Origin: Escherichia coli | GTDB taxonomy: Bacteria > Pseudomonadota > Gammaproteobacteria > Enterobacterales > Enterobacteriaceae | Assembly: GCF_001677475.2 (NCBI RefSeq) | Contig: NZ_CP015229.1 | Strand: one strand, 5' to 3' | DNA: 64,000 nucleotides | Shown here: in pieces, positions 1 to 64,000 of the stretch | Layout: every line of letters begins with the position of its first letter | Position numbering within the stretch: the stretch's first letter is position 1 | Program-made: the position numbers and the translations under genes | The notes under the pieces: model-generated | What the model was told of the DNA's origin: nothing | Seen by the model: the letters and a program-made list of their open reading frames with translations, nothing else | Database searches by the model: none

Positions 1-565
1 AGAAAGCGATGAAGATACCCTGGCCTTCACACGAGACGAGCGCCAGTTCAGCAACTTATTGTTGGTTGAACAACCAAACGGCAATTTTGCCGACACCATT
101 GCACGCCAGTATTTCATCGATGCATGGCATGTGGCGCTCTTTACCCGTCTGATGGAAAGCCGCGAGCTGCAACTGGCGGCGATTTCTGCCAAAGCAATTA
201 AAGAAGCGCGTTATCACCTGCGTTTTAGTCGTGGCTGGCTGGAGCGACTGGGCAATGGTACTGACGTATCAGGGCAAAAGATGCAGCAGGCCATCGACAA
301 GTTGTGGCGTTTTACTGCCGAACTGTTCGATGCCGACGAGATTGATATTGCACTGAGTGAAGAGGGTATTGCGGTTGATCCACGCACTTTACGCGCAGCG
401 TGGGAAGCCGAAGTTTTTGCCGGGATCAACGAAGCCACATTGAATGTTCCGCAAGAGCAGGCGTATCGCACTGGCGGTAAAAAAGGACTGCATACCGAAC
501 ACCTTGGGCCAATGCTGGCAGAAATGCAGTATCTCCAGCGTGTCTTGCCCGGTCAGCAGTGGTAA
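1..565 (+). CDS. paaC: Phenylacetate-CoA oxygenase subunit PaaC, 3' portion (5' end lies upstream of the window)
   Basis: Reading frame is open from the window start (frame 2) to the TAA at 563-565; translation matches remembered PaaC C-terminal sequence; followed by paaD-paaK in canonical order. Confidence 0.9.
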   Translation, partial: ESDEDTLAFTRDERQFSNLLLVEQPNGNFADTIARQYFIDAWHVALFTRLMESRELQLAAISAKAIKEARYHLRFSRGWLERLGNGTDVSGQKMQQAIDKLWRFTAELFDADEIDIALSEEGIAVDPRTLRAAWEAEVFAGINEATLNVPQEQAYRTGGKKGLHTEHLGPMLAEMQYLQRVLPGQQW

Positions 566-579
566 CAGAGGAGATGGGT

Positions 580-1077
580 ATGCAACGTCTGGCCACCATT
601 GCACCGCCACAGGTGCATGAGATATGGGCGCTACTCAGCCTGATCCCGGACCCGGAGATCCCGGTGCTGACCATTACCGATTTAGGCATGGTGCGTAATG
701 TGACACAGATGGGAGAAGGATGGGTGATCGGCTTTACGCCGACATATTCCGGTTGTCCGGCAACGGAACATTTGATTGGCGCGATACGTGAGGCAATGTC
801 AACCCACGGGTTTACCCCCGTTCAGGTTGTGCTGCAACTTGACCCGGCATGGACCACCGACTGGATGACCCCCGATGCCCGTGAGCGTCTGCGAGAGTAT
901 GGCATTAGCCCGCCCGCAGGACACAGTTGCCATGCCCATTTGCCGCCAGAAGTACGTTGCCCGCGCTGCGCCAGCGTCCATACCACACTTATCAGTGAAT
1001 TTGGTTCCACGGCCTGCAAAGCATTGTACCGCTGCGATAGTTGCCGCGAACCTTTCGATTATTTCAAATGTATTTGA
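580..1077 (+). CDS. paaD: Phenylacetate degradation protein PaaD (165 aa)
   Basis: Track ORF 559..1077; start placed at ATG 580 (MQRLATIAPP...) to give the remembered 165-aa product; Cys-rich C-terminus. Confidence 0.85.
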   Translation: MQRLATIAPPQVHEIWALLSLIPDPEIPVLTITDLGMVRNVTQMGEGWVIGFTPTYSGCPATEHLIGAIREAMSTHGFTPVQVVLQLDPAWTTDWMTPDARERLREYGISPPAGHSCHAHLPPEVRCPRCASVHTTLISEFGSTACKALYRCDSCREPFDYFKCI

Positions 1078-1084
1078 GGATGCC

Positions 1085-2155
1085 ATGACAACGTTTCATT
1101 CCTTAACGGTGGCAAAAGTCGAGCCGGAAACCCGTGATGCGGTGACCATTACCTTTGCGGTGCCCCAGCCTTTGCAGGAGGCGTATCGCTTTCGCCCCGG
1201 TCAACATTTGACCTTAAAAGCCAGCTTTGATGGTGAAGAATTACGCCGTTGTTACTCCATTTGCCGCAGCTACCTGCCTGGCGAAATTAGCGTGGCGGTG
1301 AAAGCCATTGAAGGCGGACGTTTCTCCCGCTATGCCCGCGAACACATCCGCCAGGGTATGACGCTGGAGGTCATGGTGCCGCAGGGTCATTTCGGCTATC
1401 AGCCGCAGGCCGAACGCCAGGGGCGCTATCTGGCTATTGCAGCAGGATCAGGTATTACGCCAATGCTGGCGATTATCGCCACCACTTTACAAACCGAGCC
1501 TGAAAGTCAGTTCACCCTGATCTATGGTAACCGTACCAGCCAGAGCATGATGTTTCGCCAGGCACTGGCAGACCTGAAAGACAAATATCCTCAGCGTTTA
1601 CAGTTGTTGTGCATTTTCAGTCAGGAAACCCTCGACAGCGATCTGCTTCACGGGCGTATTGACGGTGAAAAATTACAGTCACTTGGGGCCTCGCTCATTA
1701 ATTTTCGTCTTTATGATGAGGCATTTATTTGTGGTCCGGCGGCGATGATGGATGAGACGGAAGCCGCCTTCAAAGCACTGGGAATGTCAGATAAAACCAT
1801 TCATCTGGAGCGGTTTAATACACCTGGCACGCGCGTCAAACGTAACGTTAACGTGCAAAGTGACGGACAAAAAGTGACTGTACGTCAGGATGGGCGGGAT
1901 CGGGAAATCGTGCTTAATGCCGACGATGAAAGTATTCTCGATGCGGCATTGCGCCAGGGGGCGGATCTGCCCTATGCCTGCAAAGGCGGCGTGTGTGCGA
2001 CCTGCAAATGCAAAGTGCTGCGTGGCAAAGTGGCGATGGAAACCAATTACAGTCTGGAACCGGATGAACTGGCCGCAGGCTATGTGTTAAGTTGCCAGGC
2101 ACTGCCGCTGACCAGCGATGTGGTGGTTGACTTTGACGCGAAGGGGATGGCATGA
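1085..2155 (+). CDS. paaE: Phenylacetate-CoA oxygenase reductase subunit PaaE (356 aa)
   Basis: In-frame within track ORF 875..2155; start at ATG 1085 (MTTFHSLTVAK); C-terminal CxxxxCxxC plant-type ferredoxin motif (CKGGVCATCKC). Confidence 0.9.
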   Translation: MTTFHSLTVAKVEPETRDAVTITFAVPQPLQEAYRFRPGQHLTLKASFDGEELRRCYSICRSYLPGEISVAVKAIEGGRFSRYAREHIRQGMTLEVMVPQGHFGYQPQAERQGRYLAIAAGSGITPMLAIIATTLQTEPESQFTLIYGNRTSQSMMFRQALADLKDKYPQRLQLLCIFSQETLDSDLLHGRIDGEKLQSLGASLINFRLYDEAFICGPAAMMDETEAAFKALGMSDKTIHLERFNTPGTRVKRNVNVQSDGQKVTVRQDGRDREIVLNADDESILDAALRQGADLPYACKGGVCATCKCKVLRGKVAMETNYSLEPDELAAGYVLSCQALPLTSDVVVDFDAKGMA

Positions 2156-2919
2156 GCGAACTGATCGTCAGCCGTCAGCAACAAGTATTGTTACTGACCC
2201 TTAACCGTCCCGCCGCACGTAATGCACTGAATAATGCTCTGCTGACGCAACTGGTAAATGAACTGGAAGCTGCGGCTATCGATAGCAGTATTTCGGCCTG
2301 TGTGATTACCGGTAATGCACGCTTTTTTGCCGCCGGGGCCGATCTCAACGAAATGGCAGAAAAAGATCTTGCGGCCACCTTAAACGATACACGCCCGCAG
2401 CTATGGGCGCGATTGCAGGCCTTTAACAAACCACTCATCGCAGCCGTCAACGGTTACGCGCTTGGTGCAGGTTGCGAACTGGCATTGTTGTGCGATGTGG
2501 TGGTTGCCGGAGAGAACGCGCGTTTTGGTTTGCCGGAAATCACTCTCGGCATCATGCCTGGCGCAGGAGGAACGCAACGTTTAATCCGTAGTGTCGGTAA
2601 ATCGTTAGCCAGCAAAATGGTGCTGAGCGGAGAAAGCATCACCGCCCAGCAAGCACTGCAGGCCGGGCTGGTTAGCGACGTCTTCCCCAGCGATTTAACC
2701 CTCGAATACGCCTTACAGCTGGCGTCGAAAATGGCACGTCACTCGCCGCTGGCCTTACAAGCGGCAAAGCAAGCGCTGCGCCAGTCGCAGGAAGTGGGTT
2801 TGCAAGCCGGACTTGCCCAGGAGCGACAGTTATTCACCTTGCTGGCGGCAACAGAAGATCGTCATGAAGGCATCTCCGCTTTTTTACAAAAACGCACGCC
2901 CGACTTTAAAGGACGCTAA
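2152..2919 (+). CDS. paaF: 2,3-dehydroadipyl-CoA hydratase (enoyl-CoA hydratase family)
   Basis: Track ORF, 255 aa; crotonase fold sequence; 4-bp overlap with paaE stop. Confidence 0.9.
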   Translation: MSELIVSRQQQVLLLTLNRPAARNALNNALLTQLVNELEAAAIDSSISACVITGNARFFAAGADLNEMAEKDLAATLNDTRPQLWARLQAFNKPLIAAVNGYALGAGCELALLCDVVVAGENARFGLPEITLGIMPGAGGTQRLIRSVGKSLASKMVLSGESITAQQALQAGLVSDVFPSDLTLEYALQLASKMARHSPLALQAAKQALRQSQEVGLQAGLAQERQLFTLLAATEDRHEGISAFLQKRTPDFKGR

Positions 2920-3707
2920 TGATGGAATTCATCCTCAGTCATGTAGAAAAGGGCGTGATGACACTAACGCTCAACCGCCCGGAACGCCTGAACAGTTTTA
3001 ATGATGAGATGCACGCACAACTGGCAGAGTGCCTGAAACAGGTCGAGCGCGACGACACTATCCGTTGCCTGTTAATTACAGGTGCCGGGCGCGGATTTTG
3101 TGCTGGTCAGGATCTTAACGATCGTAACGTTGATCCCACTGGCCCCGCACCGGATTTAGGTATGTCAGTGGAGCGTTTCTATAACCCACTGGTACGTCGC
3201 CTGGCAAAACTGCCAAAACCAGTGATCTGTGCAGTCAATGGCGTGGCGGCAGGAGCTGGCGCAACACTGGCACTGGGGTGCGATATCGTTATTGCTGCCC
3301 GTTCAGCAAAATTCGTCATGGCGTTTAGTAAGTTAGGTTTGGTACCCGATTGCGGTGGTACCTGGTTACTGCCACGCGTTGCCGGACGAGCGCGCGCCCT
3401 GGGGCTGGCACTGCTGGGGAATCAACTGAGTGCTGAACAGGCGCACGAATGGGGGATGATCTGGCAGGTTGTTGATGATGAAACGCTGGCAGATACCGCG
3501 CAACAGCTGGCACGTCATCTGGCGACACAACCGACATTTGGTCTTGGACTTATCAAGCAAGCGATAAATAGCTCTGAAACCAATACGCTCGATACGCAAC
3601 TGGATCTGGAACGCGACTATCAGCGACTTGCCGGACGGAGCGCAGATTATCGTGAAGGCGTCAGTGCATTCCTGGCTAAACGCTCACCGCAGTTCACGGG
3701 GAAATAG
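2919..3707 (+). CDS. paaG: 1,2-epoxyphenylacetyl-CoA isomerase (crotonase family)
   Basis: Track ORF, 262 aa; crotonase-like; start overlaps paaF stop. Confidence 0.9.
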   Translation: MMEFILSHVEKGVMTLTLNRPERLNSFNDEMHAQLAECLKQVERDDTIRCLLITGAGRGFCAGQDLNDRNVDPTGPAPDLGMSVERFYNPLVRRLAKLPKPVICAVNGVAAGAGATLALGCDIVIAARSAKFVMAFSKLGLVPDCGGTWLLPRVAGRARALGLALLGNQLSAEQAHEWGMIWQVVDDETLADTAQQLARHLATQPTFGLGLIKQAINSSETNTLDTQLDLERDYQRLAGRSADYREGVSAFLAKRSPQFTGK

Positions 3708-3708
3708 C

Positions 3709-5136
3709 ATGATGATAAATGTGCAAACTGTGGCAGTGATTGGGAGCGGCACCATGGGGGCAGGCATTGCTGAAGTTGCCGCCAGTCATGGACGTCAGGT
3801 TTTACTGTATGACATTTCTGCTGAAGCGCTGACCCGCGCAATAGACGGAATACACGCGCGGCTGAATTCACGCGTGAAGCGGGGAAAACTGACCGCTGAA
3901 ACCTGTGAACGCACATTGAAACGCCTGATCCCGGTGACCGATATTCACGCGCTGGCAGCAGCGGACCTGGTCATTGAAGCGGCGTCTGAGCGTCTGGACG
4001 TCAAAAAAGCGCTCTTTGCACAGCTGGCGGAAGTTTGCCCGCCACAAACGCTATTGACCACTAACACTTCGTCAATCTCTATAACCGCGATTGCTGCGGA
4101 GGTGAAGAATCCTGAACGTGTTGCGGGGCTGCATTTTTTTAACCCGGCACCGGTGATGAAGTTGGTGGAGGTGGTCAGTGGGCTGGCAACGGCGGCGGAA
4201 GTTGTCGAGCAGCTGTGTGAACTGACATTGAGTTGGGGTAAGCAGCCGGTGCGCTGTCATTCGACTCCTGGATTTATCGTTAACCGTGTAGCGCGTCCTT
4301 ATTATTCCGAGGCCTGGCGGGCACTGGAAGAGCAGGTTGCTGCACCAGAAGTGATTGACGCTGCGCTACGCGATGGCGCTGGTTTCCCGATGGGGCCGCT
4401 GGAATTAACCGATCTGATTGGTCAGGACGTCAATTTTGCTGTCACCTGTTCGGTGTTTAACGCTTTCTGGCAGGAGCGTCGTTTTTTACCTTCGCTGGTG
4501 CAACAGGAACTGGTGATTGGTGGACGGTTGGGCAAAAAAAGTGGGCTTGGCGTGTACGACTGGCGCGCGGAACGTGAGGCAGTTGTTGGCCTGGAAGCGG
4601 TTAGCGACAGTTTTAGCCCAATGAAAGTAGAAAATAAAAGTGACGGTGTCACGGAAATTGACGATGTTTTATTGATTGAGACACAAGGCGAGACGGCACA
4701 GGCGCTGGCAACACGACTGGCGCGCCCGGTGGTAGTGATCGACAAAATGGCGGGCAAGGTGGTGACCATTGCTGCTGCAGCGGTGAACCCGGACTCAGCG
4801 ACCCGCAAGGCCATTTATTACCTGCAACAGCAGGGCAAAACAGTGCTGCAAATTGCAGATTACCCAGGAATGCTGATTTGGCGAACGGTAGCAATGATCA
4901 TCAATGAAGCCCTCGATGCGCTGCAAAAAGGCGTGGCTTCTGAGCAGGATATCGATACCGCCATGCGTCTTGGGGTGAATTATCCATATGGCCCGCTTGC
5001 ATGGGGAGCGCAACTTGGCTGGCAGCGAATATTAAGGCTCCTGGAAAACCTACAACATCACTATGGCGAAGAACGCTATCGCCCATGTTCATTGCTGCGC
5101 CAACGGGCGCTTCTGGAGAGCGGTTATGAGTCATAA
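3709..5136 (+). CDS. paaH: 3-hydroxyadipyl-CoA dehydrogenase (475 aa)
   Basis: Start at ATG 3709 immediately after paaG stop; N-terminal Rossmann motif VIGSGTMGAGIA; track ORF 3628..5136 includes an upstream extension that overlaps paaG. Confidence 0.9.
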   Translation: MMINVQTVAVIGSGTMGAGIAEVAASHGRQVLLYDISAEALTRAIDGIHARLNSRVKRGKLTAETCERTLKRLIPVTDIHALAAADLVIEAASERLDVKKALFAQLAEVCPPQTLLTTNTSSISITAIAAEVKNPERVAGLHFFNPAPVMKLVEVVSGLATAAEVVEQLCELTLSWGKQPVRCHSTPGFIVNRVARPYYSEAWRALEEQVAAPEVIDAALRDGAGFPMGPLELTDLIGQDVNFAVTCSVFNAFWQERRFLPSLVQQELVIGGRLGKKSGLGVYDWRAEREAVVGLEAVSDSFSPMKVENKSDGVTEIDDVLLIETQGETAQALATRLARPVVVIDKMAGKVVTIAAAAVNPDSATRKAIYYLQQQGKTVLQIADYPGMLIWRTVAMIINEALDALQKGVASEQDIDTAMRLGVNYPYGPLAWGAQLGWQRILRLLENLQHHYGEERYRPCSLLRQRALLESGYES

Positions 5137-5548
5137 GGCCTGGCAAAATGCCCATGCAATGTATGAGAACGATGCCTGCGCCAAAGCGCTTGGCATCGAC
5201 ATTATCTCAATGGATGAAGGCTTTGCTGTAGTGACCATGACCGTCACTGCACAAATGCTTAATGGTCATCAAAGTTGCCATGGTGGGCAGCTATTTTCAC
5301 TGGCTGATACTGCCTTTGCCTACGCCTGCAATAGCCAGGGGCTGGCAGCCGTCGCTTCTGGCTGCACGATTGATTTTTTACGTCCAGGCTTTGCCGGAGA
5401 CACCTTAACTGCGACTGCGCAGGTACGTCATCAGGGCAAGCAAACCGGTGTTTACGACATCGAAATTGTTAACCAACAACAAAAAACGGTTGCGCTGTTT
5501 CGCGGTAAATCTCACCGCATCGGCGGCACCATTACAGGAGAAGCCTGA
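5126..5548 (+). CDS. paaI: Hotdog-fold acyl-CoA thioesterase PaaI (140 aa)
   Basis: Start at ATG 5126 (MSHKAWQNAH) within track ORF 5063..5548; overlaps paaH 3' end. Confidence 0.85.
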   Translation: MSHKAWQNAHAMYENDACAKALGIDIISMDEGFAVVTMTVTAQMLNGHQSCHGGQLFSLADTAFAYACNSQGLAAVASGCTIDFLRPGFAGDTLTATAQVRHQGKQTGVYDIEIVNQQQKTVALFRGKSHRIGGTITGEA

Positions 5549-6753
5549 TGCGTGAAGCCTTTATATGTGACGGAATTCGTACACCAATTGGCCGCTACGG
5601 TGGGACATTATCAGGTGTTCGGGCTGACGATCTGGCAGCTATGCCTTTGCGGGAGTTGCTGGTGCGAAACCCGCGTCTCGATGCGGAGTGTATCGATGAT
5701 GTGATCCTTGGCTGTGCTAATCAGGCGGGAGAAGATAACCGTAACGTAGCACGGATGGCGACGTTACTGGCGGGGCTGCCGCAGAGTGTTTCCGGCACAA
5801 CCATTAACCGCTTGTGTGGTTCCGGGCTGGACGCGCTGGGGTTTGCTGCTCGGGCGATTAAAGCGGGCGATGGCGACTTGCTGATCGCCGGTGGTGTGGA
5901 ATCAATGTCACGGGCGCCGTTTGTTATGGGCAAGGCAACCAGTGCATTTTCTCGTCAGGCAGAGATGTTTGATACCACTATTGGCTGGCGATTTGTGAAC
6001 CCGCTCATGGCTCAGCAATTTGGAACTGACAGCATGCCGGAAACGGCAGAGAATGTAGCTGAACTGTTAAAAATCTCGCGAGAAGATCAAGATAGTTTTG
6101 CGCTACGCAGTCAGCAACGTACGGCAAAAGCGCAATCTTCAGGCATTTTAGCTGAAGAGATTGTTCCGGTTGTGTTGAAAAACAAAAAAGGTGTTGTAAC
6201 AGAAATACAACATGACGAGCATCTGCGCCCGGAAACGACGCTGGAACAGTTACGTGGACTAAAAGCACCATTTCGTGCCAATGGAGTGATCACCGCAGGC
6301 AATGCCTCCGGGGTGAATGATGGAGCCGCTGCGTTGATTATTGCCAGTGAACAGATGGCAGCAGCGCAAGGACTGACACCGCGGGCGCGTATCGTAGCCA
6401 TGGCAACCGCCGGGGTGGAACCGCGTCTGATGGGGCTTGGTCCGGTGCCTGCAACTCGCAGGGTGCTGGAACGCGCGGGGCTGAGTATTCACGATATGGA
6501 CGTGATTGAACTGAACGAAGCGTTCGCGGCCCAGGCGTTGGGTGTACTACGCGAATTGGGGCTGCCTGATGATGCCCCACATGTTAACCCCAACGGAGGC
6601 GCTATCGCCTTAGGCCATCCGTTGGGAATGAGTGGTACCCGCCTGGCACTGGCTGCCAGCCATGAGCTGCATCGGCGTAACGGTCGTTACGCATTGTGCA
6701 CCATGTGCATCGGTGTCGGTCAGGGCATCGCCATGATTCTGGAGCGTGTTTGA
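5548..6753 (+). CDS. paaJ: 3-oxoadipyl-CoA / 3-oxo-5,6-dehydrosuberyl-CoA thiolase
   Basis: Track ORF, 401 aa; thiolase signatures ([10 protein letters not shown]..., C-terminal CIGVGQG). Confidence 0.9.
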
Positions 6754-6779
6754 GCATATCAACCTGCGAGTACCCTACA

Positions 6780-8093
6780 ATGATAACCAATACAAAGCTT
6801 GACCCGATTGAAACCGCGTCTGTTGATGAGTTACAGGCGTTGCAAACACAGCGTCTGAAATGGACGCTCAAACACGCGTATGAAAATGTGCCGATGTATC
6901 GGCGCAAATTCGACGCAGCAGGCGTACATCCTGATGATTTCAGGGAACTTTCAGACCTGCGTAAATTTCCCTGTACCACCAAACAGGATCTGCGCGACAA
7001 CTATCCCTTCGACACCTTTGCCGTGCCGATGGAACAAGTGGTGCGCATTCATGCTTCTTCGGGAACCACAGGTAAACCGACAGTTGTCGGCTATACGCAA
7101 AACGATATTGATAACTGGGCCAATATTGTAGCGCGTTCCTTGCGTGCGGCAGGTGGCACGCCCAAAGACAAAATTCATGTTGCCTATGGTTACGGCCTGT
7201 TTACTGGTGGGCTGGGCGCGCACTATGGTGCCGAACGTCTGGGCGCTACGGTGATCCCGATGTCTGGCGGGCAGACGGAAAAACAAGCGCAACTGATCCG
7301 CGATTTTCAACCAGATATGATCATGGTTACGCCATCTTATTGCCTTAACCTGATTGAAGAGCTGGAGCGGCAGTTGGGCGGTGATGCCAGCGGTTGCTCG
7401 CTGCGAGTTGGAGTGTTTGGTGCTGAGCCGTGGACACAGGCCATGCGTAAAGAGATTGAGCGTCGCCTGGGGATCACCGCACTGGATATTTACGGCCTGT
7501 CAGAAGTGATGGGGCCGGGGGTGGCGATGGAGTGTCTGGAAACTACCGACGGCCCAACCATTTGGGAAGATCATTTCTATCCTGAAATTGTTAATCCTCA
7601 GGACGGCACACCACTTGCCGATGGCGAACATGGCGAACTGTTATTCACCACGCTGACCAAAGAAGCATTGCCGGTCATTCGTTACCGCACGCGTGATTTA
7701 ACCCGACTGTTACCAGGAACGGCGCGGACTATGCGCCGCATGGATCGCATCAGCGGACGCAGCGATGACATGTTGATCATTCGCGGTGTAAATGTATTCC
7801 CGTCACAATTGGAAGAAGAGATTGTCAAATTCGAACATTTATCGCCGCATTACCAACTGGAGGTGAACCGCCGGGGGCATCTTGATTCACTTTCTGTGAA
7901 AGTGGAGTTGAAAGAAAGTAGCCTGACATTGACGCATGAGCAGCGTTGCCAGGTGTGCCACCAGTTGCGCCATCGGATTAAGTCGATGGTGGGGATCTCT
8001 ACCGATGTGATGATCGTTAACTGTGGCAGTATCCCGCGTTCAGAAGGCAAGGCGTGTCGGGTGTTTGATCTGCGCAATATTGTTGGTGCCTGA
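6780..8093 (+). CDS. paaK: Phenylacetate-CoA ligase (437 aa)
   Basis: Start at ATG 6780 (MITNTKLDPIE) within track ORF 6696..8093; adenylate-forming enzyme motif SSGTTGKPT. Confidence 0.9.
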   Translation: MITNTKLDPIETASVDELQALQTQRLKWTLKHAYENVPMYRRKFDAAGVHPDDFRELSDLRKFPCTTKQDLRDNYPFDTFAVPMEQVVRIHASSGTTGKPTVVGYTQNDIDNWANIVARSLRAAGGTPKDKIHVAYGYGLFTGGLGAHYGAERLGATVIPMSGGQTEKQAQLIRDFQPDMIMVTPSYCLNLIEELERQLGGDASGCSLRVGVFGAEPWTQAMRKEIERRLGITALDIYGLSEVMGPGVAMECLETTDGPTIWEDHFYPEIVNPQDGTPLADGEHGELLFTTLTKEALPVIRYRTRDLTRLLPGTARTMRRMDRISGRSDDMLIIRGVNVFPSQLEEEIVKFEHLSPHYQLEVNRRGHLDSLSVKVELKESSLTLTHEQRCQVCHQLRHRIKSMVGISTDVMIVNCGSIPRSEGKACRVFDLRNIVGA

Positions 8094-8101
8094 CGTGTCG
8101 C

Positions 8102-8133
8102 CTGGCCCTGGTGAGGTAAAGCGCCAGGGCCAG
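8102..8133 (+). terminator. GC-rich hairpin after paaK (10-bp perfect stem CTGGCCCTGG/CCAGGGCCAG), no U-tract
   Basis: Inverted repeat read directly; lies 9 bp after paaK stop. Confidence 0.4.
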
Positions 8134-8193
8134 AAGTCGATACGACCTGTGCTATGATTCATAAATCACAACAATAACAACAGACTGAATCGA

Positions 8194-9144
8194 ATGAGTA
8201 AACTTGATACTTTTATCCAACATGCTGTCAACGCTGTTCCTGTCAGTGGCACATCTTTGATCTCCTCTCTGTATGGTGATTCGCTTTCCCATCGTGGTGG
8301 TGAAATCTGGCTGGGTAGTCTGGCTGCTTTGCTGGAAGGGCTGGGATTTGGTGAGCGTTTCGTCCGCACCGCTTTGTTTCGTCTTAATAAAGAAGGCTGG
8401 CTGGATGTTTCCCGCATCGGGCGACGCAGTTTCTATAGCCTCAGTGATAAAGGCTTGCGTCTGACGCGACGGGCAGAAAGTAAAATTTATCGCGCAGAGC
8501 AACCTGCATGGGATGGTAAATGGCTCCTGTTGCTCTCGGAAGGTTTAGATAAATCAACGCTGGCTGATGTCAAAAAGCAGTTGATCTGGCAAGGTTTTGG
8601 CGCACTGGCACCCAGCCTGATGGCATCGCCGTCGCAAAAACTGGCGGATGTACAGACACTTTTGCATGAAGCGGGTGTGGCGGATAACGTGATTTGTTTT
8701 GAAGCGCAAATACCACTGGCGCTTTCTCGTGCAGCACTGCGTGCCAGAGTGGAAGAGTGCTGGCATTTAACTGAACAAAATGCCATGTACGAAACCTTTA
8801 TTCAGTCATTCCGCCCGCTGGTGCCGCTGTTAAAAGAGACGGCAGACGAGTTAACCCCGGAGCGTGCATTTCATATTCAGCTTTTACTGATCCATTTTTA
8901 TCGCCGTGTCGTCCTTAAAGACCCATTATTGCCGGAGGAGTTGCTTCCGGCACACTGGGCAGGGCATACGGCGCGTCAGCTGTGTATCAACATTTATCAG
9001 CGCGTAGCGCCTGCTGCTTTAGCGTTCGTTAGTGAAAAAGGTGAAACCTCGGTCGGTGAACTGCCTTCGCCGGGTAGCCTGTATTTTCAACGTTTTGGCG
9101 GTTTGAATATTGAACAGGAGGCGTTATGCCAATTTATCAGATAG
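8194..9144 (+). CDS. paaX: Phenylacetyl-CoA-responsive transcriptional repressor of the paa operon
   Basis: Track ORF, 316 aa; matches remembered PaaX. Confidence 0.9.
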
Positions 9145-9716
9145 ACGGTCTGACTCCGGTTGTACCAGAAGAGAGTTTTGTTCATCCGACAGCGGTATTG
9201 ATCGGCGATGTTATTCTCGGCAAGGGCGTTTACGTTGGACCAAATGCCAGTCTGCGTGGCGATTTTGGTCGTATCGTGGTGAAAGATGGCGCGAACATTC
9301 AGGATAATTGCGTTATGCACGGTTTTCCCGAGCAGGATACTGTCGTTGAAGAAGATGGGCATATTGGTCATAGCGCTATCCTTCACGGCTGCATTATCCG
9401 CCGCAATGCATTAGTGGGAATGAACGCGGTCGTGATGGACGGTGCGGTGATTGGCGAGAATAGCATTGTTGGCGCATCCGCATTTGTGAAAGCCAAAGCA
9501 GAAATGCCTGCTAATTACCTGATTGTCGGCAGCCCGGCGAAACCGATTCGTGAACTCAGTGAGCAGGAGCTGGCATGGAAAAAGCAGGGCACGCATGAGT
9601 ATCAGGTGCTGGTGACACGTTGTAAGCAGACGTTGCATCAAGTCGAACCATTGCGGGAAGTTGAGGCTGGCAGGCAGCGTCTGGTATTTGATGAGAATCT
9701 GCGACCGAAACAGTAA
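9126..9716 (+). CDS. paaY: Hexapeptide-repeat thioesterase PaaY
   Basis: Track ORF, 196 aa; left-handed beta-helix hexapeptide repeats; overlaps paaX 3' end. Confidence 0.9.
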
Positions 9717-9759
9717 CGTCCTGATGCTGGACGTTCTAATTTTTAGCATGTGATACCTA

Positions 9760-9793
9760 AACCGCAACGCTGATACAGGTTGCGGTTTTTTTA
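9760..9793 (+). terminator. Rho-independent terminator downstream of paaY
   Basis: Stem AACCGCAAC/GTTGCGGTT followed by T7 run. Confidence 0.7.
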
Positions 9794-9947
9794 TTGCCGA
9801 ATGCGGCGCTTTACGCGTTTTGTTTTGGTGTCTTTCAGGACAATAGAGCAACTCATCCAGTAATCTTGTTTACGCCTTCGCATTATTTATCTCTTTTCGT
9901 TTCTATACTGATTTTTCTCAATCCGTTTTATTACAGGGCAGGGTGCG

Positions 9948-10808
9948 ATGAGCAGCAATACATTTACTCTCGGTACTAAATCCGTTAACCGTCTTGGTTA
10001 TGGCGCGATGCAACTGGCAGGTCCTGGGGTTTTTGGCCCCCCAAGAGATCGCCACGTCGCTATAACCGTGCTGCGTGAGGCGCTGGCATTGGGCGTCAAT
10101 CACATTGATACCAGCGACTTTTATGGTCCGCACGTCACCAATCAGATTATCCGCGAAGCGCTTTATCCTTACTCTGACGACCTGACAATTGTCACTAAAA
10201 TTGGTGCGCGGCGTGGAGAGGACGCTTCCTGGTTGCCCGCCTTTTCTCCGTCAGAGCTGCAAAAAGCGGTGCACGATAATCTACGTAATCTCGGGCTGGA
10301 CGTACTGGATGTGGTTAACTTGCGCATTATGATGGGGGATGGTCATGGCCCAGCGGAAGGCTCGATTGAGGCCAGCCTGACCGTGCTGGCAGAGATGCAA
10401 CAACAAGGCCTGGTAAAACATATTGGCCTGAGCAACGTCACACCGACGCAGGTTGCAGAGGCGCGCAAGATTGCCGAAATTGTCTGTGTGCAAAACGAAT
10501 ACAACATCGCGCACCGTGCTGATGATGCAATGATTGATGCTTTGGCCCACGATGGCATTGCCTACGTGCCGTTCTTCCCGCTCGGGGGCTTTACACCGCT
10601 GCAATCCTCTACGCTGTCGGATGTTGCTGCGAGCCTGGGTGCAACACCCATGCAGGTGGCGCTGGCGTGGCTGTTACAACGTTCACCGAATATTTTGCTG
10701 ATCCCAGGGACGTCTTCTGTTGCTCATTTACGGGAGAATATGGCTGCTGAAAAATTGCATCTTTCTGAGGAAGTGTTGTCTACGTTGGATGGTATTTCGC
10801 GAGAATAA
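9948..10808 (+). CDS. ydbC: Aldo-keto reductase family oxidoreductase
   Basis: Track ORF, 286 aa; AKR-type sequence (IDTSDFYGP); matches remembered YdbC. Confidence 0.85.
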   Translation: MSSNTFTLGTKSVNRLGYGAMQLAGPGVFGPPRDRHVAITVLREALALGVNHIDTSDFYGPHVTNQIIREALYPYSDDLTIVTKIGARRGEDASWLPAFSPSELQKAVHDNLRNLGLDVLDVVNLRIMMGDGHGPAEGSIEASLTVLAEMQQQGLVKHIGLSNVTPTQVAEARKIAEIVCVQNEYNIAHRADDAMIDALAHDGIAYVPFFPLGGFTPLQSSTLSDVAASLGATPMQVALAWLLQRSPNILLIPGTSSVAHLRENMAAEKLHLSEEVLSTLDGISRE

Positions 10809-10870
10809 CGAATATACAAAAGGGAAAGATGCATTTCCCTTTTTTTCTTTTTTAATGGCATGGAGTGCAT

Positions 10871-13177
10871 ATGTTTAAGGCCAGGAATTGCAGCTGGATA
10901 GGTTTACTTCCCCTGTTTATGCTGAGTCTTCCAGTACAGGCGGAACTTCGATGTGTTGCAAATGCAGTTGATATTGAACCATTTTTTTCTGCGGCTACCG
11001 CTGAAGATAAACAACAAGTTGAACAAGCTATCAACAGTAGCGTGAATCTTGTCCCCGTCGGTTTATCTGCACCGGACTGGAAAGTGCATCGTGGCAATTT
11101 AGTGGTGGAAGGTAATATAGAGAGTAATGAAAAATTGATTGTTCTTGGCAATTTGACAGTCAAAGGAAATATTTCCACTTTCTCTCTTTCTAATCCATGG
11201 GTTATTCTCGGTGATGTGACGGCAACGAATATATTTACGGATTCACCACTGTTAATTACCGGTTCGATAGATGCAAGTGGACTGGTATTTATCGACTCAT
11301 ATTACGATAATCCGTCTACGATTAAGGGAAGTATTAATGCGCGCGGGATATTTATCAATGACATAATTGCACCTGTTGTTGTGTCTTCGATAAATAGCGA
11401 ATTCATGGTCCGTGCGGGAGACAAAAATGACACTGAAAATGTCAAAAAAGCACTGACGATAATAAATCCTGATGCATATTATTGGGGCCTAATAAATGAT
11501 GAAGATGCTCTGAAAGAAATTTTTAAGCGAAGCAATATTCGCATGGCAGGGAATGTCTGTAATCAGATGAAAAAAGAAGCGCTGTTTCGCCCTAAGCCTT
11601 CTCCTGAGTTAGTGCAGGAATTGCAAATGCTGGATGAAGGCAAAGTTGCTGCATTTGAAGGACGAGACATTGCGACATTTGATCTTGCCGTAATGCGAAC
11701 TCTCCCAAGGCTTAAAGGAATTTCAGCTAACCTACGCAAACAACTTATTAATAGCAATGATGAACAAACGATTGAAAGTATGGCGAGATATATGCCCGAC
11801 AATGAGATTCTGGAGTTGACCGATCAGCAATTGGGTTACCAGCCTGTGGTTCTGGGGTTGCTCAACCGTGAACCGCTCTCTGTCGAAATAATGACGCGAA
11901 TGAGTCGTCTACCTAATGGTGTCGGTCCGTTGAATCTTGCGCTACGTGAAGATCTCCCTCTGGATATCGTCATGACTCTGGCGAAAAGAGATTGGGATAT
12001 GATCATTCAGGAGCTTTATAAAGATGCGTGGTTATTGCCCGAATCCATTATTGATGGCTATATCCGCAGTGATGATTCCTCTATTCGTCAGGTCGGTGCT
12101 GGAGGACAACTCACCTACAATCAGGCAATGCAGTTGGCGAACGATTCATCAAACAATGTTGTCACAAGCTTAGCGTTCAAGCTGGCAGAGATGAAGCACC
12201 ATGGTCAATTGTTGCGGATGACGCCACAAGAGAGTGACAAAGTTGCAGGCTATTTATACCAAAAATTCGAGAATGACGATGATCTAATACGTGTGTTATT
12301 TTTAGCATTGCCAGATAACTTACAGTTTAATTTTGTTAAAAGGATGGAGAAAAAATCCCCGGCCTACTTTTGCTGTCGGGATATGCAGGTAATTCACTCT
12401 GACGCTGCTTTACAACGGTTATTGACACGTTTCAACGATCCTGAGGGGTGGAGTAATCTGGCGAAAAATCAGTATCTGAGTACGGCGAAGAAACAAAAAA
12501 TTTGGCATCGCGCTTTATCGCATCGAAAAAATAATCCGAAAGCAGATTCAGCTGCATATGAAACCAGCGCTGATATGATTTTGTCTGAGCTTATCAGCCA
12601 CGGTGAAGTTGATGACCAGATGCTATTAAATGCCACCGCCCTGATACGTTTGGAAGACTGGGACTTTTTAGAGAGTGCATTAGTTAGTTGGGATAATTTA
12701 CCCGCTGTTGTCCTCAAGGAATTACAGCAAAATACGCCACGCAATGATATTTGGGCGAAGTTTTTTCTGAGGCAGGAAAACAGCTCCCGTGCGCAGGTTG
12801 ATGAAGCATTACGCGTCTATTATGCACTCGACCCCGGTGCGTTAGCACAACTGGATGTACTGGCAAAACAACCGGATCGTATATGGTGGAGTACACTGGC
12901 GAAAAGCAATCTCACATTTTTCAAGTTCGGCGCACTTAACAACCGCCACACACCGCCTGCAGTACTGGCGGCAGAAATTGATCCCGAGTGGTGGATTGTG
13001 GCGATGAATAATCCCCGTTTTCCAGTTGATGTATTAAAGGCGAGGCTGAAACGTGATCCTTTGCTGGCGTTAGAGCTTGTTAACCCTGAACTGGATTTAG
13101 TCCGCCAGCTGGCGCTTAACGGTAAGACGCGCGCAATACGGGAACAAGCGATGAAAAAACTTGATGAGTTGTATTGA
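10871..13177 (+). CDS. ydbD: Secreted protein YdbD: signal peptide, beta-helix-like N-terminal region, repeat-rich C-terminal region
   Basis: Track ORF 10865..13177; hydrophobic signal peptide ending VQA-ELR; start could be ATG 10865 or 10871. Confidence 0.85.
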   Translation: MFKARNCSWIGLLPLFMLSLPVQAELRCVANAVDIEPFFSAATAEDKQQVEQAINSSVNLVPVGLSAPDWKVHRGNLVVEGNIESNEKLIVLGNLTVKGNISTFSLSNPWVILGDVTATNIFTDSPLLITGSIDASGLVFIDSYYDNPSTIKGSINARGIFINDIIAPVVVSSINSEFMVRAGDKNDTENVKKALTIINPDAYYWGLINDEDALKEIFKRSNIRMAGNVCNQMKKEALFRPKPSPELVQELQMLDEGKVAAFEGRDIATFDLAVMRTLPRLKGISANLRKQLINSNDEQTIESMARYMPDNEILELTDQQLGYQPVVLGLLNREPLSVEIMTRMSRLPNGVGPLNLALREDLPLDIVMTLAKRDWDMIIQELYKDAWLLPESIIDGYIRSDDSSIRQVGAGGQLTYNQAMQLANDSSNNVVTSLAFKLAEMKHHGQLLRMTPQESDKVAGYLYQKFENDDDLIRVLFLALPDNLQFNFVKRMEKKSPAYFCCRDMQVIHSDAALQRLLTRFNDPEGWSNLAKNQYLSTAKKQKIWHRALSHRKNNPKADSAAYETSADMILSELISHGEVDDQMLLNATALIRLEDWDFLESALVSWDNLPAVVLKELQQNTPRNDIWAKFFLRQENSSRAQVDEALRVYYALDPGALAQLDVLAKQPDRIWWSTLAKSNLTFFKFGALNNRHTPPAVLAAEIDPEWWIVAMNNPRFPVDVLKARLKRDPLLALELVNPELDLVRQLALNGKTRAIREQAMKKLDELY

Positions 13178-13346
13178 TCCACAACGTAATATTTCTTAAC
13201 TATTTGATTAATTGGGATAATCATTCCTGACAGTGAGTCCCCAATACCTTGATATATTCTGAATTTTTAATGAAGCGGCGTGTTGCGATATCTCCGTCAG
13301 GGGAATTGATGCACCATAACGCAAACCGAATTATCAAGGATTGATA

Positions 13347-13952
13347 ATGACGCTCTACCAGATAAAACCGCTCTTTCAGTCGCTGTTAAGGCCGACGATG
13401 TTTTGGCTTTATAAGCACCACGTTACAGCGAATCACATCACTCTTGCTGCACTGGCGCTTTCTCTTCTTACCGGTTTGCTGTTGATGTTGGTGTCACAAC
13501 CCATCCTCTTTATGCTATTGCCCATCGTGCTTTTTGTCCGTATGGCGCTTAACGCGCTGGATGGTATGCTTGCGCGTGAGTGCAATCAGCAAACACGGCT
13601 TGGGGCAATTTTGAATGAGACTGGCGATGTTATTTCCGATATTGCTCTCTATTTACCGTTTTTATTTTTACCGGAAAGTAACGCATCACTCGTGATACTC
13701 ATGTTATTTTGCACCATATTGACCGAGTTTTGCGGTTTACTCGTGCAGACGATTAACGGTGTTCGCAATTATGCCGGTCCATTTGGCAAAAGCGATCGCG
13801 CGTTAATATTTGGTCTGTGGGGGCTAGCCGTTGCCATTTATCCACAGTGGATGCAATGGAATAATCTTTTATGGAGCATTGCTTCAATTCTGCTTCTCTG
13901 GACTGCGATTAATCGTTGTCGGAGTGTGCTCCTGATGAGCGCTGAAAGATAA
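13347..13952 (+). CDS. ynbA: CDP-alcohol phosphatidyltransferase family membrane protein
   Basis: Track ORF 13341..13952; CAPT-like motif DGMLAR...G...D...D; multiple TM segments. Confidence 0.85.
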   Translation: MTLYQIKPLFQSLLRPTMFWLYKHHVTANHITLAALALSLLTGLLLMLVSQPILFMLLPIVLFVRMALNALDGMLARECNQQTRLGAILNETGDVISDIALYLPFLFLPESNASLVILMLFCTILTEFCGLLVQTINGVRNYAGPFGKSDRALIFGLWGLAVAIYPQWMQWNNLLWSIASILLLWTAINRCRSVLLMSAER

Positions 13953-14848
13953 TGCTGGAAAAATCTCTGGCAACACTTTTCGCGTTGTTAATTTTAGCAA
14001 CGCTGATAAACCGTTTTCTGGTATGGCGGTTACCGGAGAGAAAAGAGGATGAAGTTACATTACGTATTCGTACCTGGTGGGGCATCGTCATTTGTTTTTC
14101 ACTGGTGATTTCAGGTCCACGCTGGATGACGTTGACGTTTTTTACGCTGATAAGTTTTCTGGCATTGAAAGAATATTGTACGCTTATATCCGTACATTTT
14201 CCGCGTTGGTTATATTGGGTTATTCCTCTTAACTATTTGCTTATCGGTTTTAATTGCTTTGAGCTGTTTCTGTTATTTATACCTTTGACTGGGTTTCTGA
14301 TATTAGCCACCTGGCGAGTTTTTGTGGGTGACCCCTCCGGTTTTCTGCATACCGTGAGCGCCATTTTTTGGGGCTGGATAATGACCGTTTTTGCCTTGAG
14401 TCATGCCGCCTGGCTATTAATGTTGCCAACCATAAATATCCAGGGCGGGGCGTTACTGGTGTTATTTCTTTTGGCGTTAACCGAGTCAAACGATATTGCA
14501 CAGTATTTATGGGGGAAATCCTGCGGCAGAAGAAAAGTGGTCCCCAAAGTCAGCCCAGGAAAAACGCTGGAAGGTCTGGTGGGGGGCGTAATCACCACCA
14601 TGATTGCGTCACTGATTATTGGACCGTTGCTGACACCGCTAAATACATTACAGGCATTATTAGCGGGTTTGTTAATTGGTATTAGTGGTTTTTGCGGCGA
14701 TGTAGTGATGTCAGCCATCAAACGAGATATTGGTGTTAAAGATAGTGGAAAACTATTACCAGGACATGGCGGACTCCTTGACAGGATTGACTCATTAATT
14801 TTCACCGCTCCGGTATTTTTTTATTTTATTCGCTACTGCTGTTACTGA
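13952..14848 (+). CDS. ynbB: Phosphatidate cytidylyltransferase (CdsA)-like membrane protein
   Basis: Track ORF, 298 aa; C-terminal CDS signature SAIKRDIGVKDSGKLLPGHGGLLDRIDS; start overlaps ynbA stop. Confidence 0.85.
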   Translation: MLEKSLATLFALLILATLINRFLVWRLPERKEDEVTLRIRTWWGIVICFSLVISGPRWMTLTFFTLISFLALKEYCTLISVHFPRWLYWVIPLNYLLIGFNCFELFLLFIPLTGFLILATWRVFVGDPSGFLHTVSAIFWGWIMTVFALSHAAWLLMLPTINIQGGALLVLFLLALTESNDIAQYLWGKSCGRRKVVPKVSPGKTLEGLVGGVITTMIASLIIGPLLTPLNTLQALLAGLLIGISGFCGDVVMSAIKRDIGVKDSGKLLPGHGGLLDRIDSLIFTAPVFFYFIRYCCY

Positions 14849-14863
14849 AGGAAAATAGAGAAA

Positions 14864-17927
<3,064 letters not shown>

Positions 17928-17977
17928 GTGGATTGAGATGTGGACTGAACTACAGTCCACATCAAGATCGTATCCGG

Positions 17978-18592
<615 letters not shown>

Positions 18593-18783
18593 TTATAGAT
18601 GTTTGAATGGGCGATGCCCCGTTGCTTGTTGACACTTTATTCACAATCCTGCCACAGAGATAGCGCAATAAATCGAAGCCTATGTTCGAATTTATTGAAC
18701 AACGCATAGAAAGCCGCGATGTGGTACTCTATATCTATCATTTAAAAGAAAATTAATCAGGCAGACTACTGCCCACTAACGTT

Positions 18784-21700
18784 ATGACAGAACAACAAAA
18801 ATTGACCTTTACTGCTTTGCAACAGCGGCTGGATTCGCTGATGCTGCGCGACAGACTGCGTTTTTCTCGCCGTCTGCACGGTGTTAAGAAGGTTAAAAAT
18901 CCTGATGCACAACAGGCCATTTTCCAGGAAATGGCGAAAGAGATTGACCAGGCGGCAGGGAAAGTCCTGCTGCGTGAAGCGGCACGACCGGAAATCACTT
19001 ATCCGGACAATTTGCCAGTTAGTCAGAAAAAGCAGGACATACTCGAAGCGATTCGCGATCACCAGGTGGTGATCGTCGCCGGGGAAACGGGTTCTGGTAA
19101 AACGACTCAGTTACCGAAAATCTGTATGGAGCTGGGGCGCGGGATTAAAGGGCTGATCGGCCATACCCAGCCGCGTCGCCTGGCGGCAAGAACGGTGGCG
19201 AACCGTATTGCGGAAGAGCTGAAAACGGAGCCGGGCGGTTGCATCGGTTACAAAGTGCGTTTCAACGATCACGTAAGTGATAACACGATGGTCAAGCTGA
19301 TGACCGACGGTATCCTGTTGGCGGAGATCCAACAAGACCGCCTGCTAATGCAGTACGACACCATCATTATTGACGAGGCGCACGAACGCAGCCTGAATAT
19401 CGATTTTCTGCTCGGCTATTTGAAAGAGTTGCTGCCGCGGCGTCCTGACCTAAAAATCATTATCACTTCCGCGACTATCGACCCGGAACGCTTTTCGCGC
19501 CACTTTAATAATGCGCCGATTATTGAAGTCTCCGGTCGGACTTATCCGGTGGAAGTGCGCTATCGCCCGATAGTTGAAGATGCGGATGACACTGAGCGCG
19601 ACCAGTTGCAGGCGATTTTTGACGCCGTGGATGAACTGGGGCGTGAAAGTGCCGGCGACATTCTGATCTTTATGAGCGGCGAGCGGGAAATTCGCGATAC
19701 CGCCGATGCGCTGAACAAGCTGAATCTGCGTCATACGGAAATTTTACCGCTTTATGCGCGGCTTTCGAATAGCGAACAGAACCGCGTGTTCCAGTCGCAC
19801 AGCGGACGGCGTATTGTGCTGGCGACCAACGTCGCGGAAACCTCGCTGACCGTACCGGGGATTAAATACGTTATCGACCCCGGTACGGCGCGTATCAGCC
19901 GCTACAGCTATCGCACCAAAGTGCAGCGTTTGCCGATTGAACCCATTTCACAGGCGTCTGCCAATCAGCGTAAAGGCCGTTGTGGTCGTGTGTCCGAAGG
20001 GATCTGTATTCGTCTCTATTCCGAAGACGATTTCCTCTCGCGCCCGGAGTTTACCGATCCAGAGATTCTGCGTACCAACCTGGCCTCGGTTATTTTGCAG
20101 ATGACCGCGCTGGGGCTGGGCGATATCGCTGCGTTCCCGTTTGTCGAAGCACCGGATAAACGCAATATCCAGGATGGCGTGCGTCTGCTCGAAGAGCTGG
20201 GCGCGATCACCACTGATGAACAGGCCAGCGCCTATAAACTGACGCCGCTCGGTCGTCAGCTCTCGCAGTTGCCTGTCGACCCACGTCTGGCGCGTATGGT
20301 GCTGGAAGCGCAAAAACATGGCTGCGTGCGTGAGGCGATGATTATCACGTCCGCGCTCTCCATTCAGGATCCGCGCGAACGTCCGATGGACAAACAGCAG
20401 GCATCGGACGAAAAACATCGTCGCTTCCACGACAAAGAGTCTGACTTCCTGGCGTTTGTGAATCTGTGGAATTATCTTGGCGAGCAGCAAAAGGCGCTTT
20501 CTTCAAACGCCTTCCGTCGCCTGTGTCGTACCGATTATCTCAACTATCTGCGTGTGCGCGAATGGCAGGATATCTACACCCAGTTGCGTCAGGTGGTGAA
20601 AGAACTTGGCATTCCGGTCAACAGCGAACCGGCGGAGTATCGCGAAATTCACATCGCCTTACTGACCGGTTTGCTTTCCCATATCGGCATGAAAGATGCC
20701 GATAAACAGGAATATACCGGTGCACGTAACGCGCGTTTCTCCATCTTCCCCGGTTCTGGTTTATTCAAAAAGCCGCCGAAATGGGTAATGGTGGCGGAAT
20801 TGGTAGAAACCAGCCGCCTGTGGGGGCGCATTGCTGCGCGTATCGATCCAGAATGGGTGGAACCCGTTGCGCAGCATTTGATTAAACGCACCTACAGCGA
20901 ACCGCACTGGGAACGGGCGCAGGGCGCGGTGATGGCAACGGAAAAAGTCACTGTGTATGGATTGCCGATTGTTGCCGCGCGCAAGGTCAACTACAGCCAG
21001 ATTGATCCGGCGTTATGTCGTGAACTCTTTATTCGCCACGCGCTGGTGGAAGGTGACTGGCAGACGCGTCACGCATTCTTCCGTGAAAACCTGAAACTGC
21101 GGGCCGAAGTGGAAGAACTGGAACACAAATCACGTCGCCGCGATATTCTGGTTGATGACGAAACGTTGTTTGAGTTTTATGACCAGCGCATCAGCCACGA
21201 TGTAATCTCCGCTCGTCACTTCGACAGCTGGTGGAAAAAAGTCAGCCGCGAAACGCCTGATTTGCTGAACTTTGAAAAGAGCATGTTGATCAAAGAAGGG
21301 GCGGAAAAAATCAGCAAGCTGGATTACCCGAACTTCTGGCATCAGGGCAATCTCAAGCTGCGTTTGAGCTATCAGTTTGAGCCCGGCGCGGATGCTGACG
21401 GTGTGACGGTACATATCCCGCTGCCGTTACTTAATCAGGTTGAGGAGAGTGGGTTTGAGTGGCAGATCCCCGGCCTGCGCCGCGAACTGATCATCGCGCT
21501 GATTAAATCGTTGCCGAAACCGGTACGGCGTAATTTTGTACCCGCGCCAAACTACGCCGAAGCGTTCTTAGGCCGCGTCACGCCACTGGAGCTGCCGTTG
21601 CTCGACAGCCTTGAGCGCGAGCTACGTAGGATGACCGGCGTTACCGTTGACCGCGAGGACTGGCACTGGGATCAGGTGCCCGATCACCTGAAAATCACCT

Positions 21701-22686
21701 TCCGCGTGGTGGATGACAAAAACAAGAAGCTAAAAGAAGGGCGCTCGCTACAAGATCTGAAAGACGCGCTGAAAGGCAAAGTGCAGGAAACGCTGTCTGC
21801 GGTGGCGGATGACGGTATCGAGCAGAGCGGCTTACATATCTGGAGCTTTGGGCAACTGCCGGAAAGCTATGAGCAGAAGCGCGGCAACTACAAAGTGAAG
21901 GCGTGGCCAGCGTTGGTGGATGAACGCGACAGCGTAGCGATCAAACTGTTTGATAATCCGCTGGAACAGAAGCAAGCGATGTGGAACGGTCTTCGCCGTT
22001 TGCTACTGCTGAATATTCCATCGCCGATCAAGTACTTGCATGAAAAGTTACCAAACAAAGCCAAGTTAGGGCTGTACTTTAACCCGTATGGCAAAGTGCT
22101 GGATCTTATCGACGACTGTATCTCCTGCGGTGTGGATAAATTGATCGATGCCAACGGTGGCCCTGTCTGGACGGAAGAATGCTTTGCTGCGCTGCATGAA
22201 AAAGTGCGTGCCGAACTGAACGATACGGTGGTGGATATTGCGAAGCAGGTCGAGCAAATCCTCACAGCGGTGTTCAATATCAATAAACGCCTTAAAGGGC
22301 GCGTTGATATGACGATGGCGCTGGGACTTTCAGATATCAAAGCGCAGATGGGCGGGCTGGTATATCGCGGTTTTGTCACCGGTAACGGTTTCAAACGTCT
22401 GGGTGACACGCTGCGTTATTTGCAGGCGATTGAAAAACGACTGGAAAAACTGGCGGTTGACCCGCATCGTGACCGTGCACAGATGCTCAAAGTCGAGAAC
22501 GTCCAGCAGGCGTGGCAGCAGTGGATCAACAAACTGCCGCCAGCACGTCGTGAGGATGAAGACGTGAAAGAGATTCGTTGGATGATAGAGGAGTTGCGCG
22601 TCAGTTACTTCGCTCAACAACTTGGTACGCCTTATCCTATTTCTGACAAGCGTATTTTGCAGGCGATGGAGCAGATTAGCGGATAA
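18784..22686 (+). CDS. hrpA: ATP-dependent RNA helicase HrpA (DEAH-box)
   Basis: Track ORF, 1300 aa; Walker A GETGSGKTTQ, DEAH motif IIIDEAHERS. Confidence 0.95.
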   Translation: MTEQQKLTFTALQQRLDSLMLRDRLRFSRRLHGVKKVKNPDAQQAIFQEMAKEIDQAAGKVLLREAARPEITYPDNLPVSQKKQDILEAIRDHQVVIVAGETGSGKTTQLPKICMELGRGIKGLIGHTQPRRLAARTVANRIAEELKTEPGGCIGYKVRFNDHVSDNTMVKLMTDGILLAEIQQDRLLMQYDTIIIDEAHERSLNIDFLLGYLKELLPRRPDLKIIITSATIDPERFSRHFNNAPIIEVSGRTYPVEVRYRPIVEDADDTERDQLQAIFDAVDELGRESAGDILIFMSGEREIRDTADALNKLNLRHTEILPLYARLSNSEQNRVFQSHSGRRIVLATNVAETSLTVPGIKYVIDPGTARISRYSYRTKVQRLPIEPISQASANQRKGRCGRVSEGICIRLYSEDDFLSRPEFTDPEILRTNLASVILQMTALGLGDIAAFPFVEAPDKRNIQDGVRLLEELGAITTDEQASAYKLTPLGRQLSQLPVDPRLARMVLEAQKHGCVREAMIITSALSIQDPRERPMDKQQASDEKHRRFHDKESDFLAFVNLWNYLGEQQKALSSNAFRRLCRTDYLNYLRVREWQDIYTQLRQVVKELGIPVNSEPAEYREIHIALLTGLLSHIGMKDADKQEYTGARNARFSIFPGSGLFKKPPKWVMVAELVETSRLWGRIAARIDPEWVEPVAQHLIKRTYSEPHWERAQGAVMATEKVTVYGLPIVAARKVNYSQIDPALCRELFIRHALVEGDWQTRHAFFRENLKLRAEVEELEHKSRRRDILVDDETLFEFYDQRISHDVISARHFDSWWKKVSRETPDLLNFEKSMLIKEGAEKISKLDYPNFWHQGNLKLRLSYQFEPGADADGVTVHIPLPLLNQVEESGFEWQIPGLRRELIIALIKSLPKPVRRNFVPAPNYAEAFLGRVTPLELPLLDSLERELRRMTGVTVDREDWHWDQVPDHLKITFRVVDDKNKKLKEGRSLQDLKDALKGKVQETLSAVADDGIEQSGLHIWSFGQLPESYEQKRGNYKVKAWPALVDERDSVAIKLFDNPLEQKQAMWNGLRRLLLLNIPSPIKYLHEKLPNKAKLGLYFNPYGKVLDLIDDCISCGVDKLIDANGGPVWTEECFAALHEKVRAELNDTVVDIAKQVEQILTAVFNINKRLKGRVDMTMALGLSDIKAQMGGLVYRGFVTGNGFKRLGDTLRYLQAIEKRLEKLAVDPHRDRAQMLKVENVQQAWQQWINKLPPARREDEDVKEIRWMIEELRVSYFAQQLGTPYPISDKRILQAMEQISG

Positions 22687-22710
22687 CGCTGCAATCTGGT
22701 TGATAAATCT

Positions 22711-22745
22711 AAAACCCGGTAAGCATTTAGCGCCGGGTTTTTTAT
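22711..22745 (+). terminator. Rho-independent terminator after hrpA
   Basis: 9-bp stem AAAACCCGG/CCGGGTTTT with 13-nt loop, then T-run. Confidence 0.6.
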
Positions 22746-22958
22746 TAATTCTAAAAACGGTAAGGGAAAAAATTCAGGAGTTCAGAAAAATACAATTCTC
22801 TGCTGCAAGATGAATAATGTTTATCTACAGCATTTCCTTAAAAGATATGTCAGGCTTGCGGAGTGGCGGTTAAGGAAATACGACTTCCTCCTTTCAGAGT
22901 GCTCCGCTTCTCACTATTATCTCACGCAGTATTCTTAAGGGAACGATAAGGAGGAACC

Positions 22959-23759
22959 ATGAACATTACCCCGTTTCCGACGCTTTCGCCGGCAACCATA
23001 GATGCTATAAATGTTATCGGACAGTGGCTGGCGCAGGATGATTTCTCCGGTGAGGTGCCGTATCAGGCCGATTGCGTGATCCTTGCAGGCAATGCGGTTA
23101 TGCCGACTATCGACGCGGCATGTAAGATTGCCCGCGATCAGCAAATTCCTTTACTGATTAGTGGTGGTATCGGTCACTCGACAACTTTTTTGTATAGCGC
23201 CATCGCACAACATCCGCATTACAACACTATCCGCACCACTGGCAGAGCAGAAGCTACCATCCTGGCGGATATCGCTCATCAGTTCTGGCATATTCCGCAT
23301 GAAAAAATCTGGATTGAAGACCAGTCAACAAACTGCGGTGAAAACGCACGCTTTAGCATCGCGCTATTGAATCAGGCCGTAGAACGAGTTCATACGGCTA
23401 TCGTTGTTCAAGACCCCACCATGCAGCGGCGCACGATGGCGACGTTCCGCCGTATGACCGGGGACAATCCCGATGCACCACGTTGGTTAAGTTATCCCGG
23501 ATTCGTTCCTCAGTTAGGAAATAACGCAGACAGTGTAATCTTTGTTAATCCGTTGCAAGGATTATGGCCGGTTGAGCGTTATCTATCACTACTCACTGGC
23601 GAGCTGCCGCGTTTACGCGATGATAGCGATGGCTACGGTCCCCGCGGGCGAGATTTTATCGTTCACGTTGATTTTCCGGCAGAAGTCATTCAGGCATGGC
23701 AAACGCTGAAACATGATGCGGTGCTCATCGAGGCGATGGAAAGTCGCTCGTTACGTTAA
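22959..23759 (+). CDS. ydcF: DUF218-family protein YdcF
   Basis: Track ORF, 266 aa; strong RBS AAGGAGG upstream; matches remembered YdcF. Confidence 0.85.
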
Positions 23760-23955
23760 AAATTGCCCGTTTGTGAACCACTTGTTTGCAAACGGGCATG
23801 ACTCCTGACTTTTATTTCTGCCTTTTATTCCTTTTACACTTGTTTTTATGAAGCCCTTCACAGAATTGTCCTTTCACGATGCCGTCTCTATGATGATTGA
23901 TGTTAATTAACAATGCATTTACCAAAAACAAACATATAAATCACAGGAGTCGCCC

Positions 23956-25395
23956 ATGTCAGTACCCGTTCAACATCCTATGTATATTGATGGACAGTTT
24001 GTTACCTGGCGTGGAGACGCATGGATTGATGTGGTAAACCCTGCTACTGAGGCTGTCATTTCCCGCATTCCCGATGGTCAGGCCGAGGATGCCCGTAAGG
24101 CAATCGATGCAGCAGAACGTGCACAACCAGAATGGGAAGCGTTGCCTGCTATTGAACGCGCCAGTTGGTTGCGCAAAATCTCCGCCGGGATCCGGGAACG
24201 TGCCAGTGAAATCAGTGCGCTGATTGTCGAAGAAGGGGGCAAGATCCAGCAGCTGGCTGAAGTTGAAGTGGCTTTTACTGCGGACTATATCGATTATATG
24301 GCGGAGTGGGCACGCCGTTATGAAGGCGAGATTATTCAAAGCGATCGTCCAGGAGAAAATATTCTTCTGTTTAAACGTGCGCTTGGCGTGACTACCGGCA
24401 TTCTGCCGTGGAACTTCCCGTTCTTCCTCATTGCACGCAAAATGGCTCCCGCTCTTTTGACCGGTAATACCATCGTCATTAAACCCAGTGAATTTACGCC
24501 AAACAATGCGATTGCATTCGCCAAAATCGTCGATGAAATAGGCCTTCCGCGCGGCGTGTTTAACCTTGTACTGGGGCGTGGTGAAACCGTTGGGCAAGAA
24601 CTGGCGGGTAACCCAAAGGTCGCAATGGTCAGTATGACAGGCAGCGTCTCTGCAGGTGAGAAGATCATGGCGACTGCGGCGAAAAACATCACCAAAGTGT
24701 GTCTGGAATTGGGTGGTAAAGCACCGGCTATCGTAATGGACGATGCCGATCTTGAACTGGCAGTCAAAGCCATCGTTGATTCACGCGTCATTAATAGTGG
24801 GCAAGTGTGTAACTGTGCAGAACGTGTTTATGTACAGAAAGGCATTTATGATCAGTTCGTCAATCGTCTGGGTGAAGCGATGCAGGCGGTTCAATTTGGT
24901 AACCCCGCTGAACGCAACGACATTGCGATGGGGCCGTTGATTAACGCCGCGGCGCTGGAAAGGGTTGAGCAAAAAGTAGCGCGCGCAGTAGAAGAAGGGG
25001 CGAGAGTGGGGTTGGGTGGCAAAGCGGTAGAGGGGAAAGGATATTATTATCCGCCGACATTGCTGTTGGATGTTCGCCAGGAAATGTCGATTATGCATGA
25101 GGAAACCTTTGGCCCGGTTCTGCCGGTGGTCGCATTTGACACGCTGGAAGATGCTATCTCAATGGCGAATGACAGTGATTACGGCCTGACCTCATCAATC
25201 TATACCCAAAATCTGAACGTCGCGATGAAAGCCATTAAAGGGCTGAAGTTTGGTGAAACTTACATCAACCGTGAAAACTTCGAAGCTATGCAAGGCTTCC
25301 ACGCCGGATGGCGTAAATCCGGTATTGGCGGCGCAGATGGTAAACATGGCCTGCATGAATATCTGCAGACCCAGGTGGTTTATTTACAGTCGTAA
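23956..25395 (+). CDS. aldA: Lactaldehyde dehydrogenase (NAD-dependent aldehyde dehydrogenase)
   Basis: Track ORF, 479 aa; ALDH catalytic motifs ELGGKAP and VCNCAERVY. Confidence 0.95.
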   Translation: MSVPVQHPMYIDGQFVTWRGDAWIDVVNPATEAVISRIPDGQAEDARKAIDAAERAQPEWEALPAIERASWLRKISAGIRERASEISALIVEEGGKIQQLAEVEVAFTADYIDYMAEWARRYEGEIIQSDRPGENILLFKRALGVTTGILPWNFPFFLIARKMAPALLTGNTIVIKPSEFTPNNAIAFAKIVDEIGLPRGVFNLVLGRGETVGQELAGNPKVAMVSMTGSVSAGEKIMATAAKNITKVCLELGGKAPAIVMDDADLELAVKAIVDSRVINSGQVCNCAERVYVQKGIYDQFVNRLGEAMQAVQFGNPAERNDIAMGPLINAAALERVEQKVARAVEEGARVGLGGKAVEGKGYYYPPTLLLDVRQEMSIMHEETFGPVLPVVAFDTLEDAISMANDSDYGLTSSIYTQNLNVAMKAIKGLKFGETYINRENFEAMQGFHAGWRKSGIGGADGKHGLHEYLQTQVVYLQS

Positions 25396-25405
25396 TGAGT
25401 GGAAG

Positions 25406-25429
25406 AGGCGGAGGTTTTTTCCTCCGCCT
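25406..25429. terminator. Bidirectional terminator between convergent aldA and gapC
   Basis: Stem AGGCGGAGG/CCTCCGCCT with T6 loop. Confidence 0.7.
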
Positions 25430-25436
25430 GTGTGCG

Positions 25437-26438
25437 TCAGAGTTTAGCGAATTTTTCGAGGGTGCGAATGAGCTGTGTGACGAAGCCATATTCGTTATCG
25501 TACCAGGCGACCGTTTTCACCAGTTGTAAATCGCCCACGGCGGTAATTTCCGTTTGCGTGGCATCAAACACCGAACCGAAATGGCTGCCAATGATATCGG
25601 AAGAGACTATTTCTTCATCGGTATAACCAAATGACTCGTTATTGTTTGTCGCCTTTTTAAGCGCGTTGTTCACCTCTTCGGCAGTCACTTTTTTTCCGAG
25701 AATCGACACCAGTTCAGTGACCGAACCTGTTTTCACCGGCACGCGTTGCGCATGACCTTTCAGTTTGCCGCTCAGTTCCGGGATCACCAGACCAATGGCT
25801 TTTGCCGCCCCCGTAGTGTGGGGAATGATATTTTCTGCCGCTGCGCGTGAAGCACGTAAATCTTTACCACGCGGGCCATCAACCAGTGACTGGGTGCCAG
25901 TGTAGGCATGAATGGTCGTCATCGTGCCGACTTCTATCCCGAAACTGTCATGCAAGGCTTTGGCCATCGGCGCAAGGCAGTTAGTGGTGCATGACGCCAC
26001 GGAAACAATAGTGTCGTTGCCATCCAGAGTGTCGTCATTGACGTTATAAACGATGGTTTTCATTTCACCGGCAGGGGCGGAAATCAACACCTTCTTCGCG
26101 CCAGCATCAAGATGTGCCTGCGATTTCTCGGCGGAGGTATAAAAGCCAGTACATTCGACAATGATTTCTGCACCTTTCGCTTTCCACGGAATATTTTTAG
26201 CCTCTTTTTCGGCGTAAACCGCGATGCTTTTTCCATCAACGATAAGTGAATCTTCCGTAAAATCAACGCTCCAGGGGAACGGTCCGTAGTTTGAATCATG
26301 TTTCAGCAGGTAGGCGAGAATTTTTGGGGAAGTGAGATCATTAATAGCGACAATGTCTATGTTGCTTTTGACTTCAAGTAATCGACGCAACACCAGTCGA
26401 CCGATACGACCAAAACCGTTAATACCAACTTTACTCAT
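25437..26438 (-). CDS. gapC: Glyceraldehyde-3-phosphate dehydrogenase (GapC-type), intact ORF
   Basis: Track ORF, 333 aa uninterrupted; GAPDH motifs INGFGRIGR and active-site SCTTNCLAP. Confidence 0.9.
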
Positions 26439-26626
26439 GGTCTTCTCCTGTCAGGAACGTTCGGATGAAAATTGATCCTTTCCAGGCTTAGACCAGGATG
26501 GCGGGATGGGCAATCTACATTCTTGCCGTGAAACGTAACGTACTGAAAATGGGTGAACAATATTTAATGAAATTTTAAGAAAAGCTCGTTATGTTAACAG
26601 CAAATTGTTTTAAAGCAGGAAATGTT

Positions 26627-27157
26627 ATGGAAAATAAATACTCTAGGTTACAAATCAGCATTCACTGGCTGGTCTTTTTGCTGGTTATCGCAGCGTATTG
26701 CGCAATGGAGTTTCGTGGTTTCTTCCCACGTAGCGATCGGCCGCTCATCAACATGATTCATGTTTCCTGTGGCATCACAATTCTCGTGCTGATGATGGTT
26801 CGTCTTTTGTTAAGGCTGAAATACCCAACCCCGCCGATTATACCTAAGCCAAAACCGATGATGACGGGACTGGCGCATTTGGGACATTTGGTGATCTATC
26901 TCCTGTTTATTGCGCTGCCAGTGATTGGTTTGGTGATGATGTATAACCGGGGTAACCCGTGGTTTGCGTTTGGTATAACGATGCCTTATGCATCAGAGGC
27001 CAATTTCGAACGGGTTGATAGCTTAAAGTCGTGGCATGAAACGCTGGCGAATCTGGGATACTTTGTCATCGGGTTGCACGCTGCGGCTGCACTGGCACAC
27101 CACTATTTCTGGAAGGACAACACACTTCTACGCATGATGCCGCGTAAACGTTCCTGA
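26627..27157 (+). CDS. cybB: Cytochrome b561
   Basis: Start at ATG 26627 (MENKYSRLQISIHW) with AGGA RBS, inside track ORF 26591..27157; 176 aa; membrane haem protein. Confidence 0.9.
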   Translation: MENKYSRLQISIHWLVFLLVIAAYCAMEFRGFFPRSDRPLINMIHVSCGITILVLMMVRLLLRLKYPTPPIIPKPKPMMTGLAHLGHLVIYLLFIALPVIGLVMMYNRGNPWFAFGITMPYASEANFERVDSLKSWHETLANLGYFVIGLHAAAALAHHYFWKDNTLLRMMPRKRS

Positions 27158-27166
27158 AGGATATTT

Positions 27167-27231
27167 AAAGAAAACGCCTGTACTAAAACCGACCCGTGGT
27201 ACAGGCGAAGAATACGGGCCTACATCGGAAG
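27167..27231 (-). ncRNA. rydC: Small regulatory RNA RydC
   Basis: Minus-strand sequence CTTCCGATGTAGGCCCGTATTCTTCGCCTGTACCACGGGTCGGTTTTAGTACAGGCGTTTTCTTT matches remembered RydC; in the cybB-ydcA intergenic region; terminator hairpin plus U-tract. Confidence 0.75.
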
Positions 27232-27401
27232 CGCCTATTATATTTATTTGTATGACAAATAAAACCATAATCCTTGTCCATACGTCCATCTGGCTTATCT
27301 TTAATCAATTCACCCGATCTTTGATCTCATCAACGGTATCAAAATAAACCAGCGTATAACGTTAAAATCAAACATAAGATTCGATAAATCATGGAGGTTA
27401 T

Positions 27402-27575
27402 ATGAAAAAACTGGCATTTATCTTGGTTATGGGAACGCTTGTTTCCTTTTATGCCGATGCCGGGCGCAAACCCTGTTCTGGTTCGAAAGGGGGGATCTCA
27501 CACTGTACGGCAGGCGGCAAATTTGTTTGTAATGATGGTTCTATTAGTGCATCGAAAAAAACATGCACTAACTGA
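27402..27575 (+). CDS. ydcA: Small secreted protein YdcA (57 aa)
   Basis: Not in ORF track (under 60 aa); ATG 27402 with GGAGG RBS; translated by hand: [57 protein letters not shown]. Confidence 0.8.
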
Positions 27576-27646
27576 AGTGTAAAAGGGGTGCCATGAGAAA
27601 ATGAATCCGCTAGTCAGATGCGCGGGGAAAATTCCCGCGCTTGCCC

Positions 27647-27843
<197 letters not shown>

Positions 27844-27854
<11 letters not shown>

Positions 27855-27900
27855 TCGTTGGCCTCGGTTGATAGAAATATCGGTCGGGGCCTTCGTCTTT
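27844..27900 (+). ncRNA. sokB: Predicted SokB antisense RNA (antitoxin of hokB); boundaries approximate
   Basis: Plus-strand promoter-like TTGCCG (27808-27813), 17-bp spacer, TAAGAT (27831-27836) inside mokB, transcribing antisense across the mokB start; imperfect hairpin then U-rich tract near 27859-27900. Confidence 0.4.
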
Positions 27901-28128
27901 CTGATTCCCGGTTAGCCTGAAAACAGAAAGTCTCAGGCACCCGTGAGCATCCTATGTGGTTTCCTTAGGGACGAAAATAATCACCTGACGAAATTGCGTG
28001 CTGTTTTCCAGAATTTTTCGTTATTCGGTTTAGCCAGTTTAATCATTCGTTACTCTCTTCATTCCAATGGCATTAATCTTCTCTGCAATAATTGTTGTAA
28101 AAATGTGACGCAAAGAGGTTTTTGGTCG

Positions 28129-28155
28129 TAAGTAATTACCGTCAAGTGCCGATGA
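28129..28155 (+). promoter_or_regulatory. Candidate sigma-28 (FliA) promoter for trg
   Basis: TAAGTAAT, 11-nt spacer, GCCGATGA; the -10 matches the sigma-28 consensus GCCGATAA at 7/8, the -35 is weak; about 40 bp upstream of trg. Confidence 0.4.
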
Positions 28156-28194
28156 CTTTCTATCAGGAGTAAACCTGGAAGAGAGACAACGGTA

Positions 28195-29835
28195 ATGAAT
28201 ACAACTCCCTCACAGCGATTAGGTTTTTTGCATCACATCAGGCTGGTTCCGTTATTTGCCTGCATTCTTGGCGGTATCTTAGTTCTATTCGCATTAAGTT
28301 CAGCCCTGGCCGGCTATTTCCTTTGGCAGGCCGATCGCGATCAGCGTGATGTTACTGCGGAGATTGAGATTCGGACCGGGTTAGCGAACAGTTCAGATTT
28401 TTTGCGTTCAGCCCGGATCAATATGATTCAGGCCGGTGCTGCGAGTCGTATTGCGGAAATGGAAGCAATGAAGCGAAATATTGCGCAAGCCGAATCGGAG
28501 ATTAAACAGTCGCAGCAAGGTTATCGTGCTTATCAGAAGAGGTCGGTGAAAACACCTGCTGATGAAGCCCTCGACACTGAATTAAATCAACGCTTCCAGG
28601 CTTATATCACGGGTATGCAACCTATGTTGAAATATGCCAAAAATGGCATGTTTGAAGCGATTATCAATCATGAAAGTGAGCAGATCCGACCGCTGGATAA
28701 TGCTTATACCGATATTTTGAACAAAGCCGTTAAGATACGTAGCACCAGAGCCAACCAACTGGCGGAACTGGCCCATCAGCGCACCCGCCTGGGTGGGATG
28801 TTCATGATTGGCGCGTTTGTGCTTGCCCTGGTCATGACGCTGATAACATTTATAGTGCTACGTCGGATCGTCATTCGTCCACTGCAACATGCCGCACAAC
28901 GGATTGAAAAAATCGCCAGTGGCGATTTGACGATGAATGATGAACCGGCGGGTCGTAATGAAATCGGTCGCTTAAGTCGTCATTTACAGCAAATGCAGCA
29001 TTCATTGGGGATGACAGTAGGGACCGTTCGACAGGGCGCGGAAGAGATTTATCGTGGCACCAGCGAAATTTCCGCTGGCAATGCGGACCTGTCATCTCGC
29101 ACCGAAGAACAAGCGTCGGCAATTGAACAAACTGCCGCCAGCATGGAGCAACTCACTGCGACGGTGAAACAGAATGCGGATAACGCGCATCATGCCAGCC
29201 AACTGGCGCAAAAGGCTTCTATTAAAGCCAACGATGGCGGGCAGACGGTTTCCGGTGTAGTAAAAACGATGGGGGCTATCTCCACGAGTTCGAAGAAAAT
29301 TTCTGAGATCACCGCCGTCATCAACAGTATTGCTTTCCAGACGAATATTCTGGCACTGAATGCTGCCGTTGAAGCCGCGCGAGCGGGTGAGCAAGGGCGT
29401 GGATTTGCCGTTGTCGCCAGCGAAGTACGGACACTCGCAAGCCGCAGCGCCCAGGCGGCGAAAGAGATTGAAGGCTTGATCAGTGAATCAGTTAGGTTAA
29501 TTGACCTGGGGTCGGATGAGGTGGCAACGGCAGGGAAAACCATGAGCACTATTGTTGATGCCGTCGCGAGTGTCACACATATCATGCAGGAAATCGCCGC
29601 CGCCTCGGATGAACAAAGCAGAGGCATAACACAGATTAGCCAGGCGATTTCTGAAATGGATAAGGTGACGCAACAGAATGCTTCTCTGGTAGAAGAGGCC
29701 TCAGCGGCGGCGGTGTCCCTTGAAGAACAGGCGGCACGATTAACTGAGGCGGTGGACGTATTCCGTCTGAACAAACATTCTGTGTCGGCAGATCCTCGCG
29801 GAGCTGGTGAACCAGTTAGTTTCGCTACGGTGTGA
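28195..29835 (+). CDS. trg: Methyl-accepting chemotaxis protein III (ribose/galactose sensor)
   Basis: Track ORF, 546 aa; two TM segments, HAMP, and the conserved MCP signalling domain. Confidence 0.95.
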
Positions 29836-29872
29836 AAATGTTAAAGGGGGGATCGACAGATCCCTTCACCTT

Positions 29873-30796
29873 TCAGAACGGCATTGATTTTCGAATAGCG
29901 TTAATCATCAACTGGCAACCAGAAGAGAACGTCGCATCTACGCGGGTCAGTATTCCAATCGGTTCGCCTGCACCATGTCCCGGAACAGGCAGGGCCACCA
30001 GAGTGGCATGACGCAGGTCGTCTTTTACAGCGCCAGAAGGGACAAACCACACGTAGTCGTATTCAACCGTAAGTTGACGAGATAGCGAAGCAGACAGCGT
30101 TTCGATACAACCCGAAGGAATTTTACATCCCTGGCTCTGCACTAATGCATCTGAATGCTGGCGTGGCGCAGTGCCTTCTGGTGATACAACGACCGGCCAT
30201 TCCAGCACCCGGCTTAGCGTTACGTTCTCCTGAAGTAGCGGGTGATTAGGGCGGACAACCAGCTTCAGCGATTCAAGAAACAGCAGTTCGTAATTAAGCC
30301 CGGTCATCAGTTCAGGATCTGACATCCGACCAATGCCGATATCGATTTCCCCGGTTTTTAAACCCGCCAGAATCATAGGGTTACTCATTGTCGCAACTTG
30401 CAAGGTCGTCTCTTTTTGTTGCTGATGAAACTGACCTATAACCGAAGGTAATATCCCCAGTGCCGCAGTAGGTAGTGCACCAACCCTGACGACATCATTA
30501 TTAAGACCTTCTTTACGATGAAGCGACTGTCCGGCAGTGTTGATGGCGTCAAGAACTCTGACTGCATGCGTTAAAAATTGCTCGCCGGGTAAGGTAAGTT
30601 GCGCCCCCTGACGACCACGCTCAAACAAGCGAGCGCCCGTCAGCTGCTCCAGTTCATTCAATGTCTTAGAGAGCGCAGGTTGACTCAAATTAAGGGTTTC
30701 AGCCGCGCGCCCCAAAGTTCCTTGTTGTGCGACAGCTACGAATGTATGAAGGTGGCGCAAACGGATGCGCTGACTAAACAGACTATTTTTTTCCAT
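29873..30796 (-). CDS. ydcI: LysR-family transcriptional regulator (307 aa)
   Basis: Start at ATG 30796 (MEKNSLFSQRIRLRHLHTFVAVAQQG) inside track ORF 29873..30937; N-terminal HTH. Confidence 0.85.
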   Translation of the reverse strand: MEKNSLFSQRIRLRHLHTFVAVAQQGTLGRAAETLNLSQPALSKTLNELEQLTGARLFERGRQGAQLTLPGEQFLTHAVRVLDAINTAGQSLHRKEGLNNDVVRVGALPTAALGILPSVIGQFHQQQKETTLQVATMSNPMILAGLKTGEIDIGIGRMSDPELMTGLNYELLFLESLKLVVRPNHPLLQENVTLSRVLEWPVVVSPEGTAPRQHSDALVQSQGCKIPSGCIETLSASLSRQLTVEYDYVWFVPSGAVKDDLRHATLVALPVPGHGAGEPIGILTRVDATFSSGCQLMINAIRKSMPF

Positions 30797-31012
30797 AAGC
30801 GATGTTAAAAACGAAGCGGTGTCGCTGACAAGTGAAGTTGTTTGATTATGATAACTTGATTGCAAAATATTATTAACAATTAAAGCAATCATGTTACAAC
30901 AAAATGGATAATATTGATGTTTTCGCGGCGAGATCACAGTTTGTAAATTCTTCCCGCCGGAGTGAATGCGGTTACCTACACTCCAGATTACTGACCACTG
31001 GAGGCAGATACT

Positions 31013-32356
31013 ATGGCGAACAGCATCACGGCGGATGAGATTCGGGAACAGTTTTCGCAGGTAATGTCAGCCATGTACCAGCAAGAAGTTCCGCAGTACG
31101 GCACGCTGCTGGAACTGGTAGCTGATGTGAATCTGGCTGTGCTGGAAAACAATCCTCAACTGCACGAAAAAATGGTAAATGCAGACGAGCTGGCGCGACT
31201 GAATGTTGAACGTCATGGGGCGATTCGCGTTGGGACTGCACAAGAGCTTGCTACTCTTCGGCGGATGTTTGCCATTATGGGGATGTACCCGGTGAGCTAT
31301 TACGATCTCTCGCAGGCGGGGGTGCCGGTACATTCGACAGCATTTCGGCCTATTGATGATGCTTCTCTGGCGCGTAATCCCTTCCGCGTTTTTACTTCAT
31401 TACTCCGACTTGAGCTTATCGAGAACGAAATTTTGCGCCAGAAAGCGGCGGAGATTCTGCGTCAGCGCGATATCTTCACCCCACGTTGTCGACAACTGTT
31501 AGAGGAATATGAGCAGCGGGGCGGTTTTAACGAAACACAGGCACAGGAGTTTGTGCAGGAAGCCCTGGAAACGTTTCGCTGGCACCAGTCAGCAACGGTA
31601 GATGAAGAAACCTATCGCGCCTTGCACAACGAACATCGGTTGATTGCTGATGTGGTCTGTTTTCCTGGATGCCATATCAACCACCTGACGCCACGTACGC
31701 TGGATATTGACCGGGTGCAGTCGATGATGCCTGAATGCGGAATTGAACCCAAAATTCTGATCGAGGGGCCGCCGCGCCGCGAGGTGCCGATTTTACTACG
31801 CCAGACCAGCTTTAAAGCACTGGAAGAGACGGTGTTGTTTGCGGGGCAGAAACAGGGCACGCATACCGCGCGCTTTGGTGAAATAGAGCAGCGTGGCGTG
31901 GCATTAACGCCGAAAGGGCGACAACTGTATGATGATCTTCTGTGTAACGCTGGAACCGGGCAGGATAATCTCACTCACCAAATGCATTTACAGGAAACCT
32001 TCCGCACTTTTCCTGACAGTGAGTTTTTAATGCGTCAGCAAGGGCTGGCATGGTTCCGGTACCGTCTGACGCCTTCGGGTGAGGCGCATCGTCAGGCGAT
32101 TCATCCTGGAGACGATCCACAGCCCTTAATTGAACGTGGTTGGGTAGTGGCGCAACCCATCACCTATGAAGATTTCTTGCCCGTTAGCGCGGCGGGGATC
32201 TTCCAGTCAAATCTGGGTAATGAAACGCAGACACGCAGTCACGGTAATGCCAGTCGCGAAGCATTTGAGCAGGCGTTGGGTTGTCCGGTTTTGAATGAGT
32301 TCCAGCTTTATCAGGAAGCGGAAGAACGCAGTAAACGTCGCTGTGGTTTGCTTTAA
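31013..32356 (+). CDS. ydcJ: DUF1338-family protein YdcJ
   Basis: Track ORF, 447 aa; matches remembered YdcJ; divergent from ydcI. Confidence 0.85.
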   Translation: MANSITADEIREQFSQVMSAMYQQEVPQYGTLLELVADVNLAVLENNPQLHEKMVNADELARLNVERHGAIRVGTAQELATLRRMFAIMGMYPVSYYDLSQAGVPVHSTAFRPIDDASLARNPFRVFTSLLRLELIENEILRQKAAEILRQRDIFTPRCRQLLEEYEQRGGFNETQAQEFVQEALETFRWHQSATVDEETYRALHNEHRLIADVVCFPGCHINHLTPRTLDIDRVQSMMPECGIEPKILIEGPPRREVPILLRQTSFKALEETVLFAGQKQGTHTARFGEIEQRGVALTPKGRQLYDDLLCNAGTGQDNLTHQMHLQETFRTFPDSEFLMRQQGLAWFRYRLTPSGEAHRQAIHPGDDPQPLIERGWVVAQPITYEDFLPVSAAGIFQSNLGNETQTRSHGNASREAFEQALGCPVLNEFQLYQEAEERSKRRCGLL

Positions 32357-32580
32357 ATTCTGACCATCCGCCTTTGCAAAAATTTGCCTGATTTTACAAT
32401 CGAATCAGGCTCATCCCATCGACATAAAAAAATTGCCAATTTATGCATATTCTCTGAGTTCAACAATTGGATTATTAATAAATATTGTCTAGAGTGAGCG
32501 GTCATAAATAAGCACTTTCTTGCCGCTGAAAACGACCAGCGCGGGACCATTCACAACACCAGAAGGACTCACTTTCAGGT

Positions 32581-34236
32581 ATGGATCGTAGACGATTTAT
32601 TAAAGGTTCAATGGCTATGGCCGCCGTGTGCGGTACCAGCGGCATTGCTTCTCTTTTTTCTCAGGCGGCATTCGCGGCAGATTCTGATATTGCCGACGGG
32701 CAAACTCAGCGTTTTGACTTCTCCATTCTACAGTCAATGGCGCACGACTTAGCGCAAACAGCGTGGCGTGGTGCGCCGCGTCCGTTACCTGACACGCTGG
32801 CGACAATGACGCCGCAGGCTTATAACAGTATTCAATACGACGCCGAAAAATCGCTCTGGCATAACGTTGAGATCCGTCAACTGGACGCTCAGTTCTTCCA
32901 TATGGGAATGGGATTCCGTCGCCGCGTTCGTATGTTTTCTGTTGATCCAGCAACACATCTGGCGCGTGAAATTCACTTTCGCCCGGAGTTGTTCAAATAC
33001 AACGATGCAGGTGTTGATACCAAACAATTAGAAGGGCAAAGCGATCTCGGCTTTGCCGGTTTTCGCGTGTTTAAAGCCCCCGAACTGGCGCGCCGTGATG
33101 TAGTATCATTCCTCGGCGCGAGTTATTTCCGCGCCGTTGATGATACATATCAATACGGTTTGTCCGCCCGCGGCCTGGCGATCGACACTTACACCGACAG
33201 TAAAGAAGAGTTCCCCGACTTTACCGCCTTCTGGTTTGATACGGTAAAACCGGGGGCAACCACCTTTACCGTTTATGCGTTGCTCGATAGCGCCAGCATT
33301 ACTGGTGCCTATAAGTTCACTATCCATTGTGAGAAAAGTCAGGTGATTATGGATGTGGAAAATCACCTGTATGCGCGCAAAGACATTAAACAGCTGGGCA
33401 TTGCGCCGATGACCAGCATGTTCAGCTGCGGTACTAATGAACGTCGGATGTGCGATACAATTCATCCGCAAATTCATGACTCTGATCGTCTGTCCATGTG
33501 GCGGGGCAACGGCGAGTGGATTTGCCGTCCGCTGAATAATCCGCAAAAATTGCAGTTCAATGCTTACACCGACAACAACCCGAAAGGGTTTGGTTTATTG
33601 CAACTGGATCGTGATTTCTCCCATTATCAGGACATTATGGGCTGGTATAACAAACGCCCAAGTCTGTGGGTGGAACCGCGTAACAAGTGGGGTAAGGGCA
33701 CCATCGGCCTGATGGAAATCCCAACAACGGGCGAAACGCTGGATAACATTGTCTGCTTCTGGCAGCCAGAAAAAGCTGTAAAAGCGGGTGATGAGTTTGC
33801 ATTCCAGTATCGTCTGTACTGGAGTGCGCAACCGCCTGTTCATTGCCCATTAGCGCGCGTTATGGCAACGCGTACCGGCATGGGCGGTTTCCCGGAAGGT
33901 TGGGCGCCAGGTGAACACTATCCCGAAAAATGGGCGCGTCGTTTTGCCGTCGATTTCGTTGGTGGTGATCTGAAAGCTGCCGCACCAAAAGGCATTGAGC
34001 CGGTGATTACGCTTTCCAGTGGGGAAGCGAAGCAAATCGAAATTCTCTATATTGAACCCATTGATGGTTATCGTATTCAGTTTGACTGGTATCCGACGTC
34101 GGACTCCACTGATCCGGTCGATATGCGGATGTATCTGCGTTGTCAGGGCGACGCTATCAGTGAAACATGGCTGTATCAGTATTTCCCGCCAGCGCCGGAT
34201 AAACGTCAGTATGTTGACGACCGCGTGATGAGTTAA
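32581..34236 (+). CDS. opgD: Glucans biosynthesis protein D (periplasmic, Tat signal)
   Basis: Track ORF, 551 aa; N-terminal twin-arginine motif [10 protein letters not shown]. Confidence 0.9.
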
Positions 34237-34375
34237 TTGTTTTTTCTTCGGCACCTTCTTCGGGAGGTGCTGTCTGGTTAAACACGATCCCGCTCGCATT
34301 TTTCCCTAAGTTAAATGAGTAATCTGATGGTGTGTATTTCAGATACAACTTGTCAGCCACTAACAGGGAGTGCGT

Positions 34376-34600
34376 ATGTTTCCAGAATACCGAGATTTAA
34401 TATCCCGTCTGAAAAACGAAAATCCTCGCTTTATGTCCTTGTTCGATAAACACAATAAACTTGATCATGAAATTGCCAGAAAGGAAGGTTCCGACGGTCG
34501 AGGTTACAATGCGGAAGTGGTCCGCATGAAAAAACAAAAGCTACAGTTAAAAGATGAGATGCTCAAAATCCTGCAGCAGGAGAGCGTCAAAGAGGTGTAA
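34376..34600 (+). CDS. ydcH: DUF465-family small protein YdcH (74 aa)
   Basis: Track ORF 34370..34600; start at ATG 34376 (MFPEYRDLISRLK). Confidence 0.8.
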   Translation: MFPEYRDLISRLKNENPRFMSLFDKHNKLDHEIARKEGSDGRGYNAEVVRMKKQKLQLKDEMLKILQQESVKEV

Positions 34601-34608
34601 ACTTTCCT

Positions 34609-34633
34609 AAGCCGCCAGCCAGGCGGCTTTTTT
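34609..34633 (+). terminator. Rho-independent terminator after ydcH
   Basis: Stem AAGCCGCC/GGCGGCTT with loop AGCC, then T6. Confidence 0.75.
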
Positions 34634-34662
34634 AACAACTGCATGGATTGACTGGAGATAAG

Positions 34663-35202
34663 ATGACTGAAACGATAAAAGTAAGCGAATCACTTGAATT
34701 ACATGCTGTTGCGGAAAGTCATGTCACACCTCTTTATCAGTTAATCTGTAAAAATAAAACCTGGTTACAGCAGTCGCTAAACTGGCCGCAGTTCGTTCAG
34801 AGTGAAGAGGACACGCGAAAAACGGTGCAGGGTAATGTGATGTTGCATCAACGCGGCTATGCCAAAATGTTCATGATTTTCAAAGAAGATGAACTTATCG
34901 GCGTTATCTCGTTTAATCGAATTGAACCACTGAATAAAACCGCTGAAATCGGCTACTGGCTGGACGAATCTCATCAGGGGCAGGGGATCATTTCTCAGGC
35001 GTTGCAGGCACTGATTCATCATTACGCCCAGTCTGGTGAACTTAGACGCTTCGTGATCAAATGTCGGGTGGACAATCCGCAAAGCAACCAGGTCGCTTTG
35101 CGCAATGGTTTTATTCTTGAAGGTTGCCTGAAACAGGCTGAGTTCCTGAATGATGCCTATGATGATGTGAACTTATACGCGCGTATTATCGATTCACAAT
35201 AA
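34663..35202 (+). CDS. rimL: Ribosomal-protein-L7/L12 serine acetyltransferase (GNAT)
   Basis: Start at ATG 34663 ([14 protein letters not shown]) inside track ORF 34648..35202; 179 aa. Confidence 0.85.
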
Positions 35203-36174
35203 CCCTGCCAGCGGCGTTCGCGTAATGCGCTCCTCGCCGTTAATGACTTTTGGACCACGGACATGAACCGTGTCGCCATCAAAGGCTTCAACGACGGCGT
35301 GGTCGGTTAACTCCACATGGTTTTCAATTATCACCGCATCTGTAATACGGCTCTTACCTTGTATTACAACGTGCTCGTCGAGCAGAATCGGTCCGCCACG
35401 TACCACGGCATTTCCGCCAATCAAGACATGATGTTTTAACACACAATTACCTTCCACAATGGCATATTCCGCCACCTGCGAACTGTAATGAATCGTCGGA
35501 ATGGCATCTTCTTCTATGCCAGCTTTCACCTGCGCGTGACCGTAGACTTTAGCGCAATCGCATAGCCATACGTTGTTCTCTTCATTACCTTCAACACTGG
35601 CAAAATCAAAAACTTCGGCGCGATGTTCAATAAAAGCATACCGGACGACGGCATCGCCATAAATTTGTGCCTGGTGGACAATACGCGAGGCGCTAACCCT
35701 CGCGCGATCATAAATTTGTAGCAGGAGTTGATGGTCGGGCGTTAAGCCTTGTGCGGCGACGATCATAGAATGTTGATCAATTAAGGCGTGACCAAATATT
35801 CTACATTGACCGCAAACTAATGAGTCACGAATGGTGACGCTGTCACTTATATATGCACCCTGGCTGATTTCACTATTATCGATCCAGACATTATCCGTTG
35901 CGTATACCTCTCCCCACAGCACGCTTATGCCGGTGATACGCGTATTCCCGGAAATCACCGCTCCGCCGAACGCAATAGCATTCTGGTCGTAAATCCAGCA
36001 ATTTCCTTCCTGTGCTAACACCGTTTCGCAATCGATCCAGCCGCCAGCGGTTCCTGCTATCACATCGTTAAAATCGCTCATGGCGATAATCTGCCGTAAT
36101 AACACACTTTTTTTAGTGCCATCATCCTGATAACTAAAGGCTCGCTGTTCTTCACTTAGACGATATTTGCGCAT
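35194..36174 (-). CDS. ydcK: Hexapeptide-repeat (left-handed beta-helix) protein YdcK
   Basis: Track ORF, 326 aa; 3' end overlaps rimL by 9 bp (convergent). Confidence 0.85.
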
Positions 36175-36297
36175 AGCGTTTTCCCACAGGTGACTTACTA
36201 TAACCGTAGCAAATTCTGCGGCTCTGGCTATGCTCGAGAAAATTCCATAAAATGCATTTCAAATATACTTTATAAATTAAACAAAATGAGTAAGAAG

Positions 36298-37290
36298 ATG
36301 CAGAGCGATAAAGTGCTCAATTTGCCGGCAGGCTACTTTGGTATTGTGTTGGGGACGATAGGGATGGGATTTGCCTGGCGCTATGCCAGCCAGGTTTGGC
36401 AGGTCAGCCACTGGTTAGGGGATGGGCTGGTGATTCTGGCGATGATCATCTGGGGATTATTAACTAGCGCATTTATTACCCGACTCATACGCTTTCCGCA
36501 TAGCGTGCTGGCAGAAGTGCGCCATCCAGTGATGAGCAGTTTTGTGAGTTTGTTTCCGGCAACGACGATGCTGGTGGCGATTGGTTTTGTTCCGTGGTTT
36601 CGCCCACTGGCGGTGTGCCTGTTCAGTTTTGGTGTCGTGGTTCAGTTGGCTTATGCCGCCTGGCAAACTGCGGGATTATGGCGCGGATCTCACCCTGAAG
36701 AAGCTACCACGCCTGGACTGTATCTGCCGACAGTTGCCAACAACTTTATCAGCGCAATGGCCTGTGGTGCGTTGGGCTACACCGACGCCGGTCTGGTGTT
36801 TTTAGGCGCAGGCGTTTTCTCATGGCTAAGCCTTGAACCGGTGATCTTGCAGCGTCTGCGCAGTTCGGGAGAATTACCCACGGCACTGCGGACATCACTC
36901 GGCATTCAGCTCGCTCCTGCGCTGGTGGCCTGTAGTGCCTGGCTGAGCGTCAACGGCGGCGAGGGTGACACGCTGGCGAAAATGCTTTTCGGTTATGGAC
37001 TGCTGCAACTGCTGTTTATGCTACGTCTGATGCCATGGTATCTCTCCCAGCCATTTAATGCTTCATTCTGGAGTTTCTCGTTCGGCGTATCTGCACTGGC
37101 AACCACCGGTTTGCATCTGGGGAGTGGCAGCGATAATGGATTTTTCCATACGCTGGCGGTGCCGCTGTTTATCTTTACCAATTTTATTATTGCAATACTG
37201 CTCATCCGTACTTTTGCGCTTCTGATGCAGGGAAAATTGTTAGTCAGAACCGAGCGCGCCGTTTTAATGAAAGCAGAGGACAAAGAATGA
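36298..37290 (+). CDS. tehA: Tellurite resistance protein TehA (C4-dicarboxylate transporter/SLAC1 family)
   Basis: Start at ATG 36298 ([19 protein letters not shown]) inside track ORF 36190..37290; 330 aa; polytopic membrane protein. Confidence 0.9.
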
Positions 37291-37880
37291 TCATTCGTGA
37301 CGAAAACTATTTTACTGATAAATATGAATTAACCCGTACACACTCTGAAGTACTGGAAGCGGTGAAAGTGGTTAAACCGGGTAAAACGCTGGATCTGGGC
37401 TGTGGCAATGGTCGTAACAGTCTTTACCTGGCAGCCAATGGTTATGATGTTGACGCATGGGATAAAAATGCCATGAGTATCGCCAACGTCGAGCGCATTA
37501 AATCCATTGAAAATCTGGATAATTTACACACCCGGGTCGTTGATCTGAATAACCTCACATTTGATGGACAGTACGATTTTATTCTTTCGACTGTGGTGCT
37601 GATGTTCCTTGAGGCTAAAACCATCCCAGGGCTGATTGCCAATATGCAACGTTGCACGAAACCTGGCGGTTACAACCTGATTGTGGCGGCGATGGATACC
37701 GCCGATTATCCATGTACCGTCGGCTTCCCGTTTGCCTTCAAAGAGGGAGAATTACGTCGATATTACGAAGGCTGGGAGAGGGTGAAATACAATGAAGACG
37801 TCGGCGAGCTGCACCGCACCGACGCCAACGGTAATCGTATTAAACTGCGTTTCGCCACGATGCTGGCACGTAAAAAATGA
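37287..37880 (+). CDS. tehB: Tellurite methyltransferase TehB (SAM-dependent)
   Basis: Track ORF, 197 aa; methyltransferase motif [11 protein letters not shown]; overlaps tehA stop. Confidence 0.9.
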
Positions 37881-38182
37881 TCCGGTAAGAACAAAGCGCG
37901 TGAAAATTCCCCACGCTGAGATGGTTTACTGTTCTTCTTTTCGGTAAGCATATTTTTTATTGAAGGGATGTGAAATTAATCACAGTAGTCGAAGTTTTTT
38001 AGCAGCTTAACATACTGAAATTTAACTACTGATGATTGACTTAGCCCCTTTTTCGGCATTGACTATATCGTCTGAAAAGGGGCTAAAAAATTTATTTTCA
38101 CCAACACTTTTTTTGCCACAACACGAAGCGGCGCTTTTTGCTATAACTTAAAAAGTAATATAATCATCTCAGGAAACTATTC

Positions 38183-38851
38183 ATGCGTACCACATCATTT
38201 GCGAAAGTTGCAGCTTTATGCGGCTTGTTGGCTCTGTCTGGTTGTGCCTCTAAAATCACCCAGCCAGATAAATATTCTGGTTTTTTAAACAATTACTCTG
38301 ATTTAAAAGAAACAACCTCAGCAACAGGTAAACCTGTTTTACGTTGGGTAGACCCGAGTTTTGATCAAAGCAAATATGACAGCATTGTCTGGAACCCAAT
38401 CACTTATTATCCGGTACCAAAACCTTCTACCCAGGTAGGGCAGAAAGTTCTGGATAAAATTTTGAACTATACAAACACCGAAATGAAAGAAGCGATAGCG
38501 CAGCGTAAACCACTGGTTACCACCGCTGGGCCGCGTAGTCTGATTTTCCGTGGGGCCATTACCGGTGTAGATACCAGCAAAGAAGGGCTGCAATTCTATG
38601 AAGTGGTTCCTGTTGCATTAGTGGTTGCAGGGACGCAAATGGCTACAGGCCACCGTACCATGGATACTCGCCTCTATTTTGAAGGTGAACTGATTGATGC
38701 AGCGACGAATAAACCGGTTATCAAAGTCGTTCGTCAGGGCGAAGGTAAAGACCTGAATAACGAAAGTACGCCAATGGCTTTCGAAAATATTAAACAAGTT
38801 ATTGATGACATGGCGACCGATGCCACCATGTTTGACGTTAACAAAAAGTAG
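38183..38851 (+). CDS. ydcL: Lipoprotein YdcL
   Basis: Track ORF, 222 aa; lipobox LALSG-C. Confidence 0.85.
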   Translation: MRTTSFAKVAALCGLLALSGCASKITQPDKYSGFLNNYSDLKETTSATGKPVLRWVDPSFDQSKYDSIVWNPITYYPVPKPSTQVGQKVLDKILNYTNTEMKEAIAQRKPLVTTAGPRSLIFRGAITGVDTSKEGLQFYEVVPVALVVAGTQMATGHRTMDTRLYFEGELIDAATNKPVIKVVRQGEGKDLNNESTPMAFENIKQVIDDMATDATMFDVNKK

Positions 38852-38859
38852 TTCCAGAC

Positions 38860-38887
38860 GCGCCGTCGTTAGATGGCGCTTTTTATT
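38860..38887. terminator. Bidirectional terminator between convergent ydcL and ydcO
   Basis: 8-bp stem GCGCCGTC/GATGGCGC (one G-U pair) then T-run. Confidence 0.55.
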
Positions 38888-40058
38888 ATCGGTTTCTGTC
38901 AGCGATTAAATTCAACACCACGTAACAAACGCCTCCGGCAATTAAACCCCAAAACGCAGAACCAATCCCGACCAGTGTCAATCCACTTGCCGTTACCAGA
39001 AATGCCACCACCGCCGCGTCGCGCTCACGCTCATTATGCAGCGCCTGATACAAACTGCCGCCAATGGTACTTAACAGCGCCAGACCTGCCAGCATCTGGA
39101 TCCAACTTACGGGCAGGGCAGCCATCATCCCGGTAATGGCACTACCAAACAGACCTGCGAGCAAATAGAAAATGCCGGCAACGGCAGCTGCCAGCCAACG
39201 TTGATCTTTATCCGGATGCGCTTCCGGGCTTTGGCAAATAGCCGCGGTGATTGCCGCAATACCGACGGAATAAACGCCGAAAGGGGAAAAAACCAGTGCC
39301 AGCAATCCAGTAAATACAATTAATGGCGAAACAGGAGCTGAATATCCGGCTGCTTTCATTGCTGCGATACCCGGTGCGTTTTGCGATGCCATCGTCACCA
39401 GAAAAAGGGGGAGTGCAACGCTCAGGCTGTGAGCAAACGAAAAATCAGGGGTAATATAAGTGGGGAGAACGGGTTTAAAGACAATATCAGTTGTGACAAC
39501 GTCACCTTGCGCGATAACGATCACGATCCCAATAATCATCGCGGCAATTACCGCATAGCGCGGCGCAACGGCCCTGGTTGCCAGCCATACCAGCAACATA
39601 CTGCCACACAACGTAAATTGACCATCCAGACTGGCAAACGCCTGTAAACCAAAGCGTAATAAAATCCCGGCAAGCATTGCCGCCGCAAGCGAGTGTGGAA
39701 TAATGCGCATCAGACGAGCAAAGAGTCCCGTTATGCCGCAGAGGACTATTAACGCGTTGGTGACAATAAAAACGCCGATGGCTTCGTTAAGTGTTAGTCC
39801 CTGCAATCCGGTGACCAACAAAGCCGCGCCAGGCGTTGACCATGCGGTGAGAACAGGTACGCGATACCATAATGTCAGAGTCAGCGTACTGACGCCCATT
39901 GCCAGCCCCAGCGCCGTCATCCAGCCAGAGATTTGTGCAGTGGTGGCTCCGGCGACAATCGCTGCTTGCCAGATTATTGCCGCTGAACTGGCGTAGCCAA
40001 TTAATACCGCCAGAAACCCCGCCAGTAGCGTGGGTGGAGGAATAGAAAACAGACGCAT
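38886..40058 (-). CDS. ydcO: BenE-family inner-membrane transporter YdcO
   Basis: Start at ATG 40058 (MRLFSIPPPTLLAGF) inside track ORF 38886..40319; about 390 aa; highly hydrophobic. Confidence 0.8.
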   Translation of the reverse strand: MRLFSIPPPTLLAGFLAVLIGYASSAAIIWQAAIVAGATTAQISGWMTALGLAMGVSTLTLTLWYRVPVLTAWSTPGAALLVTGLQGLTLNEAIGVFIVTNALIVLCGITGLFARLMRIIPHSLAAAMLAGILLRFGLQAFASLDGQFTLCGSMLLVWLATRAVAPRYAVIAAMIIGIVIVIAQGDVVTTDIVFKPVLPTYITPDFSFAHSLSVALPLFLVTMASQNAPGIAAMKAAGYSAPVSPLIVFTGLLALVFSPFGVYSVGIAAITAAICQSPEAHPDKDQRWLAAAVAGIFYLLAGLFGSAITGMMAALPVSWIQMLAGLALLSTIGGSLYQALHNERERDAAVVAFLVTASGLTLVGIGSAFWGLIAGGVCYVVLNLIADRNR

Positions 40059-40149
40059 AGTCACCTCGTGCGTTATAACGTACAGGTACCGTAGCATTTG
40101 TCCGTTATAACGCACAAGTGATAAACTTCCGTTTTGCCGGAGGAGTCGC

Positions 40150-40686
40150 ATGGAAAATCTCGCTCGCTTTTTATCCACCACACTTAAACAACTACGCCAG
40201 CAGCGCGGCTGGAGTCTTTCGCGATTGGCAGAAGCGACGGGCGTTTCTAAAGCGATGTTAGGGCAGATTGAGCGTAATGAATCCAGCCCGACGGTCGCGA
40301 CATTATGGAAAATTGCCACCGGGTTGAATGTGCCATTTTCGACATTTATTTCTCCGCCGCAGTCCGCAACGCCTTCAGTTTATGATCCACAACAGCAGGC
40401 GATGGTGATCACTTCGCTGTTTCCTTATGATCCACAACTCTGCTTTGAACACTTCTCGATTCAGATGGCATCTGGTGCAATAAGCGAATCGACGCCCCAT
40501 GAGAAGGGGGTAATCGAACATGTCGTCGTCATTGATGGACAACTTGATCTGTGCGTTGATGGTGAATGGCAGAGCCTTAATTGTGGGGAAGGCGCTCGAT
40601 TTGCTGCAGACGCCACGCATGTCTATCGTAATCGTGGGGAGCAAATCGTACATTTTCATTCCCTCATCCATTACCCGCGCAGTTAA
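40150..40686 (+). CDS. ydcN: XRE-family HTH regulator with C-terminal cupin domain
   Basis: Track ORF, 178 aa; HTH region LSRLAEATGVSKAMLGQIERNE; divergent from ydcO. Confidence 0.85.
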   Translation: MENLARFLSTTLKQLRQQRGWSLSRLAEATGVSKAMLGQIERNESSPTVATLWKIATGLNVPFSTFISPPQSATPSVYDPQQQAMVITSLFPYDPQLCFEHFSIQMASGAISESTPHEKGVIEHVVVIDGQLDLCVDGEWQSLNCGEGARFAADATHVYRNRGEQIVHFHSLIHYPRS

Positions 40687-40758
40687 GCGGGAAAACTATT
40701 TCGCAACGTCGCGCTTGTGGCTAAAATAGCCGCCATTTTTCAGCTACTGGATAAGAAT

Positions 40759-42720
40759 GTGACCGTATCTTCTCATCGACTTGAACTGTTAAGCCCGGCA
40801 CGCGATGCCGCCATTGCCCGCGAAGCTATTTTGCACGGTGCCGATGCTGTTTATATCGGCGGCCCTGGTTTTGGTGCCCGTCATAATGCCAGTAATAGCC
40901 TGAAAGATATTGCCGAGCTGGTGCCGTTTGCCCATCGTTATGGTGCAAAAATTTTCGTCACGCTTAACACCATTCTGCATGATGATGAGCTTGAACCCGC
41001 GCAACGGCTGATTACCGACCTCTACCAGACCGGCGTCGATGCGCTGATTGTTCAGGATATGGGGATTCTGGAACTTGATATTCCGCCGATTGAACTGCAC
41101 GCCAGTACGCAGTGCGACATTCGCACGGTAGAGAAAGCGAAGTTCCTTTCTGATGTTGGCTTCACGCAGATTGTGCTGGCACGAGAGCTGAATCTTGAGC
41201 AGATCCGCGCGATTCACCAGGCCACGGACGCGACCATTGAATTCTTTATTCATGGCGCACTGTGCGTGGCCTATTCGGGTCAGTGCTACATTTCTCATGC
41301 GCAAACAGGGCGTAGCGCCAACCGTGGCGATTGCTCGCAGGCGTGCCGTTTGCCATACACATTGAAAGACGATCAGGGGCGGGTGGTTTCCTATGAAAAA
41401 CATCTGCTGTCGATGAAAGATAACGATCAGACTGCCAACCTCGGCGCGCTGATTGATGCTGGCGTACGCTCCTTCAAGATTGAAGGGCGTTACAAAGATA
41501 TGAGCTACGTGAAGAATATCACCGCCCATTATCGCCAGATGCTGGATGCCATTATTGAAGAACGTAGCGATTTGGCGCGAGCTTCATCCGGTCGTACTGA
41601 GCACTTCTTCGTACCGTCGACGGAAAAAACCTTCCATCGTGGCAGCACCGACTACTTTGTTAACGCGCGTAAAGGCGATATTGGCGCATTCGATTCACCG
41701 AAATTTATCGGCCTGCCGGTGGGTGAAGTATTGAAAGTGGCGAAAGATCATCTTGATGTTGAGGTTACCGAACCGCTGGCTAACGGCGATGGACTGAACG
41801 TAATGATTAAGCGTGAAGTCGTCGGCTTTCGTGCCAACACGGTAGAGAAAACTGGGGAAAATCAGTACCGCGTCTGGCCAAATGAGATGCCAGTGGAGCT
41901 GCACAAAATTCGCCCGCACCATCCGCTTAATCGCAACCTCGACCATAACTGGCAGCAGGCGTTGACCAAAACCTCCAGCGAACGTCGGGTGGCGGTAGAC
42001 ATTGAACTGGGCGGCTGGCAGGAACAACTGATTCTGACTCTGACCAGCGAAGAGGGCGTCAGTATCACTCATACGCTGGACGGGCAGTTCGACGAAGCGA
42101 ATAACGCCGAAAAAGCACTCCTCAATCTGAAAGAGGGATTGTCGAAGCTTGGGCAAACCCTCTATTACGCCCGCGATGTGCAAATTAATTTGCCGGGGGC
42201 GCTGTTTGTACCAAACAGTCTGTTAAACCAGTTCCGCCGTGAAGCTGCCGACATGCTGGATGCTGCACGTCTTGCCAGTTACCAGCGGGGCAGCCGTAAA
42301 CCGGTTGCTGATCCTGCGCCGGTTTATCCGCAAACGCATCTGAGTTTCCTCGCGAACGTATACAACCAGAAAGCGCGTGAATTTTATCATCGCTATGGTG
42401 TGCAGCTGATTGACGCGGCGTATGAGGCACATGAAGAGAAGGGCGAAGTCCCGGTGATGATCACCAAGCATTGTCTGCGCTTTGCCTTTAATCTGTGCCC
42501 GAAACAGGCGAAAGGCAATATCAAAAGCTGGAAGGCGACGCCAATGCAACTGGTTAACGGCGATGAAGTGTTAACGCTGAAATTTGATTGCCGCCCATGC
42601 GAGATGCACGTCATTGGCAAAATCAAAAATCACATACTGAAAATGCCGTTACCGGGAAGCGTAGTGGCATCCGTAAGTCCGGATGAGCTGCTGAAAACAT
42701 TGCCGAAGCGAAAAGGGTAA
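40759..42720 (+). CDS. rlhA: Peptidase U32-family protein (YdcP/RlhA)
   Basis: Track ORF 40717..42720; start placed at GTG 40759 to match remembered 653 aa (ATG 40717 is the alternative); Cys-rich C-terminus. Confidence 0.8.
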   Translation: MTVSSHRLELLSPARDAAIAREAILHGADAVYIGGPGFGARHNASNSLKDIAELVPFAHRYGAKIFVTLNTILHDDELEPAQRLITDLYQTGVDALIVQDMGILELDIPPIELHASTQCDIRTVEKAKFLSDVGFTQIVLARELNLEQIRAIHQATDATIEFFIHGALCVAYSGQCYISHAQTGRSANRGDCSQACRLPYTLKDDQGRVVSYEKHLLSMKDNDQTANLGALIDAGVRSFKIEGRYKDMSYVKNITAHYRQMLDAIIEERSDLARASSGRTEHFFVPSTEKTFHRGSTDYFVNARKGDIGAFDSPKFIGLPVGEVLKVAKDHLDVEVTEPLANGDGLNVMIKREVVGFRANTVEKTGENQYRVWPNEMPVELHKIRPHHPLNRNLDHNWQQALTKTSSERRVAVDIELGGWQEQLILTLTSEEGVSITHTLDGQFDEANNAEKALLNLKEGLSKLGQTLYYARDVQINLPGALFVPNSLLNQFRREAADMLDAARLASYQRGSRKPVADPAPVYPQTHLSFLANVYNQKAREFYHRYGVQLIDAAYEAHEEKGEVPVMITKHCLRFAFNLCPKQAKGNIKSWKATPMQLVNGDEVLTLKFDCRPCEMHVIGKIKNHILKMPLPGSVVASVSPDELLKTLPKRKG

Positions 42721-42768
42721 AACGCCAGTTTTCTGGTTACTCACCACTCATTGAATCTGCATGATATT

Positions 42769-42804
42769 GCCTGCCGGGTAAGGCGTCATGCCGCATCCGG
42801 CATC
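42769..42804. repeat. REP (repetitive extragenic palindromic) element
   Basis: Reverse complement GCCGGATGCGGCATGACGCCTTACCCGGCAGG resembles the remembered REP consensus; between ydcP and yncJ. Confidence 0.6.
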
Positions 42805-42811
42805 AAACGAC

Positions 42812-43042
42812 TCAACGTTGTCCTGCTTCTGGTTTGCGCGATTTTTGCCAGTAAAAATGCTCGCGCAAACCTTCCGCCGACTCTTCCGCCACAGCACGCA
42901 ATTCATCGCTGTCCGCTTCATGACGTAGCTGATGATCCACATTCTTTACCCACATAAATTCATGTCCTTTGTGCCCTGCCATGAGTTGTCCTGAGAACAG
43001 CGCACACGTTAATAAGACAACCGATAACGCCTTCGTAAACAT
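42812..43042 (-). CDS. yncJ: Small secreted protein YncJ (DUF2554)
   Basis: Track ORF, 76 aa; N-terminal signal peptide. Confidence 0.8.
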   Translation of the reverse strand: MFTKALSVVLLTCALFSGQLMAGHKGHEFMWVKNVDHQLRHEADSDELRAVAEESAEGLREHFYWQKSRKPEAGQR

Positions 43043-43263
43043 CCCGCCACCTTTTTCTCACCTTTTGCCGCTATGATGCCGATCGTTTCTTGAGGTTCTT
43101 ATTCAGTTTTGCAAATTAGCGCAAAGAAATTCTGGAATCTTCCTTCCTGATTTTGCATTGCATTCTGCCGTTGCGGCGATTAAGTGCTATTTTCGAGCAA
43201 ATTACACACGGAGGTAAACACTAATGTTTACTTTGTTGATATACTCAGCGGCAGGGAGGCGAT

Positions 43264-43440
43264 GTGAAACAAAGCGAGTTCAGACGTTGGCTCGAATCTC
43301 AGGGCGTCGATGTAGCGAATGGCAGCAACCATTTAAAACTAAGGTTTCACGGGAGGCGCAGTGTCATGCCGCGTCACCCCAGCGAAGAGATTAAAGAATC
43401 ATTGCGTCAAGCCATTCTGAAACTACTCAGTTTGAGTTAA
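43264..43440 (+). CDS. hicA: Type II toxin HicA (mRNA interferase), 58 aa
   Basis: Not in ORF track; GTG start 43264, hand-translated (M)KQSEFRRWLESQGVDVANGSNHLKLRFHGRRSVMPRHPSEEIKESLRQAILKLLSLS. Confidence 0.8.
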   Translation: MKQSEFRRWLESQGVDVANGSNHLKLRFHGRRSVMPRHPSEEIKESLRQAILKLLSLS

Positions 43441-43464
43441 TCGCCCATTAAAAAGGTTAATGAC

Positions 43465-43902
<438 letters not shown>

Positions 43903-43980
43903 TAACAGTTAATGAAAAGTTGTCATTTTTAACAACTGATATAGACTGCCGAATCACCTGCACATAATAACGATTCGATA

Positions 43981-45387
43981 ATGAAAAAATACCAGCAGCT
44001 TGCAGAACAATTACGCGAGCAGATTGCGTCGGGTATCTGGCAACCCGGCGATCGTTTGCCTTCGTTGCGTGACCAGGTGGCGCTTTCTGGCATGAGCTTT
44101 ATGACTGTCAGCCATGCCTATCAGTTGCTCGAAAGTCAGGGATATATTATCGCGCGACCGCAGTCGGGTTATTACGTTGCGCCACAGGCAATAAAAATGC
44201 CGAAAGCGCCAGTCATTCCAGTCACTCGAGATGAAGCAGTCGATATCAACACCTATATTTTTGATATGTTGCAGGCCAGTCGCGATCCGTCGGTCGTTCC
44301 GTTTGCCTCGGCCTTTCCCGACCCGCGACTTTTCCCCCTCCAACAACTCAACCGCTCGCTGGCGCAGGTAAGCAAAACCGCCACGGCGATGAGCGTGATT
44401 GAAAATTTACCGCCAGGAAACGCAGAACTGCGTCAGGCTATTGCTCGTCGCTATGCCTTACAGGGCATCACTATTTCTCCTGATGAAATTGTCATTACCG
44501 CCGGGGCGTTAGAGGCATTAAACCTCAGTTTACAAGCGGTAACGGAACCAGGCGATTGGGTGATAGTAGAGAATCCTTGTTTCTACGGCGCGTTGCAGGC
44601 GCTGGAGCGGTTACGGCTGAAGGCGTTATCGGTGGCGACGGACGTTAACGAAGGGATTGATCTCAAGGCGCTGGAACTGGCGTTGCAGGAGTATCCGGTG
44701 AAAGCGTGCTGGCTGATGACTAATAGCCAGAATCCACTCGGATTTACCTTGACGCCGCAGAAAAAAGCGAGGCTGGTAGCGTTGCTCAATCAGTACAACG
44801 TAACGCTGATTGAAGATGATGTTTACAGCGAACTTTATTTTGGACGGGAAAAACCGCTGCCTGCGAAAGCGTGGGATCGCCACGATGGCGTTTTGCATTG
44901 CTCTTCGTTTTCGAAATGTCTGGTGCCTGGTTTTCGTATTGGTTGGGTCGCCGCCGGAAAACATGCACGTAAAATTCAACGCTTGCAGTTGATGAGTACG
45001 CTTTCCACCAGCTCACCGATGCAGCTTGCGCTGGTGGATTACCTTTCCACGCGCCGATACGACGCCCATCTTCGTCGCCTGCGTCGCCAGCTTGCGGAAC
45101 GTAAACAACGTGCCTGGCAGGCACTGCTGCGTTATCTGCCTGCGGAAGTTAAAATTCATCATAATGACAGCGGTTATTTTCTCTGGCTGGAGCTCCCCGA
45201 GCCGTTAGATGCCGGCGAATTAAGCCTGGCGGCACTGACGCATCATATCAGTATTGCGCCGGGTAAAATGTTTTCTACCGGTGAAAACTGGTCACGTTTT
45301 TTTCGTTTTAATACCGCGTGGCAGTGGGGAGAACGTGAAGAACAGGCGGTAAAACAATTAGGCAAACTTATTCAAGAACGGCTGTAA
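43981..45387 (+). CDS. ydcR: MocR-type regulator (GntR HTH fused to PLP-aminotransferase-like domain)
   Basis: Track ORF, 468 aa; N-terminal HTH then aminotransferase fold. Confidence 0.85.
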   Translation: MKKYQQLAEQLREQIASGIWQPGDRLPSLRDQVALSGMSFMTVSHAYQLLESQGYIIARPQSGYYVAPQAIKMPKAPVIPVTRDEAVDINTYIFDMLQASRDPSVVPFASAFPDPRLFPLQQLNRSLAQVSKTATAMSVIENLPPGNAELRQAIARRYALQGITISPDEIVITAGALEALNLSLQAVTEPGDWVIVENPCFYGALQALERLRLKALSVATDVNEGIDLKALELALQEYPVKACWLMTNSQNPLGFTLTPQKKARLVALLNQYNVTLIEDDVYSELYFGREKPLPAKAWDRHDGVLHCSSFSKCLVPGFRIGWVAAGKHARKIQRLQLMSTLSTSSPMQLALVDYLSTRRYDAHLRRLRRQLAERKQRAWQALLRYLPAEVKIHHNDSGYFLWLELPEPLDAGELSLAALTHHISIAPGKMFSTGENWSRFFRFNTAWQWGEREEQAVKQLGKLIQERL

Positions 45388-45631
45388 TAGCGTTTAATTT
45401 AATTCCTCTTAGATTAGGTAATATGAATTTCGAATAGCAGTCATATTTCCTAACTCCTTGTCTATACTCCAGAAGATAACCTTACAGACGGCATAATGCG
45501 CGGTAGCTCACAACCTGATTAAATTTTCTCAGGGGCGAAGGTGTGCCTGCTAGCCGCCGTCTATGGTTAAACAAGGAGATATTTTTACGGCACGGCGGCT
45601 GAACAATTAATTACGACAGGAGTAAGACTTT

Positions 45632-46777
45632 ATGAGCAAGACATTTGCCCGCAGCAGCCTGTGTGCGCTCACCATGACAATAATGACCGCTCACGCCGCC
45701 GAACCGCCTACCAATTTAGATAAACCGGAAGGGCGACTGGATATTATCGCCTGGCCGGGATACATCGAACGCGGACAAACTGATAAACAATACGACTGGG
45801 TAACGCAGTTCGAAAAAGAGACAGGCTGCGCGGTGAATGTTAAAACCGCCGCGACTTCCGATGAAATGGTCAGTCTGATGGCCAAAGGGGGTTACGATCT
45901 GGTTACGGCATCCGGCGATGCCTCGCTGCGTTTGATTATGGGCAAACGCGTGCAGCCGATTAATACCGCCTTGATTCCCAACTGGAAAACGCTCGATCCG
46001 CGCGTGGTTAAAGGCGACTGGTTTAACGTTGGCGGCAAAGTTTACGGCACACCTTACCAATGGGGGCCGAACCTGCTGATGTACAACACTAAAACCTTCC
46101 CGACGCCGCCGGATAGCTGGCAAGTGGTTTTTGTTGAGCAAAATCTGCAGGACGGCAAGAGCAATAAAGGCCGCGTTCAGGCTTATGATGGCCCTATCTA
46201 CATTGCGGACGCTGCGTTGTTCGTTAAAGCCACTCAGCCGCAGTTGGGCATCAGCGATCCGTATCAACTCACCGAAGAACAGTATCAGGCGGTGCTGAAA
46301 GTGCTGCGCGATCAACATAGTTTGATCCATCGCTACTGGCATGACACTACCGTGCAAATGAGCGATTTCAAAAACGAGGGTGTGGTCGCTTCCAGTGCCT
46401 GGCCCTATCAGGCCAACGCCTTGAAAGCCGAAGGTCAGCCTGTCGCTACCGTTTTCCCGAAGGAGGGCGTTACCGGTTGGGCTGACACCACTATGCTACA
46501 TAGCGAAGCGAAACATCCGATTTGCGCCTACAAATGGATGAACTGGTCATTAACGCCAAAAGTGCAGGGCGATGTGGCGGCCTGGTTTGGTTCGTTACCA
46601 GTCGTGCCGGAAGGGTGTAAAGCCAGTTCGTTATTAGGCGAGAAAGGTTGTGAAACAAACGGTTTTAACTATTTCGATAAAATAGCCTTCTGGAAAACGC
46701 CTATAGCAGAAGGGGGCAAGTTTGTTCCCTACAGTCGCTGGACGCAGGATTACATTGCCATTATGGGCGGTCGCTAA
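45632..46777 (+). CDS. ydcS: ABC transporter periplasmic substrate-binding protein (polyamine-type)
   Basis: Track ORF, 381 aa; signal peptide; first gene of ydcSTUV. Confidence 0.85.
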   Translation: MSKTFARSSLCALTMTIMTAHAAEPPTNLDKPEGRLDIIAWPGYIERGQTDKQYDWVTQFEKETGCAVNVKTAATSDEMVSLMAKGGYDLVTASGDASLRLIMGKRVQPINTALIPNWKTLDPRVVKGDWFNVGGKVYGTPYQWGPNLLMYNTKTFPTPPDSWQVVFVEQNLQDGKSNKGRVQAYDGPIYIADAALFVKATQPQLGISDPYQLTEEQYQAVLKVLRDQHSLIHRYWHDTTVQMSDFKNEGVVASSAWPYQANALKAEGQPVATVFPKEGVTGWADTTMLHSEAKHPICAYKWMNWSLTPKVQGDVAAWFGSLPVVPEGCKASSLLGEKGCETNGFNYFDKIAFWKTPIAEGGKFVPYSRWTQDYIAIMGGR

Positions 46778-46794
46778 CTTCGCTGGGGTGCTTT

Positions 46795-47808
46795 ATGACG
46801 TACGCAGTGGAGTTTGACAACGTCTCGCGGTTGTACGGTGACGTGCGCGCAGTAGATGGCGTCAGTATTGCGATAAAAGATGGTGAGTTCTTCTCTATGC
46901 TGGGGCCGTCCGGCTCCGGCAAAACCACCTGCCTGCGCCTGATTGCTGGATTCGAACAGCTTTCCGGCGGGGCTATCTCTATCTTTGGTAAACCCGCCAG
47001 CAATCTGCCACCGTGGGAGCGGGATGTTAATACCGTTTTCCAGGACTATGCGCTGTTTCCCCATATGTCGATTCTCGATAACGTGGCCTACGGGTTAATG
47101 GTCAAAGGTGTGGAGAAAAAAAAGCGTTACATCATGGCGCAAGAGGCGCTGGAAAAAGTGGCGCTGGGTTTTGTTCAGCAACGTAAACCGTCACAACTTT
47201 CTGGTGGTCAGCGCCAGCGGGTTGCTATCGCCAGAGCATTAGTAAATGAACCGCGCGTATTATTGCTGGATGAACCACTCGGCGCGCTGGATCTCAAGTT
47301 GCGTGAGCAGATGCAGCTGGAACTGAAAAAGCTGCAACAGTCTCTCGGTATCACTTTTATCTTCGTTACCCACGATCAGGGCGAAGCGTTATCGATGTCC
47401 AATCGTGTGGCGGTTTTCAATAATGGACGCATTGAGCAGGTCGATTCCCCGCGCGATCTCTATATGCGCCCGCGCACGCCGTTTGTTGCCGGGTTCGTTG
47501 GTACATCGAATGTTTTTGATGGACTGATGGCAGAGAAACTTTGTGGCATGACGGGAAGCTTCGCCCTGCGACCGGAACATATCCGCCTCAACACCCCTGG
47601 TGAACTGCAGGCCAATGGCACGATCCAGGCGGTGCAATATCAGGGCGCGGCGACCCGTTTTGAACTGACACTGAGCGGCGGTGAAAAACTGCTGGTTAGT
47701 CAGGCCAATATGACGGGGGAAGAACTCCCCGCTACGCTTACTCCAGGGCAACAAGTGATGGTTTCCTGGGCGCGCGATGTGATGGTGCCACTGGTTGAGG
47801 AGAGGTGA
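46795..47808 (+). CDS. ydcT: ABC transporter ATP-binding protein
   Basis: Track ORF, 337 aa; Walker A GPSGSGKTT, signature LSGGQRQR, Walker B LLLDEP. Confidence 0.9.
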   Translation: MTYAVEFDNVSRLYGDVRAVDGVSIAIKDGEFFSMLGPSGSGKTTCLRLIAGFEQLSGGAISIFGKPASNLPPWERDVNTVFQDYALFPHMSILDNVAYGLMVKGVEKKKRYIMAQEALEKVALGFVQQRKPSQLSGGQRQRVAIARALVNEPRVLLLDEPLGALDLKLREQMQLELKKLQQSLGITFIFVTHDQGEALSMSNRVAVFNNGRIEQVDSPRDLYMRPRTPFVAGFVGTSNVFDGLMAEKLCGMTGSFALRPEHIRLNTPGELQANGTIQAVQYQGAATRFELTLSGGEKLLVSQANMTGEELPATLTPGQQVMVSWARDVMVPLVEER

Positions 47809-48750
47809 ATGGCGATGAACGTATTGCAATCACCTTCACGTCCGGGTGTTGGGAAAATATCAGGTTTTTTCTGGCGGAATCCGGGGCTGGGGCTGTTTTT
47901 GCTGCTGCTTGGCCCGCTAATGTGGTTTGGCATTGTCTATTTCGGCTCGCTGCTGACACTGTTATGGCAGGGATTTTATACCTTTGACGATTTCACCATG
48001 TCGGTAACGCCGGAACTGACGCTGGCGAATATCCGTGCGCTGTTTAATCCGGCGAATTACGACATCATTCTCCGCACGCTGACTATGGCTGTGGCAGTCA
48101 CTATCGCCAGCGCCATTCTGGCTTTTCCAATGGCGTGGTATATGGCGCGCTATACCAGCGGGAAAATGAAAGCGTTTTTTTATATTGCGGTAATGTTGCC
48201 GATGTGGGCGAGCTACATTGTTAAAGCCTATGCCTGGACGTTATTGCTGGCAAAAGATGGCGTGGCTCAGTGGTTTTTACAACATCTTGGGCTGGAACCA
48301 CTGCTGACTGCGTTCCTTACATTACCTGCGGTGGGCGGCAATACGCTGTCAACTTCCGGGCTGGGGCGCTTTCTGGTGTTTCTCTATATCTGGCTGCCGT
48401 TCATGATCCTGCCCGTGCAGGCGGCGCTTGAGCGTTTGCCGCCGTCATTGTTGCAGGCGTCAGCTGATCTCGGCGCACGTCCACGACAAACCTTTCGCTA
48501 TGTGGTGCTGCCGCTGGCGATCCCGGGTATTGCCGCTGGCTCTATCTTTACCTTCTCACTCACACTGGGCGATTTTATCGTCCCGCAGCTGGTTGGCCCG
48601 CCAGGATATTTTATCGGCAATATGGTTTATTCCCAGCAGGGGGCGATTGGCAATATGCCGATGGCGGCGGCATTCACCCTGGTGCCGATTGTTCTCATCG
48701 CACTGTACCTGGCGTTCGTGAAACGTCTGGGAGCGTTCGATGCACTCTGA
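47809..48750 (+). CDS. ydcU: ABC transporter permease
   Basis: Track ORF, 313 aa; hydrophobic; starts immediately after ydcT stop. Confidence 0.85.
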
Positions 48751-49534
48751 ACGCGCACCGTTTTTCCTCAAACTGGCGGCCTGGGGCGGCGTTGTTTTCC
48801 TACATTTTCCCATCCTGATAATCGCCGCCTATGCGTTTAACACTGAAGATGCGGCGTTTAGTTTTCCACCGCAGGGCCTGACGCTGCGCTGGTTTAGCGT
48901 GGCAGCACAGCGTAGTGATATTCTTGATGCCGTGACACTGTCACTTAAAGTGGCGGCGCTGGCGACATTAATGGCGCTGGTGTTAGGGACGCTGGCAGCT
49001 GCCGCGCTGTGGCGACGAGACTTTTTCGGCAAAAACGCCATTTCGCTGTTACTGCTGCTGCCCATTGCGCTGCCGGGCATTGTCACTGGTCTGGCGTTAT
49101 TAACCGCCTTTAAAACCATCAATCTGGAGCCGGGATTTTTCACCATCGTGGTCGGTCATGCGACTTTTTGTGTAGTTGTGGTGTTTAACAATGTCATCGC
49201 CCGTTTTCGCCGCACCTCGTGGAGTCTGGTTGAGGCGTCAATGGATCTTGGGGCCAATGGCTGGCAAACCTTCCGCTACGTAGTGTTGCCGAATCTTAGT
49301 TCGGCGTTACTGGCAGGAGGAATGCTGGCGTTTGCCTTGTCGTTCGATGAAATCATCGTTACGACTTTTACGGCAGGTCATGAACGAACGTTACCGTTGT
49401 GGTTGCTCAATCAGCTTGGGCGACCGCGTGATGTACCGGTAACCAACGTGGTGGCACTGCTGGTTATGTTGGTAACAACCTTGCCGATCCTGGGGGCCTG
49501 GTGGCTAACCCGCGAAGGCGACAATGGTCAATAA
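48740..49534 (+). CDS. ydcV: ABC transporter permease
   Basis: Track ORF, 264 aa; overlaps ydcU 3' end. Confidence 0.85.
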
Positions 49535-49555
49535 CCACTGATACAGGAATATGCT

Positions 49556-50980
49556 ATGCAACATAAGTTACTGATTAACGGAGAACTGGTCAGCGGCGAA
49601 GGGGAAAAACAGCCTGTCTATAATCCGGCAACGGGGGACGTTTTACTGGAGATTGCCGAGGCATCCGCAGAGCAGGTCGATGCTGCTGTGCGCGCGGCAG
49701 ATGCAGCATTTGCCGAATGGGGGCAAACCACGCCGAAAGTGCGTGCGGAATGCCTGCTGAAACTGGCTGATGTTATCGAAGAAAATGGTCAGGTTTTTGC
49801 CGAACTGGAGTCCCGTAATTGTGGCAAACCGCTGCATAGTGCGTTCAATGATGAAATTCCGGCGATTGTCGATGTCTTTCGCTTTTTCGCCGGAGCAGCT
49901 CGCTGCCTGCATGGTCTGGCGGCAGGTGAATATCTTGAAGGTCATACTTCGATGATCCGTCGCGATCCGTTGGGGGTCGTGGCTTCTATCGCACCGTGGA
50001 ATTATCCGCTGATGATGGCTGCGTGGAAACTGGCTCCGGCGCTGGCGGCAGGGAACTGCGTAGTGCTCAAACCATCAGAAATTACCCCGCTGACCGCGTT
50101 GAAGTTGGCAGAGCTGGCGAAAGATATCTTCCCGGCAGGCGTGATTAACGTACTGTTTGGCAGAGGCAAAACGGTGGGAGATCCGCTGACCGGACATCCC
50201 AAAGTGCGGATGGTGTCGCTGACGGGCTCTATCGCCACTGGCGAGCACATCATCAGCCATACCGCGCCGTCCATAAAGCGTACTCATATGGAACTTGGAG
50301 GCAAAGCGCCAGTGATAGTTTTTGATGATGCGGATATTGAAGCGGTGGTCGAAGGTGTACGTACTTTTGGCTATTACAATGCCGGACAGGATTGTACAGC
50401 GGCTTGTCGGATCTATGCGCAAAAAGCCATTTACGATACGCTGGTGGAAAAACTTGGTGCTGCAGTGGCAACGTTAAAATCGGGTGCACCGGATGACGAG
50501 TCTACGGAGCTTGGACCTTTAAGCTCGCTGGCGCATCTCGAACGCGTCAGCAAAGCGGTAGAAGAGGCGAAAGCGACAGGGCACATCAAAGTGATCACTG
50601 GCGGTGAAAAGCGCAAGGGTAATGGCTATTACTATGCGCCGACGCTACTGGCTGGCGCATTACAGGACGATGCCATCGTGCAAAAAGAGGTATTTGGTCC
50701 GGTAGTGAGTGTTACCCTCTTCGACAACGAAGAACAGGTGGTGAACTGGGCAAATGACAGCCAGTACGGACTTGCATCCTCGGTATGGACGAAAGATGTG
50801 GGCAGGGCGCATCGCGTCAGCTCGCGGCTGCAATATGGTTGTACCTGGGTCAATACCCATTTCATGCTGGTAAGTGAAATGCCGCACGGTGGGCAGAAAC
50901 TTTCTGGTTACGGCAAGGATATGTCACTTTATGGGCTGGAGGATTACACCGTCGTCCGCCACGTCATGGTTAAACATTAA
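49556..50980 (+). CDS. patD: Gamma-aminobutyraldehyde dehydrogenase (ALDH family)
   Basis: Track ORF, 474 aa; ALDH motifs ELGGKAP and catalytic Cys region. Confidence 0.9.
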
Positions 50981-51019
50981 GGATAATATTGCAGATCGTA
51001 AGAGTATGAGAAGATCTTG

Positions 51020-51054
51020 CGTACTGTCAGAGAGTTGATTTCTCTGACAGTACG
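51020..51054. terminator. Large hairpin between convergent patD and yncL (14-bp perfect stem)
   Basis: CGTACTGTCAGAGA / TCTCTGACAGTACG with 7-nt loop. Confidence 0.5.
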
Positions 51055-51076
51055 TGTTGCGTGCAAAATCACTACA

Positions 51077-51172
51077 TCAAATAAACCAGCCAAATCTCAT
51101 AGAGATAAGAGTAAACAAACCAACAGCAGCAAAGACATTTATCAGTACTACAGTTCTACTGGAAACATTCAT
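51077..51172 (-). CDS. yncL: Small membrane protein YncL (31 aa)
   Basis: Not in ORF track; hand-translated minus strand MNVSSRTVVLINVFAAVGLFTLISMRFGWFI. Confidence 0.7.
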   Translation of the reverse strand: MNVSSRTVVLINVFAAVGLFTLISMRFGWFI

Positions 51173-51366
51173 TTTTGCCACCTTTTATCATTGCCCCTAT
51201 GTGTATAGTACGGGTTAAGAAAATCCGCAATAATACTCATTCTGAAGATGGATAAGGGCAAGTTGCTGTTTGATGATTTTTTCTCAAACCGGTTAAAAAA
51301 CTTGATGTACATCAAAAAATGACGCATATTTGCGCGCGTTTTATTCATCTGGCTGGACGCCCGTAC

Positions 51367-51540
51367 ATGTCTTTCTATCAACACATGCTTGTTTTTTATG
51401 CGGTTATGGCAGCAATCGCATTTCTTATCACCTGGTTTCTTTCTCACGATAAGAAACGCATCCGTTTCTTAAGCGCCTTTCTGGTGGGGGCAACATGGCC
51501 GATGAGTTTCCCGGTGGCGCTGTTGTTTTCACTGTTTTAA
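51367..51540 (+). CDS. ortT: Orphan membrane toxin OrtT (YdcX), 57 aa
   Basis: In-frame within track ORF 51319..51540; start at ATG 51367 (MSFYQHMLVFYAVMAAIAFLITWFL...). Confidence 0.8.
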   Translation: MSFYQHMLVFYAVMAAIAFLITWFLSHDKKRIRFLSAFLVGATWPMSFPVALLFSLF

Positions 51541-51625
51541 ATCTTATGCATTGGCTTGACGGCACCACGCAGACTTATATCATTTGGATGAATCGATAAA
51601 TTTCACAAGTGGCTAAGGAGAAAGT

Positions 51626-51859
51626 ATGTCGCATCTGGATGAAGTCATCGCGCGCGTGGATGCCGCGATTGAAGAGAGCGTCATTGCCCATATGAACGAA
51701 TTATTAATCGCCCTGAGCGATGACGCGGAGTTAAGTCGGGAAGATCGCTACACCCAGCAGCAGCGTTTGCGCACCGCTATTGCTCATCACGGTCGCAAGC
51801 ATAAAGAAGATATGGAAGCGCGCCACGAACAGTTAACCAAAGGCGGCACCATCCTCTGA
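51626..51859 (+). CDS. ydcY: Small protein YdcY
   Basis: Track ORF, 77 aa; matches remembered YdcY. Confidence 0.8.
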   Translation: MSHLDEVIARVDAAIEESVIAHMNELLIALSDDAELSREDRYTQQQRLRTAIAHHGRKHKEDMEARHEQLTKGGTIL

Positions 51860-52309
51860 TTAAAATGAGCGTCTGGCCACCAACCAGGCGCCAACCACAA
51901 GTAAAATTGCGCCACAAATTGGTCCGAACAACGCCCGTAGTGGTACGCCATGACTGCGGAAGATATCCAGAACCAGACCGCCAATCAGCTGGCTGGCGAC
52001 CAGTACTGCAATAGTTGTCGCCGCTCCCACATTCTGATATCCGCTGATACTAGCGAAGACAAAAAACGAACCCAGCAAGCCAGGTATAAGTGTCCACCAG
52101 CGCACGCTGGACACCAGTTCGCCAAACCCCGCCATGCCTTGTTTAAACCATAAAATAGAAACAAAGAGCACAATCCCCACCAGTGAGTTCAGCAACATGG
52201 CGATGAGAATGGTAGAGGAGGTCTGGGTGATGCGCACCATAAGCGTGTTCTGGATTACCAGACCAATTCCGGCGGCAATCAAAAAAGCAAGGGTGAGCGA
52301 CTGATTCAT
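51860..52309 (-). CDS. ydcZ: DMT-superfamily inner-membrane protein YdcZ
   Basis: Track ORF, 149 aa; hydrophobic. Confidence 0.85.
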   Translation of the reverse strand: MNQSLTLAFLIAAGIGLVIQNTLMVRITQTSSTILIAMLLNSLVGIVLFVSILWFKQGMAGFGELVSSVRWWTLIPGLLGSFFVFASISGYQNVGAATTIAVLVASQLIGGLVLDIFRSHGVPLRALFGPICGAILLVVGAWLVARRSF

Positions 52310-52824
52310 CCAATCGTGTCCGGTTCAGTGCGCTCGTCGAGTTGCAACTGCATAAATGTCAGATCCAGCCAACGACCAAATTTAGTGCCTACCTGCGGCA
52401 TTTGTGCGGTGACGACAAATCCCAGCGACTGGTGCAGATGCAGCGAGGCCTGATTTTGCGATTCGATCCCGGCGATCATGACATGCTTCCCGCAATCTCG
52501 CGCTTCATCAATCAATCGGCTTAACAATTTACGCCCCAGGCCTTTGCCCTGATGATCGGGATGGACATAAACCGAATGCTCCACGGTATGGCGAAAACCA
52601 TCGAAACTACGCCAGTCGCCAAATGAGGCATATCCCGTCACTACGCCATCTTCTTCACTTACCAGCACCGGATAACCTGCTATGGTCCGCGCTTCAAACC
52701 AGGCAATGCGGTTATCTGCATCCACCGTTTGGTCATTCCAGATAGCCGCCGTATACAACACGGCGTGGTTATAAATTTCCGCAATGGCAGCACAGTCGGC
52801 TTTGCGGGCAAAACGGATGGACAT
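52306..52824 (-). CDS. mnaT: L-amino acid N-acyltransferase (GNAT), 172 aa
   Basis: Start at ATG 52824 (MSIRFARKADCAAIAEIYNH) inside track ORF 52306..53058; 4-bp overlap with ydcZ. Confidence 0.85.
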   Translation of the reverse strand: MSIRFARKADCAAIAEIYNHAVLYTAAIWNDQTVDADNRIAWFEARTIAGYPVLVSEEDGVVTGYASFGDWRSFDGFRHTVEHSVYVHPDHQGKGLGRKLLSRLIDEARDCGKHVMIAGIESQNQASLHLHQSLGFVVTAQMPQVGTKFGRWLDLTFMQLQLDERTEPDTIG

Positions 52825-53004
52825 GTCTGGCCTCAATAAAATAATGATGATGATGTTATCAATACTATCGAAAACAGCCCGAAGCAACGGATTCCTCGAT
52901 GAAATTATTGCGTGTTGCAGAGGGGATGTGACGGCTACAAACAAAACCAATCCCGTGAGCCTGCTACTATTGATGGATTCATGCCAAAAGCACAGGAGAG
53001 CATT

Positions 53005-54042
53005 ATGGGGCAACAAAAGCAGCGTAATCGACGTTGGGTTCTGGCCTCGCGTCCACATGGCGCACCGGTTCCGGAGAATTTCCGTCTTGAAGAAGATGAT
53101 GTCGCCACACCGGGTGAAGGACAGGTGTTACTGCGCACAGTTTATTTGTCCCTGGACCCGTATATGCGTGGACGTATGAGCGATGAGCCATCTTATTCAC
53201 CGCCGGTTGATATTGGCGGCGTGATGGTCGGCGGTACGGTGAGCCGTGTCGTGGAGTCGAATCATCCTGATTATCAGCCTGGCGACTGGGTGCTGGGCTA
53301 CAGTGGATGGCAGGACTATGACATATCCAGTGGTGATGATCTGATGAAACTTGGCGATCATCCGCAAAATCCATCGTGGTCGCTGGGTGTGCTGGGGATG
53401 CCAGGCTTTACCGCTTATATGGGGCTGCTGGATATCGGTCAACCTAAAGAGGGCGAAACATTGGTGGTTGCTGCGGCAACCGGCCCAGTGGGAGCAACGG
53501 TGGGGCAAATCGGCAAACTTAAAGGTTGCAGGGTGGTGGGTGTTGCCGGTGGCGCGGAAAAATGCCGCCATGCTACCGAGGTGTTAGGCTTTGATGTTTG
53601 TCTTGACCATCACGCGGATGATTTTGCCGAACAACTGGCGAAAGCGTGCCCAAAAGGTATTGATATCTATTATGAAAACGTGGGCGGTAAGGTATTCGAT
53701 GCGGTGCTACCGTTACTTAATACATCTGCGCGCATTCCCGTTTGTGGCTTAGTGAGCAGCTATAACGCTACAGAGCTACCACCCGGTCCGGATCGATTAC
53801 CTTTGTTGATGGCTACGGTGCTGAAAAAACGTATTCGCTTGCAAGGATTTATTATCGCTCAGGATTATGGTCACCGCATCCATGAGTTTCAGAAGGAGAT
53901 GGGGCAATGGGTGAAAGAGGATAAAATCCACTACCGCGAAGAAATTACTGACGGTTTAGAGAATGCGCCACAGACGTTTATCGGCCTTCTGAAGGGTAAA
54001 AACTTCGGCAAAGTGGTGATCCGCGTGGCGGATGATGATTAA
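53005..54042 (+). CDS. curA: NADPH-dependent curcumin/dihydrocurcumin reductase (MDR family)
   Basis: Start at ATG 53005 (MGQQKQRNRRWVLASRPHG) inside track ORF 52912..54042; 345 aa. Confidence 0.85.
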   Translation: MGQQKQRNRRWVLASRPHGAPVPENFRLEEDDVATPGEGQVLLRTVYLSLDPYMRGRMSDEPSYSPPVDIGGVMVGGTVSRVVESNHPDYQPGDWVLGYSGWQDYDISSGDDLMKLGDHPQNPSWSLGVLGMPGFTAYMGLLDIGQPKEGETLVVAAATGPVGATVGQIGKLKGCRVVGVAGGAEKCRHATEVLGFDVCLDHHADDFAEQLAKACPKGIDIYYENVGGKVFDAVLPLLNTSARIPVCGLVSSYNATELPPGPDRLPLLMATVLKKRIRLQGFIIAQDYGHRIHEFQKEMGQWVKEDKIHYREEITDGLENAPQTFIGLLKGKNFGKVVIRVADDD

Positions 54043-54048
54043 AGTTTC

Positions 54049-54068
54049 AACGGCGGCGTAAGCCGCCA
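54049..54068 (+). terminator. Candidate terminator after curA
   Basis: Stem GGCGGC/GCCGCC with loop GTAA, then A/T-rich tract. Confidence 0.45.
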
Positions 54069-54239
54069 TAAAAATCCAGGCAAAAAGCTTATTTTCAGCT
54101 TTAATTAACTAACCACGTCATTGTTCTGCTGCTAATAACAACAAAGGTGAGTGGTTTATGATTATTCACTTTAATACACCAGGTGAACTCCTTCTGCCAT
54201 GCAGGCAGGGTTGGGCAGAAAACACGCGAAGGAATTAAA

Positions 54240-54905
54240 ATGCCTGGAACGGGAAAAATGAAACATGTCAGTTTGACTCTGCAGGTTGAGAACGACCTGA
54301 AACATCAGCTTAGTATTGGCGCATTAAAACCTGGCGCACGCCTGATTACTAAAAATCTGGCGGAGCAATTAGGTATGAGTATTACACCTGTGCGTGAAGC
54401 ATTATTACGTCTGGTTTCGGTGAATGCGCTTTCTGTCGCACCAGCGCAAGCATTTACAGTTCCGGAAGTGGGAAAACGTCAATTAGACGAAATCAATCGG
54501 ATCCGCTATGAACTGGAATTAATGGCAGTTACTCTGGCTGTTGAACACCTCACCCCGCAAGACCTGGCGGAACTCCAGGTATTACTCGAGAAATTACAGC
54601 AGGCGCAAGAAAAGGGCGACATGGAACAAATCATTAATGCGAACAGGCTATTTCGCTTAGCGATTTATCATCGCTCAAATATGCCCATCCTGTGTGAGAT
54701 GATTGAGCAACTGTGGGTCAGGATGGGACCTGGTTTACATTATCTTTATGAAGCGATTAATCCAGCGGAATTACGGGAGCGTATAGAAAACTATCATCTA
54801 TTACTCGCCGCGTTAAAAGCAAAAGACAAAGAGGGATGCAGGCATTGTCTTGCTGAAATTATGCAACAAAATATTGCTATTTTATACCAGCAATACAATC
54901 GTTAA
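54240..54905 (+). CDS. mcbR: GntR-family transcriptional regulator McbR (YncC)
   Basis: Start at ATG 54240 (MPGTGKMKHVSL...) inside track ORF 54183..54905; 221 aa. Confidence 0.85.
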   Translation: MPGTGKMKHVSLTLQVENDLKHQLSIGALKPGARLITKNLAEQLGMSITPVREALLRLVSVNALSVAPAQAFTVPEVGKRQLDEINRIRYELELMAVTLAVEHLTPQDLAELQVLLEKLQQAQEKGDMEQIINANRLFRLAIYHRSNMPILCEMIEQLWVRMGPGLHYLYEAINPAELRERIENYHLLLAALKAKDKEGCRHCLAEIMQQNIAILYQQYNR

Positions 54906-54912
54906 ATTAAAT

Positions 54913-54930
54913 GCCCGGCAAATACCGGGC
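54913..54930. terminator. Hairpin between convergent mcbR and yncD
   Basis: Stem GCCCGG/CCGGGC with loop CAAATA. Confidence 0.45.
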
Positions 54931-54940
54931 ATCAAGGTAA

Positions 54941-57031
54941 TTACTCAAATCGCCACGCAATATTCATGCCGACACCATAATTTCGTCCGGGCGCAGGTTC
55001 GTAATATCGCCCGTTTGACTCATTGACAATGACAGAACCAACGTATTCTTTATCGAATAAATTATCGACACGACCAAATAAATCCACGGTTAAATTGTGG
55101 TAATTGTATTTATACCCGGTGAATAAGCCGACGAGAGTATAAGACGGCGCTTTTGCCGTATTTTCATCATCTGCCATAATATCGCCCATATAACGCGCTT
55201 CCGTGCCTGCATACCAGCCATCTTCCGGTACATAACCTATCGACGCAAAGCCCATATTACGGGCGATCCCTGGCATCCGATTACCGTTACAATCCTGTTC
55301 GTTGCAAACATTGCTGCGATAGGTCGCATCAAGCCAGGTCCAGGACGCGTTTACGCGAAAATCTCCCGCGAAACGTTGATCCCATGCCAGTTCAGCGCCT
55401 TGACGACGGGTCTTTCCGGCATTTTTGTAAGTCGTACGCCCACCGCTACTGCTATCGACAACAATTTCATCATCGGTGTCGGTCTGGAACAATGCGAGAC
55501 TAAGCAGCCCATCACCAATACGCGTTTTACTGCCGATCTCAATTGTATCGTTGGTGGATGGTTTTAAACCAAAGTTCATACCGCTTTGCCCATCAGCGCG
55601 ATAAGACAGTTCATTAATCGTCGGCGTTTCAAAACCTCGCCCGGCTGCCAGATAGATATTCCAGGCATCGGTCATTGCATATTTTAACGAACCGGCAGGT
55701 AGCCATTTATGATAACTGTCATCGCCGTTACCCGGAGTAACGTAATGGTCGTTGGAATCAAACCACACGGAGCTGTAGCGCACGCCAGCATCCAGCGACA
55801 GTTTTTCGCTCAGCTGCCACTGCGTCTGTAAATAGGGATCGACGTTCCACATCAGATTGCGTTCGTCGCGACGCAACTCACCTTTTTGCCCGTATTCCGG
55901 CACGCCGCTATTCAGGCGGAAGTTATTGTAGCCCTTGCGGTTTTCACTCATGTTTTCGTAGTTCAGGCCGGTAGTGAACGTGACCGGAACGCCCAGTTCA
56001 CCACGGTGTGTCCAGCGGCTGTCTATTCCCTGGTAATGGCGTTGCAGGGTAATCACGCCGCCCGCATGTGACGGGTTAAGTTGTGGTGCCATGGGTATTG
56101 ACTGGTACTGGGTCGTTTCTCGCTCTCCGGCATACATCATCACACTCATATCATCCCGCGAACTCAGGCTACGTTCATAGCGCAACCCAGCCTGAGTTTG
56201 CTTGATGGTTTTTCGCGTGTCGTACTGTTCTGCACGAGGCGCTTGTTGTGGATTCGCCTTCCATTCTGCTTTTGTTAGACCACCTGGGTCATCTGCTTTG
56301 ATATCCACACTATTGAAAATCAGGCTTAATTTGCTGGCTTCATCAATGCGCACGCCCAGTTTGGCATTGGCTAAATTTTTCTGTGCGCCACTATGGTTAC
56401 GATAACCGTGGGTCGTAAAACGCGTGGTTGAGACGGTGTAATCGACATCGCCAGGCTGTGTGCCGTCGCCCGTTACACCCGTTGCTTTCAGCCCATAGCG
56501 CCAGCTGCCAAAACTGCCGTAGTAACTACTGGCTTCAATAGTTGGTGGCAGTTGTCCGGTCTGGGTGGTGACATTCATTACCCCACCAGACGCGTTGCCA
56601 TACAGGGCAGAGAAGGGGCCACGCAGCACTTCCACATTTTGCACACTGCTTAAATCGATGTTGGATGTTTGCCCTTGCCCGTCGGGCATGGTGGCGGGAA
56701 TACCGTCCACATACAGGCGAATACCGCGAATTCCGTAAGTGGAACGGGAGCCAAATCCGCGAATCGACAGCTGTAAATCTTGCGCATAGTTCTGCCGGTT
56801 TTGTACCTGCAAACCAGGCACGCCGGTCAGTGATTCGGACAAGTTAATGCGCGGTGTTGCCAGGCGCATCTCCTTGCCATCCACCACGCTCACGGCTGCA
56901 GGGGTATCCAGTTCTGAAACCACCTGCGGCGCGGCACTGACAATCATGGTCTGTTCATCAGCGGCAAAAACAACGGGGGAAAGAACAAGCAGTGCGGGCA
57001 AAACGGTCTGTCGAACGAAAACAATCTTCAT
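54941..57031 (-). CDS. yncD: TonB-dependent outer-membrane receptor YncD
   Basis: Track ORF, 696 aa; signal peptide; C-terminal aromatic residue (…AWRFE). Confidence 0.9.
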   Translation of the reverse strand: MKIVFVRQTVLPALLVLSPVVFAADEQTMIVSAAPQVVSELDTPAAVSVVDGKEMRLATPRINLSESLTGVPGLQVQNRQNYAQDLQLSIRGFGSRSTYGIRGIRLYVDGIPATMPDGQGQTSNIDLSSVQNVEVLRGPFSALYGNASGGVMNVTTQTGQLPPTIEASSYYGSFGSWRYGLKATGVTGDGTQPGDVDYTVSTTRFTTHGYRNHSGAQKNLANAKLGVRIDEASKLSLIFNSVDIKADDPGGLTKAEWKANPQQAPRAEQYDTRKTIKQTQAGLRYERSLSSRDDMSVMMYAGERETTQYQSIPMAPQLNPSHAGGVITLQRHYQGIDSRWTHRGELGVPVTFTTGLNYENMSENRKGYNNFRLNSGVPEYGQKGELRRDERNLMWNVDPYLQTQWQLSEKLSLDAGVRYSSVWFDSNDHYVTPGNGDDSYHKWLPAGSLKYAMTDAWNIYLAAGRGFETPTINELSYRADGQSGMNFGLKPSTNDTIEIGSKTRIGDGLLSLALFQTDTDDEIVVDSSSGGRTTYKNAGKTRRQGAELAWDQRFAGDFRVNASWTWLDATYRSNVCNEQDCNGNRMPGIARNMGFASIGYVPEDGWYAGTEARYMGDIMADDENTAKAPSYTLVGLFTGYKYNYHNLTVDLFGRVDNLFDKEYVGSVIVNESNGRYYEPAPGRNYGVGMNIAWRFE

Positions 57032-57170
57032 GAAAAAAGCCAGGTTAAGAATGGGAAAACACCGTCATGGTAATAAAATTGTAAATTTATGGAAAACGAA
57101 ACGGCACGATACGTTAAGTAATTGAGAAAATTGTAGTCGTAACGGCAAGAAATGCTCCACATTTGAGAAA

Positions 57171-57185
57171 ATAATGATTACCATT
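57171..57185. promoter_or_regulatory. Candidate Fur box in the yncD/yncE divergent promoter region
   Basis: ATAATGATTACCATT resembles the Fur consensus core ATAATGATAATCATT; about 90 bp upstream of yncE. Confidence 0.4.
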
Positions 57186-57271
57186 CCCATTTATAACAAG
57201 AGCGTAACGATGATTACGCTTAGCGAAGCATTGTGAAGCAGCAAAAATATCGGTCATCAAAGGGAGTCGTC

Positions 57272-58333
57272 ATGCATTTACGTCATCTGTTTTCATCGCG
57301 CCTGCGTGGTTCATTACTGTTAGGTTCATTGCTTGTTGCTTCATCATTCAGTACGCAGGCCGCAGAAGAAATGCTGCGTAAAGCGGTAGGTAAAGGTGCC
57401 TACGAAATGGCTTATAGCCAGCAAGAAAACGCGCTGTGGCTCGCCACTTCGCAAAGCCGCAAACTGGATAAAGGCGGCGTGGTTTATCGTCTTGATCCGG
57501 TTACTCTGGAAGTGACCCAGGCGATCCATAACGATCTCAAGCCGTTTGGTGCCACCATCAATAACACGACTCAGACGTTGTGGTTTGGTAACACCGTAAA
57601 CAGCGCGGTCACGGCGATAGATGCCAAAACTGGCGAGGTGAAAGGCCGTCTGGTGCTGGATGATCGTAAGCGCACGGAAGAGGTGCGCCCGCTGCAACCG
57701 CGTGAGCTGGTGGCAGACGATGCCACGAACACCGTTTACATCAGTGGTATTGGTAAAGAGAGCGTGATTTGGGTCGTTGATGGCGAGAATATCAAACTGA
57801 AAACCGCCATCCAGAATACCGGTAAAATGAGTACCGGTCTGGCGCTGGATAGCAAAGGCAAACGTCTTTACACCACTAACGCTGACGGCGAATTGATTAC
57901 CATCGACAGCGCCGACAATAAAATCCTCAGCCGTAAAAAGCTGCTGGATGACGGCAAAGAGCACTTCTTTATCAACATCAGCCTTGATACGGCCAATCAG
58001 CGTGCATTTATCACCGATTCTAAAGCGGCAGAAGTGTTAGTGGTCGATACCCGTAATGGCAATATTCTGGCGAAGGTTGCGGCACCGGAATCACTGGCTG
58101 TGCTGTTTAACCCAGCACGTAATGAAGCCTACGTAACGCATCGTCAGGCAGGTAAAGTCAGTGTGATTGACGCGAAAAGCTATAAAGTGGTGAAAACGTT
58201 CGATACGCCGACTCATCCGAACAGCCTGGCGCTGTCTGCCGATGGTAAAACGCTGTATGTCAGTGTGAAACAAAAATCCACTAAACAGCAGGAAGCAACC
58301 CAGCCGGATGATGTGATTCGTATTACGCTGTAA
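57272..58333 (+). CDS. yncE: Periplasmic beta-propeller protein YncE
   Basis: Start at ATG 57272 (MHLRHLFSSRLRGSLLLGSL...) inside track ORF 57233..58333; 353 aa; signal peptide. Confidence 0.85.
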   Translation: MHLRHLFSSRLRGSLLLGSLLVASSFSTQAAEEMLRKAVGKGAYEMAYSQQENALWLATSQSRKLDKGGVVYRLDPVTLEVTQAIHNDLKPFGATINNTTQTLWFGNTVNSAVTAIDAKTGEVKGRLVLDDRKRTEEVRPLQPRELVADDATNTVYISGIGKESVIWVVDGENIKLKTAIQNTGKMSTGLALDSKGKRLYTTNADGELITIDSADNKILSRKKLLDDGKEHFFINISLDTANQRAFITDSKAAEVLVVDTRNGNILAKVAAPESLAVLFNPARNEAYVTHRQAGKVSVIDAKSYKVVKTFDTPTHPNSLALSADGKTLYVSVKQKSTKQQEATQPDDVIRITL

Positions 58334-58413
58334 TAGATATGGCGAGGGTGAAAACTGAGAGACGTGCCTGACTTTTATCACGCCGTATCCGGCACCTTCG
58401 TCAGTAATTTGAA

Positions 58414-58441
58414 TTTGCCCGGCACGTAGCCGGGCAATTTT
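58414..58441. terminator. Bidirectional terminator between convergent yncE and ansP
   Basis: Stem TTGCCCGGC/GCCGGGCAA, then TTTT. Confidence 0.65.
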
Positions 58442-58445
58442 GCAA

Positions 58446-59945
58446 TTAACTCGCCGTTTCAGGTTTAAACACAATTTCCTGTTTTTCTTCATCTTCCTCG
58501 ACGACTGGCGCAGTGCTGTGAATTTCAGCAACGCGTTTGCGCACACCAAACCAGCCTATAACCAGCAGAATACCGATAATCGGCAGCGCCGCGATGGTAT
58601 AAGTCCCGTTCGGGTAATCGAATGCCATCAGCACCAGGACACTCAGTAAAAACAGTAATGTCAGCCAGGAAGTGAAGGGCGCGCCAGGCAGTTTAAAACT
58701 GACATCCGCTGCTTTGCCTTCTTTAATCGCTTTACGCAGGCGCATCTGGCACACGATGATAAACGCCCATGAAGCGATGATTCCCAGCGACGCGAAGTTC
58801 AACACAATCTCAAATACGCGCGACGGCACCAGATAGTTGAGGAATACGCCGACGACATAAACGACCAGTGTCGCCAGAATCCCGGCATACGGCACATGCT
58901 GACGGCTCATTTTCGCCATAAAACTCGGTGCGGAACCGCCCATCGCCATCGAGCGTAGAATACGTCCGGTGCAGTACAGACCTGAGTTCAGGCTGGAGAG
59001 GGCAGCGGTCAGCACCACAATGTTCATAATGCTGCCGATGTACGGCACACCCAGTTTAGAGAAAAACGTCACGAACGGACTTTGCCCAGCCTGATACGCG
59101 CTCCACGGCAATAACATAACCAGCAACACCACGGAGCCGACGTAAAACAGGCCAATACGCCAAATCACACTGTTAATCGCTTTAGGCACCATGGTCTGCG
59201 GATCTTTACATTCTCCGGCAGCTGTACCCACCATTTCAATGGAGGCAAAAGCAAACACTACGCCCTGAATCAACACCAGAGCAGGAAGCAAACCGTGGGG
59301 GAAGAAGCCGCCATTATCGGTGATTAAATGAAAGCCAGTGGTGTTGCCATCCAGCGGCTGACCACTACCGAGGAACACTGTACCCACGACCAAAAAGGTC
59401 ACAATGGCGAGCACTTTAATAAGCGCAAACCAGAACTCCATCTCCGCAAACCATTTCACACCAATCATATTCATGGTGCCAACGATGGTAAGTGCAGCGA
59501 GCGCAAAGACCCACTGCGGCACGCCGCCAAACGCCCCCCAGTAATGCATATACAGCGCTACAGCGGTGATATCGACAATCCCCGTCATCGCCCAGTTAAT
59601 GAAGTACATCCAGCCTGCAACGTAAGCGGCTTTCTCTCCTAAAAACTCACGGGCATAAGAGACAAAGCTGCCACTGGAAGGGCGATGTAACACCAGCTCA
59701 CCCAATGCACGCAGAATAAAAAACGAAAACAGGCCACATATTAAATAAACCAGTGCCAGCGCAGGACCCGCCATTTGCAGTCGGGCTCCTGCACCTAAAA
59801 ACAAGCCGGTGCCAATCGCGCCGCCAATGGCGATCATCTGCACCTGGCGATTGCCCATCGCTTTGTGATACCCCTCTTCGTGGGCATTAAGCCAGCGGCG
59901 TTTCGCGGCGTGTTGATCTGGAGTGTCGGTGTCGTGTTTACTCAT
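58446..59945 (-). CDS. ansP: L-asparagine permease (APC family)
   Basis: Start at ATG 59945 (MSKHDTDTPDQHAAKRRWLNAHEEGYHKAM) inside track ORF 58446..59996; 499 aa. Confidence 0.9.
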   Translation of the reverse strand: MSKHDTDTPDQHAAKRRWLNAHEEGYHKAMGNRQVQMIAIGGAIGTGLFLGAGARLQMAGPALALVYLICGLFSFFILRALGELVLHRPSSGSFVSYAREFLGEKAAYVAGWMYFINWAMTGIVDITAVALYMHYWGAFGGVPQWVFALAALTIVGTMNMIGVKWFAEMEFWFALIKVLAIVTFLVVGTVFLGSGQPLDGNTTGFHLITDNGGFFPHGLLPALVLIQGVVFAFASIEMVGTAAGECKDPQTMVPKAINSVIWRIGLFYVGSVVLLVMLLPWSAYQAGQSPFVTFFSKLGVPYIGSIMNIVVLTAALSSLNSGLYCTGRILRSMAMGGSAPSFMAKMSRQHVPYAGILATLVVYVVGVFLNYLVPSRVFEIVLNFASLGIIASWAFIIVCQMRLRKAIKEGKAADVSFKLPGAPFTSWLTLLFLLSVLVLMAFDYPNGTYTIAALPIIGILLVIGWFGVRKRVAEIHSTAPVVEEDEEKQEIVFKPETAS

Positions 59946-60295
59946 TGCTCTCCCTGATTGCTTTAATGAAAAAGTCATATAAGTTGCCATGAACAATGTT
60001 TATTCATCCTGGCGATGACAAGATTCACCATTATTCTTTATGGGTATAACTGTCGGCGCAGAATCCTACCTTTTATCGTGTAACGATGCAAAATAATCCC
60101 GCTATAAATATGAGGGGATAAAGGCGGCCGGCAACAAAATAGCAACCTGATGAAATTTTGACGGAAACAACCACTATTGGTTTGATGATGCCCGACGGCA
60201 GTCCTACTCTTGCGCCACTCGTTCGTCGCTCTGAACGCCAGTGGTTGCAGTGGACACTGGCGTGGTTGGCTCATTGAATAGTGAGGTGCTAGCAC

Positions 60296-60472
60296 ATGAC
60301 GGGTTTCAGGGGTAATACACCAAATACCAATACAATTGCTGATTATATGAGCCAATTGCCGATGTTACAGAAAAGGCTAAAAAATGTAAGAGGCATGCAG
60401 GATGATAAACGCGCTATTGCCCAACAGGGGTTTCTGGAATTAGTCCTGTTCCATGGTCATTACAACTCTTAA
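60296..60472 (+). CDS. Hypothetical small protein (58 aa); identity not recognised
   Basis: ATG 60296 preceded by GAGGTG; hand translation MTGFRGNTPNTNTIADYMSQLPMLQKRLKNVRGMQDDKRAIAQQGFLELVLFHGHYNS; not in ORF track. Confidence 0.25.
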   Translation: MTGFRGNTPNTNTIADYMSQLPMLQKRLKNVRGMQDDKRAIAQQGFLELVLFHGHYNS

Positions 60473-60882
60473 AACATTACTTCAATATAATTAATGTGTA
60501 TATCATTCCCGATATTAATTTATGAAGTGAATTTGATATATTCCGAATTCTTAATTTACATTACTAATGTATGGGGCATAACGTTAAGATTGCTATGTGC
60601 AGATTAACATATCAGGGTGGGGCGGTAGCGTTTACAGATATTAATCAATTGATGAGAATTATGTTAACTGCGTAATCATTTGCATCGATTATTGATATTG
60701 AAGATAGATTAATAAAAATGCTGAGAATTAATGTTAAAAAATCATAACGGGAAACGTTGATAACTTGCTTTGATTTCATTTTCTATGAAGATGATGTCAT
60801 CAATACTGTATAAAGTGGAAATGTTGAACATCAAAGAGCGTTTGTGTTTTATCTGAAAGATATTATTTCCAGGGGGAAGGAT

Positions 60883-61013
60883 ATGTCATTAAGGAGAATG
60901 ACATCTGGTGAATTAACATTGGCCAGATCGATTTTTGAGAATACAATTGATTATAGCAAGGTATGGATCCACAATGAAAAATATTTGCCTGGTCAAGGGG
61001 AAAGAACAGCGAT
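60883..61013 (+). pseudogene. 5' fragment of a host ORF interrupted by the prophage insertion
   Basis: ATG 60883 with GGAAGGA RBS; MSLRRMTSGELTLARSIFENTIDYSKVWIHNEKYLPGQGERTAI then reads straight into the Mu-type end at 61014 (track ORF 60844..61083 is the chimera). Confidence 0.4.
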
Positions 61014-61190
61014 TGTATTGATTCACTTGAAGTACGAAAAAAACCGGGAGGACATTGGATTATTCGGGATTTGGCGGGATTAGATTTAGTGGGGCTTGCA
61101 AGCCTGTAGGACAGATTTTAGCCGTTACATCTTGAAACGCGAAAGATTGTTGGAAACAGCTTTTGATTCATTAAAGACACGAAAAGCAAT
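61014..61190 (+). repeat. Prophage attL with transposase end-binding sites L1, L2 and L3
   Basis: L1 about 61019-61040 (TGATTCACTTGAAGTACGAAAA), L2 about 61128-61147 (CTTGAAACGCGAAAGA), L3 about 61164-61186 (TGATTCATTAAAGACACGAAAAG); terminal 5'-TG. Confidence 0.8.
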
Positions 61191-61352
61191 TACTTCACGC
61201 ATCATTTCAAGTACAGCTTCAAAAATGCTTCAAAAACGGTAACAACCAGGCTTTCGGCAAGTGATGTGTGTCAAAAACAATCATCACTGTTTGGGTATCT
61301 TACATATGTAATTACCTAGAGTGAAGTTTATGTCTTAGCTATTACCTGGTTG

Positions 61353-61877
61353 TTATACAGCTTTCTTTACATCGTTTTCTCTTACAGGGAAATTATGTTC
61401 TTTGCCTTCATACTGAGACAAAATCTCTCTCACTTTTTCAGGTGGTAATGCCTGAAGAGTTTGCAGGGTTTTCTGTTGATCCACAGTAATCCCTAATGCC
61501 TCTAATGCCTTATCTTTACTGACAATTGTAGGCATAAGTCCTTTAATCCCTGCTACACGAATGATCTCCACAGCTGCGGCCTGCTCATCTGGTGTTAAGA
61601 AGCTCATTGCATAAATTAGCCTCTCATCAACTGTATGGGCGATTGATGTATGCACTGGTTTATCAGAAAGTGAGGCTCCTTTAATGGCCCTACGTGTTTC
61701 TTCTGGCAGACTGTTGATGTGATACTCATAAGCGACACCTTTCCCACCGTGACGCTGACGTTTTACCCAATCTTCCGCCACAGCTTTCCTGGTAATGTTA
61801 GTCGCCAACTTTGGTACACCAGGCATCCCTTCCAGCTCTTTCGCATTAAACCATTCTTTGATTTCAAAAGACATCAT
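61353..61877 (-). CDS. c: Mu-type lysogeny repressor (174 aa)
   Basis: Track ORF; C-terminus ...NDVKKAV resembles Mu repressor ...QEVKKAV; N-terminal region resembles the transposase N-terminus; leftward orientation as in Mu. Confidence 0.85.
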   Translation of the reverse strand: MMSFEIKEWFNAKELEGMPGVPKLATNITRKAVAEDWVKRQRHGGKGVAYEYHINSLPEETRRAIKGASLSDKPVHTSIAHTVDERLIYAMSFLTPDEQAAAVEIIRVAGIKGLMPTIVSKDKALEALGITVDQQKTLQTLQALPPEKVREILSQYEGKEHNFPVRENDVKKAV

Positions 61878-62057
61878 TTAAAATCCTAGCGATTTCAATA
61901 GAGACAAAATAAATTCATATAAAAATCATGCCGTTATATGAAATCATGGTAAATACTTTCAAATCTCTATTGATTTGAAAATGATTCCACACTACATTGC
62001 ACGATATGCCGTGAGCTACTTTATAGCGTAGCTCACGGGGGAATCTGAAAGGATTAC
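61878..62057. promoter_or_regulatory. Prophage early control region (operators, divergent promoters, transposition enhancer) by position
   Basis: Intergenic AT-rich region between divergent repressor and ner; individual operators not resolved by eye. Confidence 0.5.
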
Positions 62058-62062
62058 ATGAA

Positions 62063-62284
62063 ATGCATATGAATAAAAGAACTAACCGCCAAGATTGGCA
62101 CAGAGCTGACATCGTTGCAGAGCTACGAAAACGCAATATGTCACTAGCTGAATTGGGAAGATCTAATCATCTTTCGTCTTCAACATTAAAAAATGCTTTG
62201 GATAAGAGATATCCGAAAGCGGAGAAAATCATTGCAGATGCACTGGGAATGACACCGCAAGATATTTGGCCGTCTCGATACTAG
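62063..62284 (+). CDS. ner: Ner-like DNA-binding regulator of early transcription (73 aa)
   Basis: Track ORF; [33 protein letters not shown]... resembles Mu Ner (...DWHRADVIAGLKKRKLSLSALSR...); AAGGA RBS. Confidence 0.85.
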
Positions 62285-62291
62285 GTGCGCT

Positions 62292-64000
62292 ATGAAAGAA
62301 TGGTATACAGCAAAAGAGTTGCTCGGTTTGGCAGGTTTACCAAAGCAAGCCACTAACATTACACGTAAGGCACAAAGAGAAGGCTGGGAGTTCAGGCAGG
62401 TTGCAGGGACTAAAGGTGTATCATTTGAATTCAATATCAAATCATTCCCTGTCGCATTACGTGCTGAAATTCTGTTGCAACAAGGGAGAATTGAAACAAG
62501 CCAGGGGTATTTTGAAATCGCCCGCCCCACGCTGGAAGCCCACGATTACGATCGCGGGGCACTGTGGAGCAAATGGGATAAAGCCAGCGATTCCCAGCGC
62601 AGACTTGCTGAAAAATGGTTGCCTGCAGTTCAGGCCGCAGACGAAATGCTGAACCAGGGGATTTCAACAAAAACGGCTTTTGCGACCGTTGCAGGACATT
62701 ACCAGGTCAGCGCATCCACTTTGCGAGACAAGTATTACCAGGTACAGAAGTTTGCGAAGCCTGACTGGGCGGCTGCACTTGTTGATGGACGTGGTGCATC
62801 TCGTCGCAATGTTCACAAAAGTGAATTTGACGAGGATGCCTGGCAGTTTCTGATTGCAGATTATCTGCGACCGGAAAAACCCGCCTTCCGCAAATGTTAT
62901 GAGCGTCTGGAACTGGCAGCCCGCGAGCATGGCTGGAGTATTCCCTCCCGTGCCACGGCCTTTCGCCGGATTCAGCAACTGGACGAGGCAATGGTTGTTG
63001 CCTGTCGTGAAGGTGAACATGCACTGATGCATCTGATACCGGCACAGCAGCGAACTGTGGAACACCTGGACGCCATGCAGTGGATCAACGGCGACGGTTA
63101 TCTGCATAACGTCTTTGTACGCTGGTTTAACGGTGATGTGATCCGCCCGAAAACATGGTTCTGGCAGGATGTGAAAACCCGAAAAATTCTGGGCTGGCGC
63201 TGCGATGTGAGCGAGAACATTGATTCAATTCGCCTCTCGTTCATGGATGTGGTGACACGCTACGGCATCCCGGAAGATTTTCACATCACCATTGATAACA
63301 CCCGTGGGGCAGCGAATAAATGGCTGACGGGGGGCGCGCCCAATCGTTACCGCTTTAAGGTGAAAGAGGACGATCCAAAGGGACTGTTTTTACTGATGGG
63401 CGCGAAAATGCACTGGACAAGCGTTGTTGCCGGTAAAGGCTGGGGCCAGGCAAAACCTGTTGAACGTGCTTTCGGTGTTGGTGGGCTTGAGGAATACGTT
63501 GATAAGCATCCGGCACTGGCTGGCGCATATACGGGGCCAAATCCGCAGGCAAAACCTGATAACTATGGCGACCGTGCTGTTGATGCAGAGCTGTTTCTGA
63601 AAACCCTTGCTGAAGGTGTGGCGATGTTCAATGCCAGAACAGGCCGTGAAACAGAAATGTGCGGGGGCAAACTCTCGTTTGATGATGTTTTCGAGCGTGA
63701 ATACGCCAGAACGATTGTGCGTAAGCCAACCGAAGAACAAAAACGGATGCTGTTACTGCCTGCCGAAGCGGTGAACGTTTCACGCAAAGGCGAGTTTACG
63801 CTTAAAGTTGGCGGCTCCCTTAAAGGCGCGAAAAACGTTTATTACAACATGGCGTTAATGAATGCAGGCGTGAAAAAAGTTGTGGTCAGGTTTGATCCGC
63901 AGCAGCTACACAGCACAGTTTATTGCTACACCCTGGACGGTCGGTTTATCTGTGAAGCGGAATGTCTGGCACCTGTTGCATTTAATGATGCTGCGGCAGG
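62292..64000 (+). CDS. A: MuA-type DDE transposase, N-terminal ~569 codons (3' end outside window)
   Basis: Not in ORF track because there is no stop before the window end; hand translation [32 protein letters not shown]... with DDE residues at codons 268 (INGDGY), 335 (ITIDNTRG) and 391 (PVERAF). Confidence 0.9.

Follow-up and report, generated by a model that had tools for sequence, protein, structure and literature searches.

We report that the 231-bp spacer between paaY and pdxI (ydbC) in a 64,000-nucleotide stretch of Escherichia coli DNA (RefSeq contig NZ_CP015229.1; hereafter the window) most probably represents the scar of a single, old and imprecise deletion, which removed ydbA from an ancestor with the gene order paaY-ydbA-pdxI; we put the probability of this reading at roughly 0.9. 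The deleted gene is a member of the BigA/YdbA family of adhesins (cf. Salmonella BigA), and a protein of this kind is not encoded at the locus in the window, where about 19 nt of the gene remain, among them the final Phe codon of the ...KKTF* end and the stop codon. The preliminary description of the window had asked whether alignment would reveal an ancestral empty site or a precise deletion; the alignments favour neither and point to an old, imprecise deletion whose trace is about 19 nt from the 3' end of ydbA together with a 4-nt filler.

The short spacer is an ordinary presence/absence polymorphism. Heterogeneous gene content has already been reported for the paa-ydbA region, where about 42% of phylogroup A genomes carry full-length ydbA (PMC4951805). 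Our literature search found no paper describing the scar itself. On the deletion reading, the common short paaY-pdxI arrangement would be a derived loss of a BigA-family adhesin and not the original state, and in K-12, with its IS-riddled ydbA, the gene would have been lost a second time and independently. As a simple marker, the 23-nt scar could then help to trace the allele and to study recombination among E. coli lineages. There is no sign of a new kind of element or mechanism at the locus.

The paaY-pdxI spacer and its features

The spacer covers positions 9717-9947, between the end of paaY (9716) and the ATG of pdxI (9948), in agreement with the length of 231 bp given earlier. The features discussed below are as follows.

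9126-9716, + strand: paaY CDS (196 aa; from the ORF list), with its TAA at 9714-9716 abutting the proposed left deletion breakpoint
9715-9735, + strand: scar hairpin with 7-bp arms (AACGTCC/GGACGTT) followed by CTAATTTTTA, from the terminator scan
9717-9739, + strand: putative deletion scar, reading CGTCCTGATGCTGGACGTTCTAA, from alignments with the ydbA tails of K-12, SCPM-O-B-8794 and Pseudocitrobacter
9740-9947, + strand: native ydbA-pdxI intergenic region, whole, collinear with 13010-13216 of the K-12 locus (L001)
9759-9792, + strand: predicted intrinsic terminator, an inverted repeat with arms 9759-9768 and 9779-9788 and a T-run to 9792
9795-9822, + strand: truncated REP-like element, TGCCGAATGCGGCG..., from alignment with REP-type sequences of SCPM-O-B-8794 and Pseudocitrobacter
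9896-9947, + strand: conserved block upstream of pdxI, with a candidate -10 element (TATACT, 9904-9909) and a candidate ribosome-binding site (AGGG, 9938-9941)
9948-10808, + strand: pdxI (ydbC) CDS (286 aa; pyridoxine 4-dehydrogenase/aldo-keto reductase; from the ORF list)

The identities of the flanking genes were supported by NCBIfam models, with 374.6 bits for PaaY (TIGR02287; cut-off 319.6) and 558 bits for the pdxI ORF (PRK10376; cut-off 280), and orthologues of the latter, which is the ydbC ORF of the window, carry the RefSeq name pdxI, pyridoxine 4-dehydrogenase. Neither an IS sequence nor an autotransporter ORF is present in 9717-9947, and sequence comparison thus bears out that the window lacks ydbA and IS elements between the two genes.

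In the K-12 MG1655 record the order is paaY, a 66-nt hypothetical ORF, a ydbA 5' fragment, IS2, IS30, a ydbA 3' fragment and pdxI, followed by ydbD, ynbABCD, azoR and hrpA. The K-12 layout given in the preliminary description, with ydbA carrying IS2 and IS30 between paaY and ydbC, is therefore correct, and the window, which has no interrupted ydbA, is not K-12-like at this locus. Flanking genes, order and orientation (paa operon, pdxI, ydbD, ynbABCD, azoR and hrpA) are the same in both, as are the 207/208-bp ydbA-pdxI intergenic region with its terminator and the last 9 nt of ydbA; the window differs from MG1655 in having neither the approximately 330-bp paaY-ydbA intergenic region, nor nearly all of ydbA, nor the two IS elements. 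In the flanks, 2.4% of positions differ over the first 750 nt of pdxI and 4.2% over paaY. It had also been proposed that finding the same 231-bp spacer in reference genomes would mean that this K-12 layout was wrong; K-12 does not show the spacer, so that the layout stands, while 2039 of 5426 complete E. coli genomes do.

The earlier statement that the spacer contains only a clean terminator had to be revised, in that a 23-nt ydbA 3' remnant, a truncated REP-like element and the pdxI upstream region are also present. As judged from the alignments, the 231 bp can be read as a 23-nt scar (9717-9739) plus the complete and otherwise ordinary ydbA-pdxI intergenic region (9740-9947), which is 208 nt long in the window versus 207 in K-12, with few substitutions and one 1-nt indel.

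The inverted repeat at 9759-9792 has perfect 10-bp arms, a 10-nt loop and seven T (dG -17.7 kcal/mol, z -4.8). Being a G+C-rich stem-loop followed by a T-run, 3' of a stop codon on the same strand, it is predicted to be a Rho-independent terminator, and the same hairpin is found at the same place 3' of the ydbA stop in K-12, 097H6 and GN02350. Since the 208 bp beyond the scar correspond to the normal ydbA-pdxI intergenic region, the "clean terminator" would be that of ydbA itself, now positioned 43 nt after the paaY stop as the apparent first strong terminator after paaY. The idea of a paaY terminator is corrected in this respect, the hairpin probably having been inherited from ydbA; the terminator belonging to paaY in K-12 is located at approximately 4088-4125 of the K-12 locus (L001; dG -16.0, z -5.3).

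The hairpin at 9759-9788 is missing in SCPM-O-B-8794 and Pseudocitrobacter, where a full REP-type palindrome, GCCGGATGCG...CTTATCCGGCCTAC, occupies the same place (L005, approximately 4415-4500, and L006, approximately 9813-9900); compared with these, 9795-9822 in the window is a truncated REP-like half only. The designation REP-like is our own reading of the consensus, and the fold of 9795-9822 (z -1.1) is below significance. The block at 9896-9947 is kept across E. coli, E. albertii, SCPM-O-B-8794 and Pseudocitrobacter and may have a promoter role; a promoter scan of the spacer did not reveal a full sigma-70 consensus. Rfam covariance models gave no match at E ≤ 1 in window positions 9500-10100.

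The hairpin at 9715-9735 (dG -10.4, z -3.5) was considered as a conserved structure and rejected, as it is strong in the window and STEC409 variants only; the remaining scar variants form it weakly or not at all (-4.2 to -6.3). It is probably incidental, because it is weak in most other variants.

The proposed scar retains the 3' end of ydbA

Positions 9717-9739 retain final ydbA codons and the stop codon. The layout is TAA-C-GTCC-TGATGCTGGAC-(11-nt gap)-GTTCTAA, to which GGCGTGATGCTGAAC[TTCAAGAAAAC]GTTCTAA corresponds in K-12, where the ydbA tail reads ...GAT AAA GGC GTG ATG CTG AAC TTC AAG AAA ACG TTC TAA. The C at 9717 is common to the window and the K-12 left flank (TAAC), GTCC (9718-9721) is a 4-nt filler, and TGATGCTGGAC (9722-9732) matches the ydbA codons ..V M L N. 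Relative to ydbA, 11 nt are missing between 9732 and 9733, and GTTCTAA (9733-9739) represents the last ydbA codon (Phe) and the stop TAA (9737-9739). About 19 nt of ydbA sequence plus the 4-nt filler are thus left in the window.

The nine ydbA alleles examined, among them the ones from Pseudocitrobacter and from an Escherichia genome that is 12% diverged, all end ...SDKGVMLN(F/V)KKTF*, and on this basis the residue at the junction was assigned to the conserved ydbA end. The K-12 match to the window restarts 9-10 nt inside the ydbA CDS, at ACGTTCTAA, which encodes the conserved ...KKTF* C-terminus, a C-terminus present in 9/9 alleles, Pseudocitrobacter included. Among the scars, TGATGCTG(G/A)AC (G in the window) corresponds to the ydbA codons V-M-L-N, and in Rb-50 and E2348/69 the scar agrees exactly with ydbA over a 10-mer. 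For the window allele, the chance of matching the 60-nt ydbA tail over an 8-mer is about 0.01, as estimated with 14-mers sampled from the window, and for the inferred ancestral scar the chance of an 11-mer match is about 1e-4.

As expected for a deletion scar, residual sequence of the lost gene is found at the junction, and both flanks are collinear with ydbA-positive genomes up to it. The left flanks of such genomes match the window up to TAAC (9717) and no further, while the right flanks match from 9731 on in thousands of genomes.

A proposed course of the deletion

The deletion would have removed the BigA-family autotransporter gene ydbA, all but the last approximately 20 nt of its CDS, together with the approximately 330-bp AT-rich region upstream of ydbA, in which the terminator belonging to paaY and a 21-codon ORF are situated; the promoter region of ydbA would have been lost as well. 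Compared with NCTC86, which has an intact ydbA of 5769 nt, 6069 + 11 bp are missing (about 6.07 kb). The left breakpoint would lie one base past the paaY stop (TAAC) and the right one about 25-30 nt before the ydbA stop, with the four nucleotides GTCC filling the junction. A further 11 nt may have been lost inside the remnant between short AAC repeats, either by slippage or as part of the same event; AAC repeats flank the 11-nt gap, with AACGT in the Pseudocitrobacter-type allele. The downstream ydbA-pdxI intergenic region would have survived whole, such that the ydbA terminator came to adjoin paaY and the pdxI upstream region stayed intact.

No IS end, target-site duplication or clean repeat-to-repeat junction, as would mark an IS-mediated event or a precise excision, was detected at the breakpoint. 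In ydbA-positive genomes the left flank reads TAAC and then AGATGTAAAA, and the ydbA tail reads GGCGTGATG and then CTGAAC, so a GATG microhomology at the junction is possible. A simple model based on GATG predicts TAACAGATGCTG, whereas TAACGTCC(A/T)GATGCTG is observed, and the candidate microhomologies GATG and TAA (3-4 nt) both fail to reproduce the observed junction. GTCC occurs in none of the nine ydbA alleles and none of five left flanks, and TAACGTCC is absent from four E. coli ydbA-positive left-flank loci and from the Pseudocitrobacter locus. Since GTCC was found in no allele or left flank examined, the mechanism at the junction is only partly reconstructed.

Two candidate sources for GTCC (9718-9721) were rejected. 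As a variant ydbA sequence it would give a clean TAAC microhomology, but all nine tails, two outgroups included, read AAAGG(C/T)GTGATGCT; as a variant of the left flank, it is at odds with the four E. coli ydbA-positive flanks, which read TAACAGATG or TAACAGTTA.

Gene order in outgroups and the ancestral state

Among the PdxI matches listed, which came mostly from distant Proteobacteria, four could be used for comparison, namely E. albertii, SCPM-O-B-8794, Pseudocitrobacter and Kluyvera, a set that does not extend to E. fergusonii or the cryptic clades. In Pseudocitrobacter faecalis, paaK-paaX-paaY (PaaY with 90% aa identity to that of the window) is followed by a ydbA homologue and pdxI; the homologue is 1982 aa long and 48% identical over approximately 1900 aa. 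In SCPM-O-B-8794, a divergent Escherichia genome with a pdxI 12% diverged, ydbA is directly upstream of pdxI. The gene is thus found in the same position in outgroups (P. faecalis and SCPM-O-B-8794), as a deletion scar would require. E. albertii has the order ydbH-ynbE-ydbL-pdxI with neither paa nor ydbA here, Kluyvera has a different and unrelated gene upstream of pdxI, and the occupied arrangement was seen in one non-Escherichia outgroup only, among the matches listed. The outgroups alone therefore leave the polarity undecided, because E. albertii and Kluyvera are uninformative and the single occupied outgroup beyond Escherichia is Pseudocitrobacter.

That paaY and pdxI were adjacent to begin with, and that ydbA with its upstream region was inserted later in the lineage of K-12 and others, would agree with E. 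albertii having no ydbA upstream of pdxI and with the unrelated gene in Kluyvera. The region upstream of ydbA is also AT-rich, and AT-richness is common in horizontally acquired DNA. Moreover, variation in gene content is known to be concentrated in this region (PMC4951805). We nevertheless consider an ancestral empty site very improbable. Besides the ydbA stop, the spacer has the Phe codon before it and, correctly ordered, another 8-11 nt from the ydbA CDS, and an insertion would need pre-existing DNA to supply exactly the conserved ...TF* end. In addition, the order paaY-ydbA-pdxI is also present in Pseudocitrobacter, strains without the paa operon retain a paaY remnant beside ydbA, and no repeats or mobile-element ends flank ydbA. 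The Pseudocitrobacter order, the remnant of the ydbA tail and the paaY remnant in paa-less strains together argue that the occupied state is the older one, in keeping with a deletion of ydbA.

The paaY remnant was observed in strain UID2309220013, which is without the paa operon and has a 329-nt paaY 3' pseudogene fragment directly upstream of ydbA (L091 8786-9114); as this fragment is kept, the paa operon was apparently lost secondarily in that strain.

Distribution of the scar and evidence for a single event

With a 100-nt query centred on the junction, the scar was detected in 2039 of the 5426 complete E. coli genomes (37.6%; 2032 with a 1301-nt query), and a ydbA 3' end joined to the spacer was found in 3083 (56.8%). 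Scars were compared for nine complete genomes chosen over the identity range (WGI31CT, TW14425, STEC409, O111:H8 02-3334, RM8082, Rb-50, SCU-113, E2348/69 and SC476) and for six draft contigs encoding an identical PaaY, 15 in total. Breakpoints, GTCC filler and 11-nt gap agree in all 15, that is, the junction is one and the same, in a sample that is small relative to 2039 genomes. The scars vary by substitutions at four positions of the 23-nt scar, and in two strains also in the paaY stop codon. In O111:H8 02-3334, STEC409, WGI31CT and E2348/69 the spacer is 230-231 bp; the 23-nt scar of STEC409 is identical to that of the window, whereas the flanking haplotypes of the scar-type strains differ from that of the window.

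Because independent deletions would not be expected to reproduce an untemplated filler and an internal gap, an origin in one old event is the best reading of these 15 sequences, drawn from about 2000 genomes. The alternative is that the same spacer arose independently many times, through recombination between short repeats or IS activity, in which case its sharing would say nothing about descent. The scar does occur on three or more pdxI haplotypes, of which two are almost the same as those of ydbA-positive strains, and IS elements have often inserted in ydbA (IS2 and IS30 in K-12, IS3 in CREC8, IS1 in PM4 and IS66 in FDAARGOS_1296). Against recurrence, which we therefore regard as highly unlikely, stand the identical breakpoints, untemplated GTCC and 11-nt internal gap in 15/15 scars, features that independent events would not repeat, as well as a junction that has no IS remnant and whose sole candidate microhomology (GATG or TAA) is 3-4 nt long and predicts the wrong sequence. 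That a long, repeat-rich autotransporter gene (1673 to about 2870 aa) was collapsed or dropped from the assembly is a practically negligible concern, given that the identical junction recurs in 2039 complete genomes, most of them closed, and in independently assembled drafts with 99.4-100% identity to the window.

The pdxI haplotypes that carry the scar (at least three) are 4-5% apart from one another. That of STEC409 is 0.1% from the K-12 haplotype, and that of Rb-50 is 0.5% from that of FDAARGOS_1296, which is ydbA-positive and B2-like. The presence of the scar on several diverged haplotypes close to those of ydbA-positive strains suggests that the deletion allele, once formed, has probably moved between lineages by homologous recombination, including into the divergent lineage of the window. 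No clean recombination tract around the scar was seen in the divergence profile of the window versus WGI31CT, which is patchy (2-22 differences per 500 nt).

A more speculative and in our judgement improbable extension is that the allele spread by recombination under positive selection for loss of the adhesin (antigen loss or cost saving) across B1-like, K-12-like and B2-like backgrounds and the approximately 3%-diverged background of the window. The hairpin in the window scar, in which two substitutions give a perfect 7-bp stem before a U-rich tract, could on that view add a terminator or attenuator for paaXY.

In Rb-50 (L088 127-747) and E2348/69 (L093 1074-1688) the paaY stop TAA is changed to TCA; as a consequence, the paaY frame would extend by 10 codons through the scar to a stop at the TAG of TTTTTAG. 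In the scar-bearing cattle isolate RM8082, pdxI is annotated as frameshifted (L087 947-1698).

The ydbA family and variation at the locus

Both NCTC86 YdbA and the Pseudocitrobacter homologue match the Pfam families PF25784 (BigA_N) and PF25783 (BigA_beta). Against the NCBIfam model auto_BigA, NCTC86 YdbA scored 1067 bits, under the cut-off of 3400, and YdbA is therefore regarded as a relative of Salmonella BigA and not as the same protein. The length of ydbA varies among strains, from 1673 aa in 097H6 (L090 9489-14510) and 1922 aa in NCTC86 (L095 8489-14257) to about 2867 aa in AVS0972 (L103; record 138617-147220), and differing IS elements have struck it (IS2 + IS30, IS3, IS1 and IS66). Several 8-9-kb ydbA genes beside pdxI are named "EntS/YbdA MFS transporter" in RefSeq (L096 1-1089; L103 1-400; H34, H79, H80, H82 and H147), evidently by confusion of the names ydbA and ybdA. 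Gene content also varies on the downstream side of pdxI: in 097H6, pdxI directly adjoins azoR without ydbD-ynbABCD (L090 14718-16297), and GN02350 (L092 17257-18424) and FDAARGOS_1296 (L096 4021-5785) are without ydbD.

Lineage of the window and its distal end

Over 1-24 kb, the window has at most 97.3% identity to any of the 5426 complete E. coli genomes, and over 40-61 kb the best identity to complete genomes is about 97.0-97.1%. Several drafts (GCA_019135675.1, GCA_036438655.1, GCA_040939905.1 and SRR22006506) are 99.4-100% identical to it around the locus, and the scar is present in all of them. With at most 97.3% identity to complete genomes and 99.4-100% to drafts, the window is assigned to a divergent Escherichia lineage without a complete RefSeq E. 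coli genome.

Near 61,014 the window ceases to be collinear with complete E. coli genomes. The last approximately 3 kb (approximately 61010-64000) match, at 98-99%, a segment present in only 307 of the 5426 genomes, where it is at a different chromosomal site each time, beside pduA, potE, nrdE or yehR. The annotation of this part includes a transposase-domain protein, a MerR regulator and an HTH protein, and it is probably the end of a transposable, possibly Mu-like, prophage or element.

Follow-up and report, generated by a model that had tools for sequence, protein, structure and literature searches.

An intact gapC allele very probably encodes a functional second GAPDH in Escherichia coli

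In E. coli K-12, gapC is the annotated pseudogene b4493 (1001 nt; formerly gapC_1 b1417 and gapC_2 b1416), as a preliminary description of the sequence presented here had correctly stated. The gene raises the question of whether its counterpart on the window, the 64,000-nt stretch of E. coli DNA analysed here, is a relic of the same kind or encodes a working enzyme. We hold with high confidence that the open reading frame is an intact gapC allele and that its product is a functional homotetrameric, NAD+-dependent, phosphorylating type I GAPDH (EC 1.2.1.12). GapC is a second true GAPDH beside GapA; Epd (GapB) is the third E. coli GAPDH paralogue and uses another substrate.

The ORF listing and direct reading of the sequence both gave a single open frame on the minus strand (25437..26438) with an ATG start, 333 codons and a TGA stop, in agreement with the position and length previously assigned to an uninterrupted gapC. 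The ORF listing contained no in-frame extension upstream of the ATG. The gene and the codons discussed below are located as follows.

25437..26438, minus strand: gapC open reading frame of 333 codons and TGA, for an intact NAD-dependent type I GAPDH (ORF, Pfam, TIGR01534, PDB match)
25989..25991, minus strand: codon TGC of the catalytic Cys150, inside SCTTNC (motif; C150 is essential in a near-identical enzyme, PMC8615399)
25908..25910, minus strand: codon of His177, the catalytic base (motif IHAYT; H177A data from a near-identical enzyme, PMC8615399)
26322..26324, minus strand: codon 39, AAA (Lys), which is TAA in K-12 (alignment to K-12)
25689..25695, minus strand: A7 homopolymer, gene nt 744-750, codons G248-K249-K250, which is A6 in K-12 (alignments)

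Membership in the type I GAPDHs was defined by TIGR01534 and by Pfam PF00044 and PF02800. Both Pfam domains are full length, with Gp_dh_N covering residues 3-102 (model 2-100 of 101, E = 2.9e-35) and Gp_dh_C residues 155-313 (model 1-158 of 158, E = 6.9e-58), and E-values of this order on a 333-codon open frame exclude a chance ORF. Motif searches located NGFGRIGR at residues 7-14, where GxGxxG reads G8-x-G10-x-x-G13, INDL at residues 32-35 (including Asp34), SCTTNC at 149-154 (including Cys150), IHAYT at 176-180 (including His177), and WYDNEYG at 312-318. The NAD-binding motif and the catalytic cysteine region, both of which had been described as retained, were thus found in place together with His177 and Asp34. 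Alignment with the housekeeping enzyme GapA of K-12 (b1779), which is encoded at a different locus, gave 47% identity and matched C150, H177, G8/G10/G13, and D34 to the equivalent GapA residues. GapA and GapC have the same fold, the two Pfam domains, the catalytic Cys and His, and Asp34 in common, and both score above the TIGR01534 cut-off. They are separated by the model PRK15425, on which GapA reaches 772 bits against a cut-off of 662 and GapC only 302.

The window allele and K-12 b4493 are 97.7% identical at the nucleotide level and agree in their flanking genes and in the 41-nt spacer that separates gapC from aldA. Two lesions interrupt the K-12 gene. The substitution A115T turns K39 (AAA) into TAA, where the window keeps AAA, and the loss of 1 nt from the A7 run yields GGA AAA AAG TGA, with a stop right after K250. 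K-12 gapC additionally carries R18G, which is absent from the window. Judged by the two marks of the K-12-type pseudogene, TAA at codon 39 and A6 at nt 744-750, window gapC has neither, and the possibility raised beforehand that it might be identical to the pseudogene was dispelled by this alignment. The other reservation in the preliminary description, an overlooked frameshift or stop, was checked in two independent assemblies (GCA_018682865.1 and Logan SRR22006506). Both belong to the lineage of the window and carry gapC with 100% nucleotide identity, which rules out a sequencing error as the source of the open frame.

Over its full length the window aligns collinearly with K-12 positions 1,455,346-1,526,156 at 97.1-97.6% identity. 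Among 5426 complete RefSeq E. coli genomes, the nearest is at most 98.5% identical in gapC and about 97.2-97.5% identical over 12-24 kb. We considered an altered or synthetic window, given that no complete genome exceeded 98.5%, and ruled this out with the two public assemblies named above (JAGEVW010000017.1 in the case of GCA_018682865.1), which are 99.994-100% identical over ~16 kb. A 30-mer with two SNPs private to the window had no hits among the GTDB species representatives, but the exact HrpA, AldA, Trg, and OpgD sequences of the window occur one after another (ANO88809, ANO88811, ANO88816, and neighbours) in a 5,498,453-bp E. coli record. Judged from these matches, the window comes from a genuine E. 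coli lineage, not from another species, that is rare and that the complete genomes do not include.

gapC is flanked by the convergent aldA and the divergent cybB, in the same order as in K-12 MG1655 and in every related locus compared, and this context fixes its orthology with the K-12 gapC locus. The flanking genes and the candidate control signals are the following.

23956..25395, plus strand: aldA, aldehyde dehydrogenase A (ORF; K-12 annotation; exact protein named aldehyde dehydrogenase of E. coli)
26627..27157, plus strand: cybB, cytochrome b561 / superoxide oxidase (ORF; K-12 annotation; Pfam Ni_hydr_CYTB in related loci)
26445..26449, minus strand: Shine-Dalgarno sequence AGGAG, 6 nt 5' of the ATG (direct reading; invariant in 11 alleles)
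26439..26626, minus strand: gapC-cybB divergent intergenic region, presumed promoter/control region (alignment; promoter function from literature only, PMC2949598)
25406..25429, no strand assigned: 9-bp GC-rich hairpin separating the stop codons of aldA and gapC (RNA fold)

The 188-nt gapC-cybB intergenic region has a mean column identity of 98% across 11 alleles, intact and pseudogene, and is conserved more tightly than the synonymous sites of gapC (mean dS 0.084). Putative regulatory signals for gapC, cybB, or both may account for this constraint. A consensus scan of positions 25200-26800 found no sigma-70 promoter upstream of gapC. On the other side of the gene, the hairpin occupies the 41-nt spacer and is unusually stable (-18.1 kcal/mol, z = -5.15, none of 200 shuffles as stable). 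It has a weak T-run and was not called by a terminator scan of the same 25200-26800 interval; it is probably a bidirectional terminator common to both genes. gapC possesses its own Shine-Dalgarno sequence and has the conserved upstream region in common with cybB and the hairpin in common with aldA. Going by the literature, it would be expressed conditionally, preferentially in fresh water, and not as a housekeeping glycolytic enzyme.

The neighbourhood offered some further observations. Logan SRR22006506, from a close relative of the window strain, has a 115-bp deletion in aldA (window 24843-24957) that leaves ORFs of 300 and 129 aa, and strain 2013C-4361 has a frameshifted aldA beside an intact gapC. 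Rfam models located the RydC sRNA just past cybB (27168-27231, minus strand, 90.5 bits) and the sok antitoxin RNA further on (sokB of hokB/sokB; 27791-27942, minus strand, 109.7 bits), both as in K-12.

In the PDB, window GapC matches 7C5F and its related entries best (E = 3.6e-218). These structures (7C5F, 7C5G, 7C5H, 7C7K, and related entries) are of 'EcGAPDH1', which corresponds to GapC of BL21(DE3) (WP_000048667.1); this sequence identity suggests that the crystallised gene was taken from BL21. The window and BL21 proteins are of the same length, are identical at 330 of 333 residues, and share all catalytic and NAD-binding residues. The three exceptions, I29, K262, and N265 in the window for V, Q, and T in BL21, are conservative, surface-type substitutions. 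At the nucleotide level the two genes have 24 differences, and both lie in the order aldA-gapC-cybB. The BL21-type enzyme has been crystallised with NAD and G3P and forms NADH from G3P with a KM of 0.73 mM for G3P. Its activity is abolished by C150A and drops ~8000-fold in H177A and ~38000-fold in C150S (PMC8615399).

By analogy, Cys150 of the window enzyme, activated by His177, would attack the aldehyde of D-glyceraldehyde-3-phosphate. The resulting thiohemiacetal would pass a hydride to NAD+, held by the N-terminal Rossmann fold through G8-x-G10-x-x-G13 and Asp34, and the thioacyl enzyme would then be phosphorolysed to 1,3-bisphosphoglycerate. This mechanism was shown for a 99.1% identical protein and is expected to hold for the window allele. 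Synthetic-methylotroph work provides in vivo evidence: BL21 gapC took the place of gapA in an engineered strain that grew (PMC11611044), and PMC11471845 lists the protein as GapC (BL21). In vivo, an intact gapC is thus able to supply the cell's sole GAPDH. BL21(DE3) itself harbours an IS1A element between gapC and cybB (NC_012971.2, 1444168-1444865), an insertion that the window lacks. The element lies within the presumed gapC control region and may alter native gapC expression in that strain.

gapC was found in 5417 of the 5426 complete E. coli genomes, and the window allele is 96-98.5% identical to the 'gap' of 5409 genomes. In an evenly spaced sample of 20 complete genomes, drawn as every other row of an evenly spaced list of gapC matches, PGAP annotates the gene as intact in 15 and as a pseudogene in five. 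Searches with exact K-12 57-mers, which give lower bounds, recovered the K39 stop allele in at least 1152 and the A6 frameshift allele in at least 1046 of the 5426 genomes. At least two independent series of lesions have removed functional gapC from roughly one in four complete E. coli genomes, and the gene is thus dispensable in some niches. Comparison of the alleles shows recurrent loss, with at least two independent losses and subsequent stepwise decay. The K-12 state is a derived loss in a minority of E. coli, and the window represents the majority, ancestral intact state. Individual strains carry different combinations of lesions: TB354 has the K39 stop only, K-12, YJ4, and Z1323CEC0003 have the K39 stop and the A-run frameshift, and 19213 has both together with an inserted T near nt 101. 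CUPS SST 5/1 has an unrelated, independent 1-nt deletion near nt 206-208. Public databases already contain the exact 333-aa window protein on 718 contigs, under the name type I GAPDH of E. coli, and 4797 members make up the cluster into which it falls at 90% identity.

Intact, active gapC outside K-12 is already known from literature since 1998, crystal structures, and routine PGAP annotation. Papers that cite Espinosa-Urgel & Kolter (1998) describe gapC as unbroken in isolates from the environment but mutated in laboratory strains, and report preferential expression in fresh water (PMC2949598, PMC1796617) and environment-specific promoter activity (PMC2949598), as opposed to GapA, which is constitutive and highly abundant (PMC6312284). 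Of the two enzymes, that O157 proteome paper covers GapA alone, with no mention of GapC (PMC6312284). The 'GAPC' of PMC5610209 is the plant cytosolic enzyme and irrelevant here.

Two other accounts of the gene deserve weighing. GapC might be a member of the GAPDH family that works on another substrate or cofactor (erythrose 4-phosphate as in Epd, an arsenate-linked reaction, or NADP) and not a second glycolytic GAPDH. The modest identity of 47% to GapA is compatible with this, as is the fact that E. coli already possesses a diverged paralogue in Epd, and PMC3080795 files gapC under EC 1.2.1.9, the non-phosphorylating NADP enzyme. The family models speak for the glycolytic reaction instead, as GapC obtains 447 bits on the type I GAPDH equivalog TIGR01534 (NCBIfam), above the cut-off of 367.2, but misses by a wide margin the thresholds set for the erythrose-4-phosphate dehydrogenase models TIGR01532 (277 against 530.55 bits) and NF010058 (280 against 539 bits) and for the ArsJ-associated GAPDH model NF033735 (307 against 450 bits). 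The locus has no arsJ neighbour, and an Asp at the end of beta-2, here Asp34, is tied to NAD specificity in GAPDH enzymology. An enzyme only three residues away was crystallised with NAD and G3P and was measured to form NADH from G3P (PMC8615399). We regard a different substrate or cofactor as exceedingly improbable.

Alternatively, gapC might be intact but physiologically silent, a cryptic gene that has not yet been disabled and makes no fitness contribution in this lineage. Such a state would fit the recurrence of loss seen in the K39 stop and A6 frameshift counts, the independent deletion in CUPS SST 5/1, the further decay in 19213, and the failure of the scan of 25200-26800 to find a consensus sigma-70 promoter. 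The pattern of substitution points the other way. Across 16 intact alleles, picked by DNA rank only, dN/dS is 0.047 (mean dS 0.084, mean dN 0.0039), 71 of 86 polymorphic sites are third codon positions, and none of the 13 variable residues falls in a catalytic or cofactor motif. Neutral drift over this synonymous divergence would have produced many amino-acid changes and stops. The ratio means that purifying selection is strong, and it cannot be reconciled with a silent relic. The upstream region and Shine-Dalgarno sequence are 98% conserved, environment-specific promoter activity is reported in PMC2949598, and gapC_1 is listed in a table of K-12 regulated genes (PMC4512719). A silent gapC is therefore very unlikely in our view. 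Alleles that encode the identical protein have 22-32 synonymous nucleotide differences from the window, almost all of them at third positions; dN = 0 among these loci (L002-L007) was dropped as evidence of selection because they had been retrieved by exact protein. The suggestion in the preliminary description that gapC may here encode a functional second GAPDH gains support from the dN/dS of the intact alleles, the TIGR01534 score, and the active BL21 protein, and the window allele is very probably a functional GAPDH isozyme.

The repeated loss, through at least two independent lesion series that affect about a quarter of complete genomes, leads us to a more tentative proposal on the role of this functional GapC, which we consider possible but rather doubtful. 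GapC could be a niche-specific isozyme that the cell employs outside the host (in fresh water, at low temperature, or during starvation) at a flux below that of GapA, and its repeated loss could be adaptive or mark an ecological shift, and not reflect neutral decay. That recurrent gapC loss tracks ecology is plausible. If the proposal were true, lifestyle could be read from the state of gapC in a genome, and the rare lineage of the window would retain an environmental phase. For annotation, the gene should be named as a functional type I GAPDH (gapC) and not as a pseudogene carried over from K-12, which is the exception at this locus. The lesion series show that a gene which purifying selection otherwise strongly maintains has been lost repeatedly and in steps. 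The lesions could be mapped on a phylogeny to ask when, and in which niches, a second GAPDH becomes dispensable.

Elsewhere in the window, three sites depart from the K-12 gene order. At 9718-9730, an 8.9-kb K-12 segment (1465063-1474004; ydbA autotransporter pseudogene, IS2D, IS30C) is missing, and paaY and pdxI (ydbC) are separated by a short junction. At 38886-38887, IS609 (insQ/yncK; K-12 1503161-1504908) is missing, which leaves a clean ydcL/ydcO junction. From ~61004 to 64000, the K-12 genes yncG and yncH, 3' of ansP, are replaced by other sequence that is 98-99% identical to an element present at many chromosomal sites in 859 genomes and annotated as MerR-family regulator, HTH protein, or transposase. 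By its sequence, this segment is apparently the left-hand end of a transposable, Mu-like prophage that runs off the window end, with two ORFs recognised in it.

61353-61877, minus strand: repressor-like ORF of the Mu-like element
62063-62284, plus strand: Ner-like ORF of the Mu-like element

Follow-up and report, generated by a model that had tools for sequence, protein, structure and literature searches.

The closest described system is RydC of Escherichia coli K-12 and Salmonella. The published structure of RydC is an H-type pseudoknot (PMC4337610), and mutation of two of its residues, G37 and G39, destabilises the RNA in vivo (PMC4337610). On cfa mRNA, RydC has been found to protect from RNase E and to antagonise Rho, with higher Cfa levels and more acid resistance as the outcome (PMC6755755, PMC11340327), and weaker repression by RydC of yejABEF, csgD, pheA and trpE has also been published. 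Transcription of rydC is repressed by the GntR-family protein YieP, which was found genetically (PMC11340327). When yieP was deleted, rydC'-lacZ expression rose by a factor of 20 in E. coli and of 7.5 in Salmonella; only in the yieP deletion strain was RydC detectable (PMC11340327). In 2020 rydC and ydcA had been picked as candidate YieP targets in a study that defined the ChIP-exo motif atTTGTaTGAcaAAT (PMC7642389); one earlier YieP ChIP-exo regulon does not list rydC. A YieP site at rydC is named in neither the text of PMC7642389 nor that of PMC11340327, the two texts contain no EMSA or footprint for it, and the supplement of PMC7642389 yielded no coordinates of a ChIP-exo peak at rydC or ydcA.

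The DNA analysed here (the window) is a 64,000-nucleotide stretch of E. coli. The minus strand of positions 27167..27231 reads CUUCCGAUGUAGGCCCGUAUUCUUCGCCUGUACCACGGGUCGGUUUUAGUACAGGCGUUUUCUUU. When the whole window was scanned with Rfam 15, two matches exceeded the gathering score, one of them to RydC: RF00505 matched 27168..27231 on the minus strand with 90.5 bits (gathering score 48; E value 1.6e-16), and the match covered the full model, positions 1-64 of 64. By BLAST, the rydC gene of K-12 MG1655 (b4597, 65 nt) fell exactly on 27167..27231 with 98.46% identity, i.e. 64 of 65 bases, and in the pairwise alignment the sole mismatch within the RNA was at position 13 (window position 27219). 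The region is thus almost certainly the rydC gene, a well-known E. coli sRNA at its usual locus. A reading made earlier from the sequence only had described this minus strand as RydC almost base for base, which is accurate, and had placed it on the right strand with both ends correct to the base. The two checks that it had proposed, alignment with the annotated K-12 gene and a covariance-model search, gave a single mismatch outside the seed and a full-length match far above the threshold, respectively. Its placing of the RNA in the cybB-ydcA spacer was borne out by the K-12 annotation, by K-12 features mapped onto the window and by NCBIfam equivalogs of the flanking genes. The gene and its neighbours are as follows.

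27167..27231, minus strand: rydC, gene of a 65-nt Hfq-dependent sRNA (RF00505 at 90.5 bits and b4597 at 64/65)
27231 and 27167, minus strand: transcription start (C) and 3' end of rydC, respectively, on the basis of the K-12 annotation
26627..27157, plus strand: cybB, cytochrome b561 (NCBIfam equivalog, 377.6 bits; K-12 cybB maps here at 97.2%)
27402..27575, plus strand: ydcA (NCBIfam equivalog, 143.8 bits; K-12 ydcA maps here at 97.7%)

cybB is convergent with rydC, its stop codon lying 10 nt from the rydC 3' end, and ydcA is divergent; 170 bp separate the rydC start from the ydcA ATG. The gene order aldA-gapC-cybB-rydC-ydcA-hokB-trg matches that of K-12. Of 5426 complete E. coli genomes, 5410 carry rydC, each as a single copy; five of these 5410 copies are on records labelled as plasmid rather than chromosome. 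Apart from the ncRNA of K-12 MG1655, no annotated rydC feature was found in E. coli RefSeq records among the matches listed, and the RefSeq record of strain SK1144 carries no annotated feature in the cybB-ydcA region. Because RefSeq annotation of the non-K-12 genomes examined lacks rydC, a covariance-model pass is needed for its recovery. RydC being a well-characterised enterobacterial sRNA, the importance of the locus beyond correct annotation is slight.

Several observations were made on the surrounding DNA. The Rfam family 'sok' (RF01794) matches 27791..27942 on the minus strand (109.7 bits), with the 3' end of the match entering the hokB start codon (AUG, 27796..27794). K-12 sokB maps with 100% identity to 27844..27900 on the opposite, plus strand, and the RF01794 match is therefore the hokB/mokB mRNA leader and not the Sok antisense RNA. 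hokB, mokB and sokB are 100% identical to K-12, the flanking genes 97-98%. The K-12 small protein gene yncP maps to 27601..27669 on the plus strand (95.7%), where the hokB 3' end, on the other strand, overlaps it. gapC (25437..26438, minus strand), which is annotated as a pseudogene in K-12, encodes here an intact 333-aa type I glyceraldehyde-3-phosphate dehydrogenase (TIGR01534, 447 bits). Segments 23900..29900 and 30000..54999 have a best identity of 97.7-97.9% to any of the 5426 complete E. coli genomes, with many top matches about equally distant. These values indicate that the lineage of the window is not closely represented among the 5426 genomes, and the source strain seems to belong to none of the well-sampled E. 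coli lineages. Compared with E. albertii (86%) and representatives of two other Escherichia species (83-89%), E. coli is much the closest to the window.

The elements of the folded RNA were located on the minus strand.

27214..27221, minus strand: 5' strand of pseudoknot helix 1, nt 11-18 (Rfam consensus structure; pair counts)
27190..27197, minus strand: 3' strand of pseudoknot helix 1, nt 35-42, with G37 and G39 (Rfam structure; pair counts)
27199..27207, minus strand: 5' strand of helix 2, the terminator stem, nt 25-33 (100% paired, four compensatory pairs)
27175..27183, minus strand: 3' strand of helix 2, the terminator stem, nt 49-57 (pair counts; folding energy)
27167..27174, minus strand: 3' U-rich tail UUUUCUUU, nt 58-65 (termination signal; Hfq proximal-face site, PMC4337610)
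27208..27209, minus strand: U23/U24 of loop I (invariant in eight homologs; Hfq rim contact, PMC4337610)
27185..27186, minus strand: U46/U47 of loop II (present in the sequence; Hfq rim contact, PMC4337610)

All residues found experimentally to be important (G37, G39, U23/U24, U46/U47 and the U-tail; PMC4337610) are thus present. The pseudoknot was assessed by comparing eight homologs: the window, K-12, E. albertii, representatives of two divergent Escherichia species, Salmonella enterica subsp. arizonae, Citrobacter sp. R56 and C. amalonaticus. The six besides the window and K-12 were obtained by scanning 298 Gb of contigs with the pattern CTTCCGATGTNNNCCCGT (15 specified bases), which returned at least 120 loci, with six real RydC sequences among the matches listed; the query pattern was too loose, and a yield of six homologs is enough for a pair count and too few for a broad survey. 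Pairs were counted over both helices, taking nt 11-18 against 35-42 for helix 1 and nt 25-33 against 49-57 for helix 2. Standard pairs occupied 98.5% of the pseudoknot cells, as compared to 26-43% when the 3' partners were slid by one to three columns. In helix 2 every cell was paired (100%), and four of the nine pairs were changed on both sides, that is, in a compensatory manner. Helix 1 was paired in 96.9% of cells and is almost invariant, so that its support comes from pairing and not from covariation; at its outermost pair (11-42), E. coli has A-G where the others have A-U.

The terminator hairpin and U-tract that the sequence-only reading had noted at the 3' end are both there: helix 2 (nt 25-33 with 49-57) is a 9-bp hairpin with a folding energy of -13.8 kcal/mol in isolation, and it is followed directly by UUUUCUUU, as is characteristic of a Rho-independent terminator. 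A generic terminator scan did not call helix 2, whose loop is longer than the 8-nt limit of the scan. At 27192..27206 (minus strand) the 5' strand of helix 2 can pair with the 3' strand of helix 1 in an alternative 6-bp hairpin (GCCUGU/ACGGGU). It was this small hairpin, and not helix 2, that the scan flagged as terminator-like, and it occurs in the nested minimum free energy fold. Nested minimum free energy folding of the RNA gave an insignificant z-score (-0.98). The method cannot represent a pseudoknot, and since the published structure is of the H type, this score is uninformative.

Taken with the published structure, these data indicate that the 65-nt RNA folds as an H-type pseudoknot with helix 1 formed by nt 12-18/35-41 and helix 2 by nt 25-33/49-57, the latter together with the UUUUCUUU tail doubling as the Rho-independent terminator. 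Such a fold leaves the first 10-12 nt single-stranded as a seed, which Hfq, whose binding is known from the literature, would present while holding the U-tail and both UU steps, U23/U24 and U46/U47.

27220..27231, minus strand: 5' seed region, nt 1-12, CUUCCGAUGUAG (identical to K-12; invariant in 8/8 homologs)

The seed does not vary across the three genera represented among the eight homologs (Escherichia, Salmonella and Citrobacter). Its pairing with cfa was calculated using the K-12 leader, as the strain's own cfa lies outside the window. In the best duplex between RydC nt 1-14 and this leader, nt 3-13 paired with -109..-99 at -16.8 kcal/mol. The pairing spans the RNase E cut between G-100 and A-99 published in PMC6755755 and includes G-101 of cfa, which was used there in compensatory mutagenesis. 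Of 1000 shuffled seeds, 20 paired with the cfa leader as well as the real one. Taken by itself the energy statistic is weak, since the 64-kb window holds at least 12 sites that pair with the seed as well as cfa; complementarity to the seed is thus unspecific on its own. What makes the cfa pairing persuasive is its coincidence with the experimentally mapped site. A search of the K-12 cfa leader for an exact Watson-Crick complement of the seed found none, which is explained by a G-U pair in the real duplex; the duplex calculation recovered the published site. The main known action of RydC, probably in this strain too, is pairing of the seed with the long leader of cfa mRNA near -109..-99. According to the literature, this pairing masks the RNase E site and counteracts Rho, which would lead to more cyclopropane fatty acid synthase.

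A cfa-like site was also noticed in trg at 28856..28868 on the plus strand (TGCTACGTCGGAT), one base off the cfa site and conserved in K-12 trg. It was judged to be a chance match because the window contains at least 12 sites that pair equally well or better, and because no paper linking RydC to trg was found in the literature.

Two elements were recognised upstream of the transcription start.

27237..27242, minus strand: -10 hexamer TATAAT (-11..-6), perfect consensus, invariant in eight homologs
27246..27260, no strand assigned: candidate YieP operator, the perfect inverted repeat ATTTGT-CAT-ACAAAT (plus strand ATTTGTATGACAAAT; rydC -29..-15)

A promoter scan found no two-hexamer sigma-70 site and no recognisable -35 element upstream of rydC. 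This is not evidence against a promoter, as it agrees with the published description, in which the rydC promoter likewise lacks a -35 (PMC11340327). Among the eight homologs, conservation of the promoter across genera is confined to TATAAT and to the block ATTT[G/A]TCATACAAAT at -29..-15, and it collapses upstream of about -33. This block is the candidate operator, which lies in the spacer that separates rydC from the divergent ydcA. It matches the YieP motif at 15 of 15 positions and is the only perfect match in the 64-kb window, where a perfect 15-mer would be expected about 1e-4 times by chance (128,000 positions on both strands / 4^15). The K-12 ChIP-exo peaks from which the motif was built possibly include the rydC locus, so that the match is less than fully independent. 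Except at one G/A site, the box is invariant among the eight homologs, in Escherichia, Salmonella and Citrobacter alike. We infer from these sequence features that the palindrome at -29..-15 is probably the YieP operator. YieP, which according to the literature normally holds rydC transcription off, would then sit on ATTTGT-NNN-ACAAAT, occlude the promoter spacer and block RNA polymerase. The box might also account for the lack of a -35 element in this promoter. A perfect consensus box shared across genera provides a concrete operator candidate for a repression that has so far been shown only genetically.

The one base that distinguishes this RNA from that of K-12 is located in pseudoknot helix 1.

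27219, minus strand: RNA position 13, G here and A in K-12, pairing with U40

The A13G change turns an A-U pair into a G-U pair (G13-U40) and thus keeps the pair. The predicted energy of the isolated helix 1 rises from -10.5 kcal/mol with A13 to -9.9 kcal/mol with G13, a cost of about 0.6 kcal/mol. Identical copies of the window's 64-nt sequence occur in 1241 of the 5426 complete E. coli genomes, and 4064 have the exact K-12 version; RydC of E. albertii also has G13. It could be argued that this is a decayed or functionally altered rydC allele, given that position 13 is in helix 1, the disruption of which (G37C/G39C) destabilises RydC in vivo (PMC4337610), and that G13 permits an alternative nested fold: the best nested fold with G13 has a predicted energy of -16.1 kcal/mol and differs from the K-12 fold at -14.4 kcal/mol. 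We consider this very improbable, because G13-U40 is still a standard pair whose presence costs the isolated helix only 0.6 kcal/mol, because G13 is fixed in 1241 complete E. coli genomes and in E. albertii, and because the promoter, the seed, the Hfq contacts and the terminator are all intact. The 1241 genomes, E. albertii and the preserved pair show that A13G is a common natural allele; it is harmless and there is no sign of decay. Folding predictions suggest that G13 may shift the folding equilibrium to some extent.

The sequence-only reading had named mismatches in the seed or pseudoknot region as what would speak against it. The seed is free of mismatches; in helix 1 of the pseudoknot, A13G is formally a mismatch of this kind. 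This yardstick was too strict, because A13G keeps the pair, is a common allele and leaves the covariance score far above the threshold, and a common pair-preserving mismatch in a pseudoknot should not be taken for decay. Judged by these sequence features, the strain probably expresses a functional RydC.

A second natural polymorphism is in the YieP palindrome, where window position 27256 shows a G/A difference from K-12. The K-12 box has one mismatch (ATTTATCATACAAAT on the rydC strand), whereas the box of the window is a perfect palindrome. A 30-nt stretch holding the perfect box was found unchanged in 3969 complete genomes, and its one-mismatch K-12 counterpart in 1237. The polymorphism is independent of A13G, as O157:H7 strain PV15-279 combines the perfect box with A13. 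That both polymorphisms are functional is a speculative idea to which we give little credence. If it were true, E. coli lineages would differ in the tightness of RydC repression and in RydC stability, and the K-12 laboratory model would under-represent the strength of repression in most strains.

Two further readings of the locus deny that there is an RNA gene of its own, and the evidence leaves next to no room for either. In the first, the hairpin and U-tract do no more than terminate transcription of the convergent cybB. The stop codon of this gene (27157) is indeed only 10 nt from the rydC 3' end, and a bidirectional stem is possible in principle. On the plus strand, however, the stem is followed by AAGAAUAC and not by a run of U, and no plus-strand terminator was found here by the scan. 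Moreover, the Rfam match spans the full RNA, and an invariant 12-nt seed, an equally invariant, well-spaced TATAAT and a conserved YieP box would be useless to a cybB terminator. Equally negligible is a small protein encoded by one of two minus-strand ORFs in the mechanical ORF list (53 aa, 27128..27289, or 41 aa, 27183..27308), since the mapped transcription start (27231) is downstream of both start codons, homolog lengths of 63, 64 and 66 nt (-1 and +2 nt) break any reading frame, variation tracks base-pair covariation and not codon positions, and conservation between genera is absent upstream of about -33. Nothing contradicts the identification as rydC. The finding is correct but ordinary, being a known sRNA at a known locus with one common harmless base change; RydC at this locus is already known, and the explicit operator candidate is the only, modest, addition.

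Compared with K-12 RydC (b4597, RF00505), the locus has in common the cybB-rydC-ydcA arrangement, the strand logic, the length and 64 of 65 bases, and also the seed, the pseudoknot, the Hfq-contact uridines, the terminator and the -10 box; it differs by A13G in helix 1 (A-U to G-U). RydC of Salmonella enterica, for which the crystal structure with Hfq was determined (PMC4337610), is identical to the window over nt 1-18 and has both helices, the UU steps, the U-tail, the YieP box and TATAAT as in the window, whereas each of its loops is 1 nt longer and helix 2 shows three compensatory pair differences. ArrS and CpxQ are other sRNAs that act on the long cfa 5' UTR via the same RNase E site (PMC6755755). 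They are unrelated to RydC in sequence and locus and neither of them has a pseudoknot; CpxQ represses cfa, whereas RydC activates it. With respect to the known YieP operators (PMC7642389), the candidate box is likewise palindromic, agrees with the motif at 15/15 positions and overlaps the core promoter, where a repressor would be expected to bind; the former were identified by ChIP-exo, whereas the box at rydC was deduced from its base sequence.

Follow-up and report, generated by a model that had tools for sequence, protein, structure and literature searches.

Genomic setting of trg

The window, as we call the whole 64-kb stretch of Escherichia coli DNA that was analysed, carries gapC, cybB, RydC, hokB/sok, trg and a gene of the LysR family (ydcI), matching the surroundings of trg in E. 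coli. The trg coding sequence (28195..29835, + strand) specifies methyl-accepting chemotaxis protein III, a protein of 546 aa, in agreement with the RefSeq annotation of matching E. coli loci. Since no Trg-specific NCBIfam model passed, and the Tar, Tsr, Tap and citrate models all fell below cut-off, the identity of the gene is based on its 98% match to K-12 Trg. An Rfam scan of 26500..30000 returned only the sok antitoxin RNA of the hokB/sokB type I toxin-antitoxin locus (27791..27942, - strand, 109.7 bits) and the sRNA RydC (27168..27231, - strand, 90.5 bits), both situated shortly upstream of the trg promoter region, with nothing overlapping the promoter or leader. A terminator-like hairpin was present on the plus strand at 27860..27891, within the sok match. 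The gapC position (25437..26438, - strand) holds an intact 333-aa open reading frame that matches type I glyceraldehyde-3-phosphate dehydrogenase (TIGR01534, 447 bits, above cut-off); K-12 gapC is listed in two pieces (gapC_1; gapC_2) in the table of Cho et al. (PMC3923258), and the gene appears to be intact in this strain.

The distribution of the region was surveyed in 5,426 complete E. coli genomes, among which strain PCN033 gave the best overall match. Of these genomes, 5,415 matched the 1.1-kb hokB-trg region at least in part, and the 65-bp segment running from the CRP site to the transcription start site (TSS; 28101..28165) was found in 3,876, so that about one quarter of E. coli genomes lack, or have disrupted, the promoter and the 5' end of trg. 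Many uropathogenic (B2) strains have no functional trg, which agrees with this fraction. The exact 65-mer of the window, with G at 28128, occurs in only 5 of the 5,426 genomes, and the other 3,871 copies differ from it at one base.

Sigma-28 elements and their strength relative to chance

An earlier note on this DNA had proposed a sigma-28 (FliA) promoter ahead of trg, with a -10 element matching the FliA consensus at 7 of 8 positions and a -35 element matching only weakly. The sequence bears out both descriptions. On the plus strand, 28129..28155 reads TAAGTAAT-N11-GCCGATGA, and the -10 octamer ends 39 nt 5' of the trg ATG (28195). The -35 element TAAGTAAT (28129..28136) agrees with TAAAGTTT at 4 of 8 positions, the 11-nt spacer (28137..28147) has the canonical sigma-28 length, and the -10 element GCCGATGA (28148..28155), which consists of an extended -10 GC plus core, agrees with GCCGATAA at 7 of 8 positions. 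Both the extended -10 GC and the CGA core are intact. Relative to the TSS, an A at 28162 (+ strand) transferred from K-12 position 1490461(+), the -10 octamer covers -14 to -7, and the span from TSS to ATG defines a 33-nt 5' leader (28162..28194, + strand) in which folding revealed no structure beyond that of shuffled sequences (z = -0.02).

To score the site, we used a FliA weight matrix derived from 51 other published FliA ChIP-seq sites (Fitzgerald et al.), with trg left out. The trg site scored 14.8 bits, or 15.8 bits with a matrix from strong sites only, and ranked 2nd of 127,946 positions scanned with the FliA matrix in the window. ChIP-confirmed sites scored on the same matrix (fliC, 15.1 bits; fliL, 14.8; aer, 15.6) place trg within their range. 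By chance, 0.29-0.58 sites scoring as high should occur per 64 kb on both strands, and the trg motif score, tested for window-wide significance, did not reach it; for the short stretch ahead of trg, with roughly 130 positions in the correct orientation, the chance expectation, by arithmetic from the matrix counts, is about 6e-4. The octamer GCCGATRA was found in 10 copies in the window versus 5.3 expected, and a 7/8 -10 octamer is by itself uninformative. The trg match exceeds chance only when its position, spacing and conservation are considered.

Two other FliA-like sites in the window were recorded. The top FliA-matrix match, CAAATTTCACATCAGTAATGCCGATAAA at 18070..18097 (+ strand, 15.7-17.5 bits), combines a perfect -10 (GCCGATAA) with a poor -35 and lies antisense within azoR (17978..18583, - strand). 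It is present in K-12 with one spacer change, yet is absent from the 52 published FliA ChIP-seq sites, and could be either a look-alike without function or a site that falls under the detection limit. As this site outscores trg and has no reported ChIP-seq peak, score alone identifies no promoter. The second, at 48610..48637 (- strand), reproduces exactly the weak FliA ChIP-seq site (GCTGGGAATAAACCATATTGCCGATAAA, FAT 3) that K-12 has within ydcU. Its distance from trg is about 1.75 kb shorter than in K-12, so that about 1.75 kb of the K-12 sequence separating trg from ydcU is missing from the window.

Such figures would suit a reading in which the motif is a chance match and trg is really read from another promoter, of the sigma-70 or sigma-S type, between hokB and trg. 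Chance alone should give 0.3-0.6 sites this good per 64 kb, GCCGATRA turns up often in the window, and the higher-scoring azoR site is missing from the 52 ChIP-seq sites though K-12 carries it. The agreement of just 4 of 8 bases in the -35 is a weakness of the FliA reading. What decides between this reading and a FliA promoter is the experimental record from K-12, together with conservation.

Experiments on the K-12 promoter

Sequence comparison showed that the 28-mer of the window equals that of K-12 MG1655 at all bases. From the CRP site to the TSS the two sequences are identical except for one linker base, G28128 (A in K-12), and the leader differs at A28180 (C in K-12); neither base falls within a recognised element. 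The experiments described below were all performed in K-12, and fliA and crp lie outside the window.

Three lines of evidence from K-12 bear on the sigma factor. First, Fitzgerald et al. 2014 (PMC4183435, Table 2) give TAAGTAATTACCGTCAAGTGCCGATGAC as the FliA ChIP-seq motif for trg, under a peak of FAT 23, that is, 23-fold above threshold. Second, trg RNA fell from 108 in wild type to 4 in a fliA deletion, a change flagged as significant (PMC4183435), and the microarrays of Zhao et al. 2007 (PMC1935009) showed a 2-fold decrease of trg in a fliA mutant and a 2.2-fold increase when sigma-F was induced. Third, the sole trg TSS listed by Cho et al. 2014 (PMC3923258, Additional files 6, 7) is 1490461(+) on NC_000913.2, assigned to the transcription unit trg with 8 reads and with an upstream sequence ending in ...GCCGATGACTTTCTA. 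The offset between genome versions is 1976, confirmed with sokB (TSS 1490143 versus feature start 1492119), and applying it to the K-12 TSS therefore places the start at A28162 of the window. In Salmonella, trg is likewise treated as a known FliA promoter.

These data settle in K-12 what the earlier note had put forward and how it had proposed to check it. The sigma-28 promoter ahead of trg is borne out by ChIP-seq, by RNA from the fliA deletion and by the TSS; the start lies 7 nt past the -10 octamer where about 8 bp had been predicted; and the drop in trg RNA from 108 to 4 in the fliA deletion both answers the question of expression in a fliA mutant and agrees with the description of trg as a late flagellar/chemotaxis gene.

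The same record weighs on the chance-match reading from both sides. Sigma-70 and sigma-S ChIP-chip signals have also been assigned to the trg region (Cho et al., PMC3923258), and the TSS comes from 8 reads in one data set. Against this, this very motif lies under a FliA ChIP-seq peak and deleting fliA removes about 96% of trg RNA (PMC4183435), the sole listed trg TSS lies 7 nt from the -10 (PMC3923258), and the ChIP-chip data of Cho et al. are of low resolution and, for FliA, contain many false calls and are reported to be unreliable by Fitzgerald et al. (PMC4183435). In addition, a scan of 27600..28300 for sigma-70 promoters found none, so that an alternative housekeeping promoter is without support. 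We consider it very improbable that the match is fortuitous and that trg is read from elsewhere in the intergenic region.

A CRP site next to the -35 element

Directly 5' of the -35 lies a CRP binding site, which was absent from the earlier note with its description of the sigma-28 elements. The 22-mer AAATGTGACGCAAAGAGGTTTT (28101..28122, + strand), published for K-12, is centred at 28111.5, which corresponds to -50.5 from the mapped TSS and to -49.5 in the numbering used for aer (octamer at -13 to -6). Its left half-site TGTGA (28104-28108) is perfect and its right half-site GAGGT matches at 0 of 5 positions; overall, 13 of 22 positions agree with the consensus. The TGNGA motif starts 25 nt before the -35 octamer, the same distance as in K-12 aer, and the CRP 22-mers of trg and aer both lie 6 nt upstream of the -35 octamer. 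The latter was read from an ungapped comparison, used in place of a MAFFT alignment of the two promoters in which gaps broke the register.

Hollands et al. 2010 (PMC2859248) found that, among the sigma-28 promoters they tested, only aer and trg were directly activated by CRP. In their work the trg100 fragment, which covers this region with CRP, -35 and -10 marked (Fig. S2), was bound by CRP in EMSA with an affinity similar to that for aer, and a trg100::lacZ fusion required sigma-28 and was stimulated by CRP with FliA supplied from a plasmid (PMC2859248). Because FliA was plasmid-supplied, the direct and indirect effects of CRP are separated in this design. At trg, the CRP site stands at the same distance from the -35 and -10 as at aer, where the site lies at -49.5 and shifting it abolishes activation (PMC2859248).

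The indirect effect is the substance of a second alternative, in which the sigma-28 promoter of trg is a plain one, the TGTGA is there by coincidence, and CRP acts on trg only through flhDC. CRP does control flhDC and hence FliA levels (PMC2859248), the trg site matches at only 13 of 22 positions with a non-consensus right half, and the half-site spacing is 25 nt in Escherichia versus 26 nt in most other genera. This alternative is nevertheless unlikely: trg100::lacZ was activated by CRP with plasmid FliA and the fragment was bound with aer-like affinity, the register is identical to that of aer, where moving the site abolished activation (PMC2859248), and TGNGA recurs among the orthologues at an almost constant distance, in alignment columns that played no part in the anchoring (below). 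The trg promoter is thus a co-activated sigma-28 promoter and not a plain one, and direct activation by CRP plausibly explains its weak -35.

FliA occupancy, FliA-dependent RNA, the TSS, and CRP binding and activation are all shown for K-12. Judging from the matching sequence, this strain would be expected to behave like K-12.

Conservation across enterobacterial trg orthologues

Sequence conservation has been reported for the well-characterised FliA promoters of flagellar genes (Fitzgerald et al. 2017, bioRxiv 10.1101/188474). For trg, a footprint was built by scanning one genome per species, which gave 80 trg-orthologue loci from genera including Escherichia, Citrobacter, Enterobacter, Kosakonia, Kluyvera, Phytobacter, Leclercia, Cedecea, Buttiauxella, Pantoea, Mixta, Dickeya, Serratia and others; Salmonella, E. 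fergusonii and E. albertii are missing from the 80. Over 79 upstream regions, the highest FliA-matrix score on the plus strand had a median of 14.8 bits, and scores of at least 12 bits were reached in 82% of these regions versus 0.7% of shuffles.

The 75 unique sequences, window included, were then anchored on the FliA site. Information per column (n=75) was 1.79 bits in the -10 octamer, compared to 0.37 in the spacer and 0.4-0.5 in the flanks. The -10 bases G, C, C, G, A and T are each kept in 74-75 of 75 sequences, and the G at -10 position 7, where the FliA consensus has A, is kept in 69. In the -35, conservation is limited to T-A-A (69-72 of 75), and the other positions vary. About 60 of the 75 regions have a TGNGA half-site 25-27 nt ahead of the -35, the distance being 26 nt in 56 sequences and 25 nt in the three from Escherichia. 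Anchoring with the matrix inflates conservation at consensus bases; it does not explain the conservation of the G at position 7, which is non-consensus, or of TGNGA, which lies outside the anchored columns. That the elements are conserved across genera and the spacer is not argues further against a chance match.

Individual genera showed their own variants. Pantoea orthologues carry a symmetric TGCGA-N6-TCTCA at the CRP position. At five Kluyvera loci the distance from a conserved GTGAC half-site to the -35 downstream is about 33 nt, versus 25-26 nt, and that from the promoter to the trg ATG is shorter by about 16 nt, an arrangement that suggests, from these sequences, a rearranged CRP/promoter geometry.

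Proposed mechanism

We conclude that 28101..28162 is almost certainly the trg promoter, a class 3 (late) flagellar/chemotaxis promoter that is read by FliA, activated by CRP and started at A28162. Under this model, RNA polymerase containing sigma-28 (FliA) would bind the -35 TAAGTAAT and the composite -10 GCCGATGA, and transcription from A28162 would yield the 33-nt leader and trg mRNA. At the 22-mer centred at 28111.5, cAMP-CRP would add direct activation from the unusual geometry (about -49.5) first described at aer; bound just upstream, CRP would recruit or stabilise polymerase in an aer-type arrangement. Expression of trg would then need FliA, which becomes free only after hook-basal body completion and FlgM export, and output would be raised further when cAMP-CRP is active.

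In the numbering of structural studies of sigma-28 the octamer runs from -15 to -8, and these studies describe the GC as read as an extended -10, G-12 as contacted and A-11 as flipped out. The trg site keeps the extended -10 GC, G-12 and A-11, and its A-to-G change falls at -9, downstream of the flipped base. This change probably weakens opening, and the weak promoter elements would in turn create the dependence on CRP. Co-dependence on FliA and CRP has been proposed for E. coli by Hollands et al. (PMC2859248). A broader and more tentative proposal, which we regard as possible rather than probable, is that the non-consensus G and the degenerate -35 have been selected and not merely tolerated, keeping trg dependent on its activator and forming a FliA-AND-CRP gate conserved across Enterobacterales in which the Escherichia CRP site has shifted 1 bp closer.

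The promoter, its sigma factor, its TSS and its co-activator are already known for K-12. The retention of the non-consensus G across genera and the 1-bp shift in CRP register were not found in the literature consulted, and are minor additions. Joint control by FliA and CRP, the regulator of sugar starvation, is sensible for a ribose/galactose receptor. The case is also useful as a calibration, being a real sigma-28 promoter that was recognised from sequence alone: what separates functional alternative-sigma promoters from look-alikes is position, spacing, conservation and an adjacent activator site.

Comparison with known promoters

The closest counterpart is the K-12 trg promoter itself (trgp; PMC4183435, PMC2859248), which has the same 28-nt FliA motif, CRP 22-mer, TSS context and distance to the ATG, and differs by A at 28128 (G in the window) and C at 28180 (A in the window). 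E. coli aer, the prototype of a CRP-activated sigma-28 promoter with CRP at -49.5 (PMC2859248), has the same architecture as trg: the two share a 6-nt linker between CRP site and -35, an 11-nt spacer and imperfect versions of both sigma-28 elements. Their sequences are otherwise unrelated, with 25 of 86 positions identical in an ungapped comparison. The CRP site of aer is the better one (17/22 versus 13/22 at trg), its -35 is better (TAAAGATA) and its -10 worse (GCCGACAT), and its TSS lies 6 nt past the octamer compared to 7 nt at trg.

The class 3 promoters of tar, motA, fliC, flgM and tsr, of the form TAAAGTTT-N11-GCCGATAA, resemble trg in sigma factor, spacing, extended -10 GC and CGA core, and score 15-28 bits on the same matrix versus 14.8 for trg. 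Unlike trg, the promoters of fliC/fliD, flgMN, flgKL, motA and tar show no CRP binding, while at tsr CRP binds 132.5 bp upstream but has no effect (PMC2859248).

Follow-up and report, generated by a model that had tools for sequence, protein, structure and literature searches.

The rimL-ydcK junction

The 64,000-nt stretch of Escherichia coli DNA analyzed here (the window) carries rimL and ydcK, two adjacent genes on opposite strands that meet tail to tail and share the end of their coding sequences (Table 1). On the + strand, 35185-35202 reads ATT ATC GAT TCA CAA TAA (I I D S Q *), with rimL ending at 35202, and on the - strand the complement of 35194-35205 reads GGG TTA TTG TGA (G L L *), with ydcK ending at 35194. 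The common 9 bp are TCA CAA TAA on the + strand (RimL Ser178, Gln179 and stop) and TTA TTG TGA on the - strand (YdcK Leu325, Leu326 and stop). The codons of the two genes are in common register (phase 123:321): the ydcK stop TGA is the complement of RimL Ser178 (TCA), and the rimL stop TAA is the complement of YdcK Leu325 (TTA). The 9-bp convergent overlap described in an earlier note on this DNA is therefore exact, being seen in the sequence, in the open reading frames (ORFs) and in the RefSeq annotation, and as it is read directly from the sequence, a chance statistic is not applicable to it. The rimL start is TTG 34648 in the ORF listing versus ATG 34663 in the annotation, with the 3' end identical either way, so the overlap is independent of the choice of start. 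Different start or stop assignments, which the earlier note had regarded as able to remove the overlap, cannot do so, as the stop is fixed by the frame and the start is irrelevant to the 3' end.

The same arrangement is widespread in the species. The RefSeq annotation of MG1655 (rimL b1427, 1498938..1499477, +; ydcK b1428, 1499469..1500449, -) and that of strain SCU-152 carry the identical 9-bp overlap. The 121-bp junction is present in 5412 of 5426 complete E. coli genomes, in 4212 of them at an identity of at least 99%. Among the junction matches listed, 7 of 8 have both genes annotated, and the other is a partial match with ydcK alone.

Both partners are real protein-coding genes, as judged by Pfam matches, orthologs in the PDB and the retention of both reading frames in 74 species (see below). 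RimL matches the GNAT family PF13302 (Acetyltransf_3, E 5.7e-23), and YdcK matches both B_solenoid_ydck (the YdcK beta-solenoid repeat) and LbH. Solved structures are available for both Salmonella orthologs: RimL (1Z9U/1S7K) aligns over residues 1-178 with an E value of about 4e-81, and YdcK (2F9C/2PIG) aligns over residues 1-325 with an E value of 2e-140. These alignments end at most one residue from the C-terminus of each protein.

Table 1 Positions of the features discussed, numbered from the first nucleotide of the window.
Feature	Position	Strand	Remarks
rimL CDS	34663..35202	+	Ribosomal protein L7/L12-serine N-acetyltransferase, 179 aa; stop TAA 35200-35202
ydcK CDS	35194..36174	-	YdcK family left-handed beta-helix protein, 326 aa; stop TGA, complement of 35194-35196
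Common 3' end, 9 bp	35194-35202	both	From direct sequence reading and ORFs
Inferred untranslated 3' extension of rimL transcript	35203..35312	+	Antisense to last ~37 ydcK codons; ends in published Rho region
Hairpin inside rimL, 11 bp	35078-35102		Fully paired on ydcK-sense strand
RydC	27168-27231	-	
yncP	27601-27669	+	22 aa
hokB	27647-27796	-	
sok antitoxin RNA	27791-27942	-	
ydcY	51626-51859	+	
ydcZ	51860-52309	-	
ydbA block	9717/9731		~9 kb in MG1655, with its IS2 and IS30 insertions; absent from window
IS609	38886/38887		In MG1655; precisely absent from window
Segment after ansP	60120-64000		No MG1655 counterpart
Left end of D108/Mu-like transposable prophage	61014-64000		97.8% identical to phage D108, from D108 base 1
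Prophage c repressor	61353-61877	-	
Prophage ner	62063-62284	+	
Prophage MuA transposase ORF	from near 62283		Runs off window end

Apart from the two MG1655 insertions that it lacks and the prophage-bearing segment at its right end (Table 1), the window is collinear with MG1655 at about 97-98% identity. For 34300-36400, the best match among complete RefSeq E. coli genomes reaches only 98.7%, which indicates that the strain belongs to a poorly sampled lineage.

Convergent overlaps in E. coli and retention of the overlap across Enterobacteriaceae

Overlaps of this kind are common. A survey of 58 species counted 1,890 convergent overlaps, 58 of them in E. coli; phase 123:321 accounted for 33% of the convergent overlaps of 5 nt or more, and a rho-independent terminator was found for only 20% of the E. 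coli genes in convergent overlaps (Lillo and Krakauer, 2007; PMC2174442). The rimL-ydcK pair fits this class, with shared 3' ends, a short overlap in phase 123:321 and no rho-independent terminator. About 17 convergent pairs lie in the 1462-1545 kb region of MG1655, which reaches beyond the window. Four of them overlap, namely yncP-hokB (23 bp), rimL-ydcK (9 bp), ydcD-yncO (86 bp) and pptA-yddH (4 bp), and one more pair abuts. Those inside the window are yncP-hokB and rimL-ydcK, which overlap, and ydcY-ydcZ, which abut; the first and last were checked in the window sequence. The 23 bp common to yncP and hokB form a convergent CDS overlap that adjoins the sok antitoxin RNA and RydC. The convergent genes ydcY and ydcZ have a 0-bp gap, with stops back to back and, as at rimL-ydcK, no room for a terminator.

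For the comparison across species, YdcK was aligned with relatives down to 66% identity, and the alignment was then scanned against one genome per species. This yielded 80 loci in Escherichia, Citrobacter, Salmonella, Enterobacter, Kosakonia, Phytobacter, Lelliottia, Leclercia, Pluralibacter, Pseudocitrobacter, Yokenella and other genera. The length of YdcK (326 aa) and its C-terminus RTPLAGLL, or a close variant, are kept down to 56% identity. A convergent rimL homolog is present at 74 of the 80 loci, and at 72 of these 74 Enterobacteriaceae species loci the two genes overlap: by 9 bp at 43, by 6 bp at 26, by 4 bp (TTAA) at 2 and by 18 bp at 1. The remaining two have gaps of 3 bp and 281 bp (one locus each). 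At these 74 loci the YdcK stop is at codon 327, with one of them (L080) matching over 51 fewer bases. The two 4-bp junctions, from Salmonella enterica subsp. arizonae and diarizonae, show that the junction itself can take the modal form of convergent overlaps, which is 4 bp long (TTAA, CTAA, CTAG or TTAG; PMC2174442); the E. coli pair differs from that form in having 9 bp and in nothing essential.

All 70 in-register overlaps follow one rule: the rimL stop is the complement of a YdcK Leu (TTA or CTA) or Ser (TCA) codon, pairing with L326, with L325 or S325, or with L322. Beyond the conserved YARII motif, the RimL tail is variable in both sequence and length, so the rimL stop moves while the end of YdcK is fixed. 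This is the pattern expected if convergent overlaps originate by stop-codon mutation, an origin that fits their genome-wide statistics (Lillo and Krakauer, 2007; PMC2174442). With the rimL stop inside a YdcK Leu or Ser codon, one late Leu or Ser codon of YdcK must stay TTA, CTA or TCA.

Two further observations concern the loci themselves. First, among the ydcK loci without rimL, GC hairpins lie beside the stop in L044, L063 and L078, of which only the one in L063 passes the terminator scan, on the opposite strand. Second, the gene for YdcK, a putative acyltransferase, is persistently paired with the gene for the L12 acetyltransferase (74 of 80 species loci, L003-L081). This lasting pairing may reflect the inertia of an overlapped pair, or it may hint at related function.

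Transcription and termination across the junction

Since both ORFs are real and their stops cannot be reassigned, the complete mRNA of each gene must cover the shared 9 bp. A scan for intrinsic terminators found none on the + strand between 34200 and 36500; on the - strand it found none at the junction and only two weak sites inside ydcK, upstream of its stop. The stops are likewise free of the GC-rich hairpin with an A tract and a U tract that marks a bidirectional intrinsic terminator. With no intergenic space and no terminator-like hairpin, each transcript must run on into the other gene. RNA folding over the junction gave z-scores of -0.65 and -1.55 for the two strands, no better than shuffles, and we therefore rejected a special RNA structure there. 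An Rfam search across the window found no family at the junction, its only matches being RydC and sok, elsewhere.

The 11-bp hairpin inside rimL (Table 1) begins and ends some 90 and 115 nt, respectively, beyond the ydcK stop. On the ydcK-sense strand it is fully paired (-16.4 kcal/mol in E. coli proper) and has no U tract. Its strength is confined to E. coli proper, with loss of the hairpin in E. albertii and other genera, for which reason a role as a protective 3' structure of the ydcK mRNA was rejected. The hairpin is probably coincidental, though it could mark a trimmed 3' end of this mRNA.

Published data place a Rho-dependent end on the rimL side. Adams et al (2021, eLife; PMC7815308, Supplementary file 2) reported a Rho termination region on the + strand at MG1655 1499587, in the class 'antisense ydcK', with upstream/downstream reads of 82/20 in untreated cells and 137/144 with bicyclomycin (Rho score 4.31, p 1.5e-8). 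This coordinate corresponds to window position 35312, 110 nt beyond the rimL stop; it transfers directly, as the window is identical to MG1655 over 35116-35338, and it is approximate, as the method uses 800-nt windows. Over the 400 nt downstream of the rimL stop, C exceeds G in most 50-nt intervals (C/G 1.0-3.0), as expected for Rho loading. Composition computed here and bicyclomycin sensitivity taken from the literature thus agree on a Rho-dependent terminator downstream of rimL. It is one of 1078 regions reported by Adams et al, and it does not differ from the others in kind: like the members of their largest class, it is bicyclomycin-sensitive and antisense to a gene. The supplements of the same study hold no - strand Rho region and no Term-seq 3' end (files 1 and 3) labeled rimL or ydcK.

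Antisense reads are present on both genes. In wild-type cells, the sense/antisense values were 35.9/9.2 RPM for rimL and 66.1/5.0 RPM for ydcK, with 54.9/0.17 RPM for the neighboring ydcH (Huang et al, 2020, mBio); these antisense counts are per gene, not per position. The same holds for the p19-captured dsRNA reads of that study, which amounted to 4.7-38.8 RPM on rimL and 4.6-220.7 RPM on ydcK, the latter made up of 133-221 RPM in four replicate data sets and 4.6 and 22.5 RPM in the two original ones. In the available part of the cluster tables of Huang et al (2020), neither rimL nor ydcK is among the matches listed. The pair is named in the ExcludonFinder publication (NAR, 2025; PMC12288877) as one of 165 convergent excludons of MG1655, for which the transcripts had to overlap in at least half of the 58 RNA-seq samples from this strain. 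This listing adds little beyond co-expression, as a CDS overlap and expression of both genes make the call near-automatic.

The earlier note had argued that the two transcripts must be antisense to each other at their 3' ends and had proposed strand-specific RNA-seq across the junction as the check. Published data of this type bear the argument out, with antisense reads on both genes, the excludon listing and the Rho region antisense to ydcK, and they accord with two real genes, fixed stops and the lack of a terminator. Two refinements apply. The word 'must' presupposes transcription of both genes in one and the same cell, and the 9 bp understate the overlap of the transcripts, the complementary stretch being about 100 nt or more.

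Probable by-product of packing versus possible antisense coupling

We consider rimL-ydcK to be a genuine and old tail-to-tail overlap without a spacer, whose antisense 3' ends are limited by Rho on the rimL side and are mainly a tolerated by-product of packing, and we assign this reading a probability of roughly 0.75. The overlap and its conservation, the Rho region, the antisense reads and the absence of an intrinsic terminator are observed here or in the literature; from them we infer that the arrangement is mainly a by-product of compact packing that originated by stop-codon mutation, that the two genes interfere with each other mildly if at all, and that the overlap did not evolve as a device for regulation. 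The conserved C-terminus of YdcK would set the sequence of the junction, and the variable RimL tail would continue until a YdcK Leu (TTA/CTA) or Ser (TCA) codon first provides a stop on the opposite strand, which would explain overlaps of 9, 6 or 18 bp in different genera. With no intergenic DNA there is no place for a dedicated terminator, and each transcript would run on as RNA antisense to the other gene; the one from rimL would be ended by Rho about 110 nt into ydcK. The 3' ends would be complementary whenever both genes are transcribed.

An unlikely alternative is a functional convergent excludon, in which the overlap would be retained for its effect: RNA polymerases would collide and RNase III would cleave the 3' duplex, so that transcribing one gene would repress the other. 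It would couple L12 acetylation by RimL inversely to YdcK activity. In its favor, the pair belongs to the E. coli excludome, whose pairs are, as a class, more syntenic than other adjacent pairs (PMC12288877). Retention of the overlap at 72 of 74 species loci, the p19-captured dsRNA reads on ydcK (Huang et al, 2020) and a precedent in E. coli, the antisense crosstalk of mscL and arfA, also speak for it. Conservation is expected anyway, however, as overlapping stops are hard to separate without a change of protein, and termination by Rho after about 110 nt limits the interference that the rimL-side antisense RNA could cause. Sense reads for both genes come from one bulk culture, which argues against mutual exclusion while neither proving nor excluding it in single cells. 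RimL and YdcK are not known to be functionally linked, the literature on ydcK is nearly empty, and our literature search found no pair-specific data on reciprocal expression of the two genes.

Like the convergent excludons, among which it is itself listed, rimL-ydcK consists of adjacent genes on opposite strands with overlapping transcription; most excludons, in contrast, overlap in UTRs that span a short intergenic region, 95 nt on average (PMC12288877), whereas the overlap at rimL-ydcK is one of coding sequences. Mutually exclusive expression, brought about by interference and RNase III, is part of the excludon concept and for rimL-ydcK would be a prediction; overlapping transcripts alone do not show regulation. 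The E. coli precedent, mscL-arfA, is likewise a convergent pair with RNA-complementary 3' regions. For mscL-arfA, in contrast to rimL-ydcK, an antisense regulatory effect has been demonstrated experimentally (PMC10070815).

The near-universal retention of the overlap across the family is not predicted by a passive reading and could alternatively reflect selection for a function of the overlap. In its specific form, selection for antisense coupling with reciprocal control of YdcK and RimL through their complementary 3' ends, we regard this as doubtful, with the odds heavily against it. If true, such coupling would point to a functional connection of YdcK with the modification of ribosomal proteins, and mutual regulation would be the first functional hint for YdcK.

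Bidirectional terminators are reportedly common between convergent E. coli genes, and a common intrinsic terminator near the junction would end both transcripts cleanly and leave a minimal antisense overlap. The hairpin inside rimL could serve this purpose, but on the ydcK-sense strand no U tract accompanies it, and its conservation does not extend beyond E. coli proper. Together with the absence of any terminator-like site at or near the junction and the bicyclomycin sensitivity of termination on the rimL strand, which marks it as Rho-dependent, these features largely refute a bidirectional terminator and make it highly improbable. We give almost no credence to an annotation artefact, in which one ORF would be no gene or would end elsewhere and the overlap would be unreal, and rejected it on account of the strong family matches of both ORFs, the solved orthologs that reach within one residue of both C-termini, stops that are fixed by the frame whatever the start, and the conservation of both reading frames in 74 species.

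The overlap at the rimL-ydcK junction is thus correct but ordinary, and was already known: it stands in the standard K-12 annotation, it belongs to a common class with dozens of members per genome, and its overlapping transcription has been catalogued, so that in itself it matters little. What the present analysis adds is modest and comparative, namely that the junction has stayed overlapped across the Enterobacteriaceae. The dependence of the rimL stop on a late YdcK codon places a small dual-coding constraint on synonymous codon choice at the YdcK C-terminus, a tidy if minor example of its kind.

Follow-up and report, generated by a model that had tools for sequence, protein, structure and literature searches.

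The ydcL/ydcO junction of an Escherichia coli genome as an IS609-free site

IS609 and related elements

Elements of the IS200/IS605 family, such as IS608, ISDra2 and the Geobacillus ISGst, insert 3' of a short specific motif, make no target-site duplication and have no terminal inverted repeats, and the motif together with the right flank forms the TAM and the target of the element's own TnpB (PMC8612924, PMC10055086). The guide of the TnpB omega-RNA corresponds to the DNA that borders the right end, the TAM is the transposon target motif, and in the characterised elements TnpB cuts the vacant "donor joint" (PMC8612924; PMC10055086). For the TnpB of IS608, a lack of activity has been reported (PMC10055086). 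In its mode of insertion, its ends and the arrangement of motif and right flank, IS609 resembles these relatives. It differs from IS608 and ISDra2 in its motif, TTTAT, and its tnpA has decayed to a pseudogene in all the copies that we sampled, that of K-12 included. The target motif of IS608 is TTAC and that of ISDra2 is TTGAT; the right end of IS608 finishes in TCAA, like that of IS609.

In MG1655, IS609 is annotated at 1503161..1504908 (1,748 bp), between ydcL (b1431) and ydcO (b1433); its genes are insQ (b1432) and yncK, a pseudogene left from tnpA. The first-pass annotation of the sequence studied here placed insQ (formerly ydcM) between these two genes in K-12, which the MG1655 annotation confirms, and called it a transposase gene, which has to be corrected. 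InsQ is a TnpB-type RNA-guided nuclease (NF040570, 380 bits), homologous to the ISDra2 TnpB structures 8EXA and 8H1J (E 2e-54), and the transposase gene of the element is tnpA. The K-12 InsQ is full length, and in a single alignment, with the best PDB match, a TnpB-like nuclease designed by AI, its acidic residues appear to align at the presumed positions of the three RuvC motifs (GLDAGV, IEDL, NADVN). Among the occupied genomes sampled, the K-12 copies and four of the five others have an intact insQ. In the fifth, STEC2018-607 (locus 4700..5908), an internal stop interrupts the gene, which is annotated as a pseudogene, so that not every copy at the site has kept TnpB.

The subterminal hairpins of the left and right ends of IS609 have the loop TCCTTCAG in common. 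The right-end region of the K-12 copy folds with z = -3.3, and the left end with z = -0.2, no better than shuffled sequences. With a tnpA pseudogene of IS200/IS605 type, a TnpB gene, subterminal hairpins and no inverted repeats, IS609 carries the hallmarks of the family.

An independent copy of IS609 adjoins yidH. Its left junction reads ...AAATTTAT followed by CCGGTGCGCC, and its right end is ...GGATGTCAA, i.e. the TTTAT left flank and the GTCAA right end are those of the K-12 copy. The same left flank and right end at both sites indicate that IS609 targets TTTAT, or at least TTAT, and enters on its 3' side without duplicating it. TTTAT is present in all three instances examined: the site described below, the yidH-site copy and a relic in the genome MOD1-EC7003. 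The yidH-site element, found in Res13-Lact-PEB14-36 (locus 1501..3253), is a second chromosomal copy, 97.7% identical to the K-12 copy; its tnpA is frameshifted, whereas its tnpB is intact and the palindrome at its left end perfect. As this copy has no working tnpA, it may have reached its new site with TnpA acting in trans, or the gene may have decayed in parallel.

In full-text literature searches, IS609 and insQ returned incidental mentions in resistance genomics or an unrelated "INSQ", and no data on InsQ activity. A TnpB survey that covers E. coli mentions neither IS609 nor ydcO.

The junction in the window and in K-12

The window is the whole stretch of E. coli DNA that was analysed, 64,000 nt long. 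According to the ORF listing and the sequence, ydcL and ydcO are convergent, and the distance of about 34 bp given at first is exact, Table 1. The same 34-bp spacing is annotated in seven sampled IS-free E. coli genomes, where the last base of ydcL is locus position 4252 or 4169 and ydcO starts at 4287 or 4204. K-12 does not share it: 1,779 bp separate the two genes in MG1655, IS609 included, and the K-12-derived O16:H48 genome has the same arrangement as MG1655.

Table 1. Features of the ydcL/ydcO junction; positions are those of the window.
Feature	Position	Strand	Description
ydcL	38183..38851	+	DUF3313 lipoprotein gene; PF11769 E 4e-63; TAG stop 38849..38851; ydcL also in matching E. coli annotations
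Spacer	38852..38885		34 bp between the stop codons of convergent ydcL and ydcO
ydcL terminator hairpin (predicted)	38860..38879	+	8-bp stem GCGCCGTC/GATGGCGC, loop GTTA, 6 of 8 pairs G-C
T-rich tail	38880..38889	+	TTTTTATTAT, directly after the hairpin stem
TTTAT	38882..38886	+	directly 5' of the IS609 insertion point, 38886/38887
Right flank	38887..38906	+	TATCGGTTTCTGTCAGCGAT, identical to the 20 nt after the IS609 right end in K-12
ydcO	38886..40061	-	BenE-family transporter, 390 aa; TIGR00843 705 bits, PF03594; TAA stop 38888..38886

We compared 9 kb of MG1655 with the window by BLAST. Positions 1..4161 of the K-12 segment correspond to window 34725..38886 (98.4% identity) and positions 5910..9001 to window 38887..41978 (96.5% identity). 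The part of K-12 without a counterpart in the window, 4162..5909, is exactly the annotated IS609, and the flanks are otherwise collinear. The suggestion in the first-pass annotation that the site is IS-free is thus borne out to the base, the alignment breaking exactly at the insertion point with the whole element absent. The left junction in K-12 is ...CTTTTTAT followed by CCGGTGCGCC. Over a longer stretch, K-12 reads ...GGCGCTTTTTAT, then IS609 from CCGGTGCGCC to GGAGGATGTCAA, then TATCGGTTTCTG..., and in the window GGCGCTTTTTAT is joined directly to TATCGGTTTCTG; the boundaries are unambiguous. Both IS609 flanks, with TTTAT and more than 20 nt of the right flank identical to K-12, are present and abutted, without duplication, deletion or footprint. 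BLAST found no IS609 or IS200 sequence anywhere in the 64,000 nt.

The insertion point lies inside the stop codon of ydcO (TA/A on the - strand). In MG1655, the stop of ydcO is a TGA within the right end of IS609, whereas the window gene has its own TAA. YdcO ends in ...ADRNR in the window and in ...ADRNRY in MG1655, i.e. the K-12 protein is one residue, a terminal Tyr, longer. The MG1655 annotation lets ydcO overlap IS609 by 4 nt, consistent with a split stop codon. The annotated length of ydcO is 1176 nt in K-12 and most genomes with IS609, and 1173 nt in most IS-free genomes, being longer where an upstream start is called. An 87-aa ORF at 38873..39136 on the + strand, antisense to ydcO, was rejected as spurious.

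The hairpin downstream of ydcL

The spacer is best read as the native 3' end of ydcL, with a GC-rich hairpin and a T-run that form a predicted intrinsic terminator. The stop codon of ydcO stands at the end of this T-run, which also supplies TTTAT on the + strand. The hairpin begins 8 nt past the ydcL stop and resembles known intrinsic terminators in its GC-rich 8-bp stem, its 4-nt loop and the T-run that follows, and its position is conserved across Enterobacteriaceae. The predicted folding energy of the 61-nt hairpin region is -16.3 kcal/mol, more stable than that of shuffled sequences (z = -2.6).

In the first-pass annotation the two genes were said to share this hairpin as a common terminator. 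That description fits ydcL, on whose strand the hairpin is canonical and where alone the terminator scan flagged it. It does not fit ydcO: after the stem the - strand reads GTCTGGAACTAC, without a T-run, and the scan reports no site on that strand. We therefore rejected a bidirectional terminator common to both genes. Bidirectional terminators differ from the window hairpin in having an upstream A-tract; as it is missing here, the ydcO transcript would have no U-run. Many Enterobacter loci do have an AAAA-stem-TTTT symmetry, whereas the window hairpin is unidirectional by sequence criteria.

A pattern scan of one genome per species gave 55 enterobacterial ydcL loci. A hairpin and T-run stand directly 3' of ydcL in most of them, are missing or weak in a few, and vary in sequence. 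Pair-preserving double changes occur within the GCGCCATC...GATGGCGC type of hairpin. The stem is GCGCCGTC...GACGGCGC in E. albertii, with a compensatory G-C pair, and compensatory changes are also found in Enterobacter sp. ENT03 (GCGCCACC...GGTGGCGC) and Citrobacter youngae (GCACCATC...GATGGTGC). Double changes that preserve pairing across these loci argue that the hairpin is not a chance feature, and its conservation and covariation support a functional intrinsic terminator for ydcL. Base 38865 is G in the window and A in all other sampled E. coli; it forms a G.U wobble with 38874 and represents the one-sided intermediate.

A tblastn search of the same 55 loci found no InsQ homolog. Direct adjacency of ydcL and ydcO is confined to Escherichia and to a small number of Citrobacter (55-160 bp); most other genera (Enterobacter, Lelliottia, Kosakonia, most Citrobacter) have about 2 kb of non-TnpB DNA between them. 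E. albertii NBRC 107761 (locus 3150..3275) keeps ydcL and its terminator and is without ydcO and sutR, about 70 bp taking the place of window 38899..40650.

Occupancy, history and a predicted TnpB target

Presence or absence of IS609 between ydcL and ydcO is an already known, ordinary strain polymorphism, and the element is annotated in the K-12 reference. We searched 5,426 complete E. coli genomes and counted the site as occupied by IS609 when at least 80% of a ydcL-IS609-ydcO query was found in one place; 3,251 genomes qualify. The junction is contiguous or nearly so, within the joining tolerance, in 2,110 genomes, 90 of which carry IS200C in the T-run of the ydcL terminator, so that by difference about 2,020 (37%) are truly bare. 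O157:H7 and O55:H7 have the bare junction. IS200C (709 bp) is inserted after one of 38881..38884, the exact base being ambiguous, i.e. 2-5 bp to the left of the IS609 point. An example is strain UID2309220007 (locus 2285..2995), with an Rfam match to STnc490 in the 5' region.

The bare junction is not confined to E. coli. Representatives of four other Escherichia species, 87-89% identical to the window (E. whittamii, Escherichia sp. E1V33, and the strains E69 and SCPM-O-B-8794, both titled E. coli), have it with the same hairpin and the same ydcO stop. Their T-run reads TTCTGAT, TTCTTAT or TTCGGAT; among the ydcL loci compared, TTTAT is found only in E. coli and in MOD1-EC7003, of a sister lineage.

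The element could in principle be present in the organism and have dropped out of the sequence, through assembly collapse or through a deletion, by recombination or in the laboratory. Mis-assembly of IS elements does occur at times, but nothing specific points to this here, and the same base-perfect junction recurs in about 2,000 independent complete genomes and in the four other species. After a recombinational deletion, a hybrid relic like that of MOD1-EC7003 should remain; the window has none, and its ydcO ends with the native TAA. We regard such a loss as extremely improbable.

We built a neighbour-joining tree from 4.9 kb of flanking DNA of 15 haplotypes of E. coli, which is a recombining species, with a numpy bootstrap. 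The six haplotypes that bear IS609 form one clade (78% bootstrap), with the window outside it, and this clade is sister to the bare O157:H7 (99%). The basal group of E. coli is bare as well. The window stands alone on a long branch, differing by 1.25-1.6% from the closest haplotypes sampled; a tree of the left flank joins it to other bare genomes (72-80% bootstrap). In the left-flank tree, MOD1-EC7003 is the sister of E. coli sensu stricto, with 100% bootstrap and at a distance of 5.5%.

In MOD1-EC7003 (locus 1..310), 46 bp that combine the left and right ends of IS609 (CCAGTGCGCCTTATATCCCCGTCCTTCAG/TGCGTGGAGGATGCCAA) stand exactly at the IS609 insertion point, directly after TTTTTAT. Beyond this relic come 26 bp from the 3' region of ydcO, joined to the 3' end of sutR, so that the genome lacks ydcO and most of sutR. 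The relic has an intact-type left end (CCTTATATCCCCG), and all six occupied E. coli copies sampled have the degenerate left arm CCGTAAAACCCCA. These different left arms suggest separate insertions, and the IS609 of MOD1-EC7003 and that of the K-12-type clade were probably gained independently, as judged from their sequences.

The alternative is that the lineage of the window once carried IS609 and lost it by TnpA-mediated scarless excision, the present junction being a donor joint. Elements of the IS200/IS605 family excise without a scar, as part of their normal chemistry (PMC10055086), and sequence alone thus cannot tell a site that was never occupied from one precisely vacated. The relic that the sister MOD1-EC7003 has at this point would allow an ancient insertion, older than the A/B1-type clade and followed by several losses, and the genomes that best match the window over 20 kb (97.8%) bear IS609. 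Such a history, however, takes one gain and at least three independent precise losses (in the basal group, in the B2-like group with the window and in the O157 lineage), and two independent gains are more parsimonious than one ancient gain with at least three scarless losses. The contrast between the left end of the relic and the degenerate arm of the occupied copies also speaks against a single insertion; with tnpA decayed in all sampled copies, TnpA would be needed in trans, and an intact TnpB is expected to counteract loss. Excision from the window lineage is therefore unlikely in our judgement. Both the flank tree and the bare outgroups speak for a single gain of IS609 by the ancestor of the K-12-type clade, and for an ancestral state retained in the window. 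The window junction is thus very probably the unoccupied, ancestral state of a site that IS609 entered in other lineages, K-12 among them.

According to the model that we favour, the window lineage would never have received IS609, its flanks having always been directly abutted. In the ancestor of one clade of E. coli the element would have entered 3' of TTTAT without duplication, splitting the ydcO stop codon (TA/A) and adding one Tyr to YdcO. We infer that it entered as single-stranded DNA. The GC skew is positive on the + strand across the whole window, a leading-strand composition, so that the strand with TTTAT is the lagging-strand template. This fits the replication-coupled bias of the IS200/IS605 family that Ton-Hoang et al. 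reportedly described in 2010.

TTTAT and the following TATCGGTTTCTGTCAGCGAT are identical in the window to the flanks of IS609 in K-12. By analogy with characterised TnpB systems, window 38882..38906, in which TATCGGTTTCTG starts the part after TTTAT, is the predicted target of the K-12 InsQ and its omega-RNA, taking the 20-nt guide match as a nominal length. At gathering thresholds, an Rfam search of the K-12 and IS200C loci gave no omega-RNA family on IS609 and only STnc490 inside IS200C, and a permissive scan of window 37000..41000 gave chance-level matches only. The bare allele provides the exact sequence for testing whether E. coli InsQ cuts its own vacant site, and the occupied and empty alleles are a clean natural pair that defines the ends of IS609, the TTTAT target and the one-codon change of ydcO.

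The T-run has received IS609 at the identical base in the A/B1-type clade and in MOD1-EC7003, and IS200C a few bases away in the 90 genomes. A speculative reading, to which we give little credence, is that the ydcL terminator T-run is a recurrent landing pad of IS200/IS605 elements and that TnpB homing into empty sites contributes to the 60% occupancy. If so, DNA exchange between occupied and empty strains could convert bare sites through homing driven by TnpB.

Compared with the 5,426 complete E. coli genomes, the window reaches at most 97.8% identity over 20 kb (30000..50000) and 98.8% over 1.6 kb (38100..39700), and it seems to represent a lineage with little sampling; the flank trees place its long branch within E. 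coli sensu stricto. About 8.9 kb of K-12 (1465063..1474004), with ynbG and the ydbA pseudogene that IS2D and IS30C interrupt, has no counterpart in the window; here 13 bp after paaY (9718..9730) lead directly into the K-12 sequence from 1474005, the last bases of ydbA and the spacer before pdxI. Downstream of ansP, at about 61000..64000, synteny with K-12 ends, and the window matches the end of a Mu-like transposable prophage from about 61.0 kb. The ORF 61353..61877 on the - strand encodes a Mu DNA-binding domain (PF02316, E 6e-51). In other E. coli the same prophage end of about 3 kb adjoins pduA, potE, nrdE or yehR.
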